Positions 1 through 64,000 of a DNA stretch of 64,000 nucleotides are shown piece by piece. The stretch lies in NCBI GenBank assembly GCA_000002435.2, contig CM018791.1. The stretch is one strand, 5' to 3'. The notes under the pieces are model-generated. The model made no database searches. It saw nothing but the letters and a program-made list of their open reading frames with translations, and had not been told where the DNA came from. Source of the stretch: Giardia intestinalis (lineage: Eukaryota). Made by a program: the position numbers and the translations under genes. Within the stretch, counting starts at the first letter, position 1. Every line of letters starts with the position of its first letter.

Positions 1-2605
1 CTATTCGCTGCCTGTCTATTCACGCTCAAACTCTGCGTTACCGCCCACTGAGAGAACCCGAGTAGAGATAAGTGGATTGACAAAACTTCCCATAACATCC
101 CCTCAGCAGGCGCAACAAGTATTAGAAAGAGCCAATTCAAACAAAGTCGTGGCCAGTAACAGAATTAACCAGCACTCATCTAGATCTCATACAATCTTAA
201 TTATAACCATTAACTACACATTCAGGACTACTGAGGCCCCCAACCTACTGCACCAGCGTAGTTCGAAGCTCCATATTGCAGACCTGGCCGGCTCTGAGTC
301 TATACTCCGGACTCGGGCTGAAGGCGAGCGTCTCACTGAGTCAAAATACATCAATACATCCCTGCTGGCACTGGGTAAAATAATCAACCAGCTTTCAACT
401 GACTGCAGCCACAAGCCTGCGGAGTACACCACGCTTTTAAGCAAAAACTCCTATGCCTTGCTTTCTCCTTGCAAGCACATTTCATACAGAGACTCTTTGC
501 TGACCCGCATACTCCAGAACTGTCTGAGCGGTGATTCTATAACCGCGATTCTAGTACATTTCAATCCAGACCTGTACTCCTTACATGAGAGCCTATCTAC
601 ACTTAAGTTTGCCACAAGAGCAGCACACGTGAGGACGTCGCCAATGCAATCGGAGTCTGTCCTCAGTGAAAACGTTGTGCCAGGCACTACAGCTTCTTCT
701 GCTGACTCTTGCATTTCTACCGAGCAAGACCTGGATATTTATCAGCTGAGAACCACTAGTATCTATAAAGATTCTTCCACTGCGCTTTGTATTAGCGAGC
801 TTCGGTCTCTTATCAAGACTCTTTATACCAGTGGTCAAGCTGCTATCTCTTCTAAACAACTTGCAATCCTAGCTTGCGCATTAGACAGCACCCTCAGTGA
901 CGAGGCTCTATGCTATGAAGTCGCTCGGTGCACAACTGGTCAGGAGGAATCCGTCAGCACCTTATCATCTTCGGTATCTGAAACACCCGTGCAAGATGTG
1001 CGTAAGAAACTTTCGTTTATCGTAGCAGATCCACAGGCTGAGGAAATCCAGCGTCTTCTGTCACTCAATATCAGGGAATATATTCCTACAGAGACATTTA
1101 ATCGGACAGTCAAAGAGATAAACGCGTCCCTTTCAGAGCTGTACGAAAGGATTGAGAGTAGGGACCCTTCTACTTTTTGTACCATTCTTGCAAATATGAA
1201 TGACGTCCTCAAAGCGTCCTACAAGTGGATTTGCATTGTTTCCGTTTTGCGAATCCGTGTAGGTGGAGAGACGCTTTTAGTACATGCGATCTCACACGAT
1301 TTTCTGTCCGTTGTAGAACCCTTGCTTAGGGTGTCACCACCTCTGGCGACCGAGAAGGATCAAGACGGGTTCTTCCCGCTTCACAGATTGATGCGGATTG
1401 CACCGAAAACACTGGATGCACAGCTGTTCATTAAAACATTAACCACCTTATTCGAATACAGTCCAGAAAATGTTATACTAGAGCAAGCTCCCGACGGCAA
1501 GGATCTTGTGAGAGAATTTGTAGAAATCTGCTCTGTAATTGACGACGAGTTTGGGGCAGCAATCCTACGTGCCTTTGTAGCAGAAGAAGTTGATCTGGTG
1601 TGTTCTTCCTCAGTGGGTCGCAATGTGCCTGGAAGGGACTCTGATAGGCAGCATCTTATATCAATACTAATAGAGCTTGATATGCCGATGTGTGTAGGAT
1701 GTGTCTTTCAGACAATGAAAGCCAAATTGGAACCCTTGGTGACTTCCCACTTGTCGGACCATGTGCTCAAATCATGCCTAGACTTGCTCAATAGCTGCTC
1801 GTTTGATGTCCTCCTGCAGTCCTGCTTCTTGCATGACAGAGGCGAGATCCTACAACACGTTCTCGACAGTTTGGGGACGCCCTATAGAATTGCACTCATA
1901 ATCATGTCTGCTAAATGCATTGCACTATCGCTGACGGAGGGACGATACATCTGTACAGCCATTGCATTACGAATGTTATATGATCAGAACACAGGTACTA
2001 AGTCCAATGAACCAGAGTCTAACGAATCTTCGTATGCAGTTGCATTGAGAATATTCTTTTCGCAGGAGGTCCAATGTGATAAGAAAAGCATGTTTGCGTT
2101 TGCCAGGGGATTCTTGGACAAGTGTGCAGCGTATCCAATGCCAATACATGCTCATACTCAAAGAGGCTGTACGGCGCTCCTGGAACTCCTTGTAGAGGAT
2201 TTTCCTGGCAAACGGAAGTTTACTTGCATTCAGCAGGTCTATGAAGTTCTGCTTGAGCTTCAACGATGTAGCGTTCCCAGTGTTGAGGAATATGAACAAA
2301 TTCTTTGCGGCTGGGACAAGCTCTCACCCACTCTTGTTCGCCAGGAGAAGCTAGGTAACTATGACTTTTGTGAGCTATGCATCAGGACGCTGAACCCCCT
2401 GGCATTCGAGGTCATGGCGGCTAAGCTCCTCAACATCGATTCCGTTCTGGGTGCGCTTCAGCGATTTCAGTGTCTGTTTCCAGCAACAATGGAAAAGTGT
2501 CGCCAACTTGTGGGGAGTAGCGAGGACTGGGGAGTATTCTTTACTAAATTAAAAATGAAAAATGATCGCACCACAGACGATTGGCCCGGACCACGGTGCA
2601 ACTAA
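1..2605 (+). CDS. Kinesin-like motor protein, 5'-truncated by the window edge: C-terminal half of the motor domain followed by a ~700-aa tail
   Basis: The reading frame is open from nt 2 to the stop at 2603-2605. The translation has kinesin switch I (NRINQHSSRSHTIL = NxxSSRSH), switch II (LHIADLAGSE = DLAGSE) and the GERLTESKYINTSLLALGKIINQLS block. The ORF-track start at 77 is a TTG, so the true start lies upstream of the window. Confidence 0.8.
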   Translation, partial: YSLPVYSRSNSALPPTERTRVEISGLTKLPITSPQQAQQVLERANSNKVVASNRINQHSSRSHTILIITINYTFRTTEAPNLLHQRSSKLHIADLAGSESILRTRAEGERLTESKYINTSLLALGKIINQLSTDCSHKPAEYTTLLSKNSYALLSPCKHISYRDSLLTRILQNCLSGDSITAILVHFNPDLYSLHESLSTLKFATRAAHVRTSPMQSESVLSENVVPGTTASSADSCISTEQDLDIYQLRTTSIYKDSSTALCISELRSLIKTLYTSGQAAISSKQLAILACALDSTLSDEALCYEVARCTTGQEESVSTLSSSVSETPVQDVRKKLSFIVADPQAEEIQRLLSLNIREYIPTETFNRTVKEINASLSELYERIESRDPSTFCTILANMNDVLKASYKWICIVSVLRIRVGGETLLVHAISHDFLSVVEPLLRVSPPLATEKDQDGFFPLHRLMRIAPKTLDAQLFIKTLTTLFEYSPENVILEQAPDGKDLVREFVEICSVIDDEFGAAILRAFVAEEVDLVCSSSVGRNVPGRDSDRQHLISILIELDMPMCVGCVFQTMKAKLEPLVTSHLSDHVLKSCLDLLNSCSFDVLLQSCFLHDRGEILQHVLDSLGTPYRIALIIMSAKCIALSLTEGRYICTAIALRMLYDQNTGTKSNEPESNESSYAVALRIFFSQEVQCDKKSMFAFARGFLDKCAAYPMPIHAHTQRGCTALLELLVEDFPGKRKFTCIQQVYEVLLELQRCSVPSVEEYEQILCGWDKLSPTLVRQEKLGNYDFCELCIRTLNPLAFEVMAAKLLNIDSVLGALQRFQCLFPATMEKCRQLVGSSEDWGVFFTKLKMKNDRTTDDWPGPRCN

Positions 2606-2897
2606 GCAAAGATTGGGGGTTACTAGTATCAAGACTTCTATAGGGGAGCTATATGTGCAGCAGCATATAGACAGCGCGCTAGTGACCATCTCGGAGACGG
2701 GTAAAATCAGTCATGTGATTCGTGTTGTTTCTGTTGGATCTCAGCCGGAAACCACCATTCTATTTGGAAGCAGGTGCGAGACAGATCTTAGGCTCTTGGC
2801 CCGGGAGCTTTGGCGGAAGCTTGGCTGCGAGGTTATTCTTTGCATAGGTGTCCAGAAACGAGCGTATCCAGAGTTAAAGAAGATCCTTAATCTATAG
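2562..2897 (+). CDS. Possible small (111-aa) protein gene in the unusually long kinesin/DPP III spacer; uncertain
   Basis: ATG at 2562 overlaps the last 44 nt of the kinesin gene in another frame. The ORF fills a 325-bp gap, which is long for this locus. No recognisable motif. Confidence 0.2.
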   Translation: MIAPQTIGPDHGATKQRLGVTSIKTSIGELYVQQHIDSALVTISETGKISHVIRVVSVGSQPETTILFGSRCETDLRLLARELWRKLGCEVILCIGVQKRAYPELKKILNL

Positions 2898-2930
2898 CTA
2901 GCTTTTACTGTGAATTATTCAATTTTTCTA

Positions 2931-5036
2931 ATGCCTAACGAATGCCCATCTGGAGCTTTCACGGTCAACCTGAAGCCATCGCAGAGCTTCGCTAAGCTCA
3001 CTGAACGACAGCAGCAGTATGCTACGTTCCTCTCCCTCGCCGCCTTTGCTGGAGCCCCCGTCCTCTTCGATCAATGCTCCCAGCACACGCGCCGCATCCA
3101 CGCGTTCCTTGCGGAGTACTTGAAGATCCACATAGAGGCGCCTGACAGGGGAGCCGCACTGAAGACTGTTGAAACTGCAGTTGGGGTAGATAACCGCGAA
3201 ACACTCCAGTATCTGCACGACTACGCTGGACACTTTTACTTCAATTGCTCTGAGTATCTCGGTCTAGGGGATACGAAATTCATCCCACGCTGCACTAAGG
3301 AGAGCTTAGAAGTCGTGGTCAAGCTTCTGGGAGAGTCAACACACAAGGGAACAGGGCTCGTTGATGCTTTCTATACAGCGAGGGACGGAATGTACGATAC
3401 AGCGCCCGAGCAGCTTTCGCTTGGCTTCCACCCAGCGGGATGCACAGCATACTACCAGCCGGCGGACTTCTCAGAGAGCGAGGCCAAGCAGATCAACGAT
3501 CTGATGACGGCGAAGAAGATGATGCATGAAAACTCTCATGTGATACGCCACGACACCTGGTACGAGATCTCCCTCGCCTCCGTTGAGGTTGCAGAGAGGG
3601 GTGAGCCAATAGGAGTTTGCAACGGCAAGGAGGTTCACGTGACCCGCGGACGAGGGTCTGCAGAGCTGGCCAAGGCATGCTACTGGCTCAAGAAGGCGCG
3701 AGACTTCGCCGACAACGACTCGCAGAGGAAGATGCTTGATGCCCTCGTCGAGCACTACAGGACAGGGGACTGCGACCTCCACAAGAGATACTCGGAGCAC
3801 TGGGTCCAGGATAAGGACGTCACTGTTGAAACGTACCAAGGCTTCGTGGAGACGTACCGCGACCCCAGCGGTGTTCGCGCCGAGTATGAGGCCTTCGTCG
3901 CATGTGTCGACCCCGATGTCTCCAAGGCCCTGCACAACTTGGTGGAGCGTGCCTCAGAGATACTCCCCCTTCTTCCTTACCCACGTGCCCTGGAGAGAGA
4001 CAAGTTTATCCCGCCCGTCTACAACGCTATCAACATTCTATGTTTCCTTAATACATTTAGCCCAATAGGCATAAACATACCCAATTACGATGACACGCGT
4101 AGAGATATTGGCTTCAAAAACGTTACGCTCCACAATGTACTGATGAAAGCAGGCCCAGCAAGGATCCTCATTGACTTTGTTCCACAAGAACATAGAGAAG
4201 CATATAGCAAGGATCTCAGTACAGCGATGTTCTTAAACGTCGCACTCCACGAACTCTTCGGACATGGGACAACAAAGCTCCTACAGGAGAGCGATCTGCA
4301 GAACGGGATTTTGAATCCTCTAGATGAGAATGGAGGGAAGCTAACAACATGCTACAAGGATGGAGAGACGTACTCAAGCGTCTTTGGAGCAATGAGCAAT
4401 GCCTTCGAGGAGTGCAAAGCAGAGACGACGTCAATGTGCCTCTGCACAGAGGAGATAGTACTGCGTATATTCAATATTGCTCCAATGCGTTTTAACACCA
4501 TGAGACTTGCGCTAATGTACGAAATGATATGTCATGCCTTCACAAATCTTCCCCTCTACAATCCTGCCACTAACACCTGGCTCCAAGCACACGCACAAGG
4601 GCGTTTTTGCATACTCCAGGCCTGTCTGAAGTGGGCCCCTAACTCTATTAAGTTGGTGGAAGCGTGTGATTCGAACGGTAATCTGATGTCGCTACTGGTT
4701 CATATTATTGAATCAGAAATAAGCACTATAGTCAGTGCATGCAAAAAGCTATTATTACATATTGCAACCTACAAGGCTTCTGCTAACGTGGAGGCCGCTC
4801 AAAAGTTCTTCAAGGAAATGACTCATATGTCACCTGAATGGCTGAAGAGAAGGGAGTATGTTTGCAGCATCAAACGTCCAAGCGCACTGTATTGCGATTC
4901 GATGATCAAGACTGTCACACAACAGGATGGTGCATTGAGATACACACTTGCTGACACATGTGCGCTTGATGATCCCACACCATTGGATGTTGCTGTCGGG
5001 CTTTGTAACAACATCCTTGTTTCCTCTGCTAACTGA
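2931..5036 (+). CDS. Dipeptidyl-peptidase III (zinc metallopeptidase family M49)
   Basis: The ORF-track start at 2910 is GTG; the first ATG is at 2931 (MPNECPSGAF). It has the M49-specific six-residue zinc motif HELFGH (HEXXGH) and the second motif EECKAE (EECRAE) about 50 aa downstream. The ~700-aa length matches DPP III. Confidence 0.85.
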   Translation: MPNECPSGAFTVNLKPSQSFAKLTERQQQYATFLSLAAFAGAPVLFDQCSQHTRRIHAFLAEYLKIHIEAPDRGAALKTVETAVGVDNRETLQYLHDYAGHFYFNCSEYLGLGDTKFIPRCTKESLEVVVKLLGESTHKGTGLVDAFYTARDGMYDTAPEQLSLGFHPAGCTAYYQPADFSESEAKQINDLMTAKKMMHENSHVIRHDTWYEISLASVEVAERGEPIGVCNGKEVHVTRGRGSAELAKACYWLKKARDFADNDSQRKMLDALVEHYRTGDCDLHKRYSEHWVQDKDVTVETYQGFVETYRDPSGVRAEYEAFVACVDPDVSKALHNLVERASEILPLLPYPRALERDKFIPPVYNAINILCFLNTFSPIGINIPNYDDTRRDIGFKNVTLHNVLMKAGPARILIDFVPQEHREAYSKDLSTAMFLNVALHELFGHGTTKLLQESDLQNGILNPLDENGGKLTTCYKDGETYSSVFGAMSNAFEECKAETTSMCLCTEEIVLRIFNIAPMRFNTMRLALMYEMICHAFTNLPLYNPATNTWLQAHAQGRFCILQACLKWAPNSIKLVEACDSNGNLMSLLVHIIESEISTIVSACKKLLLHIATYKASANVEAAQKFFKEMTHMSPEWLKRREYVCSIKRPSALYCDSMIKTVTQQDGALRYTLADTCALDDPTPLDVAVGLCNNILVSSAN

Positions 5037-7562
5037 CTATACAGTGTCTATATTCTCGAGCTTAATCAGCAACTGCTTGTGAATCATGTGGCTTCTTTTC
5101 AAAGCGCGGAGATACTCTAGTTGATCAGCTTTAGCTGTGACACCCTTCTCTGCCAGTACAGTACAGAGCTTGGCAAACAGGTCCCTGGTGCGCTGCTTGA
5201 CTGCAGTGGCTATGTAGCCATCCGTATCTGAGTAAGCGGCGCTCACACTCATTAGAGTGCACAAGATATGACACTCAGATAGCTGTCTGATAATCTGATC
5301 TATTTCAGAAGAAAGGGTGAGTTGCGCAGACATCCTGCTGTACTCGAAGAATGCGTTAAGTGTCTGCTTTAGCAAGTGGATTATTCTATTGATGTATTCG
5401 TGCAAAATGGGGTCCGATGTCTCTAGGCCAACACCTAGTTGGAGAGACAGGATAGTCTCAAAGAGACAACCCATAGCGTAGGCCTCTGGCTGTGCAATCA
5501 TGTCGATAAAAGATTGTGCATGATTTGTTTTCTTTCTAATACCATGACGGGAGTGGATTTGGTTGTACTTAAGCTTTAAGAGAACCTGGAAATCACCGTA
5601 AATAGCCTCCAGCTGGGCTTCAATCAACTCCAGAATGTAGGCTTTGATGGAGAGCATGCCCTCTCTGACAGCCACTCCGTGGCTAAGAAAGCGTTGCTCT
5701 AGGGCTTCTATAGCGTTGCTCAATAGAACCAGTGTTGGTATGTGCTGTTGTAGTAGAGGACACATTTCTATAGCGGAACGTATAAAGACCTCTATTGGGG
5801 TGAGTGTATGTAAAAGAATGGCGTGCTCAAACTCCTGGATAAATGCCTTTTCTGCCCCCGTGGATAGACTATCAAAAAGGGCGCTTTTCAGCTCTTTCCA
5901 TTGCTGAAACACAGTGAGAAGTAGCTGCAGAAATACAAACTCTAGGGGGACTTGCCGATGGACACGTTTCTTGGATCCTGATGAGGCAAATAGAGCCATG
6001 TCGCTAGATTGGGTGCCATCTATGTTTGTAGTCTTTATGAGCTTGGATAGATTGATGGTATTCCAGTGTCTGAGCTTCTCCACAATCAGACTCCTGTCTA
6101 TAAAGAATCTGTATCCGTAAAATACAGGTCCAAGCAACGCTGGAGCCAGGTTGAACTTGGCTAGCTTTCTATCCATGGCATACAGATACTCCCCAAACCT
6201 GTCATAATATCTCGTTGCCGCCATGGTAAGTAATACTTTATCACAGTCTGGATTGAAATTGAGGGTGCGTGCCTTCCATGTCCAGCACTCTTCCGATTGA
6301 ATTTCTAATCGTTTCATGATCAAGTAAGTTAGGTGCGAGGACTCTGAGTATGGTCGCTGCTCCCCATCCATGCACAGATTGCAGAAGGGCTCAAACACAG
6401 AGAATAGGGTGATAGGTGGGAGCTTCCATTGCTGCTCTCTCGGTGCACTGGACAGTATGCTCTGAAATCCTGACTTCAGTATGGACAAGTAGCCCTGCTT
6501 CTTTGCCTTCCGTTCCAGTGCGTGCAATAGTTCTGCAAGGCTCAAGGATAGATCGGAGGGCTGTGGTGTGAGGGTTAATTGAAGTCTAGTGGAGTAAATC
6601 TGATTTTCGTTACATTCTAAATCATTAGTAGTGAAGCTGGAATCTGGGTAAAGTTGGCGGGCCACTGAGTTCGCTCTACTTCTTTCCAACGATTGAGGCG
6701 AGCTAGCACGAGACTTCACAGCAGGTGTTTGCACGGTTGACTGCGCTCGACTAACCCGTGCGCTTTCTGTCAGAGTTTGAGAACATCGTGCAGACCTGGC
6801 TGCTCGTCTACTCATCGCTCGCCGAGCCTGTGATGAAGCCCTGTGTTTGGTAATACAGGTCTGACAGAACCGCTCTTCGAGCTCTTTAAACGAATAGAAT
6901 TCAATCCCAGTAAAATCACAATGGATTGATGGATTGTTTGAGATTGCTCCCATCTGATGCACGCTCTCCTCAGCGCTGCCTAGCAGAAAGGCAGAAATAA
7001 CCATCCCCAAAATCCACCGAAATGTCGAGCAGGTTTGGAATAGTATCAAGAACCATCTGCTCTGGACGCTGTGGCTTCTGATCCGATGCAAATACTCGGA
7101 TAAAGACTGCTGAGATTTAAACAGCGAGGTATGGCGCTCTAGAGAAGAACCATGCCGAGCTCTGTGATTGGTCTGAAAAATCCCCAGAGGAATCTGACAT
7201 GATTCCACAAAGGAGTGTAGAAAGTCGACAGCAACGGGCCAGAGGAACGACGTGTCATCCAAAATCTCGTCTATTTCCTTAGACAAAGTCGAGAAAAGTA
7301 TGTTTGCAAGCACGGGAGGCATGTACTCATTGTCTGCTTTCAAAGGAACAGTCAGATCGCACTTTTCGTTGAGTAGAAGATACGCATAGAATGACCTAGG
7401 TGATTGCGTCTGTGCATCGACAACAGTGTCGAGCAGTGAAAAGGAATCCAGGCTGTCTTTAATGGTAGGTTCGACTAGATTCAAGAGCTCTTCTGCTGCC
7501 TGACGAACAGACGTCAGCATTTTTTCCATGCCCTCGTAACCAAGGGGTCCAATGGGTAGCAA
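5037..7562 (-). CDS. Hypothetical 841-aa mostly alpha-helical protein (possibly a tethering/scaffold subunit; unassigned)
   Basis: Long uninterrupted ORF with an ATG start at 7560-7562. It sits 16 nt downstream of the preceding minus-strand gene. No diagnostic motif recognised. Confidence 0.6.
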   Translation of the reverse strand: MLPIGPLGYEGMEKMLTSVRQAAEELLNLVEPTIKDSLDSFSLLDTVVDAQTQSPRSFYAYLLLNEKCDLTVPLKADNEYMPPVLANILFSTLSKEIDEILDDTSFLWPVAVDFLHSFVESCQIPLGIFQTNHRARHGSSLERHTSLFKSQQSLSEYLHRIRSHSVQSRWFLILFQTCSTFRWILGMVISAFLLGSAEESVHQMGAISNNPSIHCDFTGIEFYSFKELEERFCQTCITKHRASSQARRAMSRRAARSARCSQTLTESARVSRAQSTVQTPAVKSRASSPQSLERSRANSVARQLYPDSSFTTNDLECNENQIYSTRLQLTLTPQPSDLSLSLAELLHALERKAKKQGYLSILKSGFQSILSSAPREQQWKLPPITLFSVFEPFCNLCMDGEQRPYSESSHLTYLIMKRLEIQSEECWTWKARTLNFNPDCDKVLLTMAATRYYDRFGEYLYAMDRKLAKFNLAPALLGPVFYGYRFFIDRSLIVEKLRHWNTINLSKLIKTTNIDGTQSSDMALFASSGSKKRVHRQVPLEFVFLQLLLTVFQQWKELKSALFDSLSTGAEKAFIQEFEHAILLHTLTPIEVFIRSAIEMCPLLQQHIPTLVLLSNAIEALEQRFLSHGVAVREGMLSIKAYILELIEAQLEAIYGDFQVLLKLKYNQIHSRHGIRKKTNHAQSFIDMIAQPEAYAMGCLFETILSLQLGVGLETSDPILHEYINRIIHLLKQTLNAFFEYSRMSAQLTLSSEIDQIIRQLSECHILCTLMSVSAAYSDTDGYIATAVKQRTRDLFAKLCTVLAEKGVTAKADQLEYLRALKRSHMIHKQLLIKLENIDTV

Positions 7563-7578
7563 AGGTCGAGTTTACTTA

Positions 7579-8214
7579 TCACAACTTTCTAGAAGCCCCT
7601 GTAAATGTAGAGTCTCCTCCGTGCGATGCTCCCGCTTTGTACGAATCATTGAGAAGCTTTAAGATACTGTCGCATTGACTAGGATGGCCAGAATATTTCA
7701 AAGCTCCCGATCCATCATAAATAAATGCATGAGGGATGCCGTTAATGTTCTCCCGGGATGCTAGTGCCTTGACGTCGCCCGACGAATCTACTGCAAGGTT
7801 GTAGTCCTTTGTAGCTGGAATCTTCGAGGCGAAACTTCTAACTGTCGCCTCGTCTTCATCAGAAACGCTGAGAATGTATACATTCTTATACTTCTTAGCC
7901 ATTTTGGAGAGATGAGGAATCATCGCGCGGCAAGGGGGGCACCACGTGGCAAACTTTTCGATCATAATGGGTTGGCCATATTGGTACTCAGATACTTTGT
8001 TGATGTACGTCAATTTTTGCAGGTTGACAGGAAGCCGAGCAGAGGCCATCGGATCAAAGGTTCCTATTTTTTTCTTGGACGGACTCGACTGTGCTCCTGT
8101 AGCCCCATCATGATTGCTTCCCAAAGCTGGCTTCTTGCCCATCACAAAAGCATAGATCACCGCGTAGATCCTGAGGACAAAGGCCTTGATGGCATCGACG
8201 AGCCAATGCCCCAT
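7579..8214 (-). CDS. Thioredoxin-fold protein with N-terminal hydrophobic anchor
   Basis: WCPPCR active-site motif (WCxPC) in the context FATWCPPCRAMIPHLSKMAKKY. N-terminal hydrophobic segment AIKAFVLRIYAVIYAFV. Confidence 0.7.
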   Translation of the reverse strand: MGHWLVDAIKAFVLRIYAVIYAFVMGKKPALGSNHDGATGAQSSPSKKKIGTFDPMASARLPVNLQKLTYINKVSEYQYGQPIMIEKFATWCPPCRAMIPHLSKMAKKYKNVYILSVSDEDEATVRSFASKIPATKDYNLAVDSSGDVKALASRENINGIPHAFIYDGSGALKYSGHPSQCDSILKLLNDSYKAGASHGGDSTFTGASRKL

Positions 8215-8304
8215 CTCAAGCTTTTATTGATTTTTTGAAAGGAATGGCAAGCGGATAAAGCAGGGCCTTTGGTGCATGTACTTTTGGGATGCCCAATAAG
8301 GTTC

Positions 8305-9015
8305 TCAGCGGTACATATTGGAGAGACTAGCAAATTGTATTTCCATCAGCTCCTCCTCTGCTACTTCCGTCTCCAGTGCCACAAGCAACGCACTCTTTCT
8401 TTCACTAACAGATGTGACTATGTTTTTGCGCACGTGCTGAAGAAGGTTGGCTTCGAAGTCCGTTCGTGGGCCTCGCGTGGCCATTTCTAACTGCTCTTTC
8501 AATGACTCCAGCATTCTAACTACTGTTTCATGTGTCTCCTTGGCAATTATATACCTCAAGCGAAATGCATCGCAGAGAGCAAAAAGGTCCTTAGCCACCA
8601 TACACCTCTGTACCCCATCCTCAAGAGACAGGCCTCTTGCAGTGATAAAGGTATCCCCTGACTGCTTCTCCTGCTCCTTGCGATGCATTATTGACAAGGA
8701 GGAAGAGGCGTTCTCTACGTTATTTGTTGGCTCAGGTTCGACTGCCTTGACGTGCGTGGAGAGGGACTGCGAAAGCGCATTCAACACACCCACACTCAGC
8801 CGAGTTGCCTGAGATGGGACTATTGCGCAGATCTTTGTACACGGAGTAAGGGAGTATGGAGTAAGGGGTCCGTTGCGAGATATCCGCTTGAGACGGTATA
8901 TCGTGCAGGCCGAAGACGGAATACCGGTCTCCCTTTCTGTCCTCTTCTTAAGCTCAGCCACTGTCAACGGCCTGTTGGCCTCGATGGAGCTTATTCCAAG
9001 GAACGTCTCAATCAT
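8305..9015 (-). CDS. Hypothetical 236-aa protein
   Basis: ORF with a true ATG at 9013-9015. That ATG overlaps the stop of the upstream lipase gene in the sequence ATGATTGA. Confidence 0.5.
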   Translation of the reverse strand: MIETFLGISSIEANRPLTVAELKKRTERETGIPSSACTIYRLKRISRNGPLTPYSLTPCTKICAIVPSQATRLSVGVLNALSQSLSTHVKAVEPEPTNNVENASSSLSIMHRKEQEKQSGDTFITARGLSLEDGVQRCMVAKDLFALCDAFRLRYIIAKETHETVVRMLESLKEQLEMATRGPRTDFEANLLQHVRKNIVTSVSERKSALLVALETEVAEEELMEIQFASLSNMYR

Positions 9016-11170
9016 TTATTTGGATCGTCGATAGGTTAGAATGGTCAGACGTGGGAAACAGGCCATAATATACCAATAGTAGGTATTCGAAGTACATAAG
9101 GTGCTGAGCCCACATATCCTTTGTGATGATCAGCTCTTCAATAGACGCAGAGTTTCCTTCATAAAGCTGTGCAAAGCGTTGCCCTCTTAGATCGAATACC
9201 CCCTTGCCTGCACATAAGTTATTAATATCAGCAAGCGATCGCGGGCACGGGGGCGAAGCTTGTGCATGCAGAAGCTCGAGAATCAAGAGAGATCCCGGGG
9301 TATGGAGGGTGAGGGTCTTCTCAAACGACGGTCTGGATAGCTTGTTAATATACAGCTGCAGAAGATCCTCGTCAGACAACTCATGCAAGAGCGATTGAGA
9401 GGATGCACTTACGCCTCCACTGTATTCTGGCAGTCTCGCGGAGTCATTAGTATACTCTAACATAGTCATTAGTCTATCAACCAATCCTCTTTTTTGTATT
9501 TCATCACGCAAGGATGCACGCCACAGTGTGGTCTGGATGGCGCTCAAAGATAAGCGGCAAACCACATCGCACTCAAGAGCGACTTGATATGAATACATCC
9601 CCAGCTCCCTAGACAGCGGCAAAGACACTGTTGGTGGGGCTCCAAAGCCATAAACCCGTACCCTATCCCCGAGTAGTGGCCGGAAGAAGTAGCCCAATAA
9701 GGCGGCTACTCCGGCGCCCAAGCTGTGGCCGGTAAAAATAAAGGTATATGGCCAGTCTGCTGTATCGTTCAAGATGCTCTCATTTCGGAAGTAAGTAGTG
9801 AAGCTGTGCCGGTCCTTTACGATTGAAAACAGCTGTTCAATATATGGTTTGATTGTATAGAAGAGGCTGCTGCTTGCTAGGTAGATTCCCTGATGTGCAT
9901 ACATCCCATTCTCCATGCTCTTGTCGGTATAATCTACTATGTGATCCTTGAATAGCTTGTTACGGAGCCTTTTGGGTATTTTTCGATTGCAGGTGGATAC
10001 AGACGTGGTTTTGTTCGTCGAGATTGCAGATTGACTACTAATTGATGGATACAAACAACTGCATATCAGGTCATCATAGGCGGGTGGTGGTCGCGTCACT
10101 CGAGTATATCCTACTGTAAGATCGACCTTTATGTCACCAAGAGACATTGTCCCCCGGACCGCAACAACCACTTCGCGCCTGTATGGATCTACATATAGGC
10201 AATGATGAGTTTCGAAGGCCTGGTTTGTCACGTAAAACAAAAGTATCTGGTCAGCTGTTACTCCCATTTCTGTTATAAAAGCATATAGATCGTTGTCGCA
10301 CTCCGCCAAGTACTCACTGACTTGGTGATGTGTTGCTGTATTTATGTAATCCATACTGAAGGCTCTATGAAGCCTTTCGGTACTCAGAGGCCAATCCTGG
10401 GGGCAGCCGTGGATGTATTCTGACTGAGTACTGGATTGACAGTGGGTCTTCTCGCGTGCATTGCTACTGCCATGCCAATCATAACGTATACCACATGCAC
10501 GCCCACTGTTGCCTATAAACTCATGATCCTGGATATTGGGGTCTTCTACTGCATGAATTATCTGCTCACTGTCGGCTTGGGCATGCTCTGTATGCTTCTT
10601 GTTGTTTGTAGCCGTCAGTCGTTTCCTTTCTATATCTAATATTCGTTGGTGATCATCTATATTGAGCTCCATTGTAAGTCTTCGAGTGCAGCTTGGAGTA
10701 GCTGGAAGAAAATCCTCCAGGCTTTCTTCCTTCAGCTCACTTTCCGCCCAGTAGTCTACAGACGGATATATGGTTCTGCCACACTTACTTGTCATCCTCT
10801 CTATTGTTGGTGCGGCGCAAACTGCAGATTGTAGGAGACGCCAACCAATCAATCTCAGTCTAGTGCGAGTATTATATGCTGGTATGTAATTCCTACGGTA
10901 CCCTAGATTATACTTTGTACCTACGCACCCGTACATGGCGAACGACACTCTACAGAAATGCAGGAGGGTCGATAGAAAGTAAATATCATCGATGCGTGAA
11001 TGTGGAGAGTTGCTCAAAGGCTTACCTCTTAATTGCTCCATATCTCTGGCCAGCTTACTTAAAGCCAGACACGTGCTCAGGTGTATCTCCAGATTTCCGT
11101 GAACCGCGTTATTAATGAATGAGGCTAGCATATGATAAACGTCGGTGAAGGATATTCCAAGATGGAGCAT
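9008..11170 (-). CDS. Class-3 (fungal-type) lipase / alpha-beta hydrolase with a ~450-aa N-terminal extension
   Basis: Nucleophile-elbow motif GHSLG within FIFTGHSLGAGVAALLGYFF, and the Lipase_3-type block VVVAVRGTMSLGDIKVDL upstream of it. Confidence 0.75.
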   Translation of the reverse strand: MLHLGISFTDVYHMLASFINNAVHGNLEIHLSTCLALSKLARDMEQLRGKPLSNSPHSRIDDIYFLSTLLHFCRVSFAMYGCVGTKYNLGYRRNYIPAYNTRTRLRLIGWRLLQSAVCAAPTIERMTSKCGRTIYPSVDYWAESELKEESLEDFLPATPSCTRRLTMELNIDDHQRILDIERKRLTATNNKKHTEHAQADSEQIIHAVEDPNIQDHEFIGNSGRACGIRYDWHGSSNAREKTHCQSSTQSEYIHGCPQDWPLSTERLHRAFSMDYINTATHHQVSEYLAECDNDLYAFITEMGVTADQILLFYVTNQAFETHHCLYVDPYRREVVVAVRGTMSLGDIKVDLTVGYTRVTRPPPAYDDLICSCLYPSISSQSAISTNKTTSVSTCNRKIPKRLRNKLFKDHIVDYTDKSMENGMYAHQGIYLASSSLFYTIKPYIEQLFSIVKDRHSFTTYFRNESILNDTADWPYTFIFTGHSLGAGVAALLGYFFRPLLGDRVRVYGFGAPPTVSLPLSRELGMYSYQVALECDVVCRLSLSAIQTTLWRASLRDEIQKRGLVDRLMTMLEYTNDSARLPEYSGGVSASSQSLLHELSDEDLLQLYINKLSRPSFEKTLTLHTPGSLLILELLHAQASPPCPRSLADINNLCAGKGVFDLRGQRFAQLYEGNSASIEELIITKDMWAQHLMYFEYLLLVYYGLFPTSDHSNLSTIQIND

Positions 11171-11469
11171 TGTCCACTGATCTACAGTTCGTCAACTTAG
11201 TTTGCTCAAAGATTTATAAAAACTGTCTTCTCTCTTCGCGCTGTTGAGGTGGTGAGCTGAAGTTAACGGGGTGATACGGATTTATCTTAGGAAGTGTATG
11301 CTTCATAGCGAAGCATTGGCTCCCCAGTTGGGTTTGGTTTAATAGGATTTACGATAGACTCATGAAAGGCCTTGAGACATGTACTCTCGAGAAAGCTAAA
11401 ATATTTTGTAGGAGGTAAACAGGTAGGATAAGATGCACTTTCTGAGACAGTTTACACGGTCTGTATGGC

Positions 11470-11518
11470 TTGTAAGAACAAGAAAAACGTGGAATTCGTC
11501 TAAGAATAAACAACAGCT
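11470..11518 (+). promoter_or_regulatory. A/T-rich initiator-like element immediately upstream of the HCMP ATG
   Basis: The sequence aagaacaagaaaaacg...taagaataaacaacagctATG. Giardia-type promoters are short A/T-rich elements abutting the start codon. Confidence 0.3.
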
Positions 11519-14500
11519 ATGATTTCGCTTTCCCTTAGGCTTGGGTTGATCGTAGCTGCTTGTGTCACTCCTGCGACGAGAAGCCCACAGTCTGGAGATT
11601 GTTTAATAGGCAAGTGTACAGTCTTAGACGGGCAATATTGCGCCGAGTGTGCAATCCCCGGAGAGGTGCCCATCAACGGGGTATGCATCCCCCTCACTGA
11701 TCCCAGGGCAGTGGCATCTGGCTGCGGAGGCAGTGCAGAGGCTCCGCTGAGTACATCCGCCAGGAGGTGCGAATTTTGCCGCGGCGGAAGCTACTTTCTC
11801 CACGAGGGAGGGTGCTATAACGTGCTCTATAGCCCCGGAAACCGCATATGCAGAACTGCTACATCAGGATACTGCACGTTGTGTGTAGATGGATTCTTTC
11901 TAGACACAACATCCAGCATTCACCAGTGCAAGCCTTGCCACTCCACATGTGCCACGTGCACAAGCGGCACTGCTCAGTCCTGCCTCAGTTGCCGGTCAGA
12001 TCGGTTTCTCAAGACCAACGAATGTAAGGAGTGCTCTGCTGCAGATGGTGGAGTAACAGCTTGTGCACAGTGCTCTCAAAACTCCGACGAGATCACTTGC
12101 ACTCTGTGTAAAGAAAAGTACTTCGTTAAAGAGGGTAAGTGCACCGCTTGTGCTGCCAACTGTGCCACATGCACAGGCGAAAGACCAGAGGATTGTAGTG
12201 TATGCGTGAGCAAGTACTCGTACGACCTTACTGCCAAAAGCTGTACGCAGACATGTGATGAGCACGATAGCCAGGCAACCAAATGCAAAACAAGCATGTG
12301 CACCGCGCTGAATAACAGATACTGCTCTCAGTGCGCTAGCAGTAGCGACCTTCTTATTGATGGGAAATGCGTCTCTGCAGATGACAAGAAGATCTGCACC
12401 CCATTCGATCCCCCCAACGGCACCTGTAGTACCTGTGCCAAGGGGCATTTGCTCTTTCAGGGAGGCTGCTATAGCGTAGCAGAACCTCTGGGGCAGGAGG
12501 TGTGTGCAGAGACCTCCGAGGTCCAGGAGCGTACGGTCTGTGTCCGATGTGCGCAGTCGGGCTTCGTGCCTGTCTCAGGGGTCTGTTTGAGGTACGACGC
12601 GCAAGAGGTGGCAGCAGTGGGCTGTGTGACGTCCCGGGGCTCTGCGGTCACACCCACAGACACGACATGTGCAAGTTGTGGAGCGAAAGCTTTCCTCTAC
12701 AAAGGTGGCTGCTACTCAAACGAGACGTCGCCCGGGAACGTCATATGCGACGAGCTGGACGGCACAGGTGGCTGCAAAGTGTGCAGTAACAAGTACTACC
12801 GCAGTGGCAGCACGTGCGCACCATGCCACCAGTCCTGTGAAACGTGCAGTAGCGGTGCTGCCGACAGCTGCCTGTCCTGCAAAAAGGATGTCTACTTTGA
12901 GGTTTTCAGCGGGGGGCGCGGCTATTGCAAGCCCTGCAACGATCCGGTGGCCACCATCACGATCGTAGGGGTCGCAAATTGCGAAAGGTGCAGCCCCAAG
13001 CCCAGCGGGACCATGCCTATCTGCACAAAGTGCACCACCGGGCATGTCCTCAAGGGCAACAGCTGTGTGCAGGTTTGTCATGAAGGGGCTGAGGGGGCGG
13101 GACAGTGCAAAACGGGACACTGCAATACCATTTCCAACACTTATTGTTCAGAGTGCGCCACATCTACAGAATGTCCTGTTGACGGCATATGCACAGCAAC
13201 CCTAGATGGGCACAGTGCACAAGACGGCGCCTGCACATCCTGCGCATCGGGGTACTTTCTATACAACGGGGGATGCTACCGAAAGGGTGTCATGCCTGGC
13301 ATGCTTATCTGCAAAGATGAAGACGACAGCACCAGCACCTGTTCCAAGTGCGAAGATGGATACATGTCATCGGGCAACGGATGCAAGGTCTGCGAGGTTA
13401 GCAACTGCCGGGCCTGCTCCGGAGATGCCGCCTCCTGCACCAGCTGCAACTCGGGATACTTCCTCAAGGACAACATAAAGGGGTCGAAGGTCTGCGAAAA
13501 GGTCTGCGAGGAGGGCATCGGCCCAGGGAAGTGTATCTACGGAGGATGCACGGTTCGAGACAACACCTTTTGCAGCAGATGCAGCGAGGCAGACGAAGTC
13601 CCCATAGATGGAGTTTGCTCGTTGCCAGAAAAACGGGCCCGCATATGTCTGAGTGCCTCTTCGGGAGCATGCCTTCGCTGCGCCGCAACCCACCTGCTGT
13701 ACTACGGCGGGTGCTATAAGATTACCCAGCCAGTGATCGAGATCTGCAAACAAGATAGTCAGATAGTAGAAAAGGACACTGCCTATTGCAAAGCATGTAG
13801 TGATGCGGGCGAGTACCCTGTCGATGGGTCATGCACAGCAGAGCTTGACGGAAATACGTGCACAAGCAGTAAGTGCACTGCATGCGGGTCCGGCTACTTT
13901 ATGCACAGGGGAATATGCATGCGGCAGGAATCACACTCAGATATCTGTGCCAGGGTCGGGGCTGGGGTCTGTGAGGAGTGTGGCAAATCGTACTTCAAGA
14001 ACCCGGTGGCTAGCACGGCGATAGACTCATGCATTGCGTGCAGCGATACAGCTGGAAGCAACGGATATACTGGAATAGATCACTGCGATACATGCCTGCC
14101 TCCTAAAGCAGCAGGACCGGCTACCTGTACAGACTGCGCAGATAGGTACATCTTGAACGAGCAGAATCGATGCGAAGAATCCTGTCCAGAAGTAGAGGAG
14201 AGCAGCAAGGCGACAGGAAAGTGTTTGAAGGGCTACTGCAACGTGCTCAACGGGAAGTATTGTTCCAGGTGTTCGCTAGAGTCAGATTATCTCGTGGATG
14301 GAAGGTGTACCTCCACCAATAGTAATGTTTGCACACCGCACACACAACAAAATGGTATGTGTGCGTCGTGTGCGATGACCCACATCCTTTACATGGGCGG
14401 GTGCTACAATCCAGCTGCGCCTCCCGGGAGTAAAGCGTGCGCTAGGCATAACCTGATAGGCAACACGCTATACTGCTTCCAGTGCGGAGTCGTGACAGAC

Positions 14501-17500
14501 CTTCTGGTCGATGGACACTGCCTTGCGCCCGGCAGTACAGAAGCTGCGGTGTGCACTCTGCACCGCATCCCCACTGGCACGTGCTACTATTGCAGCAGCG
14601 ACTACTTCCTGATGCTTGGGAGCTGCGTCTCGGCAGAAAGGGCTCCTGGAAACACGGTTTGCAAAGACCTTGGAGTGCATGACGGCATTTGCAGCACCTG
14701 CAAGGATGGATACTACGCGCCCCCCGACCGCTCAAGTGTCAGCGACTCGTGTGTTCCGTGCACAGAGAACAGCGACACGCTGAAGGGCATACCCCACTGC
14801 AAGAGCTGCAAGGTTTCCAACGGACTCCTGGTCTGTGTTGCCTGCGAGCAGTTCTACAGACCAATGAACGGGGGAACGGAGTGCGTGCAAACGTGCATTG
14901 AGGCAGAGGCAGACCCCAAGGAGCACAGGTGCAGAAAGGACAAGTGTGATGTCCTGGGCACGTTCTACTGCTCCCAGTGCGCTGCTGATGCCGAGGGCCC
15001 AGTCAACGGCGTGTGTGCTTCAGTGGCCGCAGGCGTGTGCATACAATATAAACAAGCTAATGGCACCTGCAAATACTGCACCCACGGATACATCAAGTAC
15101 AAGGGTGGCTGCTATGAAGCGGGGTCGTTCGAGGCGGGGGACATCTGCGACGCCCAGGATGTCGTGACCTCGGGTGCAGGGTCGTTTTGTGCAAAGTGTA
15201 AGCAGAAGGATGAGGTGCCCGTTGATGGGGAATGCAAGGTCTCGGATGACTGCACCGTCAAGGGAGATGGCATCTGCAGGTCGTGCAAACAGGGTGTTAA
15301 GTCATTCCAGATAACCAAGGATGGAAGTCCTGCAACGGTTGCATGCTTTACTAAGTGTCCGGATGGGATGTATGAGTCTGCTGAGTTCTGTCAGCTGTGC
15401 GATAAGAGCTGCAAGACGTGTCAAGATAGTGCAGCAAAATGCACGGGATGCGCAGACGGCTTCTATCTTGCGGCCGGAAAGTGTGTTGCTTGCAGCGTGC
15501 TCCACTGCTTGACGTGCAATGCGGCAAATACCTGCGCCTCTTGCCAGGATGGGTATTATGCCAGTGGGAACTCGTGTGTTGCATGCACACCCGGGTGTAA
15601 GAAGTGCGATAGTACTGGGTGTAAGGTCTGCAAGGATAGATTTGCACTGAGGAATAACATATGTATTGAGGAATGCCCCGTTGGATTGCTTTCCACGTCC
15701 TGTGCTGCAGGATACTGCAATGTCAACGGCACGCTCGCATGCAGCCGCTGTGCGCTATTAAACAGCGTTATCATCGACGGAAAGTGCAAAGCGAATGACG
15801 ACGCTTGCATCCGTACAACCCCATCCAGCGGGACGTGTGCGGCTTGCAAGGACACACACCTCCTCTACTATGGGGGCTGCTATGCTAAAGGCGCAGCAGC
15901 TGGGACTGCCATATGTGACAGCCAGCACCAGGCTACGCTGGGCCCGTACACGATCTGCAAGCAATGCAAGCGAGACGGGGAAGTCCCGATCGACGGCTCG
16001 TGCGTTGCATTGGCTAACACTAGGGCAATCAGATCGCAATGTGTCGCTGCCACACCAAGCCCCACGTCGTGCACACGCTGCGGGCCAAGGTTCTTCCTGC
16101 ACGCCGGGGGGTGCTACGAGATAGGACGCTCGCCTGGAACGGTGCTCTGTGCGGTGGCCGTCGACTCAGCAGTTGCAGGAGTGTGCACATCGTGTGCCTC
16201 CGGGTACTACAGCACAGGCCTACTCGATCCCACAAAGGAGTCCTGCATCCTATGTAATGATACAGGTGCAACAAATGGATACACGGGCATTGACGGCTGC
16301 ACAGAGTGCTATCCAAGCGAGACACCAAAGAGGGTCATCTGCACGCGATGCAAGGACAAGCACATTCCTAGCGAGGACGGCTCGCGGTGTATCCAAAGCT
16401 GCAACGACAGTAGATCAGAGTCTGGTAACTGTAAGGCTGGCAGCTGTACGGCGATGGGCTCGCTGTACTGTTCCAGGTGTGCGCTGGATGACGAGTGGCC
16501 GATCAACGGGGCTTGCACGGGGCGTGATACGGACTATGTTTGCGAGAAGGGGAAGGGCGTCTGCACAGGGTGCCTACGCGGATACATGCTCTACATGGGC
16601 GGGTGCTATGACCCTGCCGCGATTCCCGGGTCTGGCATTTGTAGGGAGCTTCTGACAGTCGGAGGGCGCACATATTGCAAGCAGTGCAATCTTGCAGGAG
16701 CGTTTCCAATAAATGGCCTGTGTACAAAGGATGTGCCAGATGGTGTCTCGTGCTCCAGCGGTTTATGCGTCATATGTCCCGAGAACTACTTCTTCCACGA
16801 GGGAGGCTGCTATGATATCACGACTACTCCTGGAAGTGGGATTTGCGAAGTCCTTGGAACAGGCCGCGATGCCGGGACCTGTCGGCGGTGCAGACCCGGC
16901 TACCGTCACAACAAGGAGACGCTGACGTGCATGTCCTGCGCCGTCTCCAACTGCGCCAGCTGCGAGATAGACGTGAAGTACTGCACAGAATGCATTCAGC
17001 CCTACACGCTGACAGGCGTCGGGGCCGGGGCATACTGCACGAAGCCCTGCAAAAGAGTGGGGCAGGACGCTTGCAGTTGGGGCTCCTGCACAATAATGGA
17101 CGGGTCTCTGTGCTCGCAGTGCGCGTCGAGTGATTACGTGCCGATCGACGGCGTCTGCACACTCTATCCTGGAGATGCTCGCTCACTGGCCGGTCCATGC
17201 GTAAAGGACGCCACGAAGGGCCGCTGCACCGCGTGCCGAGGGAGCTACTTCCTCTACCAGGGGGGCTGCTACTCCGCAGGCGAGTACCCCGGTACGGGCA
17301 TCTGCGATGAGCGCGATGCAACAGTCGTCGACGGCCAGGTCGTCTGCGGGAGCTGCCTGATCGACGGAGAGGTTCCTCTGGATGGCACGTGCGCAGAGCC
17401 GAAGGAGGGACTTATCTGCAGCAAGGGCGTGTGCTCGCACTGCGGAGACGGGATGTTCCTCTTCGAGGGCGCCTGCTACACAAAGGGAAGGGCGCCGGGG

Positions 17501-19138
17501 ACGAGCATTTGTGGAGACACCACGGAGTCGACGTCCGGGTGCGCTGCATGCGAGGCAGGCTTTTCCAAGACAAACAAGGGCTGCGTGCGCTGCTCCGATC
17601 CCAACTGCGGCGCGTGCGTAGACGACCCCAATACGTGCACCGCTTGCAGGGCCGGATACTATCTCCAGAGCACGTCCTGCATTGCGTGCCACCCGGCGTG
17701 CAAGACGTGCGATGGTATGGGGGCTGATAAATGCAAAGAGTGCGCCGAGGGATACTTTGGCACGTTCGCCACGCCTGGCCTGGGAGCCTGTCTTGCCTGC
17801 TCGGACACGTCTGGCAAGGACAGCTGGGTGGGAGTGAGTGGCTGCAGGCTCTGTGAGGCTCCGAAGGTAGCGGGCCCCGCACTGTGCAAGGACTGTCTCC
17901 CGGGCTACAAGGCGCTCTCGACCGGGACAGAGGTGACCTGCCATGCAGTCTGTCCAATGACGTACTACGAGGCCGCTGACAGCTGCATCCCGTGCGCGAT
18001 CGACAACTGTGCAACGTGTACAAGCACGAGATGCACCAGCTGCGTCCCAGAGCACATCTGGAACGGCGAAGAGTGCGTCCCCAAGATCTGCCCTCCGCAG
18101 TGCCTCTGTAGGGAGCAAAGTATAGCGTGCATAGGATGCAACGAGAACGCCGTTGAGGTCAGGCCGACCCACTCCAGCGCCAGCAGGTGCCTGCTGTGCA
18201 ACGACGCGGGGGCAGGCGGAGGATGGACAGGGGTCGACGGCTGCCAGAGGTGCCGCCTCGCTGATCGCGTGGGCCCGGTCGTCTGCCTGGCGTGCGAGAG
18301 TGGACGCAAGGCGCTGACTCTGGACGGGATGCTCCTGTGCCCCCGCGAATGTCCGACAGAGAGCTTCTGGACAAGCGGCAGGGAATGCATCCCCTGCGCG
18401 CTTGGTTGCCTCCGCTGCACATCTGCTACTACATGCAGCGCGTGCAGCCAGGGATACTACTCGACGCAAAGCTCTGTCTCTGCTCCGTCCGATTGCCGCC
18501 CGTGCGATGATGTGACAAGCCAGAACGGTTTCACGGGAATTCCACACTGTGCCGTGTGCGCGGCAGACCGGGCAAGGGCGGGGGTCACGTGCCACGCCTG
18601 CGCAGAGGGCTACGGGCTCTCCGGGGGCTCGTGCAGCCCGTGCACCGCGGCCGGTTGCGCCCGTTGCGACGGGGGTGTCTGCACCTCCTGCAAGAGGGGC
18701 TGGCACCTGGCGGGCGACCGCTGCCTGGCATGCCCCTCTCCGTGCGCCGCCTGCTCGTCGGCAGCCAGCTGTCTGGCCTGTGCCGACGGGTACTTCCAGG
18801 CGACGCTCCTCGGAGGCCCCCGAGACTGTGTGCCCTGCGACCAGACGGCACCCCAGGGGCTTCAGATGGCAGGCATCCACGGGTGCGGGCTCTGCCAGGC
18901 GCAGGCAGGGTCAGGCGCCGTCCTCTGCCTCCGTTGTGCGAACGGAAACCTCCCCCTGGAGAACTACTGCGGAGGCTCGTCGGTCAAGCGCCGCCTCGGC
19001 CCGGGCGCGATCACAGGGATCACCCTTGGCGTGGCCGTTCTTGTAGGCGGGGCCATTGGCCTTGCACTCGGCCTGACAGTGTGCAAGCGCGGGTGCGCAG
19101 GCAGTACAGGTGAAGGATTACGGCCACTTTACGCATAG
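11519..19138 (+). CDS. High-cysteine membrane protein (VSP/HCMP superfamily), 2539 aa
   Basis: N-terminal signal peptide. Dozens of CXXC/CXC modules with repeated GGCY motifs (FLHEGGCY, LLFQGGCY, FLYKGGCY, LLYYGGCY...). Single C-terminal TM helix (ITGITLGVAVLVGGAIGLALGLTV) and a short tail CKRGCAGSTGEGLRPLYA. The GC-rich coding sequence produces many spurious antisense ORFs in the track. Confidence 0.85.
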   Translation: MISLSLRLGLIVAACVTPATRSPQSGDCLIGKCTVLDGQYCAECAIPGEVPINGVCIPLTDPRAVASGCGGSAEAPLSTSARRCEFCRGGSYFLHEGGCYNVLYSPGNRICRTATSGYCTLCVDGFFLDTTSSIHQCKPCHSTCATCTSGTAQSCLSCRSDRFLKTNECKECSAADGGVTACAQCSQNSDEITCTLCKEKYFVKEGKCTACAANCATCTGERPEDCSVCVSKYSYDLTAKSCTQTCDEHDSQATKCKTSMCTALNNRYCSQCASSSDLLIDGKCVSADDKKICTPFDPPNGTCSTCAKGHLLFQGGCYSVAEPLGQEVCAETSEVQERTVCVRCAQSGFVPVSGVCLRYDAQEVAAVGCVTSRGSAVTPTDTTCASCGAKAFLYKGGCYSNETSPGNVICDELDGTGGCKVCSNKYYRSGSTCAPCHQSCETCSSGAADSCLSCKKDVYFEVFSGGRGYCKPCNDPVATITIVGVANCERCSPKPSGTMPICTKCTTGHVLKGNSCVQVCHEGAEGAGQCKTGHCNTISNTYCSECATSTECPVDGICTATLDGHSAQDGACTSCASGYFLYNGGCYRKGVMPGMLICKDEDDSTSTCSKCEDGYMSSGNGCKVCEVSNCRACSGDAASCTSCNSGYFLKDNIKGSKVCEKVCEEGIGPGKCIYGGCTVRDNTFCSRCSEADEVPIDGVCSLPEKRARICLSASSGACLRCAATHLLYYGGCYKITQPVIEICKQDSQIVEKDTAYCKACSDAGEYPVDGSCTAELDGNTCTSSKCTACGSGYFMHRGICMRQESHSDICARVGAGVCEECGKSYFKNPVASTAIDSCIACSDTAGSNGYTGIDHCDTCLPPKAAGPATCTDCADRYILNEQNRCEESCPEVEESSKATGKCLKGYCNVLNGKYCSRCSLESDYLVDGRCTSTNSNVCTPHTQQNGMCASCAMTHILYMGGCYNPAAPPGSKACARHNLIGNTLYCFQCGVVTDLLVDGHCLAPGSTEAAVCTLHRIPTGTCYYCSSDYFLMLGSCVSAERAPGNTVCKDLGVHDGICSTCKDGYYAPPDRSSVSDSCVPCTENSDTLKGIPHCKSCKVSNGLLVCVACEQFYRPMNGGTECVQTCIEAEADPKEHRCRKDKCDVLGTFYCSQCAADAEGPVNGVCASVAAGVCIQYKQANGTCKYCTHGYIKYKGGCYEAGSFEAGDICDAQDVVTSGAGSFCAKCKQKDEVPVDGECKVSDDCTVKGDGICRSCKQGVKSFQITKDGSPATVACFTKCPDGMYESAEFCQLCDKSCKTCQDSAAKCTGCADGFYLAAGKCVACSVLHCLTCNAANTCASCQDGYYASGNSCVACTPGCKKCDSTGCKVCKDRFALRNNICIEECPVGLLSTSCAAGYCNVNGTLACSRCALLNSVIIDGKCKANDDACIRTTPSSGTCAACKDTHLLYYGGCYAKGAAAGTAICDSQHQATLGPYTICKQCKRDGEVPIDGSCVALANTRAIRSQCVAATPSPTSCTRCGPRFFLHAGGCYEIGRSPGTVLCAVAVDSAVAGVCTSCASGYYSTGLLDPTKESCILCNDTGATNGYTGIDGCTECYPSETPKRVICTRCKDKHIPSEDGSRCIQSCNDSRSESGNCKAGSCTAMGSLYCSRCALDDEWPINGACTGRDTDYVCEKGKGVCTGCLRGYMLYMGGCYDPAAIPGSGICRELLTVGGRTYCKQCNLAGAFPINGLCTKDVPDGVSCSSGLCVICPENYFFHEGGCYDITTTPGSGICEVLGTGRDAGTCRRCRPGYRHNKETLTCMSCAVSNCASCEIDVKYCTECIQPYTLTGVGAGAYCTKPCKRVGQDACSWGSCTIMDGSLCSQCASSDYVPIDGVCTLYPGDARSLAGPCVKDATKGRCTACRGSYFLYQGGCYSAGEYPGTGICDERDATVVDGQVVCGSCLIDGEVPLDGTCAEPKEGLICSKGVCSHCGDGMFLFEGACYTKGRAPGTSICGDTTESTSGCAACEAGFSKTNKGCVRCSDPNCGACVDDPNTCTACRAGYYLQSTSCIACHPACKTCDGMGADKCKECAEGYFGTFATPGLGACLACSDTSGKDSWVGVSGCRLCEAPKVAGPALCKDCLPGYKALSTGTEVTCHAVCPMTYYEAADSCIPCAIDNCATCTSTRCTSCVPEHIWNGEECVPKICPPQCLCREQSIACIGCNENAVEVRPTHSSASRCLLCNDAGAGGGWTGVDGCQRCRLADRVGPVVCLACESGRKALTLDGMLLCPRECPTESFWTSGRECIPCALGCLRCTSATTCSACSQGYYSTQSSVSAPSDCRPCDDVTSQNGFTGIPHCAVCAADRARAGVTCHACAEGYGLSGGSCSPCTAAGCARCDGGVCTSCKRGWHLAGDRCLACPSPCAACSSAASCLACADGYFQATLLGGPRDCVPCDQTAPQGLQMAGIHGCGLCQAQAGSGAVLCLRCANGNLPLENYCGGSSVKRRLGPGAITGITLGVAVLVGGAIGLALGLTVCKRGCAGSTGEGLRPLYA

Positions 19139-19143
19139 TAAAT
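19137..19143 (+). promoter_or_regulatory. Putative polyadenylation signal AGTAAAT overlapping the HCMP stop codon
   Basis: tAGTAAATgg. It matches the Giardia AGTRAAY polyadenylation consensus, which normally lies within ~10-30 nt of the stop. Confidence 0.4.
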
Positions 19144-19240
19144 GGTCCTATTCTCCTCGTGACGTTACAAAAACGAAATAGTTCTGGGGGAAATTTACTT
19201 ACACTAAGGCGTCCACAAGAGCTCAGCGCGCTTAACATAC

Positions 19241-22200
19241 ATGTACACACAGAGGTCATTGCACAAAAGGTATGTTGTACTTGTGAATGCCATACTCTCT
19301 TCACCACAGCCTTGGAGCATACGGCGGCGAGCTACAGCTCTTTTATGGGAATATCGCCTGGGGTTTAAACGTACAAGAAACATGCTTCTTCAGTTCATGC
19401 ATCATCTGGGCTCGGTTCAGGATAACACTGACACACTTTTGAATATTTTTGTCGCTACCAAGTTTATTGGACATCCAGCCCTTTCACAACTATCTGATCT
19501 GGTAAAGAGGTTGTTTCTGAAGTCTAATAGAGAGGATTGGTCTGCTATAGAATCGGCCGTGCTTACTCTTCTATTACTATCACTCTATCAAGGACAGGAT
19601 TCAAAATCATGCAATTCTCCTACATCGATCTGTACCCTTCAACCTCATAGAGACACTCCTTCTTTACTTACATCCATTTTAGGAAATTATCAAAGCCCCA
19701 ATCAGCAACTGCTCAAGAAGCACTTCTCAGCTATTAGCAAAAGCATGTCGGTTCTGAATCCTTGCACACAGAATGACTCTCTTTGTATTTCAAGGAAAGC
19801 TTCTGGTTCGACTGGAGAATTACTATGCTTTAGCTTTCAGCCGGCAGCTTTCACTGGGAATACTACTTCACGGCGTTCTACCGCAGTCTCAATTCTTCAA
19901 AGTCGTGGGGAAGGTCTTCGAGAAGCTGTGTTAAGCTCACCACATAACCCTAAGGGAGAAGTGCTCCTTTTAGGTCAGATAACGTGCTTCGATGATCTTC
20001 TGACGCTTATAAAGGGTTTGAATACACACCAGCAGTTTGCAATCTATAATAACCTGTCTCTATCTTTAGAGACACGAAAACTTGCAAAACTTTGGGTTCA
20101 GCCAAACCTCTATCTCATGTCTTGGGAGGCCCTTGTTGATCGCTTTGTTGACCAGTACTTTGGAATAGAGATTGCCCACGAGGTTGCCAATAGGCTTACT
20201 GATAAAGTTCTTTTTGACCTTTATCTTGCAAATCAGGTTGTCTGCAGTCAGAGTGCGATCGAGGGAGACACAAGAGCTAGTTCCGCCTTCCTTATCCAAC
20301 TGCAAGAGTTGGAAACAGTGCATTCTGTAGTACATGGGTACAAGAACCATCTTAGACACTGCATTTTGCATGAAAGGTTTTCTCATTCTGTCGAGCTGTT
20401 AGATGTATGTGTCATGCGTGGATCTGTCTTTGCAAGACAGCAATCTAGGAAGATGTTGCCAACTTTCTACACCCTGGTCTCAGAGGGGATTCTGAAGAAG
20501 ATGCAGCAACTAATCATTACAGAAACATACAGAATGTACGCGGGTAGTTGTAGTCAGCGATCACAAGGTGGGTCCCCAGAGATAGAATTGGGCATTGGAG
20601 GAGGGATTCCCATTATTAAAAGGTGTCTCTTTTATGAATTTGAGAACATTGGGCCCCTATCCTGCAACTCTGCCTTGGCAGCTTTGTTCCAAAAAAGATG
20701 GGAACTTCCTGAGCCAATGGCATTAATTGAAGAGCTGCTCCGACCTATCCCACGCATCTGGCTGCCTTTCTCACTTAAAGAATATGCAGGGACTATCATC
20801 GAACTTTTCAATTTAGGATCTCTTTTGTCGGCAACCAGAGAACATTATCCGCTCCTGCTTAGGACTCTTTTTTTGTACACTAGTACCGTTACTGGAGCCA
20901 TGACTCACCACACAACATCATCGAGCACGGATTGTGTAGAAACTCTTCTATTTTCATCTGACTATGAGTTCTACAAACCTAAGGATACGCATACCTCGAA
21001 ACTTAGTGCTAAAAGCCAAGGATTGGCCCATCAGCTCATTCAGGAGAGCATCGGGTCATATATTTCACATACAGCAAGCTTTCTTGAGCAGGAGCAAATC
21101 CGTAGAAGCGTTGCTAATCAGCTCGAAGAACAAACCGGAAAGCTTAGCAAGAGCGTGACCTTGTCCGCAATAAGTAGAGACAATCAGGCTAATATCCAAG
21201 ACGAGGCACTTCTTCCCGGTGCCGTTGCATCCAAAAGGGAGATTGCAGCAGTTCTAAACGATCTTAAGTCCTACTTCGTAACAGAAATGAGCAAGCTTGG
21301 ACTGGATGTCAAAAAGGATGAAGTTGTAGACGGTTTGAATCGCCAATTTAAACTATTATTGGCCAAACAAGCCCCTAGCTATGCAGACCTTTTTGAAGAA
21401 ATGGAGACAAAGCAAAATCTAGAAGAATTGAAAAGCGAGGAGCTGATCCCACGAGCTTCATTGCAGGACTCTGGTGCGGTAGAGGAAAATATATCTAATC
21501 TCAAGGCACCAGAATTCTTTGTCGATAAGAAAATACCAGGAAACGCCGCAGCACCATTCGATAAAAGTTTAGATACACAGAAGCTCCTCGGTGAAGAAGA
21601 CCTGCTAGCTCGTAAGAAGATGGAGGAGAGAATTGAAAAGGCAAAGCAGCGAGATGAAGTGCATAAGGCTGCTGTAGAAAGAGATAAGACTCTGCCTCTT
21701 CGAAAACGGAAGTTTAAGACAGCAAAGGAGATCATAGAGAATACAGAGTATGAAGGTGTTGGTGTTTTCTTCGACTGGGACGAGTATCTTCATGATAAGT
21801 TCCCAACACTAGTAGATTCTCTGCATAAATCTCATGCCCTTGCAAGCACTGACTCTCAAAACGAATTTCTTATTTCGCCAATCCATCGGCAAGATGATAT
21901 AGACAAGGGCTGGTGTCATTTTTCTAGAGAAAAGCATGATACAGAGCTTTTTCTATCCTACTCTGACGTTAATTACAGACAGCTGATCTCTCAATACATG
22001 GGACCAATCCAGCTTCTCCACCAATTAACAAACAAGATAGTGTGCAACTACCTTCTGTATGAGTCAAACCTCTTTTCGTGCATAGATACCGTGGGTGAGG
22101 TATGCTTCCTTTTAGATAGCAATTTGACCAATAGACTACTGTCTACGTTCTTCAAACACGGAAGTAGTACATGGATTTTTGACGGATCGTTTCAGGAGCA

Positions 22201-23323
22201 GCGGGTGCTCTCTGTGCTGTCTCGTCATGACCTACGCGGTGTAGCAGAGTTAACCATACTTACTGGGTCACTGAGCTCCGCTGATGTTCCTGGTCACAGC
22301 AGAATTTCAGCAGAAGACGATCTGCCCCAGCAAGGACGGGAGGCGATTGACTCTATTATTTCCATGAACAGGACACTAAACTCAGATTTATCTACGACGC
22401 TTGAAGGTCAATTATCAGATCTGTATACATCTGTCTGTCTTCTATGCAATCCTCACTCTAACTCGTCTCTCCCCATTCATAGTATTATATCAGCCCGAGA
22501 TATTGCCAACGTCCTGCAGTTATACAGTCCAAAGCGTCCTGGATCCGCATCTCGCAAAGACAATGGTGTACTTGATCATCTTCTGATCAAAGAAAACGAG
22601 CGACGCATATCTCAATCTTACAGCTCCAACACTAACTTTACTATGCTTCTAGATTTTTCTACTAGCAACGCATTGTTCCACCAATTGTACTATGCGCCTC
22701 TTGAGCCTCTCATCCTTGTGGTTTTTAAACACATCCTTACATTGTCGCAAAGCCTATATTCATTGCATGGGCTTTGGTTTCTCCTGGTGGTTAGCGATAA
22801 AGATCACAAAAGATACTCCGCATTGGAAAGACGCACACGTAAGTTACTAGTTATTCGTCACAGTGCATGTTGCTTCTTACAAGTCTTCCTCCGCTTTTTG
22901 CTTGGAGATGTACATTTGACTCTGGAAAACGCAAAGCAGTGCATTTACAAAACTCTGGAGACAGGGACAAACGTACTCAGGTCTGTAGATCAGTGGCACA
23001 CTCTGATTGCCATTACGTTGGCGCGCCTTTTTCTGACTGGTCCCCATCGAACCATTTTTGCAGCCATAAAGGAGATGCAGTGCCATGTCCTGCGGTTTTG
23101 CAACGAAGTGTGTGCTTACATAGAGTTTAGCAAGGCAGCGCCCGGGGTAGTATTCAATTATGAGGAGAAACTGACCGAAGTCTTTTGGCGAGCATCAAAT
23201 GCTGGCCTGGACCTGCAGCATGCAATAGATGAGATTGTAGCATGCTTGGTCCATTACGTAGAAAAGCTTGGGGTGACACGCTATGAGGAGGTCCTGGCTC
23301 AGTTTTCTTTACTAAGTAAATAG
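19241..23323 (+). CDS. Hypothetical 1360-aa protein with a central charged coiled-coil segment
   Basis: Uninterrupted ORF from the ATG at 19241. Lys/Glu-rich helical region around aa 700-800. No recognised catalytic motif. Confidence 0.6.
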   Translation: MYTQRSLHKRYVVLVNAILSSPQPWSIRRRATALLWEYRLGFKRTRNMLLQFMHHLGSVQDNTDTLLNIFVATKFIGHPALSQLSDLVKRLFLKSNREDWSAIESAVLTLLLLSLYQGQDSKSCNSPTSICTLQPHRDTPSLLTSILGNYQSPNQQLLKKHFSAISKSMSVLNPCTQNDSLCISRKASGSTGELLCFSFQPAAFTGNTTSRRSTAVSILQSRGEGLREAVLSSPHNPKGEVLLLGQITCFDDLLTLIKGLNTHQQFAIYNNLSLSLETRKLAKLWVQPNLYLMSWEALVDRFVDQYFGIEIAHEVANRLTDKVLFDLYLANQVVCSQSAIEGDTRASSAFLIQLQELETVHSVVHGYKNHLRHCILHERFSHSVELLDVCVMRGSVFARQQSRKMLPTFYTLVSEGILKKMQQLIITETYRMYAGSCSQRSQGGSPEIELGIGGGIPIIKRCLFYEFENIGPLSCNSALAALFQKRWELPEPMALIEELLRPIPRIWLPFSLKEYAGTIIELFNLGSLLSATREHYPLLLRTLFLYTSTVTGAMTHHTTSSSTDCVETLLFSSDYEFYKPKDTHTSKLSAKSQGLAHQLIQESIGSYISHTASFLEQEQIRRSVANQLEEQTGKLSKSVTLSAISRDNQANIQDEALLPGAVASKREIAAVLNDLKSYFVTEMSKLGLDVKKDEVVDGLNRQFKLLLAKQAPSYADLFEEMETKQNLEELKSEELIPRASLQDSGAVEENISNLKAPEFFVDKKIPGNAAAPFDKSLDTQKLLGEEDLLARKKMEERIEKAKQRDEVHKAAVERDKTLPLRKRKFKTAKEIIENTEYEGVGVFFDWDEYLHDKFPTLVDSLHKSHALASTDSQNEFLISPIHRQDDIDKGWCHFSREKHDTELFLSYSDVNYRQLISQYMGPIQLLHQLTNKIVCNYLLYESNLFSCIDTVGEVCFLLDSNLTNRLLSTFFKHGSSTWIFDGSFQEQRVLSVLSRHDLRGVAELTILTGSLSSADVPGHSRISAEDDLPQQGREAIDSIISMNRTLNSDLSTTLEGQLSDLYTSVCLLCNPHSNSSLPIHSIISARDIANVLQLYSPKRPGSASRKDNGVLDHLLIKENERRISQSYSSNTNFTMLLDFSTSNALFHQLYYAPLEPLILVVFKHILTLSQSLYSLHGLWFLLVVSDKDHKRYSALERRTRKLLVIRHSACCFLQVFLRFLLGDVHLTLENAKQCIYKTLETGTNVLRSVDQWHTLIAITLARLFLTGPHRTIFAAIKEMQCHVLRFCNEVCAYIEFSKAAPGVVFNYEEKLTEVFWRASNAGLDLQHAIDEIVACLVHYVEKLGVTRYEEVLAQFSLLSK
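23315..23321 (+). promoter_or_regulatory. Putative polyadenylation signal AGTAAAT fused to the stop codon (AGTAAATAG)
   Basis: ctaAGTAAATAGtgg at the end of the 19241..23323 gene. Confidence 0.4.
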
Positions 23324-23329
23324 TGGGGC

Positions 23330-23339
23330 CTCCCCAAAA
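23330..23339 (+). promoter_or_regulatory. A-rich initiator (CCCCAAAAA) directly upstream of the ATG at 23340
   Basis: tccccaaaaaATGAATTTG. Only 16 nt separate this gene from the upstream stop. Confidence 0.35.
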
Positions 23340-25040
23340 ATGAATTTGAAGGCTGCCAAGCAGCTTTTGAAGAATATCCAGGAGAAGGACGCGCTCGATT
23401 CTTGTAACAACTTCCTCGCTGCAAAGACCCAACTAGAGTATACAGAAGCTGCAAAAACCTACAAGGAGTACTTGGCCACAGATTACCGTTCATTGGATAA
23501 GCAAGCAACTGAGTTAATTCTGACCTTAGGAGTTCATGAGCCAGGCAAGGAAGCAGACCTGACTGCTGATCTCGTCTTGAAGGGCCTTGCAAAGCTTTCC
23601 AAGGAAGAGCGTGCCCTTCAAGCTGAGCTGGTATCACTTGTGGGTGGATACAGAACTGCGGCGACAGAACAAAAACTTACGACGCTCCTACAGATCAAGG
23701 ATAGGCCATCTAATATGTTCTATCCGTCTAGAGCCTTGTCTGGGGCTGAGTATCATGCATATGATATGAATCTCCTCAAGGTCTCTTGCGAAGCAGAAGG
23801 TCTCATAGGTCTGATTTTAGACAGCTCTAGCAAGATTACTATGTGTCCAGCAACGCTTAGCAAAGTGCTGTACATCAATTTGAATGATAGGAATGCAGTT
23901 CCACCAAAGATCTCGCCTTCGTCTTATTATTATGCGGCATTTGTGCGTCCATTTGGCGTCTACTTGGCTCGAAAATCAGCAAGCACCAACATTCAAGGCT
24001 TAAAGATGGCTTATTCGGCAGTGAAGAGGGTGTTCAGTACGTGGGTGGATCCCATCAAAAGAACGCTGCTATCGGTTAAGAGTAAGGTTCCTGATCAGCT
24101 GTCTTCTATTCAAGGGGCTATACAATCAGTTGACACATATCTATCTCTTATGGGTACTATTGGGTTGCGTTTTAGCCACTTGAAGACCACGCTTCATGAT
24201 ACTGCGGAGCTACTACAGGTAACAGAACAAGCAGATGAGCAGCTTCGGTACAATTTTGATACTTACTTAGACCGTGCCCTTGAACTGTACGAGCGCAGCA
24301 AAGCGCAAGTCGACTCTGTGAAGAGGGCCTCCAATCAACTTGCTGATGTAGAAAATACGGATCCTGATTCACAGGACACAGAGGCACACGGAGATGCTGT
24401 GATTCTAAAGGTGGCCAAAGATGTTAAAAAAGCCAAGCAGATTGCTCAATTCAAGGCACAAAAAGAAGCTGTACTTGATGCTCAGAATCGTACTGCAAGT
24501 GTGTCTGATAAATTACAGCAGGGAGCTATGCATGACATGGCGTCATACAGAGCTGGGATAATAGAGCTGCGGCAGAAGCTGCTCGAGCAGGAAAAGAAAA
24601 GACAAGCAGAGCTTCTTTTGCAATACGAGCGTGAGGAGAGAAAGCGTAGAGAAGCTGCAGAGGCCGATGCAGCTGCCGTTAGACCGCATGTCGAACGTAG
24701 CAAGGAGCGCGTCCTTGCACCAACAGAGGCTCTTCTGCGCAAACAAGCGGCAAATAGAGCTCGTGCACAGCTTCTGGCCAACGAAGGCGCAAGTAGGCTC
24801 TTTCAAACAGATCTCGCCATAGACGGAGAATTGGTTACAATGGCAGGCAAGAATGGAATTGTCAGGGATAACCAGGAAAATGCGATCTCCACCATAGCTT
24901 CTGAGCTCATGGCGCAGTACGGGATCTTGGGAACGCAGTACGCCCGCGATGCTCTGGCAGAGCTTCGTAGCCAGGAACTTGCTGCTAGGTTCCATCACTA
25001 CAGCATCCGCGATAGCGTTGCGAGTCTCTTTGGCAACTGA
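23340..25040 (+). CDS. Coiled-coil protein (566 aa), function unknown
   Basis: ORF with ATG start. The C-terminal third is highly charged heptad-like sequence (QKLLEQEKKRQAELLLQYEREERKRREAAEADAAA). Confidence 0.6.
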   Translation: MNLKAAKQLLKNIQEKDALDSCNNFLAAKTQLEYTEAAKTYKEYLATDYRSLDKQATELILTLGVHEPGKEADLTADLVLKGLAKLSKEERALQAELVSLVGGYRTAATEQKLTTLLQIKDRPSNMFYPSRALSGAEYHAYDMNLLKVSCEAEGLIGLILDSSSKITMCPATLSKVLYINLNDRNAVPPKISPSSYYYAAFVRPFGVYLARKSASTNIQGLKMAYSAVKRVFSTWVDPIKRTLLSVKSKVPDQLSSIQGAIQSVDTYLSLMGTIGLRFSHLKTTLHDTAELLQVTEQADEQLRYNFDTYLDRALELYERSKAQVDSVKRASNQLADVENTDPDSQDTEAHGDAVILKVAKDVKKAKQIAQFKAQKEAVLDAQNRTASVSDKLQQGAMHDMASYRAGIIELRQKLLEQEKKRQAELLLQYEREERKRREAAEADAAAVRPHVERSKERVLAPTEALLRKQAANRARAQLLANEGASRLFQTDLAIDGELVTMAGKNGIVRDNQENAISTIASELMAQYGILGTQYARDALAELRSQELAARFHHYSIRDSVASLFGN

Positions 25041-25069
25041 AACGTTTACATAAATAATCCCCAGCTACT

Positions 25070-27616
25070 TTACTGTGTGGTGATTGTGATGGGGTCATGG
25101 AGTTTAATATTCTCGGCCTTTGCATTAACCTCGCTGTTATAGTTGTTGGTGCGCGTCACGGAATCTTCTAACAGCTTCTTGGCCCTTGCACTGCAGTCGT
25201 CGATCTTCTTCATGACTTGGTCGATAGCTGTCGAGAGCTCGTGCATCTTCTCCGTTGTCGTGTTAATGACCAGGTCCATCTTCTCGTACTCATTGACAGG
25301 GGTCTTCTTTACGGAGCGGAACGAGGAGAGGATGTCGGAGTGCTGTGATATGATGGTCTGCTGAACCCCAACATCGTTGAGAAAGACCTCAAGAACTTCG
25401 CACATCTTAGAGACATCGGCAACCATCTCCTTGTACGCTGTCTTCACGCGTTCCTGGGCCCTCACAAGCGCTACTTTGCTATCCTTGGTTTCAGCCTTGT
25501 TGTAAATACTAGCCTCGTCCTCATCCAGGTCTATAAGCGTGCAGTTGTACTTGCCGAGGAGGAGCTCGTATGCTTGGGCTGCTAGACTGTATGCATATGT
25601 CACGAATTTTGGATGTGGCTGTTCAGCTGCATAGGCCTTCAAAAGTAGAGGTAGGGAGGTCGCCTTGCGTGCAAAAGACAGAGACTCGTAATCAACGTTT
25701 CCATTGTCTTCCACGTTATCTTCTGGCAGAAGCACGTCGATCTCAGGAAGGCGCATCTTATAGCCGAGAATCTGCTCGAACTTCCCAGACTCCCCCTCGA
25801 ATTTCTCGGCAGTAAATTCATCCTTGATCTTAACACACGTAAGTCCTATATCCTTGAAGGTCATCTCTAGGTCCTTGCATGACTTGAGAAAGACAACTAG
25901 AATTCCCTGGAAGTCATGCGAATTCCAGTATTTGGATGTGTACTTCTTAGTACGCTCCTGATCTGAGGTCTGAAGTGACGTTGTATTCTGAATTGCTGTT
26001 TTAAGATTTTGGTACGCTAGCGGGAACTTTCCTGTCTGAGCGACGGCCTCTGAAAACTCCTTGTATTTCTGCTTGAACTCCTCCGTGTCCTTTTTAAAAA
26101 CAGTGAGGCGAGAGAGAAGCTTTGCTGCTCTCGGGTTGTCGGTTGAAACGACGGCTTCCTCAATAGGATCCAGGGGGCACGGAAGGTGATTTGCAAAAAC
26201 GTTGTGCACAAGGAAGAAGCACTTTTTGACCTCCTTATTCGTTTCTGCTGCGCATATTGTTGCACAGGTTTTCGCCAAGGCAAGATTCCGCTCTGAGACA
26301 GTGGATCTCTGTTTCTTTTCTGTAGCAATAAGCTCATCTAAGTACTCCGCCAGTTTGGCATATGTCGCTGGAGCATCAGATGGGAGATCCTCATGAATGA
26401 GAGCACGAAACGCGGATCCGAGCTCAGTATTGCCGATCTTTGGCAAATCTCTTCCCACTTTAGAATATGTTTCCAGAACCAGCTTACGCTTCTCAGAAGA
26501 TAGATCAATAAGGGCGTCTGGCATCGCGGGCTTTAGACCAGTGCATGCAGAGCTGATTGCATCCAAGTACTTTGAAATCTGGCTGATCAAATCCTCCAGG
26601 GCGTGCTTCATCCCATACTTCTTGTAAGGGTCTGACAGAGGAGCCTTTTCCAGCTCCCTACAACTAGCTTGGGCCATATCCTTCGCCTCTGTGAACGCGT
26701 CCAGAGCCTCCTTGTACTTGGCATCTGTTCGCATGCAGAGGCCCACATAGTAGTAGGCAAAGGAGTAGTAGTAGGCGCGTTTATACACAACTAGCGCAAT
26801 TACAACCGGCTCAAGCACCTTCTTCAATTCTTTGTGAGCATCCAACAGGTGATCGGCCACCTTGTAGTAATGAACGGCTGCTCGCGATAGAGAACAGATG
26901 GTGGCAAACAGTGCTTGGTTCCCTATGCGTGTAAGCGTTCTCAAGGCATCGGGAATCTTGGCTCTCAATACAGACTCGAAAGCCATTCCAGTGTAGAGGT
27001 TCTCTAGGACCTCGAAGAAGCTGACAGTGTACTCTAGATCCATGAGATTGTGAATGGCCTGAGGAAGACTTCCGATAAACTTGGCTGCACTCTTGAAATA
27101 GTAGGCTGCACGCAAGAAGTGAGAGCGTCGAGACGCACACTGCTCTGTGTACTCGCTTGTAGCATGGTCGGACACCTGCATAGTCACCGCCTGGACCCCG
27201 AGAGTCACCTCATAAGCACCCATGTTGTAAAGAGCATTGAGGACATCCACATGGGCACACGGACCGCCAGAGGCAGACTTCTTCATGCCCACCGTGGACC
27301 AAGTAATAGGCATATTGGTTACCTTCTTGGACAGGGCTGGAGCCGTCCAGGCGACATTCATGGCCGGGATATAGGCCGCTGCATACAGCTCAAAGCAACG
27401 ATCAATAAATCCTCCAGTAGCTGGAGAGAGCCCTCCCGCGGAAAAGAACTTGCGAAGACGTTCTATCTCCGTCACAGAATCTATAATGGCCTGCACGTTG
27501 GATGAGCCCCTCTGCTTTGCGAGATCTAGCAAAGTAGTGTATATGCCGGATTCAGACCCCGTCTGCCGCACGCTTATGGTCGGATAGACGCTGTCAGAAA
27601 AAGCTACACCTAGCAT
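25070..27616 (-). CDS. Hypothetical 848-aa helical protein
   Basis: Long ORF. Tyr-rich helical block VVYKRAYYYSFAYYYVGLCMRTDAKYKEALDAFTEAKD. A BRO1-like fold is conceivable, but I cannot support it from motifs. Confidence 0.55.
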   Translation of the reverse strand: MLGVAFSDSVYPTISVRQTGSESGIYTTLLDLAKQRGSSNVQAIIDSVTEIERLRKFFSAGGLSPATGGFIDRCFELYAAAYIPAMNVAWTAPALSKKVTNMPITWSTVGMKKSASGGPCAHVDVLNALYNMGAYEVTLGVQAVTMQVSDHATSEYTEQCASRRSHFLRAAYYFKSAAKFIGSLPQAIHNLMDLEYTVSFFEVLENLYTGMAFESVLRAKIPDALRTLTRIGNQALFATICSLSRAAVHYYKVADHLLDAHKELKKVLEPVVIALVVYKRAYYYSFAYYYVGLCMRTDAKYKEALDAFTEAKDMAQASCRELEKAPLSDPYKKYGMKHALEDLISQISKYLDAISSACTGLKPAMPDALIDLSSEKRKLVLETYSKVGRDLPKIGNTELGSAFRALIHEDLPSDAPATYAKLAEYLDELIATEKKQRSTVSERNLALAKTCATICAAETNKEVKKCFFLVHNVFANHLPCPLDPIEEAVVSTDNPRAAKLLSRLTVFKKDTEEFKQKYKEFSEAVAQTGKFPLAYQNLKTAIQNTTSLQTSDQERTKKYTSKYWNSHDFQGILVVFLKSCKDLEMTFKDIGLTCVKIKDEFTAEKFEGESGKFEQILGYKMRLPEIDVLLPEDNVEDNGNVDYESLSFARKATSLPLLLKAYAAEQPHPKFVTYAYSLAAQAYELLLGKYNCTLIDLDEDEASIYNKAETKDSKVALVRAQERVKTAYKEMVADVSKMCEVLEVFLNDVGVQQTIISQHSDILSSFRSVKKTPVNEYEKMDLVINTTTEKMHELSTAIDQVMKKIDDCSARAKKLLEDSVTRTNNYNSEVNAKAENIKLHDPITITTQ

Positions 27617-27678
27617 TTTTAAAACCAGTGAGCTCTATGTGATTGTGGTATTCAAAGGTGTTTACAAAAGTGTTTAGA

Positions 27679-28329
27679 CTAGTAGTCCAGACCCCCATCT
27701 TCCCAAGGCTCGTCGTCTAGGATACTCTCATCTGCTAATTGCATCTCCGGACAATTAAACAGCAGGTCCGTAAAATTATCGTCGAGGTCGTCAGGTTTCG
27801 CTTCATCCATGGCCATCATCCACCAGCACGTCCCCACAATGAGTATGACAAGAAGTACGACAGTCCAGATGGTTAAGTTGCGGTTCATTTGCGATGCATG
27901 AGTTAGTCTTGGAAGAACAAATGTGATTGTGTTGTCACTTACACAGGTATTGTCTGGTGGAGACATTGTCTTGACGTAATGAAGAAGGTAATCCGAGCGA
28001 AACCCTCCTACAATACCTATCGTCGAAAATGATCGACACTTGCTCGTTCCTAGATTCTGAACTAAGGAATTTGCTGCGTATGAGCCCAAGTCGAGGAAGC
28101 GCAGGCACGAACTCATCTTGAAGTAGTTTGATCTGTTAACTGTAGAGAGGAGATCGCCATCAGATGGCAGCCCAGCGGCCTCCATAACCGCGTGTGTCAA
28201 GAGAGACCGGTTAAAAACCTGTTCTTGTGCAATGTTAAGGATCTCTGATGGATCGCATATGGATACCTTTGCTTTAGATGCTTCTCCAATAGCGAGGAAG
28301 AGAAAGAGAATACCGAGGGTAGCTGACAT
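27679..28329 (-). CDS. Small type-I membrane protein (signal peptide, luminal domain, one TM, acidic cytosolic tail)
   Basis: N-terminal MSATLGILFLFLAIGEA signal-like segment. C-terminal TM IWTVVLLVILIVGTCWWMMAM followed by an Asp/Glu-rich tail ending DY. The ATG lies 9 nt downstream of the NEK stop. Confidence 0.5.
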   Translation of the reverse strand: MSATLGILFLFLAIGEASKAKVSICDPSEILNIAQEQVFNRSLLTHAVMEAAGLPSDGDLLSTVNRSNYFKMSSCLRFLDLGSYAANSLVQNLGTSKCRSFSTIGIVGGFRSDYLLHYVKTMSPPDNTCVSDNTITFVLPRLTHASQMNRNLTIWTVVLLVILIVGTCWWMMAMDEAKPDDLDDNFTDLLFNCPEMQLADESILDDEPWEDGGLDY

Positions 28330-28338
28330 TTGTATCGT

Positions 28339-30663
28339 TTAATATTTTTTGGGCTTGGGGTTGTCTGTCCCGACAGAGGGCTCGGCCCCAAGGCAAGCGA
28401 TAATTTCATCACGTACTTGAGGGGACGCATACTCCATTTCACGGGCAATATCTACGGCTGTTCGACCCGCCTTAGATGCCAGGGTTCCCTCGTATGGGAC
28501 TAACATTCGTGCAAACTGAACATTTCCGTGTGCTACAGCGTGCATCAAAGATGAGTACCCTGTTTTGTCCAACTGCCCTGTCTCCGCACTGAGGAGCAAT
28601 GCAGCAACTGCACAGGAGTTGACCATTCCAGCGTACATTAACGCTGTGGTCCCAATGGAATCCTTACCACAGAGCTGACCTGCTTGTATGTATCTTTTTG
28701 CAGCGCGAATATCGTTCTTCAATGCAGCAATCATAAGATTGGTAAGCTTTGCTTGGTCTCCCTCATAGTCCATGAGCATGTCAACACAAGCGAGACACCC
28801 CCACTCTGCAGCAAACTGTACCGCACGGCGGCCATCGCTAGCCACCAAGTTACATTCAACTGAAGCAAGAACCTTGACAATCTCCGGGTAATTCCACTGG
28901 GCTGCATACATGAGTGCCGTCAGGCCCTCTTTCGTTTGCTTCCCGCTCAGTTCCTTCTTGAGGATCTGGGCGGCCTTTTCCTGGCCATTCATGGCAGCCA
29001 CCATGAGAGCTGTTTGCCCTGTAGCAGTGCAAATGGCTACTTCTTTGGCTGCGAGGATCCTCATAATATTGCTATGCCCACGCTGAGTCGCAGACATAAG
29101 GGCTGTCCACCCGTTAGCCTTTTGCAAACCAGCCTCATGTTTGAGTAGTAGCTGGACAATCTCACTATGCCCACACTCTGCTGCTATCATTAAAGCAGTG
29201 CTTCCGCTACAAAGCCTCATGCCAGCTTCATATTGTGCTAATAATGACGTACACTTAGAGCTATTGTACTGGGCGGCAAACATCATAGCTGTTCTACCTT
29301 GCCTATTTTGCATACCTGCCTCGAACTCAAGTAACTGCTCGACGACGTTTTCGTTGTCTTGTTGAGCGGCCAGCATAAGAGCCGATGTCCCCTCACTATC
29401 TACTAAGCCTGCCTCATATTCAGCGAGGAGCTCAACGCAATCGCTGAACCCATACCAGGCAGCTACCATTAAGGCGCTGGCTCCTTCAATAGAAATACTT
29501 TGCTTTTTGTCTTTTGTGATAAGCTTTACTGGCGATATGCACTGCATTCCGGCTTCGTTAATGTACCTTGGTATATCATTATATAAGTTCCTTTCTACGG
29601 ACTCTATCAAAGATGTTTTTGACGGGTGCAGAACAGCATCCTTTCTTACACGGGTGGACTGTATTGTAGTTTTAATGCTGTCTTGCTCTCTGGCATCGTT
29701 TGGACAAGGCTCCTCCAAATTTGTATCCACAGAAGAAGCTTTATTGTCAGTCTCTACATCCATTTCTTCCAACCAGTTCTCAGGCTTTTGAGTGTATGGT
29801 TGCTCGGTGGGTGAAGATGCTTCCACTGTCTGGGCAGGGTCATCAGTTAGAAAAGCCGTGTTTCGCTGCACATTAACCACCTGTGGATGACTAAGTATCT
29901 CCTCTGCAGTTGGTCTAGCATTGCTGTCCAGCTGAAGGCATGATCTGATCAGCGTGGCCAGGTCCTCTGAGTAATACGTGGTATCAATTGTGATTTGTGG
30001 GTTGTCCTTGAGGTGTTCAGTACTCCAAGGAATTGGTTTAAGTGTACAGATCTCCAGGATGATGCACCCTAAGGACCAGATGTCTGCAGCAGTTCCGTAA
30101 AAGTCTCCTCGCTGAACCTCTGGGGCCATGTACACAGGGGTCCCCGTGCACGTTGTCATTCGAGACTTGCCGCTTGTTTCTCGGGCAAGCCCAAAGTCTC
30201 CCAGCTTTATGTGTGTGTCAGTAAACAGAATGTTCCCCGGCTTTAGGTCTCTATGAACAATTGTGCTGCTGGTGATGGATTGGCTGTGCATATAAGCCAA
30301 ACCATTGACAATCTGCCCTATCACATACCAAATGTACGGCTCCTGAAAAGGGTACCCCAAATAGCGTTGCGACCGGATGACATCTTCCAAGGACTGGTCG
30401 CAGAGCTCCATCTCCAAAAGATAATAGTATTCATCTTTACGTATAGTTTTGTATTTCAAGATATTTGGATGATCGAGCTTCTGCGCCGTGCTGAATTCCT
30501 GCTCTATCTTGTCGAGGAGATTGTCTGTCAAATAGTATAGATCTATCTCCTTTACTGCCACTAGCTCGCCTGTATCTTTAGAGTATGCCCTGTAGACCTT
30601 CCCAAAGCTGCCGGAATCGATGTATTCGGGGCTGTCATAGTACTCCCCCAAGCTCGTTGACAT
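28339..30663 (-). CDS. NEK-family Ser/Thr protein kinase with C-terminal ankyrin-repeat array
   Basis: The ORF-track start at 30699 is TTG; the first ATG is at 30661-30663 (MSTSLGEYYD). Kinase motifs: GSFGKVY, VAVKEI, HRDLKPGNILF, DFGLARE, GTPVYMAPE. About 10 ankyrin repeats follow (TALMLAAQQDNENVVEQLL etc.). Confidence 0.85.
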   Translation of the reverse strand: MSTSLGEYYDSPEYIDSGSFGKVYRAYSKDTGELVAVKEIDLYYLTDNLLDKIEQEFSTAQKLDHPNILKYKTIRKDEYYYLLEMELCDQSLEDVIRSQRYLGYPFQEPYIWYVIGQIVNGLAYMHSQSITSSTIVHRDLKPGNILFTDTHIKLGDFGLARETSGKSRMTTCTGTPVYMAPEVQRGDFYGTAADIWSLGCIILEICTLKPIPWSTEHLKDNPQITIDTTYYSEDLATLIRSCLQLDSNARPTAEEILSHPQVVNVQRNTAFLTDDPAQTVEASSPTEQPYTQKPENWLEEMDVETDNKASSVDTNLEEPCPNDAREQDSIKTTIQSTRVRKDAVLHPSKTSLIESVERNLYNDIPRYINEAGMQCISPVKLITKDKKQSISIEGASALMVAAWYGFSDCVELLAEYEAGLVDSEGTSALMLAAQQDNENVVEQLLEFEAGMQNRQGRTAMMFAAQYNSSKCTSLLAQYEAGMRLCSGSTALMIAAECGHSEIVQLLLKHEAGLQKANGWTALMSATQRGHSNIMRILAAKEVAICTATGQTALMVAAMNGQEKAAQILKKELSGKQTKEGLTALMYAAQWNYPEIVKVLASVECNLVASDGRRAVQFAAEWGCLACVDMLMDYEGDQAKLTNLMIAALKNDIRAAKRYIQAGQLCGKDSIGTTALMYAGMVNSCAVAALLLSAETGQLDKTGYSSLMHAVAHGNVQFARMLVPYEGTLASKAGRTAVDIAREMEYASPQVRDEIIACLGAEPSVGTDNPKPKKY

Positions 30664-30879
30664 TTTTCTCTGGTCAGAACGAAAAAATCTGCTGAACAAT
30701 CGAGCTATAATTCACTGGATAAAGCACATTACTGTGATGGATGCAACGTAGCAATACTAGATCCATCTTAGCTCATCGCGTGTCCATCATTTCCAACCCT
30801 TAAAGCCGAACCTCTCTTTCTGAGTCTGCGGGGTCGTTAATTGCTGAAAAGTCTTGTATGCAGAAAGACCAGGGGAGAA

Positions 30880-31644
30880 CTAGAGTCCCGTTATGCAGCT
30901 GACTGGGTCAATTGATCCATACTCCATGCGCCGCGCTATACTTTGAATATCTACTAACGCCACACCCTTATCTGTCAAGTAACAGTGTTCAGCAGAAATC
31001 AGATCCAGCTCGGAGATGATGCGTAGATGATCATAGTCATATTGGAGTCGTTCTTGTTGCGTGGGGTAGCGCTTGGTCCTCATGTGCCAATCGGGATTGA
31101 GCACGGCATCTATTCTATCGTGAATGCCCTCTCCCTCCAATAGATGTGGATTGCGTGGACGTCTATTCTGCTTCAGCCGCTCCCGAAGATGCTCACAATA
31201 CGACATAGTGCATCCAGTAGATCTACTTAGCAACCCCTCTTTCCGCTGAGTGGTGGTCGAAGATGGGATGCATGCAATGGACTTAGATAGCGAGAAAGGA
31301 GAAGTGACGCTATCTTCCCTGCCCTTTCTAGTTGGTTGGAGGCCTTGTGACGGCTTGTTTAGTCTTGGTTTAGACGTTGTGAGGTGGATGGGAGCTTCAA
31401 CAGGAACGAATGGGGCTACAAGCCCATGCACAATAGGATTATTATCTCTATTATGCGGATGATCCTCCTGCTGATCAGACAATATCTGCTCAAAAGCATC
31501 TGTGGCTATAGACTTGTGTGCATCTTCACGGGTACAGGACTCATCATCATTATTCGGAGCTTTGCAACATGCGGTGCTATGCAATAGTGCAGGTGATGCA
31601 TTATTCTCCTGCCACGGTGTAGTGTGAAGCTCTCCAGTTTCCAT
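30880..31644 (-). CDS. Hypothetical 254-aa protein
   Basis: ATG at 31642-31644. On the minus strand it is preceded by an A-rich element (CCTAAAAAATTGCAATTTCCTG ATG). Confidence 0.45.
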   Translation of the reverse strand: METGELHTTPWQENNASPALLHSTACCKAPNNDDESCTREDAHKSIATDAFEQILSDQQEDHPHNRDNNPIVHGLVAPFVPVEAPIHLTTSKPRLNKPSQGLQPTRKGREDSVTSPFSLSKSIACIPSSTTTQRKEGLLSRSTGCTMSYCEHLRERLKQNRRPRNPHLLEGEGIHDRIDAVLNPDWHMRTKRYPTQQERLQYDYDHLRIISELDLISAEHCYLTDKGVALVDIQSIARRMEYGSIDPVSCITGL

Positions 31645-32781
31645 CAGGAAATTGCAATTTTTTAGGACTCCGCGAAATTGGGGCTATCTATTCCGCCCTC
31701 CGGAGTCTTTCAAAAGGCCGGGCAAATACGTTATCAGGTTGAGCATACACATTCTAATAGTCATCATAATAGCCATCAGATTGAAACAAACCAATGGATT
31801 ATCGCTTTGGTGAGATTGCCTGGTACGATTATAAGTACGATCGATTGGGTGCTTCTTTAAAATTAACGCCACCATGACATGCCTCACTATGCCTATATTT
31901 CTTAGAAAAGCCTTAGAAGAAACCTTGCGGTTAAACTCAACTAGCATGAAGCTTTTAGTCTTCTGAGCAGCATTGAGTTATGGCTTCCTCATAACATTCT
32001 TGTCTATAACTCACTAGTGATCTCCTTATCAGAAGATATGAATATGGATTGCAAATCAGTAATTGACCATGGACGTAGAAGACTGCACCATCCTAATTAT
32101 CTAGTATTCAATGTTCCTGAGTAATGATTGCGGAACATAAGTCGATATATGCCTGCAGTTATTCACACACTCACCCATTTCAGTACTGTAACAACTGTAA
32201 CAAATTTAACCAGCCTACCTTATACCTTTTGCACCTTAACATCCCTTGGAGAAAATGCGCCCACCACACCGGTTACACTCAACGACAAGGTTTGCCTACT
32301 GAGCTAACCGTGATGTAAGAGACAAGCTTGCTCAGAAAGTGGCTTTTCAACCTGGTTTATCTCTAGTCTTCATTGCAGCATCTTACCCCAAACTATATCA
32401 ACTATTATGCCGGCTGCTCATACAGCTATGGGTACTCTGGGTGTAGCATATCTTTTACTTCATTTTATCCGCTCGGTCAACTAATCCCTACATGCGTCTA
32501 TCTGTATCCATCGAGTTTATAGCCTTAGCTTCATTGTAGTTCACGCCTGCTGTCTTCTACTGGTTACCATTGTGTTACTGTTTCTCTATTTCGGTGCATT
32601 TTCACAAATTAGGTGCTCGCTTTAAAGTTAGAGTATATCCAATCGCATCCAATCGTCTCTCAAATTGCGAAATATAAGGTTGCACGACACATGCAGGCTA
32701 TCCTTCCATTTTTCCAGAAGTTTTCAATCTCATTGCTATCGCATCATATGACATTTGGGCTTTTTTGAGATCGTAAAGAAA

Positions 32782-35700
32782 ATGGAGCCTCAGGAGATTC
32801 TCGGCGCAACTACGTACAGCCAGAACACTGGTAGTGCATCAGACAAGTTCCTGGCCTCAGTCTTCGGGTACTTTTCTGTGGAAGATCCTATTGACGACTT
32901 TCTAAAAGACGTAGAGTGGTTTGCATCGGATTTTGTTGATTGCTTTGTCCTTAAACGCAAGTGCCAGAACTACTGGGACAAGATTGTTACGCAGGCAACG
33001 ATTCCTCAAGTAACACAACCGTTCTTTAAAACTTGTGAGAATGCATCCAATGCCTACACAGTTAAATCGTTGTATTTACGTGACACATTTCTCCTGACTG
33101 ATATCCAGCTACATCTTCAGCGAAAATCGTTTGATTTAGCCTTACTAGATTGTATAAAGATTCAGGTGCGATCTGACATCAAATCCCAGAAACAAGCAAA
33201 ACGTCTCGCGATGTTCCTGTATGTTGCTTGCAAGCTCCTTCTTGTTAACGGATATGTCAACGGCAAGTTTGACGACATTGCAACCAGCCTTTTCAACGGA
33301 GAGATTGCCTCTCTATTGGTCACTGCCTTCAACGCTATCTCTCCTTGGGTAGGGGAGCGCCCATTTATTTTTGAGCCGATTATCTCTCTTCTTGCAGAAG
33401 TATTCCTTTACGCATTTGGGTGTACAAAGAATAGGCACAAGCACGAGAATATCCACAAGATATTTGGCAAGTTATTGAAGAAGGAAGAGGCATCCTCGAC
33501 ATCCTCAGTGTCTATTGTGGACGTATGTCTCAGGGTTATTGTATCTAACAGTGCCAAGAGTTCTATCACTAACATGTCAGAAGCCAGGCGACTCCCCGTT
33601 CAGAATCTTGATATCCGCATGCTGCTTGCGTCCTGCAGGCTCTTGCTCTGCGTCCTCAGCGTGCAGAATAATGATGACGAAACTCGAGTCATAGACTACA
33701 TAGAGCGCAAGATTAGGGAGCTCTGCCCCGTGCAAGGTGCTCACTATCAGGCTCTCCCTCACTTGCTGTCTCTCCTGGTAAATCTTATTGATCAAATTAA
33801 GCCAGACTCGCCGCTTTCTCAAGATGTGATAAGCTTCCTCAAAGAAGCTATCGTAGCACTAATCCTTTGTACTAACTATGATAGGAAGCTAGTGGACCTT
33901 TTCAATGCTGAGTTTTGCACATCCGTTGGTAATATTTCAAAGCTTATTGAGACTCTCTATACCACTGAGATTGGAGGCGCTAAAGCAAAGGACTTCTCTG
34001 CTTTGACGCAGATCTTATTTGATGTTTTGCACGCCTCTGTGTTAGGCAATCCCATTCGGCGACATATGAATAGGACGCTTTTACTGCAGAGCAACTTGCT
34101 ATCCTCCACTAACATTCTAGGATATTTCTGGTGTCAACGATATCACTATACAATTACTATTTATACCGATATCATTATGGACATACAGCGCGACGAGTGT
34201 AAAACCGGTTGTGACTCAAAGAACGGTGCTAAGCAAAATGGTAAGAAGGATAAGAATCTTCTAGCGTTGTCAAATAAGAAGATACAAAGCAAAGTATTGA
34301 AAGATGACTCTATGCAATTAACGATACCGGTGAGCTGGGCGTTTATAGATTGTTTTGTGGAGTATAATGAGCGTGATCAGTTGGAACTTTTACCTCTCAT
34401 CTATTCGTTATGTACTAAAACAAGAGAAATATTGGCAATATATATACCTTCGTATTGTAGGGTTTTTGCTGGTAATAAACAGCTCAGTAGATCGAGGTTG
34501 AGGTACTACAGAAGTAAGTACAACAGTAGTAAGAAATCATTACCTGAATGCTTAGATGATGAGGTAGTAGAACACGACCCTTACTCGAGGCAACTGGGCT
34601 CTTGCTTAGCTTTTGAGCTTCGTGTAGAGCTCCATGATATCCACTATAGCACCTGTGACTTGATCTCTCAAGTGCAGCGTCGCGACTCTTCCGTTGGCTT
34701 GTTTTTCCACTGGTATCATCCATCTGTTGGCCTTCACATTAAAATTGTGAAGTCGCTTCAAGCAAGCTTTGCAACGGCGTACTTCACTGAGTCCGGAGGC
34801 GGCGTAGGTATGCACCGCCTCTTTTGCCTGAGCGAATTCAATAACATACAGCTTCCGAGCTGTTCTTTTACTGGGTACGGATACTCTACCGTGTCATCCC
34901 AGCCATTCTCATATATCGAAGACGTCTTAAAAGAGGTATGTGAAAGGGTATATCGGGACGATTCTTCAGTTGATGTCTCAATTAGGCTAAAGGAACTAGA
35001 GAGTGCAACAAAGACAAATACGGAACTAACGCTGTATAGCCCCACCCCTGATACCCAGTCGAACGTTGCTGTCTTCAAGGACCTTACTTTGCACGTTGAT
35101 GGGAAGAGAATGAGTCACCGTAAAGAGTTCACGCGCAAAACTCTCAGGCCTTCTCAGTTTAAGGCCCTCCTGTATGCTGCGCTCTCTCCTCTGACTCTCA
35201 TCTTGGGGTGCCCTGGAAGTGGGAAGTCGACAACTCTGGCGCACATCTCGAAGATGTTTCTGCTGGAGGAAGGTGCCCAATCCAAGTGGGTTCCTGCCCT
35301 GGATGCTAATGGAGTGGAGCGGAATAGACCAAAGTGGAACCGATTCAAAGACCTCTTCTTTTCCTCGATCAGAACATATGAGAGTGTCACTGAAATGGTG
35401 CTAGCCGAGGATGTTGGCGTCCAGCTTTTTATCACCGCACACAGCAACAATGCCGCCGACCAGTTGACACGCTACATCCTCGAGATGGATGGGTGGGACA
35501 AGACGACTCTCCCCTTCATAGTTAGATTGGGGAGTCAGTCGCTTGACTCTAATGTTCTTAAGTTCATGCCCATATACTATCTCTATCGGATTGCTCTGGA
35601 GCTGGACGTGCGACTTGATTCATCATATGATGAGGAAGACAAGTTGAGAACAGGAGATTTGATCGTTCATTTTACATCTATCTCCGAGGCAATACAATGC

Positions 35701-37197
35701 CATATATTGGGGTCTAATTCGTCAAAGGTATATGCAAGATTAACAAGATCTCAGAGAGATGTCCTGTATTGTATTCTGAAAGATATGAATTTCTTCAATC
35801 ATAAGCTCTTGAGCTCGGCGACCATCATTGTCAGCACCACCTCTGGATTTAGCATATATCTGCGCTATTTCACTGACGTGGCCACCGATGGCCTTGAAGA
35901 TTCCCTTCCTTTTGATCCCTTAAAGGGTAGCTCGAAGGTCTATGATGGATATGGCAGATCAATGTACAACCAACTTTCTTGCTTCAGTGGCGGGTCCCAT
36001 ATATTGCGAACGAATAGTTACAGCGACGTCCTGGTCGACTATGACCACACTCCCTCTAATCACACCTCCTACCATTCTAACTTGGTGAAAAGTACTACTG
36101 CATTTAACACAGGCGAAGGGGGCCACCACAGGTACCTGATTGTCGAAGAGGCGGCGCGCCTTTCAGAGCACGAGTTTGCGTCCTTCTTGGTCGCCCCTTT
36201 CGACAAGATCATTCTACTCGGGGATATCCTCCAGCTCCCGCCCCTCATCCAGGATCTGACCATCGCGAGCTCCGGGGCCCTCGACTGGTCTGTCTTCCAC
36301 CGCATTTGCTACTCTCCGCGGGTCAGCGTGCCGATTGTGGCCTTGGAGGAACAGGCACGAAGCGTTCCAGAGATTGCTGACCTCTACCGCTCTTTGTATG
36401 AATCGTCTCTACCTAGATATTGCTCAATAAAGGGTGGCCTGCGAGACATCCCTGGAGTCAAATTCGATAGCTTTGTGGACCAAGCGATCCTGGAAAGGTT
36501 CCATGGGAGGTGCTTCTGTATTCCGAGCAAGAGCATATCTACATATGCTAATTTGATTACTGAGACAGACAGAGCGCTAACCGACTTCTGTCAGCAAATG
36601 AAAGAGTATCAAATTATCAAGAAGCAACCTGAAGACGCGAAGTCAAAGAAAAAAAGAGGCGGAGACATCAGATTGGCAGAGACTAACAGGGACGAGATTA
36701 AGCTGATCTCCTATCTTCTTTATAGTACTCTTGTGCAGGTCACGAACATGATTTTCTCTGGGTCTCACTTGGATAAGCTTGCGTATGACTCGCGAGAGCA
36801 AGAGTATTATCTCCATTTTAGCATTGCTATATTGTCGCTCTATAGTGCACAGGCCGCCCTGCTAAAATCGGACCGATTTATTTCGGATGTCACTAGTGTA
36901 TTTAAGGACCTCAGGCTACCTGCAGGCAATGATAGGAGGGTACGTTTGAGTGTTGACATATCCGTTTCCACGAGTGACGCGTTCCAGGGTCTAGAGGCAG
37001 ACGTCGTGTTTCTCTCAATGGTAAAGCGCACTACTACTGATTTCATCGATAGTCTTCCACGCGCGCTTGTTGCAGTCAGCAGAGCGCGACGACTGGTCGT
37101 CTGTGTTGGAATGGCAGATAAGTCTAAAAATGAGATCTGGATGAATGTGGCCAAGCAGCAGGAGTTGGATTTTTCAAATCTGCTCAGTGAAGCGTAA
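32782..37197 (+). CDS. Superfamily-1 Upf1-like (Sen1/senataxin-like?) RNA/DNA helicase with ~800-aa N-terminal non-helicase region
   Basis: The ORF-track start at 32755 is not ATG; the first ATG is at 32782 (MEPQEIL). Helicase motifs: I GCPGSGKST, II IVEEAA (variant of DEAAQ), III LLGDILQLPP, V DAFQGLEADVVFLSMVKR, VI RALVAVSRARRLVVCVG. Confidence 0.8.
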   Translation: MEPQEILGATTYSQNTGSASDKFLASVFGYFSVEDPIDDFLKDVEWFASDFVDCFVLKRKCQNYWDKIVTQATIPQVTQPFFKTCENASNAYTVKSLYLRDTFLLTDIQLHLQRKSFDLALLDCIKIQVRSDIKSQKQAKRLAMFLYVACKLLLVNGYVNGKFDDIATSLFNGEIASLLVTAFNAISPWVGERPFIFEPIISLLAEVFLYAFGCTKNRHKHENIHKIFGKLLKKEEASSTSSVSIVDVCLRVIVSNSAKSSITNMSEARRLPVQNLDIRMLLASCRLLLCVLSVQNNDDETRVIDYIERKIRELCPVQGAHYQALPHLLSLLVNLIDQIKPDSPLSQDVISFLKEAIVALILCTNYDRKLVDLFNAEFCTSVGNISKLIETLYTTEIGGAKAKDFSALTQILFDVLHASVLGNPIRRHMNRTLLLQSNLLSSTNILGYFWCQRYHYTITIYTDIIMDIQRDECKTGCDSKNGAKQNGKKDKNLLALSNKKIQSKVLKDDSMQLTIPVSWAFIDCFVEYNERDQLELLPLIYSLCTKTREILAIYIPSYCRVFAGNKQLSRSRLRYYRSKYNSSKKSLPECLDDEVVEHDPYSRQLGSCLAFELRVELHDIHYSTCDLISQVQRRDSSVGLFFHWYHPSVGLHIKIVKSLQASFATAYFTESGGGVGMHRLFCLSEFNNIQLPSCSFTGYGYSTVSSQPFSYIEDVLKEVCERVYRDDSSVDVSIRLKELESATKTNTELTLYSPTPDTQSNVAVFKDLTLHVDGKRMSHRKEFTRKTLRPSQFKALLYAALSPLTLILGCPGSGKSTTLAHISKMFLLEEGAQSKWVPALDANGVERNRPKWNRFKDLFFSSIRTYESVTEMVLAEDVGVQLFITAHSNNAADQLTRYILEMDGWDKTTLPFIVRLGSQSLDSNVLKFMPIYYLYRIALELDVRLDSSYDEEDKLRTGDLIVHFTSISEAIQCHILGSNSSKVYARLTRSQRDVLYCILKDMNFFNHKLLSSATIIVSTTSGFSIYLRYFTDVATDGLEDSLPFDPLKGSSKVYDGYGRSMYNQLSCFSGGSHILRTNSYSDVLVDYDHTPSNHTSYHSNLVKSTTAFNTGEGGHHRYLIVEEAARLSEHEFASFLVAPFDKIILLGDILQLPPLIQDLTIASSGALDWSVFHRICYSPRVSVPIVALEEQARSVPEIADLYRSLYESSLPRYCSIKGGLRDIPGVKFDSFVDQAILERFHGRCFCIPSKSISTYANLITETDRALTDFCQQMKEYQIIKKQPEDAKSKKKRGGDIRLAETNRDEIKLISYLLYSTLVQVTNMIFSGSHLDKLAYDSREQEYYLHFSIAILSLYSAQAALLKSDRFISDVTSVFKDLRLPAGNDRRVRLSVDISVSTSDAFQGLEADVVFLSMVKRTTTDFIDSLPRALVAVSRARRLVVCVGMADKSKNEIWMNVAKQQELDFSNLLSEA

Positions 37198-37458
37198 CGT
37201 CTCTTGTAATTTTAAGCATTGTGTGGTGTAAAAATTCATAGATTGGGTTGGTTATTTATTTAAGATTTGCATTGTACCTAAGAATCTAGGAGTTTCAGAT
37301 TGGTGCCTGTAGCATTTGCTTTTCTGTCAGCACTGTTATCAGTTGGCGTCATATATTAGACACCCAGGACCGCCATTTCAGCTATCTTAAATGCTAGATT
37401 AATACTGATACCTGGAAATACCCCAGAGTCTCGCTCAATGCTAATTTACAGAAGCGAA

Positions 37459-40400
37459 TCATTCTAGGAGAGCCACAAGTTCTGGGTGCCCAGCCTTCAC
37501 AGCAACATCAGCAGGCGTGCATCCAGCGCCGTACTTACTCTTCTCTGTTGTAGTTATTGTCTTTTCTTTTGGATACTTGCGCAGGATGTACTCTATGCAG
37601 GGCTTACTTCCCACCTGGATGGCGTACATTAGAGCGTTCATTCCTTCCTTGGTCTTTGCCCCTACTTCCTTGATCAAGGCCTCCACACATGGTCGATGTC
37701 CTTGGCTCGCCGCGTGCATTAGAGCAGTCATCTTGTGCTTGTCTGTCATGCCTCGCTCAAACTCGAGGAGATACTTGCAGCAATCGTGGTGCCCGTGCAT
37801 TCCGGCAAGCATCATCGCAGTGGTGCCGGAGGGTGTGGCCATCTTTGCTTCAGCCTTTAGATACTGAAGAACCTTTACCTTTCCAGCGCTGGCTGCGTAC
37901 ATGAGGGCCGTCTTTCCTTCCTCATCCGCGAGGGTGGCCTGAGAGGGTGCATAGAGATACACACTAACCACATCGCCCTGCTCAGCAGCATCCATGAGCT
38001 CCGTCTTACGCCCTCCACTGACGTTTGGGGGTTGAATTTCAAAGCCTTCAGGTCCCAAAAGAAGTGACGCCGCCTCTGTGTTTCCATTCAAAAGAGCGAT
38101 CTTTGTTGCAGTATTGTCTATGAAGTCCTTGTCGTCTAGAACCCTGATTCCGGCCTCATATGGAAGCAGAATCTTTATCAATTCAATATTATTTCCACCT
38201 GCAGCCATCATAAGAGCGGTGTAGCCGTCGTTGTTTTCATGTCCGGCTTGCTTTTTGATGTCCTTCTTGACCTCCTCGAAGAGCTTTGTGAGCTTAGCCT
38301 GCTCTTCATCAGTAAGCTGATGGGCACGAGAACTCATAGATCTCCCGTCATCTCCTACTTTGTACGGATCCAACTTCAGGATCTTCTTTATGGCCCTCAT
38401 AACAGTGCTGTTGCCGTTTTCGTCTAGCTTTAAGTTGGTTGGCTTGACAATTTCTCGAGATTTAGTATTCGCAGATTCAGCAGCTTCTCTTGTCGCTAGA
38501 GGGGTATGTGTTTTTGGAGCATCCACAGTGCTAGGGGCATCGTGGTGGTCGTGCTCTCCTACAGATTCCTTAGCTGCTATAGCATTGTCCTTATGAGCCT
38601 CATCTGTAGTTGCATCTTCACTGTGATGGTGCACATTACTCTTAGGGGTCTGCGGTGTTACCTCTTCTTCCTTGAGTGGCTTTATCTGAATAGGGGTGTG
38701 CTGATTAGATTCCAAAGGAGACTCTGCGACTGAAGCAAGCCTGTCGATGGTGTCGTGAAAGTCAGCAGATGGTGGCAGTAACAGATCTGTCTGAACAGCA
38801 GAGTCCGAACAATATGCCGCTGCTTCTACCTCCACGTCAGCGGTTTCTGGCGGAGGAGCGGCTAGTGGCGCAAGATCACTCAGAGACGGCAGAACAATAC
38901 CTGAGGTAAGCGAGTCTTTGCGAAGAAGTCTGTTCGCTTCGCGAACCAAAGCAGAATCAGCACTCTTGACATCCTCTAGCATGGCGGAATGTGTAGACCA
39001 GATTTTATTACATAAGTCAGCAACATGAGAAAGGCCCTCGATGGACTTTTGCTGTGCTTCAGTTGTGTTAGTGACCCACTGAGCTGCATTGCCAGTAATA
39101 GAGATGGCCTTTAAAATTTGATACAGGATGTCGTAAACTTGAGAGCTTCTGGTGAGCATAACGTCTGCCACTGTGTCCAACTTCGATTGCAGATCGATTG
39201 CTTGGGATCGGTATTTATCACACGAAGAGAGGAGCTCAGTGTACTGAAAAGAGTCTGCTGCATCAGCTGGTAGTCGTGGCTTGGATGAGGTTTCGGCTGC
39301 ACCTGCAGTCGTTGGAGTCTCGAGAAACTTATTTATCAGACGCTCCTTTCCTTCAATACACTCCAGCATCTCAACGCATGCAACGCGAAGCTCAGTGGCG
39401 GACATCTTACTGATCTTCTTCAATGTGGACGCAGTGTCTATGTTCGCTGTGGGACTGAGCGGCAGACCTATAACACTCGTTGATCGACCCACTGCACTGG
39501 CCTCCGCTGCACCTGATCTTTGAATGGTGCCCAGCTCATTCTGGTAAGAGTCCATGATCACTGGCGGTATCAGGTTGTCATCTTGATAGGTCTCTTCTGG
39601 TATGAGATCCATCCTGGCCTGATGCATTGTGCACGACTGAAGCTCTGTTCCTGGAACTGTGCTGACATGACTCGCCGGGTCTGAGGTCAATGCATCGGAC
39701 CGGGGACCAGTGATCTGGGTCTCTGCGGTGTCGTGTTCCGGAGAGAGTAGATATGTTGGCCGTGGGATAATGCGATTTGACTGGGCGCGCGGCTTGATGT
39801 GTTTCAAATTCTCAGGGTTCTGGTGCATTAAAATCACTCCGTCCTCGTCGTCCCTATCGTGCATTCCCATCTTAGTCATTCTGTGAATAATTTGCATTTC
39901 GGTGTCATTGTGGCTGGATGGAATACCTGATTTGCCGGCTGCAGAGTCGTTAGCAGTAGCGTTGTTAGTTACCCCATATGCAGAACGAACGCTTTTATTG
40001 CGCATAGCCAGGTTCCGTCGAAATATCTCACCCAAGTCGGAGAGCGGGGGGATCACCGATCCTATTGGTGGGTCGTTCAACGCCATTTTGTTAGCGGCCT
40101 TAAGCGTAGATGTAGCCCGGCCAAAGGACTGGGGCGACTTTTCCACAGGGAGCGCAGGGCTACCCTTTTTGGGTGCCCCGCTGGTAGAGTTAGGACTTTC
40201 GACCTTTCCCAGCTTATCGGTGTGCTGCGAAGGCGACACGTTACTAAAGCGGTTGACAGACGTCGTGTATTGCTTTGCCCCCGGAGAAGTAAAGGGGGAC
40301 TTGGAGCTAGTGGCAGCCAAGGTGGCCCTGTCTCCCAGAGTCTTCACTTTGTGCAGAAGGTGTGCCGTGAGTTTTGTGTGAAGCTGCACGTGGCCGCACT

Positions 40401-40899
40401 CCTCAGCTATCTTCACTGCGCGCTCCAGGTCGGGGACGGAGAACTTCTCACTCTTCGTCAGTAGGTCCACGCAAAGGTGGTAATTATTGTAGGTGGCGTA
40501 GTCAAGGGCTGTGTAGCCTTGCTTGTCGGTTTCGTTCCCGAAGTATGGAATCAGCAGAGGGATGACCCGCGTGCTTCCGTTGGCCGCGGCAATTATGAGG
40601 GGCGTGTAGCCGGTGGAAGACTGGCGAAGCTCCCGCTCCTTCGGGATGAGGACGGAGGCGATGTCGTCGTAGTTCCGCGCGCACGCCAGGAAGAGGGCCG
40701 TTTCGTCGCGGTTGTTCACGAAGCCGGACTCTGTCTCGCTGAGGACCTCGACCATCGTCAGGTCGTTGTTCTTGACGGCGAGCATCAGGGCCGTGCACCC
40801 GTCGTCGTTCCGCGTGCCCGCATACTTGCGCTGGACGGCGCGGACCCCGTTGTAGTTGTGCTGCTCGACAAGCGAGAACCACGCGCGGACGTCCCCCAT
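37459..40899 (-). CDS. Ankyrin-repeat protein of the Giardia 'protein 21.1' type (N- and C-terminal ankyrin arrays around a long low-complexity middle)
   Basis: Starts MGDVRAWFSLVEQHNYNGVRAVQRKYAGTRNDDGCTALMLAV, then ankyrin repeats. A ~600-aa Ser/Thr/Pro-rich region follows, then more ankyrin repeats (GYTALMMAAGGNNIELIKILL...). Confidence 0.85.
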   Translation of the reverse strand: MGDVRAWFSLVEQHNYNGVRAVQRKYAGTRNDDGCTALMLAVKNNDLTMVEVLSETESGFVNNRDETALFLACARNYDDIASVLIPKERELRQSSTGYTPLIIAAANGSTRVIPLLIPYFGNETDKQGYTALDYATYNNYHLCVDLLTKSEKFSVPDLERAVKIAEECGHVQLHTKLTAHLLHKVKTLGDRATLAATSSKSPFTSPGAKQYTTSVNRFSNVSPSQHTDKLGKVESPNSTSGAPKKGSPALPVEKSPQSFGRATSTLKAANKMALNDPPIGSVIPPLSDLGEIFRRNLAMRNKSVRSAYGVTNNATANDSAAGKSGIPSSHNDTEMQIIHRMTKMGMHDRDDEDGVILMHQNPENLKHIKPRAQSNRIIPRPTYLLSPEHDTAETQITGPRSDALTSDPASHVSTVPGTELQSCTMHQARMDLIPEETYQDDNLIPPVIMDSYQNELGTIQRSGAAEASAVGRSTSVIGLPLSPTANIDTASTLKKISKMSATELRVACVEMLECIEGKERLINKFLETPTTAGAAETSSKPRLPADAADSFQYTELLSSCDKYRSQAIDLQSKLDTVADVMLTRSSQVYDILYQILKAISITGNAAQWVTNTTEAQQKSIEGLSHVADLCNKIWSTHSAMLEDVKSADSALVREANRLLRKDSLTSGIVLPSLSDLAPLAAPPPETADVEVEAAAYCSDSAVQTDLLLPPSADFHDTIDRLASVAESPLESNQHTPIQIKPLKEEEVTPQTPKSNVHHHSEDATTDEAHKDNAIAAKESVGEHDHHDAPSTVDAPKTHTPLATREAAESANTKSREIVKPTNLKLDENGNSTVMRAIKKILKLDPYKVGDDGRSMSSRAHQLTDEEQAKLTKLFEEVKKDIKKQAGHENNDGYTALMMAAGGNNIELIKILLPYEAGIRVLDDKDFIDNTATKIALLNGNTEAASLLLGPEGFEIQPPNVSGGRKTELMDAAEQGDVVSVYLYAPSQATLADEEGKTALMYAASAGKVKVLQYLKAEAKMATPSGTTAMMLAGMHGHHDCCKYLLEFERGMTDKHKMTALMHAASQGHRPCVEALIKEVGAKTKEGMNALMYAIQVGSKPCIEYILRKYPKEKTITTTEKSKYGAGCTPADVAVKAGHPELVALLE

Positions 40900-40920
40900 G
40901 GCAACTTTTTATTTACACGC
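40900..40920 (-). promoter_or_regulatory. A/T-rich initiator element upstream of the 21.1 gene ATG
   Basis: Minus-strand reading: gcgtgtaaataaaaagttgccATGG. Confidence 0.35.
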
Positions 40921-41182
40921 GGGGCATCGGCACGCCGACGCCGTTGAGTGAAGGAGCCTCCTTAAGACGCGCCGCAGGGCTTCCCCGCAGGGAGCCTCAT
41001 CGTCGCACGGGCCAAGCCTCGCTTAACGGCCCTGCGGCAAGGTATCCGCATCAGAAGGTTAGGGGGCGACATGTACGCACAGGGGTTTGGTGGTATTAAC
41101 TCCAAAACTGATCCCGAATGGTATGATCGCTTGCCCCACCCTTTTTCTTTTCCGGGAGAATTCGATTTAAAATGGTTTGCTT

Positions 41183-44100
41183 TTATTCACTCCGAGCACG
41201 GGCAATCCCGGCGAGCTCCTCTGCGTCCTCGCACTCTGCGACCAGCTTGCTGAAGAGCGACTCTGGGTTGCTCAGGAGCGCCCTGGGGGTGTCGAACTCC
41301 TTTACCTCGCCCGCGTCCATAACTATGATTCTGTCGAAGTCGATGATGGTATTGATCCTGTGTGCAATGGCGATAACGACGCGGTCTGCCAGCGCTGTAC
41401 GGATCGTGGACTGGATTATGGCGTCGTTTTCCCGGTCGACCTGGGCGGTGGCCTCATCCAGAATAACCACTGGTGCGTTTCGTAGCAGCGCACGGGCCAC
41501 GCAGACAAGCTGGCGCTGACCTGCAGAGAGGTTGTCCCCGCAGGAAGTGATAGGGGCCTCTAGGCCTTCTAATTGGCTTTCAAAGAAGTCACGCAAACAG
41601 ACCTTTTCCAAAGCCGACCATAACTCCATGTCAGTGTGCCGTCGCACAGTCTTTGGAATCTCACCAACAGGAATTTTCTCTGCCAGCATATGAGAGTACG
41701 GGCAAAGCGATGACCTGAGAGTGCCCTCGAAGACGAAGGGATCCTGTGGGATTATTGTCAAGAAGCTTCTTGCGTCCTTGAGGGGAAGCCTATCTATCGG
41801 ATATCCGTCGATAGAGATGAGGGGTTTGTCGTACTGCCGTGATGGCGGAGAGTCTGTCTCGGCTCGCTCCGGCTCTGCCAGCCGGAAGAGAGCAGCCACT
41901 AGGGATGACTTTCCGGCACCTGTGCGCCCAACAATTCCAATTCTCTCGCCTTTCCGAAACGCAAGGTTCACGTTTATCAGTGTGCAGGGGAGCTCTTTAC
42001 GATGCCTAAAGGACATGCGGCTGATCTGTACATACTCGCCCTCACTAGGCCTCGCTCTACTACCTTCTACATCCTGAGCGGGCGCATCTGCTTCTTCTGG
42101 AGACAGCTTACTATACTCATGCACTCTCTCGAAGCTTGCAAAGCTCCGTTCGAAGAGTATGCTGTATATTAGCACAGAGTTAAGAAGCTCAATGACTTCA
42201 AAGCCATTAAGGAGTACTACGCCAACATAGCGTGCAACATCACCATACGCTGCAATAATGATCACCCCGATGCTGAGCGCAAGGGAGAGCAGGACCGAAA
42301 TGCACGAGTAGTTGAAGGATGCCCATCTATTACAGCAGTACATCATCCACTCAACAGCATACTTGCGTGAAAGGTTCTTCCTGTGAATATTCTGGATGTC
42401 TGCTTGCATCCCACTCGCTCTGACCAAGGGAAGATTGCTAGAGACCTCCTCCACAAGCGTGATGACGGGGCTGGTGACCATGTTACTTAGCCGCTTCACT
42501 TGCGGCGTGATCATCCTGTACCGCCTCAGAAGCAAGATGAATATTATCCCAACTGGCAAAAAGGCGAAGATTGTTGGCCACGCAAAAATCATCGACGTGA
42601 GACTCGACACGCTCACTGAGATGAGCAATTCGCAGAGAGGAGTCATCGTGTCGTAGACGTCTCTATCGCACTCGCGCACGTCTGATGACAATCTATTAAG
42701 GATACGACCCATCGGATTGGTTTCAAAGAAGGACATGCGTGTATGGAGTATTGCGTTCGCCATGCTCTTGTGCGCCTTTGTTGTAGCAGAAATAGAGAAG
42801 TTTATAGTTAGATATCTCATTACTATAATCATGCCAATCAACAGCACCAGTGCCGCTGTGTATAGAAGGGGGTAGAAGTGGCTCGGCATCCCGTAGCGGT
42901 TTGTTGACCATGAATCGATAAAGACGTTCATGAATTGTTGAATCAACTGCGTAATGATATACAACACCAGACAAAGGACGAACTTCCCTATGCCTCCATA
43001 CTTAATCCAGCTGATATAGAGCTCCTTAGAAAGGGCTCCCTTTCCAGAGTGCTGTTCGTCCACAATATTCTTAGTTTTATTGGCCTCGTCGGTATTTGTA
43101 GGTGGATCCACTGAGGACGCCTCTGTACAAATATCGTTCTGACTAGACGCTGCTAGAGATAGCTTGCTGGGGACAGAAATTATGTTCCTCTTCAGAAGGT
43201 CATCCTTCCTCCTTTCGACCGGCTTCTTATCCTGGATCTCGTATACTCTGTCGCAGCTCCCAAAGAATTGTGTCTGATGGCTTGATATGAGAACGGTCTT
43301 CTGCTTCTGCCTTATCAGATATCCCAAGATGCAGTTTTCCCAGAGACGCCGCGCAACGTGGGCGTCAACCGCAGAGAGGGGATCATCGAGAAGGTAGATA
43401 TCGGAATCGGCATAAACGGCGCGGGCTAACGCTATACGGGCCTTTTGCCCACCTGAAAGAGAGGTACCGCGCTCTCCCACCTCTGTGTTAATTCCACTAG
43501 GAAGCACAGCCAAGTCCTTGTCGAGACAGCAGAGGCTTATAACCTTGGCTAGCTTCTGCTCATCCAGGGGCTTGTGAAATATTATATTGCTGATAATAGT
43601 CCCAGACATAACGCAGGGAACCTGAGAATAATAGGCCACAGTTCCTCCGTGGGATATTTTGTCTGTAGATGTTAGCTCTCCGAGTAATGCCATGTGCAAG
43701 GCCGTCTTCCCAGAGCCTACTGCTCCGAATATGCCAACTAGTTCCCCTTTCCTGACAGAAAAGTCTACTCCGTCAAGAACGGGAGAGCTATCTATTGCTT
43801 TCTGCACCTCATACTTACGCAGTGTCTCCGGATCGATAAATTTATATGTCGTTGCCAGTTGCACATATATCCTCTTAAGTTTATTAACAAGGCTTTCGTC
43901 ATTTGTTGATAGGTAGTCTCCTTCAATTATGTTTGCAGGAATTTCTATTTTCGAGGGCAGTGCTATCCGCAGCTGAAGCGCAAAGTGATCAGCTGTTTCT
44001 CCTTGGTGTGTCGGTCTGTGCATCAGATCGACTATCTGTTGAGGAGTGAAGCTACAGAGCAAGGACTCTTTGGCTTCAGACCCCAGAAGGCTCAGGGTTT

Positions 44101-45694
44101 CATTCAGCTTGTCTTCGTTCTTGTTCTTATGAGCGTACGATATCCCTAACATAGTCAGCAAGCTTTCATAAGCCTTTTGTGCTTTCACAGCATTGTGAGC
44201 GATGCGCTTGATACTCGCTCGGTTTTCTGCGTATGAGACATCTAGTATCTCTGGTTTCTGTAGGTGCTTAGCAAAGCCCCAGGTGAACGTTCCCTTGATA
44301 TGCACTGCTACGTCAGAGCCCAGAGGCTCACGTTGAATGACTGTGCCACGATGGCCAGAGAGGCTCTTAGCGCTGCCAATGGCTGATCCAGCCGCGAGGT
44401 TGTCAGCCACATCGGGAAGACTCAAGAAAGCATTTATCCTCTTACCACTGATTATGCTAACTATCAAGGAATTAAGTGCAGTCGGGATAAATGAAATGCC
44501 TTCTGCAAGTAAGACAAACACTAGTGATGCAGAATAACCTGCTGCATCTGTGAGAAGCCCATAACTGGCTAAAGCTGCAAATCCAAAGAGCATCATCATA
44601 GGCAGACAGACCTCTCCACAGATGTAAACAAAAGCCTCGTTCATCAATAGCTTCTGTAAATATCGTAGCTCCTTCTTACGTGCATAGCCCAGCCTAACCG
44701 TGTGGATGTCTTCCTGGCCAAAGAACTTTATCACCTTTATGCCTTTAAGAATTTCTGATGCGATTCTTATGCGCGAATCACTGTTCATTAGGTAAAGGGA
44801 AGTGATACGCCCTTGCATGGACGTAATGTAGAAGGATAAGGGCATCGCTATCGCAAAAGCAATCAATCCCATCATTGCTGCCGGATGAGTAAAAAGACTA
44901 AGGTAGATCGCACTATAGATAACAGCAATGAGTAGTTCGACCAAGATAGGAAGCCAGATGATCACTATGAGGGTATTTTGGACGTCAGTAAAGAGAAAAT
45001 TGATGATAGAGCCAGATAGGACGCTGCTCTTTGTTAGCTCTGAAACAGTCAGCAGCTTGGTGAAAAGACGATCTTGCAGCGCCATTTGCGTCTTGAACAG
45101 AATCTTTCGTGCGGTGAGAAACGTAATGCTGGTGAAGAAGGTGTACACTAGGCGCGCCACTACAACAACGAGCACCCAAACAGCTGACTGACGGAACAGG
45201 ACTGAGAGCACAGCCGGCGTCGTTACACCGGAAACACCTTGGTCCAACAATAAGTTGGTGCGGATGGCCCTAACGTTCTCAGGAGAGAGAATGGATACCA
45301 GAAAATTGACCGTGATTGGGGTACAGAGCGACGCTAGCTTATAGATCATCGCTGAGAAGATACACAAAAGAAAGTCTCGCAGGTTCATCTGCAAAGACAG
45401 GCGTATGATGTTAGGGAACTTCTTGCCTTCGTTGCTATGCCGTGCCAGCTTCGCTTCAGCAGAAAGATATTGCGCAATAGATTCCTCTGTGGTCATCCCT
45501 TTTTCTAATGCATAAACGTCACAGTTGTAGAGGGCTCCTTGTTTGCTGGCTGTCCTTATCACAGGATAAAACCATGCTAAGGTGTAGAACATAAAGCGTG
45601 GGTAACGTTCCGCGAGTCTCTCCCCAGCTTCCAGCTTTGTAAACTCCTGTGCATTGTCTGGCGGCGGGGGATAGACGCGGGGTCTTATGCCCAT
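41183..45694 (-). CDS. Full-length ABC transporter, ABCC/MRP-like (TMD0-TMD1-NBD1-TMD2-NBD2)
   Basis: The ORF-track start at 45712 is TTG; the first ATG is at 45692-45694 (MGIRPRVY). NBD1: Walker A GAVGSGKTAL, signature LSGGQKARIALARA, Walker B IYLLDDPLSAVD. NBD2: GRTGAGKSSL, LSAGQRQLVCVARA, VVILDEATAQVD. Two six-helix hydrophobic domains. Confidence 0.9.
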   Translation of the reverse strand: MGIRPRVYPPPPDNAQEFTKLEAGERLAERYPRFMFYTLAWFYPVIRTASKQGALYNCDVYALEKGMTTEESIAQYLSAEAKLARHSNEGKKFPNIIRLSLQMNLRDFLLCIFSAMIYKLASLCTPITVNFLVSILSPENVRAIRTNLLLDQGVSGVTTPAVLSVLFRQSAVWVLVVVVARLVYTFFTSITFLTARKILFKTQMALQDRLFTKLLTVSELTKSSVLSGSIINFLFTDVQNTLIVIIWLPILVELLIAVIYSAIYLSLFTHPAAMMGLIAFAIAMPLSFYITSMQGRITSLYLMNSDSRIRIASEILKGIKVIKFFGQEDIHTVRLGYARKKELRYLQKLLMNEAFVYICGEVCLPMMMLFGFAALASYGLLTDAAGYSASLVFVLLAEGISFIPTALNSLIVSIISGKRINAFLSLPDVADNLAAGSAIGSAKSLSGHRGTVIQREPLGSDVAVHIKGTFTWGFAKHLQKPEILDVSYAENRASIKRIAHNAVKAQKAYESLLTMLGISYAHKNKNEDKLNETLSLLGSEAKESLLCSFTPQQIVDLMHRPTHQGETADHFALQLRIALPSKIEIPANIIEGDYLSTNDESLVNKLKRIYVQLATTYKFIDPETLRKYEVQKAIDSSPVLDGVDFSVRKGELVGIFGAVGSGKTALHMALLGELTSTDKISHGGTVAYYSQVPCVMSGTIISNIIFHKPLDEQKLAKVISLCCLDKDLAVLPSGINTEVGERGTSLSGGQKARIALARAVYADSDIYLLDDPLSAVDAHVARRLWENCILGYLIRQKQKTVLISSHQTQFFGSCDRVYEIQDKKPVERRKDDLLKRNIISVPSKLSLAASSQNDICTEASSVDPPTNTDEANKTKNIVDEQHSGKGALSKELYISWIKYGGIGKFVLCLVLYIITQLIQQFMNVFIDSWSTNRYGMPSHFYPLLYTAALVLLIGMIIVMRYLTINFSISATTKAHKSMANAILHTRMSFFETNPMGRILNRLSSDVRECDRDVYDTMTPLCELLISVSVSSLTSMIFAWPTIFAFLPVGIIFILLLRRYRMITPQVKRLSNMVTSPVITLVEEVSSNLPLVRASGMQADIQNIHRKNLSRKYAVEWMMYCCNRWASFNYSCISVLLSLALSIGVIIIAAYGDVARYVGVVLLNGFEVIELLNSVLIYSILFERSFASFERVHEYSKLSPEEADAPAQDVEGSRARPSEGEYVQISRMSFRHRKELPCTLINVNLAFRKGERIGIVGRTGAGKSSLVAALFRLAEPERAETDSPPSRQYDKPLISIDGYPIDRLPLKDARSFLTIIPQDPFVFEGTLRSSLCPYSHMLAEKIPVGEIPKTVRRHTDMELWSALEKVCLRDFFESQLEGLEAPITSCGDNLSAGQRQLVCVARALLRNAPVVILDEATAQVDRENDAIIQSTIRTALADRVVIAIAHRINTIIDFDRIIVMDAGEVKEFDTPRALLSNPESLFSKLVAECEDAEELAGIARARSE

Positions 45695-45729
45695 TTTTAA
45701 TTCTAAGAGCAAAAATCAATCCGGTACGC
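45695..45729. promoter_or_regulatory. 35-bp bidirectional promoter between the divergent ABC transporter and coiled-coil genes
   Basis: CAT-ttttaattctaagagcaaaaatcaatccggtacgc-ATG. A/T-rich initiator-like stretches abut both start codons. Confidence 0.45.
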
Positions 45730-48700
45730 ATGACCATTTCTGGAACATACCCCGGTGACAAAGGGCTCCTAAGTGCTGATGAGCTAAGTGACATCATAGA
45801 ACACCTTTCTACGGAATACCTTTCCCAACCAGAGAACCTGGTAAAAGTTAAGACGGCCCTCAGAGAATACGAGCGATGCAGAAGACTACTAGAGCAGCAA
45901 CAAAAGGATTTCGCTACAATGATTTTAGATGTCGAGGAAAAAAGCCGGTTGTTGGAGGAAGAAGCGGCTACCATGCGTGAGCGATGTACGCAGGCAGAAC
46001 AGGAGCTCCTGGAGCTCAAGGCGGATGCAGCTCATAACAGTGACCAACTCCAACAAGAACTTCAAATGTACAAGAGCATTGCCGAAATGAATACGAGCAC
46101 ATCTAATAGCGCACTGTCTACGAGATCCCCCGTATCGGCCTCTCTGGTGGCTTCTGCCGCTCACTCACAGCGTATTCAAGAGCTCACTAACAACATCTCC
46201 ACTCTTGGACGTGAGCTGGATGAGCTTTCACAACGAGCCCAGTCGGCCGAGTGTAGAGCACATTCTGCTGCTTCCAGACTCCAGGAAGTAGAAAAAGAAG
46301 CCTTGGAAGCCCTTGAGGCTAGCTCTGAGGCAGTAGTCCGGGCTGCAACTCTGGAGAGTCACAATCATGAACTTAAAGCAACCCTCATGCTCAAAGACTC
46401 TGAGATTGCTAAGAGCATGCAGGCAAACTCATCTGAACTGGACAGGCTGCGCAGTGAAGCAGTGAGTCGCTCAAAAGAACTCGCAGTTCAAGCAGAACGG
46501 ATCCAGACGCTGTCGCTTCAAGTAACAAGCCTCACAAATGAGTTAACAATTGCCACAAAAGGGTCTGCACAGAAGCTAGAGCGCATAGCAGCTCTTGAAA
46601 GCCGGATAAGCTTTATTGCAGCAGAGTTGGATGCCAGGAACCAAAGTGTGGAGTCTTTGACGGCAGAGTTGCACGATTTGACGAACCAATCTTCCTCCCT
46701 ACAGACAGAGCTCAACGATGCACGGAGACATGCGGCAGACGCCGACCTTATGGTCTCTGTTGTGCAGAAGGAGCGCGACACTCTGTCATTCACTCTTTCT
46801 GAAAGGGTTGAGCAGCTTACAATAAAGAGTGCAGAGTGCGCAAAGCTGCGTGAAGAGGTGGATCAATTATACACACAGGTGAAGGAGATAGAAGACAGCC
46901 GCAGCAAAGCAGAGCTTTCTTCGTTAGCAAGCCTCTCTGAACGAGACAAGATTGCAGAAAGGAATGCTCAACTACAGAATGAATACGATATGCTGGCAGA
47001 ACAATACTCTTCCAGTGTCAGAGCCTATGAGCTAGCAAACGAAAAGCTTCGTCTCAAAGAGAGTGACGAGCAAGCCATGCTATCAGTTCTCAAGAAGCGT
47101 AACGACCTCATCAACGCTCTGGATCCCAGAATCACATTTCCGACGGTGCTTGAGATGCGAAGTGCTCCGGAGATAGTACCGCATGAAAATGGTACATACG
47201 TATTCATAGATGTGTATAATTCTGAAATCAAGGATATAAACACTAAATTGGAAAGGCAACATACTCAGATAAAAGCCCTAGAGGCGGAGACCTGTCTCCT
47301 TTCACAGAAGTTGGAGTTCTATCACAGCATCATTGAGAAGGCAGAGACTAGTGTTTCCGATTTTGGATTTGCCATCAGAAATGAGCAGCTGGAATACTCT
47401 GAGCTGCGCAAAGAGTTGCGTTCCATGGTCGAGCGCGTCTCCACCTATGTTATTCAAAAGACTATTGGAGAAGTAGATCCGCCAAAGGTTGCTGCTGGTC
47501 AATCGATACCTACTACCTCATCCGCAGACCTGCAAATAGACAAAGCACTGTCTTCGTCATGGTACGACCTCACCGTAGCGGAGATTAGTAGAGCGGCCGC
47601 CACCAGCACGCCGGCTCCATCTAAGTTGGGGCAACATCACTCTGAATTGACTAATCACGCACATGTGCCGATGGCTAATGGCATGCAACTTACTTATGAT
47701 GTCAATGGCAATGAGTCTATTTCGCGCTCTGTTTCGGCATCTATTTCTCCCCGATCGAAGGACACAGTGCGCCACAGATCTAAGAAGGGACCAAGTCCTC
47801 TTAAGACAATTGCAACACGAGTGCAAGAGGCTAAGCCTCAACATCCCCAGACACTCCATTTGGAAAACACTTTTCTAAGGGCAAAACTGCGCGAAGTAAG
47901 TGAGTCCTGTATGCAGGTATTCACCCAATTGATGTCTAACCCGAGCTCCTTGTATACAAATGAACAGATTGCTAAGATGAAGGAGCAGGTTTTGAGGATA
48001 AGCGGTTCAGCGATGGACCACACAGATGGATCGTCGGATAACGGTGTCTTCACTAGTCCACAACTGGGGACCATTTTTGCTGAAGCTGTGGAGAGTGCAG
48101 AAAGATCTCTCGAGCGTCCGTCACTGTTTGATTCCAAAGACTCCCCTTCCTGTCCGGGGGGCCCAATAAACTCCATGGAGATAGTCCGCGCACCCAACAG
48201 CGAGATAGTGAAGGAGTATATAGTAACATTTCCGGCAAAAGAGAGCACAGTGTATCACATTCATTTCGATATTATGAAGAAGCGTGATGCAGAGGCAGTG
48301 CGAGTGATTGCAGATTGTTATACAGAGCTATTCTACACCTGTCAATACCAGAGCTATGCGATTGCAAAGCTTGAGGAGCACATACAGAGAGTCTGCAGCG
48401 AGCTAAAGCACTTCGAAGAAAGCATGAGAATGGCAGAGACTGTGCAGCAACAAGCTAACAGCAAGTTTCTGATAACTGTTTGGGACCTATTACAGACCTA
48501 CCTAAATGAGGACTCGCGGAAAATCGAGATGTTAGACCGACGAGTAGCTGAGATGGAGCAGCATACCGCACAGCTGACATCTGACTGCACAGACAGCGTT
48601 CTTTTGCAGGAGTCTCAGCTGATGCGGTCAGCTATCCTCCTGGCAGTGGATAGAATTGCTCCGTTCATCATGATCGACAAAACGGACATCCAGGACATTC

Positions 48701-48945
48701 AGCATTCCTGGAGTCCAAACGAAAGCCCAGAGATCATGGATAAGATAGCACGCCTGGCCATCACCCTTAAACAGCAAACGGATGAAGTGGAGAGTGTTGA
48801 CCGGGCACTATGCGGAGTTGTGCACGCACTAAGCACCCTTCTATCAGACGAGACAGGAAGCATAACTGATTTCAAACGCATGCTGACTCAGATCAAGAAC
48901 GAGGTGCTGAAGAGTCATTCCAGGATCTCCAGAAGGACTGCATAG
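45730..48945 (+). CDS. Large coiled-coil protein (1071 aa), likely cytoskeletal
   Basis: The ORF-track start at 45649 is upstream; the first ATG is at 45730 (MTISGTYPGDKG). The N-terminal ~450 aa are an almost continuous heptad/charged coiled coil (EQQQKDFATMILDVEEKSRLLEEEAATMRER...). Confidence 0.65.
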   Translation: MTISGTYPGDKGLLSADELSDIIEHLSTEYLSQPENLVKVKTALREYERCRRLLEQQQKDFATMILDVEEKSRLLEEEAATMRERCTQAEQELLELKADAAHNSDQLQQELQMYKSIAEMNTSTSNSALSTRSPVSASLVASAAHSQRIQELTNNISTLGRELDELSQRAQSAECRAHSAASRLQEVEKEALEALEASSEAVVRAATLESHNHELKATLMLKDSEIAKSMQANSSELDRLRSEAVSRSKELAVQAERIQTLSLQVTSLTNELTIATKGSAQKLERIAALESRISFIAAELDARNQSVESLTAELHDLTNQSSSLQTELNDARRHAADADLMVSVVQKERDTLSFTLSERVEQLTIKSAECAKLREEVDQLYTQVKEIEDSRSKAELSSLASLSERDKIAERNAQLQNEYDMLAEQYSSSVRAYELANEKLRLKESDEQAMLSVLKKRNDLINALDPRITFPTVLEMRSAPEIVPHENGTYVFIDVYNSEIKDINTKLERQHTQIKALEAETCLLSQKLEFYHSIIEKAETSVSDFGFAIRNEQLEYSELRKELRSMVERVSTYVIQKTIGEVDPPKVAAGQSIPTTSSADLQIDKALSSSWYDLTVAEISRAAATSTPAPSKLGQHHSELTNHAHVPMANGMQLTYDVNGNESISRSVSASISPRSKDTVRHRSKKGPSPLKTIATRVQEAKPQHPQTLHLENTFLRAKLREVSESCMQVFTQLMSNPSSLYTNEQIAKMKEQVLRISGSAMDHTDGSSDNGVFTSPQLGTIFAEAVESAERSLERPSLFDSKDSPSCPGGPINSMEIVRAPNSEIVKEYIVTFPAKESTVYHIHFDIMKKRDAEAVRVIADCYTELFYTCQYQSYAIAKLEEHIQRVCSELKHFEESMRMAETVQQQANSKFLITVWDLLQTYLNEDSRKIEMLDRRVAEMEQHTAQLTSDCTDSVLLQESQLMRSAILLAVDRIAPFIMIDKTDIQDIQHSWSPNESPEIMDKIARLAITLKQQTDEVESVDRALCGVVHALSTLLSDETGSITDFKRMLTQIKNEVLKSHSRISRRTA

Positions 48946-50261
48946 GTGAACGTAAGCGCTAAGTTTCTTACTAACTTTCTTGAAAAGGAAGTGTTTGGGA
49001 TGCTTATCGATGTCTCCATCGCATTGTCTGCCTTGAGGAGGCGTACGATAGCCGCATCGACCTTTGCTGGTGACGCAGCCATAACGAAAAAGCGTAGGAA
49101 CACGCGGCGCTGAAGAATGCATACATCTTCTTTTAGATTGATGAACGATAAAAGCTGCTCCTGGACAGAGTAATCGGTAACGTGCTTGAAGACGCTTCCA
49201 CACGCCTCTCCTGTTCTTCTGATGTCAGAGAGGCATTTTGTCGCACATTCACTGTATAGCTCTGCGAACGTGTCCACAAAGGAAGACACCCAGCCCGTCT
49301 GCAGCAACTTTTGAAGCGTTTGAGGATAAAGCGAGCAATTCTCAATGCTTTCCCACATGTCCGGGCTAAAGTCTACGTCGCTATAACTATTTATGTCCCC
49401 GAGTGCTTGCAAAAGTAGTTGTCTCCTGTCCTCCCAAGAGGTGAGCACTGATACCTTGTGAATGAAGTCCGACAATGATAAGGATGATAATAGAAGAGTA
49501 GCGAATGACGGATGTGCCTTTGATGAACTTGTTATGGCAGCTATGCAGACAACATGTGTAGCTAGATAGGAAAAGGGATCATACGTAGGATCCGTGGCGC
49601 GTCGGTTATCAAAGTATCCTGGTTGCAGACGCAGCAACGTATTGCGCAGGCGCTCCCAACTGTCAACTGGTTGTAGCGACGGTGTCTCAGATGATGTCAT
49701 CGGTGCTTTAGTAAGACTTAGTAAAGCTGACGCCCTCTGAATTAACGCCTGCATTCGCAAATTGCTCGGCATATGTCCGGTATGATAGAGGCCGAAGCTT
49801 TCCAGTAAGTAAATATTGTCTGTGCAGGGCGGCGCTTTCTGCTCCTCTGGCGTCATACTCACTACTGCACGAGATACCAGGTCGCGCACAAAGGGTATCC
49901 TGTAGTACAGGATAGACAATCCTGAGCAGACATAAAGAAACTTTATGCTAGGACAGGTGGAGGTAAGAAGCCTAAGGGCCTTCTCGCCAGACTCTCTGAG
50001 GTCTAGCCTCAACAGTTGAGCCGCAAGATACAGAGGCGCATGAAAATCGGCGCATCGAATCACAATGGAAATAAAACTGTCCAAATCATCATTTACCATG
50101 ACTTTCGACTTAATATTTTGGAGTGGCGAGGCTTGCATGAAGTAGAAGTAAGTGCGTGGATCACCCAGGCCGTGTAGATCGATATGCCAAGATACGCCGC
50201 CGGATGGTAGCAGACGATGCATATTCCTCCGGACCATTTCCATTATGATCAAGTATGTCAT
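48915..50261 (-). CDS. Hypothetical 448-aa protein; the start may be Met42 (nt 50138) if overlap with the upstream gene is avoided
   Basis: The ATG at 50259-50261 gives a 101-nt overlap with the stop of the upstream minus-strand gene. The next in-frame ATG (MQASPLQNIK) lies just past that stop. Confidence 0.5.
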   Translation of the reverse strand: MTYLIIMEMVRRNMHRLLPSGGVSWHIDLHGLGDPRTYFYFMQASPLQNIKSKVMVNDDLDSFISIVIRCADFHAPLYLAAQLLRLDLRESGEKALRLLTSTCPSIKFLYVCSGLSILYYRIPFVRDLVSRAVVSMTPEEQKAPPCTDNIYLLESFGLYHTGHMPSNLRMQALIQRASALLSLTKAPMTSSETPSLQPVDSWERLRNTLLRLQPGYFDNRRATDPTYDPFSYLATHVVCIAAITSSSKAHPSFATLLLSSLSLSDFIHKVSVLTSWEDRRQLLLQALGDINSYSDVDFSPDMWESIENCSLYPQTLQKLLQTGWVSSFVDTFAELYSECATKCLSDIRRTGEACGSVFKHVTDYSVQEQLLSFINLKEDVCILQRRVFLRFFVMAASPAKVDAAIVRLLKADNAMETSISIPNTSFSRKLVRNLALTFTYAVLLEILE

Positions 50262-51933
50262 ACTCGTCCCCCAAAAGCAGTCCGATTACGCTCAGGTGGC
50301 CTGCAGCTGCAGCATACATCAGAGCTGTATGTCCGCTACTGTCCTGCAAACGTAGTAGGTGTTTCGCTTTCACAACTCCAGCTAGATCCCCTGTGCTGGC
50401 AGCTAGCATCAGGTCAGTAGCTAAAGCTTCCGAGTTGATATCTATCGTAAGGATCTCTTTGGGAGCAGAAGAGGGTGATGATTGATTAAGCGTAGGCGTT
50501 CCACTTCGAGCAATGGGCATCTCTTCCATGCGGGATAGGCTATGAGCGCGCTTCTGCTTTGGTGACTCATTTCTCCCTCTTTTGGCAGTACTCTGGATTG
50601 CAAGATCAGACTGCATAGAGGTAACCTCCTCTTCACTCGATGTCTTGAACAAGAATGAGCGCCTATGAGTCCCATCTGCAGAGGAGCGTCGAGTGGACCG
50701 GGGAGCCACGTCCCGAGGCACCTCCTTGTACAGTAAGGAGGAGACCGTCTTGGACAGCGCAGGGTAGTCTGGATGACTAATGTGGAAGCCTACAACGTAA
50801 TTACTTGTTAAATCCATGTGCATGTAAGATACAATAAAGCTGGTCAGGTTCAAACAAAACTGGTTCCAGGCACCTTCTTTAAATGAGGCACTAGGGACTA
50901 AATTAGATCCCAGCTCTTCCATTACCTTCGGAAAGTTATACTTGAGAGGAAGCAAGCGCAGCATAAAGCAGGAGTTGCCGAAGTAGGCGATGTTGCAGGG
51001 GTGAATAAGTGCCGACAGGTCCAAGAGTCTGACAAAGCGAGTTTCAAATACAGCCTTACCTATTGACAGCAGCGTTATAAACAGAGAAGTAAGTTCAAAG
51101 TCTGTGAATTTCGCCTGTTGTGCCTTTAGTTCATGAAGCTTGCTCATCAGAGATGGAATGTTTGGCATTGCCTTTGGAAGCAAAATGACACGATTGCGCT
51201 CTTCAAGATACACAAGCCTGGCATAAGGGGAGACGTTTGGATGGTAAAAGGCCTTGATAGCAACAAGCAGTGACCGGACGTTGTCGGGCTGGAGTTCAGA
51301 TGTGGAGTAGGTTAACGAGGAAGTGGAGAAGAAAAGCTCTGCATTAGTGCATAGCTGTAGTGATCTGAGAATGTACGATTGATTAAGGCTGGGCACTCTG
51401 GCCGTACATGCGGCGTTCTGACTGGAGCCAACGGGCGAAGAAGCCGGAAGGACGCCAACCGGCCGCTGGATAGCGTCAAGTATTATTTCTGTGCTCGGAG
51501 ACCTGGCGTGTTGCGACTGTGAAGAATTGTATCCAGATTGCTCAAACTTTTCGATCAGAAGTGAGGAATTAGGGGATGACATCGTGCTGCTTGAAGGCAT
51601 CCCACTTCGAAATGGAGGGCTCTTGGCCGTGGGGGACGGGATTTGAACGCGCAAGGAGGTCTCCAGTGATGCTTCCTGCTCATCCAGAAGGGCGAGAATC
51701 TCTGGATCATCGCATAGTTCGCGCACACCGTTGCCCTCATGGTCACGGATGTCTGCTTCGTATGGGAGGAGTTGGAAAATGGCTTCCTTAAATGCGGTGA
51801 TTATGGCATAGAGTAGAGCTGTACGGCCCAGTTTATCTCTATTTGTTACCCATAAGTCCAGGCTTTCTTTGAGTTTAGAGCTGTCCCGCTTAAGTACCAG
51901 CAGAATCAAAGGTGATGCAGGCCGCCCTATCAT
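50161..51933 (-). CDS. Ankyrin-repeat / degenerate NEK-like pseudokinase protein
   Basis: The ORF-track start at 51963 is TTG; the first ATG is at 51931-51933 (MIGRPASP), preceded by TGTGTTTAAAATTTGAA. N- and C-terminal ankyrin repeats. The central kinase-like region retains VAIK and HPNV but has degenerate catalytic (TRFVRLLDLSALIHPCN) and DFG (YFG) motifs. Confidence 0.65.
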   Translation of the reverse strand: MIGRPASPLILLVLKRDSSKLKESLDLWVTNRDKLGRTALLYAIITAFKEAIFQLLPYEADIRDHEGNGVRELCDDPEILALLDEQEASLETSLRVQIPSPTAKSPPFRSGMPSSSTMSSPNSSLLIEKFEQSGYNSSQSQHARSPSTEIILDAIQRPVGVLPASSPVGSSQNAACTARVPSLNQSYILRSLQLCTNAELFFSTSSLTYSTSELQPDNVRSLLVAIKAFYHPNVSPYARLVYLEERNRVILLPKAMPNIPSLMSKLHELKAQQAKFTDFELTSLFITLLSIGKAVFETRFVRLLDLSALIHPCNIAYFGNSCFMLRLLPLKYNFPKVMEELGSNLVPSASFKEGAWNQFCLNLTSFIVSYMHMDLTSNYVVGFHISHPDYPALSKTVSSLLYKEVPRDVAPRSTRRSSADGTHRRSFLFKTSSEEEVTSMQSDLAIQSTAKRGRNESPKQKRAHSLSRMEEMPIARSGTPTLNQSSPSSAPKEILTIDINSEALATDLMLAASTGDLAGVVKAKHLLRLQDSSGHTALMYAAAAGHLSVIGLLLGDEYDILDHNGNGPEEYASSATIRRRILAYRSTRPG

Positions 51934-52268
51934 TTCAAATTTTAAACACAAGCCCTCTGGCAAAGGGCTGCATGATCCGATGCACGACGCATGTGGTAAC
52001 AGTTAACTAGTGGGTAATCTGTACCTCTGCTCTTTTCTTTACAGATCATATGTTCCGTTTCAACGAAGAGATAGATGACCAGGTACAGGAAATAGAACTA
52101 CGGCATGAGTTTCCAATAACCCAGAAGGATCTGCCGTAGATCCAGAAGCATGAAAATAGCGTGTTTTAACTAATTAAATCCAATGGGCAACTGTCTCAAT
52201 GTCGTTTTATGCTCACAATTCTCAATCAAAAAACATAGAAGCGCTGCGAGTGTATCAAGCGCTGTGAA

Positions 52269-53390
52269 ATGGGCAACATTTGCAGTAGCATGGAGGAAGA
52301 GTACTACACAGAGCTCAGGAAGGGAGTGGGAAATGACCTCGTTAAGGAACTGCAGTATGACTTTGCTTCTGTCAACTTTCTTGAAACCTTCTATCCTCAG
52401 ATGGTCGCACAGGACTTTTGGTCCATCGTTAGGCAACGTTCAAAGTGCAAGGAAGGTGACAAAGACGCGCGAGTTTCATATAGTAGCTTGCGTCGATACT
52501 TGCGCAAAACCTACAACATGGTCACAGACACTGACGTGGACACCCTCTACCGGATAGTACTGCCCAATGTGCGGAGATCCCGTGCTGCAATTGAGGATTT
52601 GAAATCCGAGAAAGTGGACATTTTGACCTTTATGCGGATCTCCTACTTGTTCTACAGATTTTACGACATCCTCCACGATCCGCAGATATGGATATTTTAT
52701 TGGGCAGATACATTTTATACAGGATACGCATCTCTAATGACTGTGCAGGCTCTCACAGCCTTTACGTATCAACTCGACAAGAAGGATATGCGGTACCTAT
52801 TCCGCGTGATACAAAACTCGGCTGGATGGATGGGGATTGACCAGTGGCCGATCCTATCCGAAGGTCTTGAATCTCTTGAAAAAGTGTCTAGAAGTACTCA
52901 GGTCTATGCAAATCAGGAAAAACGAGCAGTTGTCTTCAAACGGAACAGAGAAAAGGCCATGGCAGATAAGAATTCGCTTGAGAAGGAGGTAGAGCGGGCT
53001 ACAGAAGTTCAGAACGAGGGCGCAGCCACAGATTCCATACCAGAGCAGCAAGGGAATACCGCATTCTTTTCACGGAAAAACCTAGATATACTGAACAAGC
53101 GGGCTCTTCTCCTAGCCCAGGGTGTCAATGAAATAGATGTAATGCGTCTTTTAAAGATGAGCACGAGCCAGACTAGTGCCCATTCCCCCAACGTCCCAGC
53201 CCCACCAGCCATGGCTTCGCACGGAGATATGTGGGGGTCATCAAAAGATAGTAAGGTGCCCAGTACGCATGAGAAACTAGCTGGGGCACCAGAGAGTGAA
53301 GCGGACAAGGCTGTGGTAGAAGCTGAAGTCGTGGGCGTTGCCCGGTTGGTACTCACCCCAATTAGGGAAGATGCGTCATCAGAAACCTAA
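52269..53390 (+). CDS. Hypothetical 373-aa protein with N-terminal MGNICSS (myristoylation/palmitoylation-type) motif
   Basis: ATG at 52269. Gly2 plus Cys5/Ser6/Ser7 match the N-myristoyl consensus MGxxxS with an adjacent Cys. Confidence 0.55.
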   Translation: MGNICSSMEEEYYTELRKGVGNDLVKELQYDFASVNFLETFYPQMVAQDFWSIVRQRSKCKEGDKDARVSYSSLRRYLRKTYNMVTDTDVDTLYRIVLPNVRRSRAAIEDLKSEKVDILTFMRISYLFYRFYDILHDPQIWIFYWADTFYTGYASLMTVQALTAFTYQLDKKDMRYLFRVIQNSAGWMGIDQWPILSEGLESLEKVSRSTQVYANQEKRAVVFKRNREKAMADKNSLEKEVERATEVQNEGAATDSIPEQQGNTAFFSRKNLDILNKRALLLAQGVNEIDVMRLLKMSTSQTSAHSPNVPAPPAMASHGDMWGSSKDSKVPSTHEKLAGAPESEADKAVVEAEVVGVARLVLTPIREDASSET

Positions 53391-53519
53391 GGTCAGATAG
53401 CCCTATTAAAGATTTCCACGTCTACAAGCGTAGACATTAGACTTGAGTTAGTAATGTTAGTAATGTTCATACGACTACAGACGTAGCCCTAGAGAGAAAA
53501 ATAAAAAGGCGGAGTACAC

Positions 53520-54677
53520 ATGCAGAACCACTCGTTCCTCGGAAAGACCGTCCTGATAACTGGCGGATGTGGCTTCATAGGGTCTCATTTTGTGGAGGCC
53601 TGCCACGTTCTCGGCATGACCGTCTACGTACTAGATAACCTCTCATCAGGAAAAAATGTGTTTAAAACCACGTCTGACTGCAGCTCGTCTTTGGTGTACA
53701 CCATCGGAGATATCAGGGACAAAGCAATTTTCTCCCGCCTCCCTCAGAAGATAGACTTTGTCATTCACCTCGCTGCAGCCGTATCAGTTGCAGAGTCGGT
53801 TACTAATCCCCAGAAGTACATGTTGACAAACGTGGAGGGAAGTAGGAATGTTTTCCAATATGCCGTCGATGCCAAAGCATCCGCTGTTCTGTCTGCGTCC
53901 ACGGCTGCATACTACGGAGATTGTGGGAAAAGCGCTATCACTGAGGCCTTCCCATATGGAGGGATCTCTCCATACGCAGAATCTAAAATGGAAATGGAGA
54001 GACTTGGGGCCGAGTTCCAGAAGACCTCGCGCTGCAGATTCATCTTCTGCCGATTCTTCAATGTGTATGGGCCGCGTCAGGACCCATCGTCGCCCTACAC
54101 TGGAGTGATGTCCATCTTTATGGACAGGTGTGCAGCAAGGAAGCCGATAACCATCTTCGGAACTGGGGAGCAGACCCGTGACTTTGTGTTCATCAAAGAC
54201 CTCATTGTCGCCGCCATAAACCTGCTTGGTCAGCTAGACAAGTTCCCTATTGGAGCGGACGCTGTCCAACAGAACGACCCCGAGGAGGTCCAACGCAGTG
54301 CATATACTGGCGAAGGCGTATACCCGACTGTTTTCAATATAGGCTCTGGGATATCGATATCGGTCAACGAGCTCGCAGAGTTGGCAAAGATTGTGAGCGG
54401 GAGACACGAGGTGGAGATTGTGCACGGGGAGCCTCGCAGTGGGGATATCCTCCATTCCCTCTCTGACTGTACCCGTATCCGCAATGCCACAGGATGGTCA
54501 GCTAGCACGACCCTGCGCGTTGGCATGTCTGAAACATGGGGATGGGCAGCGGGTGAGATCTCCTATCTGTCTGGGGACCTCGTCAGAGTGTTGGAAAATG
54601 AGCTTAAGATCGATGGAGTCCCGGTGGCCAAAAGCCTCTGTGGAAAGGATGCGGATGTCAAGGAGATTGGTCTATAG
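53520..54677 (+). CDS. NAD-dependent sugar-nucleotide epimerase/dehydratase (extended SDR; UDP-hexose/UDP-GlcNAc 4-epimerase-like)
   Basis: Rossmann motif TGGCGFIGSH near the N-terminus and the catalytic YAESK (YxxxK). 385-aa length. Confidence 0.8.
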   Translation: MQNHSFLGKTVLITGGCGFIGSHFVEACHVLGMTVYVLDNLSSGKNVFKTTSDCSSSLVYTIGDIRDKAIFSRLPQKIDFVIHLAAAVSVAESVTNPQKYMLTNVEGSRNVFQYAVDAKASAVLSASTAAYYGDCGKSAITEAFPYGGISPYAESKMEMERLGAEFQKTSRCRFIFCRFFNVYGPRQDPSSPYTGVMSIFMDRCAARKPITIFGTGEQTRDFVFIKDLIVAAINLLGQLDKFPIGADAVQQNDPEEVQRSAYTGEGVYPTVFNIGSGISISVNELAELAKIVSGRHEVEIVHGEPRSGDILHSLSDCTRIRNATGWSASTTLRVGMSETWGWAAGEISYLSGDLVRVLENELKIDGVPVAKSLCGKDADVKEIGL

Positions 54678-54729
54678 CTCTGAGTATGAAGCTCTGCGTA
54701 AACCTTGCAAAAGATAAATTTAGAGTTAG

Positions 54730-57291
54730 ATGTTGCCGAACTTAGCATCGGAATACCTCAACAGGCACAGGCTTCTGTCCAGGATCGAGGACGCACTGAA
54801 CACGTGCATCGCAAGCAACTTGGATTCGCCTGAGGCATATATTGCATCGGCTTTGATGCAGATGTCCCCCGGCCCATGCACGATCACCAAAGTCATGCTT
54901 CTACCTACAAACGAAGTTCTGTATACCGTGCGCTTTTGCGAGATCCTTCGAAGCTTCACATATCAACTGAAACCGGGCAATTTTAATAAGCTCGCTACAC
55001 TGTGTCTATCTTCCATTTCAGTGGGTGCCCTGCCTTCTGAGACTGTCCGTGAGTTTCTTCCTTCACTGTCCTTATCCACTTCTACGAATAGTGTGACACC
55101 GTCAACTGGGTCCAGAGCGCAAAGTTCGCAGAAAGATCGTGCCAAGTCTGAGGCAAAAGAAGACTCCAAACAAGACCGGAATTCGTCTGCATGCGTGACT
55201 ACATATGCAGAGCCTCTATTTTTCGATGAAAATCTCAAAACTCCTCTGCACGACATGAACATATTCGAAAAGGTAAATAACATTTGGCCGCTCCTGCTGA
55301 AGCACATTGGTGGCGACCGTGAGCTAGGCCTAGAGCTATATGAACATCTTTTTGATATGAGCCTTCAGATGCTTTCGTCGTCTCGCATACTGGAGCTGCG
55401 AAGGCGGGCGACAAACGTTAACAGCCTAACGATAAGGTGTCCCATCCCGATGTTTGTTGTGTTTTCATGGGGCACAATTCTCAACCTTGCCCTTGTACCA
55501 GTGGGCAGTTCTCTGCTCTCATTTCAGGCATTAATTCACGAACTGAACAGTTATGCCACTAGTACGCTTATGGGTGATGGAGCCGCTGGCTCAGGTGCAA
55601 CCAAGAAAAAAGCTGATGTGGCCACTTTGTCTGACCCTGGAGCAATCTTTCCTATCTTGCTCAAGCAAGAGCCAGGCCTTCACGTCTCAACTGAAAATCC
55701 TGCGACAGTGAGACTTCTAGAACTCAAGGACGAATATTTCGAGATGCGAACATTTGACAGCGTGAGGCCCACCGTAAGGGAGAAGACTGCAGGAGCGCAA
55801 ATCAACAGGCCCAGTGACCGGCTAAGAAAGTACTTTGGTGTAGTCGCCATCTTTCGTGCTTTGGTCGATATTCTTCAAAAGACCAATGAAGACTGGAGGC
55901 GTTCGGCCAAGATACAAGTCACATTAGACTTACCAGAGATAGTAGCCGATATGAAGTGCGTTACAGCAAATGCTGACGACGTACTAAGGGAGCTGAAGGA
56001 ACGAGTGGATGCGGTTTACCCTAACTGCAGATCCATCACTCCCAATTACTCTAGCATGGTTGGATTCCTCAACTCCTTTGAAGCCCGCCCGCTTGTTTCT
56101 GAATTCGAGCTGTTCCTGTTCAACATTCTCCTGAGCCAGAAATGGGGCCATTTGGACATGTCGTTTACTGACTGTAAGAACGTTCCGGAGGAGTCTGTCA
56201 GCATAGAATACGACCCTGTTGCTGAGGCTGCCAAGCAAGAGGTAGCACAGGCCGCACCAAAGAAGGGAACTAAGCAGCCGCCACCACAAGCTCAGCAAAG
56301 CCCTCCAGGAGCTGCAGACGACTCTGGCTACAAGCCCCCTATCGTTTACCAATCTTACTCCAAGGAAGCTGTGGCTCGCCAAATATTGACGTCCATGTCC
56401 CAAAGCATGGCGCTGACCGAGGTCTCAAGGCAGGTCGGAGCTGTGCGTCCAGAGGAAGCGACTGTGTCGCTCTCTCTGTTCTTTGATAGCATGCCCCTGG
56501 TAAGTGCTCTAAATACTAAGCTTGCCAAGTACTTTCCCGTCCTTAGCGCGCAAGTCAAAGCAAACACGAGGCAATACACGAAGACTCCTGCCATTTGTGC
56601 CCTCGGTCAGGCCGAATATCTTGATGCTGTGTGCATACATTGCCACAATCTGGAGCCCGCAAAGGCCCTTCACTACCCAACAAAACTGATGCTACCCCAG
56701 GGATCACGCGAGAGCACCTCGTCGATAGCTGGCCAGGCTTCCATAATGAGCTTTAGAGGGGGCGAGAGGCAAATGGGTATCACGCCGAGAGCAGGGTCTA
56801 GGTTCGCTGGCCCTGGGTCCCAGGTCTCTGCGTCTGATCAGCGCGCGACGGCTTGTCTGAGCAAGGACAGCGTCGCAGATGCTGGAAGAGGTCTTACGCG
56901 AACAACGCTCCTAGATGATTCTGCATCTATCAGTAAAAGCCTCAGCCTAGTAGATGAAGTCAGCATATGTGAGGAGCCGACTAGCTTTAAGGGGATAGTG
57001 TTGTCTTACCAGGACAACGAGTCCACTGTGCTGACCACCGAGATAGAGAGTATGCCAGGAACCCAAGCAAACGAGGACGTTTCGCAGCGTGAGACTCCAA
57101 AGGAAAAGGGGAAAGAGAAAGAAGCGCCAAAGGCCAAGGACGTAGGCGCCGTGAGTGAAAACAGCTACATAAACAGGGTTACCTGCGCTCTGATTTATGG
57201 CTACGAAGGACTGCATATCAGCAACGTCAAAGAGATAGACGAGTTTGTCAACGTCTGCATGTACCTGAAGAGTGATGGACGTCTCGTTTGA
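54730..57291 (+). CDS. Hypothetical 853-aa protein with possible N-terminal RIIa/Dpy-30-like dimerisation motif
   Basis: N-terminus SEYLNRHRLLSRIEDALNTCIASNLDSPEAYIASALMQM. The remainder is low-complexity and Ser/Ala/Gln-rich. Confidence 0.55.
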   Translation: MLPNLASEYLNRHRLLSRIEDALNTCIASNLDSPEAYIASALMQMSPGPCTITKVMLLPTNEVLYTVRFCEILRSFTYQLKPGNFNKLATLCLSSISVGALPSETVREFLPSLSLSTSTNSVTPSTGSRAQSSQKDRAKSEAKEDSKQDRNSSACVTTYAEPLFFDENLKTPLHDMNIFEKVNNIWPLLLKHIGGDRELGLELYEHLFDMSLQMLSSSRILELRRRATNVNSLTIRCPIPMFVVFSWGTILNLALVPVGSSLLSFQALIHELNSYATSTLMGDGAAGSGATKKKADVATLSDPGAIFPILLKQEPGLHVSTENPATVRLLELKDEYFEMRTFDSVRPTVREKTAGAQINRPSDRLRKYFGVVAIFRALVDILQKTNEDWRRSAKIQVTLDLPEIVADMKCVTANADDVLRELKERVDAVYPNCRSITPNYSSMVGFLNSFEARPLVSEFELFLFNILLSQKWGHLDMSFTDCKNVPEESVSIEYDPVAEAAKQEVAQAAPKKGTKQPPPQAQQSPPGAADDSGYKPPIVYQSYSKEAVARQILTSMSQSMALTEVSRQVGAVRPEEATVSLSLFFDSMPLVSALNTKLAKYFPVLSAQVKANTRQYTKTPAICALGQAEYLDAVCIHCHNLEPAKALHYPTKLMLPQGSRESTSSIAGQASIMSFRGGERQMGITPRAGSRFAGPGSQVSASDQRATACLSKDSVADAGRGLTRTTLLDDSASISKSLSLVDEVSICEEPTSFKGIVLSYQDNESTVLTTEIESMPGTQANEDVSQRETPKEKGKEKEAPKAKDVGAVSENSYINRVTCALIYGYEGLHISNVKEIDEFVNVCMYLKSDGRLV

Positions 57292-57311
57292 GAAAACGGC
57301 AAATTCAAAAA

Positions 57312-64000: not shown

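Follow-up and report, generated by a model that had tools for sequence, protein, structure and literature searches.

A Divergent Giardia Helicase with a Glu-Glu Walker B Motif, Likely of the Aquarius/ZNFX1 Branch

Aquarius, ZNFX1, and the canonical SF1B helicases

Aquarius (also AQR, IBP160, or EMB-4; PDB entries 4pj3, 8ro0_Q, and 9l5r_Y) is a spliceosomal SF1 helicase whose partners in the intron-binding complex are SYF1/XAB2, ISY1, CCDC16, and PPIE; its ATPase activity drives a spliceosome transition, and its K829A mutant is dominant-negative (PMC10208982). [quoted passage not shown] 2023). Its motif II, EE1007AA, was termed “deviant” by the authors of a recent preprint, who reported RNA-stimulated ATP hydrolysis with E1007 as the catalytic residue and named S. 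pombe HRR1, an RNAi helicase, as the protein to which the ZNFX1 1C insertion is closest in sequence (bioRxiv 10.1101/2025.10.14.682297). The canonical SF1B helicases Upf1, IGHMBP2, and Sen1 carry DE at motif II. Neither Aquarius nor any of its intron-binding complex partners is among the Giardia splicing proteins of Korneta et al. (2012, Table 9), and our literature search returned nothing on the accessions of the protein described below (KAE8303228.1/XP_037901874.1), nor on Giardia in connection with Aquarius or ZNFX1.

A conserved gene with a complete helicase core

The window, a stretch of 64,000 nucleotides of Giardia intestinalis DNA (contig CM018791.1 of assembly GCA_000002435.2), carries on its plus strand a complete coding sequence at 32782-37197, which runs from an ATG at 32782 to a stop codon at 37195-37197 and specifies 1471 amino acids. 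The product is the G. intestinalis WB protein KAE8303228.1/XP_037901874.1, annotated only as an “AAA domain-containing protein.” Two of the five Giardia orthologues lie in the same gene neighborhood as this locus (conserved synteny). Comparison with a close orthologue gave a dN/dS of 0.30 over the whole reading frame, comparison with a distant one gave 0.13, and values of 0.10 to 0.34 in every segment (0.10 to 0.27 in the N-terminal half) showed purifying selection throughout. The reading frame is real and intact, with a motif set and Pfam matches far beyond chance.

A sequence-only reading of the window had assigned the protein to the Upf1-like SF1 helicases, and the domain searches bore this out: Pfam AAA_11 matched aa 791-1022 (E 1.6e-10; 41.7 bits, cutoff 27), AAA_12 matched aa 1168-1445 (E 2e-14; 54 bits, cutoff 27), and motifs I, Ia, II, III, V, and VI, including all of those quoted in that reading, are present and kept across the Giardia orthologues (Table 1). 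An AF2 model of aa 480-1471 (pLDDT 70, pTM 0.65) shows a core fold of two RecA domains together with a 1B barrel. The insertion between motifs I and Ia has low pLDDT in this model and falls where the Aquarius core profile has a gap, and the Ser/Tyr/Asn-rich insertion, which sits inside the 1C/pointer-type insertion of RecA1, is weakly conserved and missing from the homologue P0005 and the other fornicates. Only 28 aa follow motif VI, and the protein has no zinc fingers.

Table 1. Features of the helicase gene, with positions in the window and in the protein
Feature	Position (nt)	Strand	Residues (aa)	Observations
Alpha-helical repeat (solenoid) region	32782-34191	+	~1-470	~20 helices in AF2; no Pfam family
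Pre-core module: beta-barrel (aa ~500-565), helices, small beta domain abutting RecA1	34279-35136	+	~500-785	AF2
Motif I/Walker A, GCPGSGKST (K815)	35206-35232	+	809-817	Invariant in Giardia orthologues except C/S810
~50-aa insertion between motifs I and Ia	35266-35424	+	829-881	NRPKWN and SVTEM blocks invariant in Giardia species
Motif Ia, TAHSNNAADQL	35434-35466	+		Invariant in Giardia orthologues; aligns with Aquarius “tHSN.aLn”
Ser/Tyr/Asn-rich low-complexity insertion directly before motif II	35863-36135	+	~1028-1118	pLDDT <40
Motif II/Walker B, LIVEEAAR (E1122, E1123)	36136-36159	+	1119-1126	VEEAA at 36142-36156
Motif III, GDILQLPP	36220-36243	+	1147-1154	QLPP ending shared with Aquarius; QLRP in ZNFX1-type proteins
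Motif V, STSDAFQGLEADVVFLS	36967-37017	+	1396-1412	Motif scan; PDB and orthologue alignments
Motif VI, RALVAVSRARRLVVCVG, arginine finger region	37060-37110	+	1427-1443	Motif scan; Pfam and orthologue alignment

The same reading had compared the long N-terminal extension with those of Sen1 and Aquarius. The Aquarius-like layout stood; the Sen1 comparison did not, and a Sen1-type N terminus was rejected, as Pfam found no SEN1_N match. Within aa 1-790, Pfam returned nothing significant and, even at E ≤ 1, no match to Aquarius_N_1st/2nd/3rd, the ZNFX1 domain (PF25396), or the Aquarius N-terminal ARM domain (PF16399; hhalign probability 0.1). The Aquarius beta-barrel and insert domains (PF21143 and PF21144) were likewise found by neither Pfam nor hhalign ahead of RecA1, and hhalign of aa 1-790 or of the pre-core region against Aquarius and ZNFX1 gave no signal in local, greedy, or global mode. 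Detectable sequence homology of aa 1-790 to either helicase was rejected on these results. By Pfam, the Aquarius_N and ZNFX1 domains are also absent from the other fornicate members. The N-terminal AF2 model is of low confidence overall (pLDDT 55), reaching 70 to 90 over aa 110-410, and retrieved only generic ARM/HEAT matches with Foldseek (E of at least 0.015). The barrel of the pre-core module (pLDDT 75 to 85 in the model of aa 480-1471) occupies the position of the Aquarius beta-barrel and of Upf1 domain 1B.

Position among the Aquarius- and ZNFX1-related helicases

An exhaustive HMMER search of 1.84 billion proteins, with aa 300-1471 as the query, returned fornicate homologues first (E 1e-224 to 1e-22) and then ZNFX1-like proteins and true Aquarius (E ~1e-19 to 1e-12); the gene family spans Fornicata, with members in Giardia, Spironucleus, Hexamita, and Kipferlia. 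We built a tree of the core by neighbor joining (NJ; a distance method only) from 473 core columns and 52 taxa, in which fornicates, Aquarius, and ZNFX1 made up three clades of 100% bootstrap support apiece that together formed an EE clade at 97%, with the DE-type helicases Upf1, IGHMBP2, and Sen1 outside. The Giardia protein has neither a CH domain nor the N-terminal domain of Sen1, and its match to Sen1 is weaker than those to Aquarius, ZNFX1, or Upf1. Profile search and phylogeny, the checks that the sequence-only reading had proposed, keep the protein in the Upf1-like family and group it with Aquarius and ZNFX1. We consider it likely that KAE8303228.1 is a catalytically intact SF1B (Upf1-like) RNA helicase or translocase of the Aquarius/ZNFX1 branch and the Giardia member of a Fornicata-wide family; within a known clade of helicases it is divergent yet ordinary, and it is probably catalytically competent.

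Signals for its sister group within the branch were mixed, whether taken from NJ bootstrap, HMM scores, discriminating columns, or indels. Bootstrap support was 36% for fornicates plus AQR, 24% for fornicates plus ZNFX1, and 39% for AQR plus ZNFX1; the core HMMs scored 149 bits for ZNFX1 versus 126 bits for Aquarius; and of 11 discriminating columns, 3 showed the Aquarius state, 5 the ZNFX1 state (in most cases shared with the outgroup), and 3 the state of neither protein.

Descent from the LECA paralogue that gave rise to Aquarius, as a highly diverged Aquarius, falls in our judgment a little short of an even chance. Pointing toward it are the QLPP ending of motif III, the HSN of motif Ia, equal spacing of motifs V and VI, the lack of zinc fingers in both proteins, a length in the range of ~1400 to 1500 aa, the location of Walker A close to residue 810 (aa 809 versus ~805 to 830 in Aquarius), and a shared order of parts, namely, helical repeat region, beta-barrel, RecA1 with an insertion, and RecA2. 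With hhalign, the Aquarius core aligned contiguously from end to end over 430 columns, whereas ZNFX1 aligned over the second half only (273 columns). Foldseek with the core model ranked Aquarius structures 1 through 13 (E 2e-21 to 8e-19) ahead of ZNFX1 (1.2e-18), a small margin of ~three orders of magnitude, and the longest structural alignments were obtained with Aquarius. However, the Giardia motif II ends in R where Aquarius has Q, Aquarius-specific insertions such as that between motifs II and III are missing, the insertion between motifs I and Ia is absent from Aquarius, the first 790 aa match none of the Aquarius_N domains, and monophyly of Aquarius with the Giardia family was not significant at the bootstrap value given above.

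The narrower proposal, that Giardia and the other fornicates have in this protein their cryptic Aquarius, with an N-terminal half that has diverged past sequence recognition, we put forward tentatively, as possible rather than probable. In a search for a canonical Aquarius in fornicates, no fornicate protein was among the matches listed as the best Aquarius-like ones or among those listed for the most similar Aquarius (P0034). Aquarius is missing from the catalogue of Giardia splicing factors, and the sole candidates among the matches listed are this gene and the family members from Spironucleus, Hexamita, and Kipferlia. Were it Aquarius, the only SF1 helicase of the spliceosome would persist in organisms whose introns number about a dozen and in which no partner of the intron-binding complex is detectable. 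Its retention would then imply a task outside bulk splicing, for example, the surveillance of R-loops or nascent RNA, small-RNA silencing in the nucleus, or the trans-splicing of split genes in Giardia, and the protein would offer a minimal system for the function of this helicase without its usual partners.

A rather unlikely alternative to a diverged Aquarius is that the gene encodes a ZNFX1/Hrr1-type helicase that lacks the C-terminal NFX1 and RZ zinc fingers and acts not in splicing but in small-RNA silencing, together with the RNA-dependent RNA polymerase, Dicer, and Argonaute present in Giardia. ZNFX1 is the best PDB match (sequence E 1.7e-8, profile E 1.2e-16), its core HMM and the larger share of discriminating columns favor it, and it shares with the Giardia protein the EE Walker B, an N-terminal helical (armadillo-type) domain, the 1B barrel, and, between motifs Ia and II, a large insertion, the 1C part of which the preprint links to HRR1. 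Nevertheless, true ZNFX1-like matches carry ZNFX1 and RZ domains, and the Giardia protein, which has no Pfam match to zf-NFX1, RZ, or the ZNFX1 domain, ends shortly after motif VI. Its motif III reads QLPP rather than QLRP, its 1C-type insertion is shorter (Walker A and motif II are ~190 to 310 aa apart in fornicates versus ~300 to 470 aa in ZNFX1-type proteins), and its N-terminal region is far longer than the eight-helix ARM domain of ZNFX1 (bioRxiv 10.1101/2025.10.14.682297). The hhalign match covering half of the core, the outgroup character of most ZNFX1-like states, and the lowest of the three bootstrap values also argue against this assignment. If it were correct, the protein would be a candidate for a part still missing from the machinery of RNAi and antigenic variation in Giardia.

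It also seems unlikely that the fornicate proteins form a third lineage of EE helicases with a lineage-specific function, either as an old paralogue kept only in Fornicata or as one diverged past meaningful assignment. The trichotomy of three fully supported clades is consistent with such a lineage, as are the absence of the residues and indels derived in Aquarius and of those derived in ZNFX1, the signatures peculiar to the family (EEAAR, GD.LQLPPL, and the segment inserted between motifs I and Ia), and an N-terminal region for which no homologue was detected outside Fornicata, either in the exhaustive search, which started at aa 300, or with Pfam and hhalign over aa 1-790. However, an old paralogue would have to have been lost from all other eukaryotes, the only sister paralogue that Vosseberg et al. 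list for AQR in LECA is ZNFX1, and, because fornicate proteins are notoriously fast-evolving, their long branches can erase synapomorphies.

The Glu-Glu Walker B motif

The sequence-only reading had correctly identified VEEAA at motif II, although it placed it at nt 36141-36155, off by one because the motif occupies nt 36142-36156. It had also proposed that the conservation of this motif be checked in other Giardia and diplomonads, with orthologues carrying a canonical DE pointing to a sequencing error. E1122 and E1123 proved invariant in the five Giardia orthologues (45 to 84% identity), and EE occupies motif II in every fornicate homologue found. Since the orthologues carry EE, the motif is genuine, and a sequencing error was rejected. 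Among the nearest cluster representatives with a readable motif in the exhaustive search, ~125 of 135 have EE. The best PDB sequence matches, ZNFX1 and Aquarius, both have EEAA here; the aligned segments read VMEEAAQI in Caenorhabditis elegans Aquarius and IVEEAAEV in human ZNFX1, and the Walker B forms are EEA[AG]Q in Aquarius, EEAAE in ZNFX1, and EEAAR in the Giardia protein.

We consider Glu-Glu-Ala-Ala likely to be the ancestral Walker B of the Aquarius/ZNFX1 branch. Judged from these alignments, EE is the standard motif across the whole branch, and because it is normal there, the substitution in the Giardia protein is ordinary. The suggestion that a lineage-specific Asp-to-Glu change had altered or abolished ATP handling and left a regulatory pseudo-helicase, or that it was an error, draws on the Glu at position 1122 in place of the textbook DExx and on the label “deviant” for ZNFX1, but it is highly improbable, given that EE is invariant in the family and the majority state among its nearest relatives, that both characterized EE proteins, ZNFX1 and Aquarius, hydrolyze ATP, and that all other catalytic motifs are intact and invariant. 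This corrects the view of EE in a Upf1-like helicase as a mark of lost activity: it is a marker of the Aquarius/ZNFX1 clade and is usable for quick sorting of Upf1-like helicases.

By analogy with E1007 of ZNFX1, E1123 would be the catalytic base of the Giardia enzyme, in which K815 of Walker A, together with E1122 and E1123, would bind Mg-ATP and the arginines of motif VI would sense the gamma-phosphate. Single-stranded RNA would be clamped between RecA1 and RecA2, in a groove that may be gated by the barrel together with the segment inserted between motifs Ia and II. The N-terminal solenoid, if comparable to the ARM domains of Aquarius and ZNFX1, may serve as a docking or dimerization platform.

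The helicase gene and its conservation in Giardia

The helicase gene is an unbroken 1471-aa ORF on the + strand (ATG at 32782, stop at 37195-37197), and an identical protein from Giardia intestinalis isolate WB is present in public databases (KAE8303228.1 / XP_037901874.1), where its sole name is "AAA domain-containing protein." Every helicase motif quoted in the sequence-only reading was found in the ORF translation, including VEEAA, although that motif lies one base away from the position it had been given (36141-36155). AAA_11 and AAA_12 cover aa 791-1445 (Pfam; E values of 1.6e-10 and 2e-14), and the protein ends 28 aa past motif VI. Pfam gave no significant match in aa 1-790 and no zinc fingers in the protein. 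The neighbors of the helicase are typical Giardia genes.

Neighbors and motifs of the helicase gene (window positions; aa, residues of the helicase protein)
Feature	Position	Strand	Source
ORF, 1360 aa, no match at E <= 1e-5	19241-23320	+	Pfam
ORF, 566 aa, no match at E <= 1e-5	23340-25037	+	Pfam
BRO1-domain protein	25073-27616	-	Pfam
ORF, 216 aa, no match at E <= 1e-5	27682-28329	-	Pfam
NEK-type kinase with ankyrin repeats	28342-30699	-	Pfam
ORF, 254 aa, no match at E <= 1e-5	30883-31644	-	Pfam
Walker A, GCPGSGKST	aa 809-817		motif search of ORF translation
Motif Ia, TAHSNNAADQL	aa 885-895		
Motif II, LIVEEAAR	aa 1119-1126 (VEEAA, nt 36142-36156)		
Motif III, GDILQLPP	aa 1147-1154		
Motif V	aa 1396-1412		
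Motif VI	aa 1427-1443		
Ankyrin-repeat protein, 1146 aa	37462-40899	-	Pfam
ABC transporter	41186-45712	-	Pfam

We recovered five Giardia orthologs (84, 74, 63, 58, and 45% identity). Their alignment shows no variation at the two Walker B glutamates (EE; E1122 and E1123), whose conservation in other Giardia had been left to be checked, and practically every residue of motifs I, Ia, II, III, V, and VI is likewise invariant. In two of the orthologs, the helicase is flanked, as in the window, by a gene for a NEK-type kinase with ankyrin repeats on one side and one for an ankyrin-repeat protein on the other. Comparison of the WB gene with these two gave overall dN/dS ratios of 0.30 and 0.13; by segment, the ratios were 0.10-0.27 in the first 480 aa, 0.16-0.25 in aa 481-785, and 0.13-0.34 in the core. 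We therefore concluded that the entire ORF, its uncharacterized N-terminal half included, is functional coding sequence, and that EE, invariant in the orthologs, is not a sequencing error.

The EE motif in related helicases

EE had been read as an Asp-to-Glu substitution that might mean altered nucleotide handling, or a regulatory protein rather than a processive helicase. The best PDB sequence matches were human ZNFX1 (9q9z) and Aquarius (8ro0_Q, 9l5r_Y, and 4pj3), and opposite IVEEAARL the alignments have IVEEAAEV in ZNFX1 and VMEEAAQI in Caenorhabditis elegans Aquarius. An exhaustive HMMER search with a profile of aa 300-1471 against 1.84 billion cluster representatives gave 4785 matches; motif II was readable in 135 of the 148 listed after the first two Giardia orthologs and was EE in about 125 of these and Asp-Glu (DE) in about 10. 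Pfam scans distinguished two kinds of EE protein among the matches: true Aquarius, with Aquarius_N_1st/2nd/3rd domains and the sequence EEA[AG]Q...GDHHQLPP, and a ZNFX1 type, with ZNFX1 and RZ domains and the sequence EEAAE...GDHxQLRP. ZNFX1, whose Walker B has been called a "deviant EE1007AA" with E1007 as the catalytic residue, hydrolyzes ATP in an RNA-stimulated manner (cryo-EM preprint, 10.1101/2025.10.14.682297), and catalytic activation of the human spliceosome requires the ATPase activity of Aquarius, the K829A mutant of which is dominant negative (PMC10208982). Thus, EE is not unusual but a clade trait compatible with catalysis, and nothing supports the proposals that nucleotide handling is altered or that the protein is only regulatory.

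The top matches in the exhaustive search belonged to one specific family, not to generic helicases. Its members include the related proteins P0015 (1395 aa; E = 1e-224) and P0017 (1346 aa; E = 5e-94), Kipferlia bialata GIQ81712.1 (1353 aa), three Hexamita inflata paralogs (968-991 aa), and Spironucleus salmonicida EST47630.1 (793 aa), and all of them have GD.(L/M)QLPP and, apart from one fragment with EEASR, the sequence EEAAR. With representatives in Kipferlia, Hexamita, Spironucleus, and Giardia, the family therefore spans Fornicata, from Kipferlia, which is free-living and rich in introns, to the diplomonads, which have few. In a neighbor-joining tree (473 trimmed core columns, 200 bootstraps), the fornicate, Aquarius, and ZNFX1 groups were each monophyletic in 100% of replicates, and an EE clade of all three, excluding DE-type helicases, appeared in 97%. 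This clade fits the entry of ZNFX1 as the LECA sister paralog of AQR in a supplementary table of Vosseberg et al. 2023 (PMC9887622). No branching order within it was well supported: fornicates with Aquarius received 36%, fornicates with ZNFX1 24%, and Aquarius with ZNFX1 39%.

Placement relative to Aquarius and ZNFX1

Several features bring the protein closer to Aquarius. An AF2 model of aa 480-1471 (pLDDT 70, pTM 0.65), used as a Foldseek query, retrieved 13 Aquarius chains first (E values of 2e-21 to 8e-19), then ZNFX1 (1.2e-18) and Upf1 (5e-18), and hhalign aligned the core over a contiguous 430 columns with Aquarius but just 273 with ZNFX1. The protein shares with Aquarius QLPP in motif III, HSN in motif Ia, the motif V-VI spacing, a Walker A near residue 810, and an order of parts, predicted on the Giardia side, of helical repeats, beta-barrel, RecA1 with an insertion, and RecA2; the lack of zinc fingers points the same way.

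Other results, however, argue against Aquarius or are neutral. Aquarius_N_1st/2nd/3rd had no Pfam match in any fornicate member, Aquarius-specific insertions are missing from the Giardia protein, and its N-terminal and pre-core regions gave no profile-profile match to either Aquarius or ZNFX1. The Giardia splicing proteins listed by Korneta et al. 2012 include neither Aquarius nor its intron-binding-complex partners (PMC3424538). The core HMM score for ZNFX1 (149 bits) was slightly above that for Aquarius (126 bits), and 3 of 11 discriminating columns match Aquarius, 5 match ZNFX1 (mostly the outgroup state too), and 3 match neither.

We therefore assign the protein with confidence to the Aquarius/ZNFX1 EE clade and divide the readings within it by estimate. 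Tentatively, and at a little less than an even chance, it may be a diverged Aquarius. A zinc-finger-less ZNFX1/Hrr1-type protein is unlikely, and a separate lineage slightly less likely still. The protein is real, ordinary in its EE, and a divergent newcomer to a known helicase clade, and it raises the modest question of whether it is the unrecognized Aquarius of fornicates.

N-terminal region, insertions, and possible mechanism

The AF2 model of aa 1-780, built with just six close sequences, was weak (pLDDT 55); it predicted about 20 helices in aa 1-470, confidently for aa 110-410, and matched only generic ARM/HEAT solenoids in Foldseek. In the model of aa 480-1471, RecA1, which starts near aa 789, is preceded by a small beta domain and, at aa ~500-565, by a confidently predicted beta-barrel. 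The pre-core length varies within the family: Spironucleus has its Walker A at residue 364, Hexamita at 534-558, and Giardia, P0017, and Kipferlia at 735-813. This variability suits a docking scaffold more than a catalytic domain.

The ATPase and RNA-binding motifs are intact and invariant, the predicted fold is Upf1-like, and the gene is under purifying selection. Judging from ZNFX1, Aquarius, and Upf1, the protein would hydrolyze ATP upon RNA stimulation and would translocate along single-stranded RNA and so remodel RNPs. Its active site would include K815 and E1122/E1123, with E1123 serving as general base. The barrel, together with the insertion between motifs Ia and II, may control access to the RNA groove, and the solenoid may recruit partners or mediate self-association. 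Candidate pathways are the spliceosome, R-loop or nascent-RNA surveillance, and small-RNA silencing.

Two stretches interrupt the core. An insertion of ~50 aa between Walker A and motif Ia (35266-35424; aa 829-881) is strongly conserved among Giardia species, with invariant NRPKWN and SVTEM blocks; it falls opposite a gap in Aquarius, and confidence in its model is low. Directly upstream of motif II, a Ser/Tyr/Asn-rich low-complexity stretch (35863-36135; aa 1028-1118; pLDDT below 40) is variable among assemblages and missing in P0005 (GSB_152074, from the Giardia assemblage B isolate GS) and in non-Giardia family members.

Two antisense ORFs of 104-106 aa within the helicase gene, 34758-35078 (-) and 36840-37154 (-), are most likely spurious because the sense frame is under purifying selection. 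Between window 32782-37197 and the locus of the 84%-identical ortholog (L001, 3001-7422), dS is uneven, rising from 0.21 in the core and 0.26 in the N terminus to 0.63 in aa 481-785, which may stem from recombination between lineages. P0005 is a mosaic relative to P0003, an assemblage-B-like ortholog: the two are 92-98% identical at columns 201-300, 801-950, and 1101-1250 of the protein alignment (A1) but just 21-45% in the intervening blocks, whereas WB and P0003 are 40-98% identical throughout. The pattern points to either a second, diverged copy that has partly undergone gene conversion or a chimera in the assembly or gene model.
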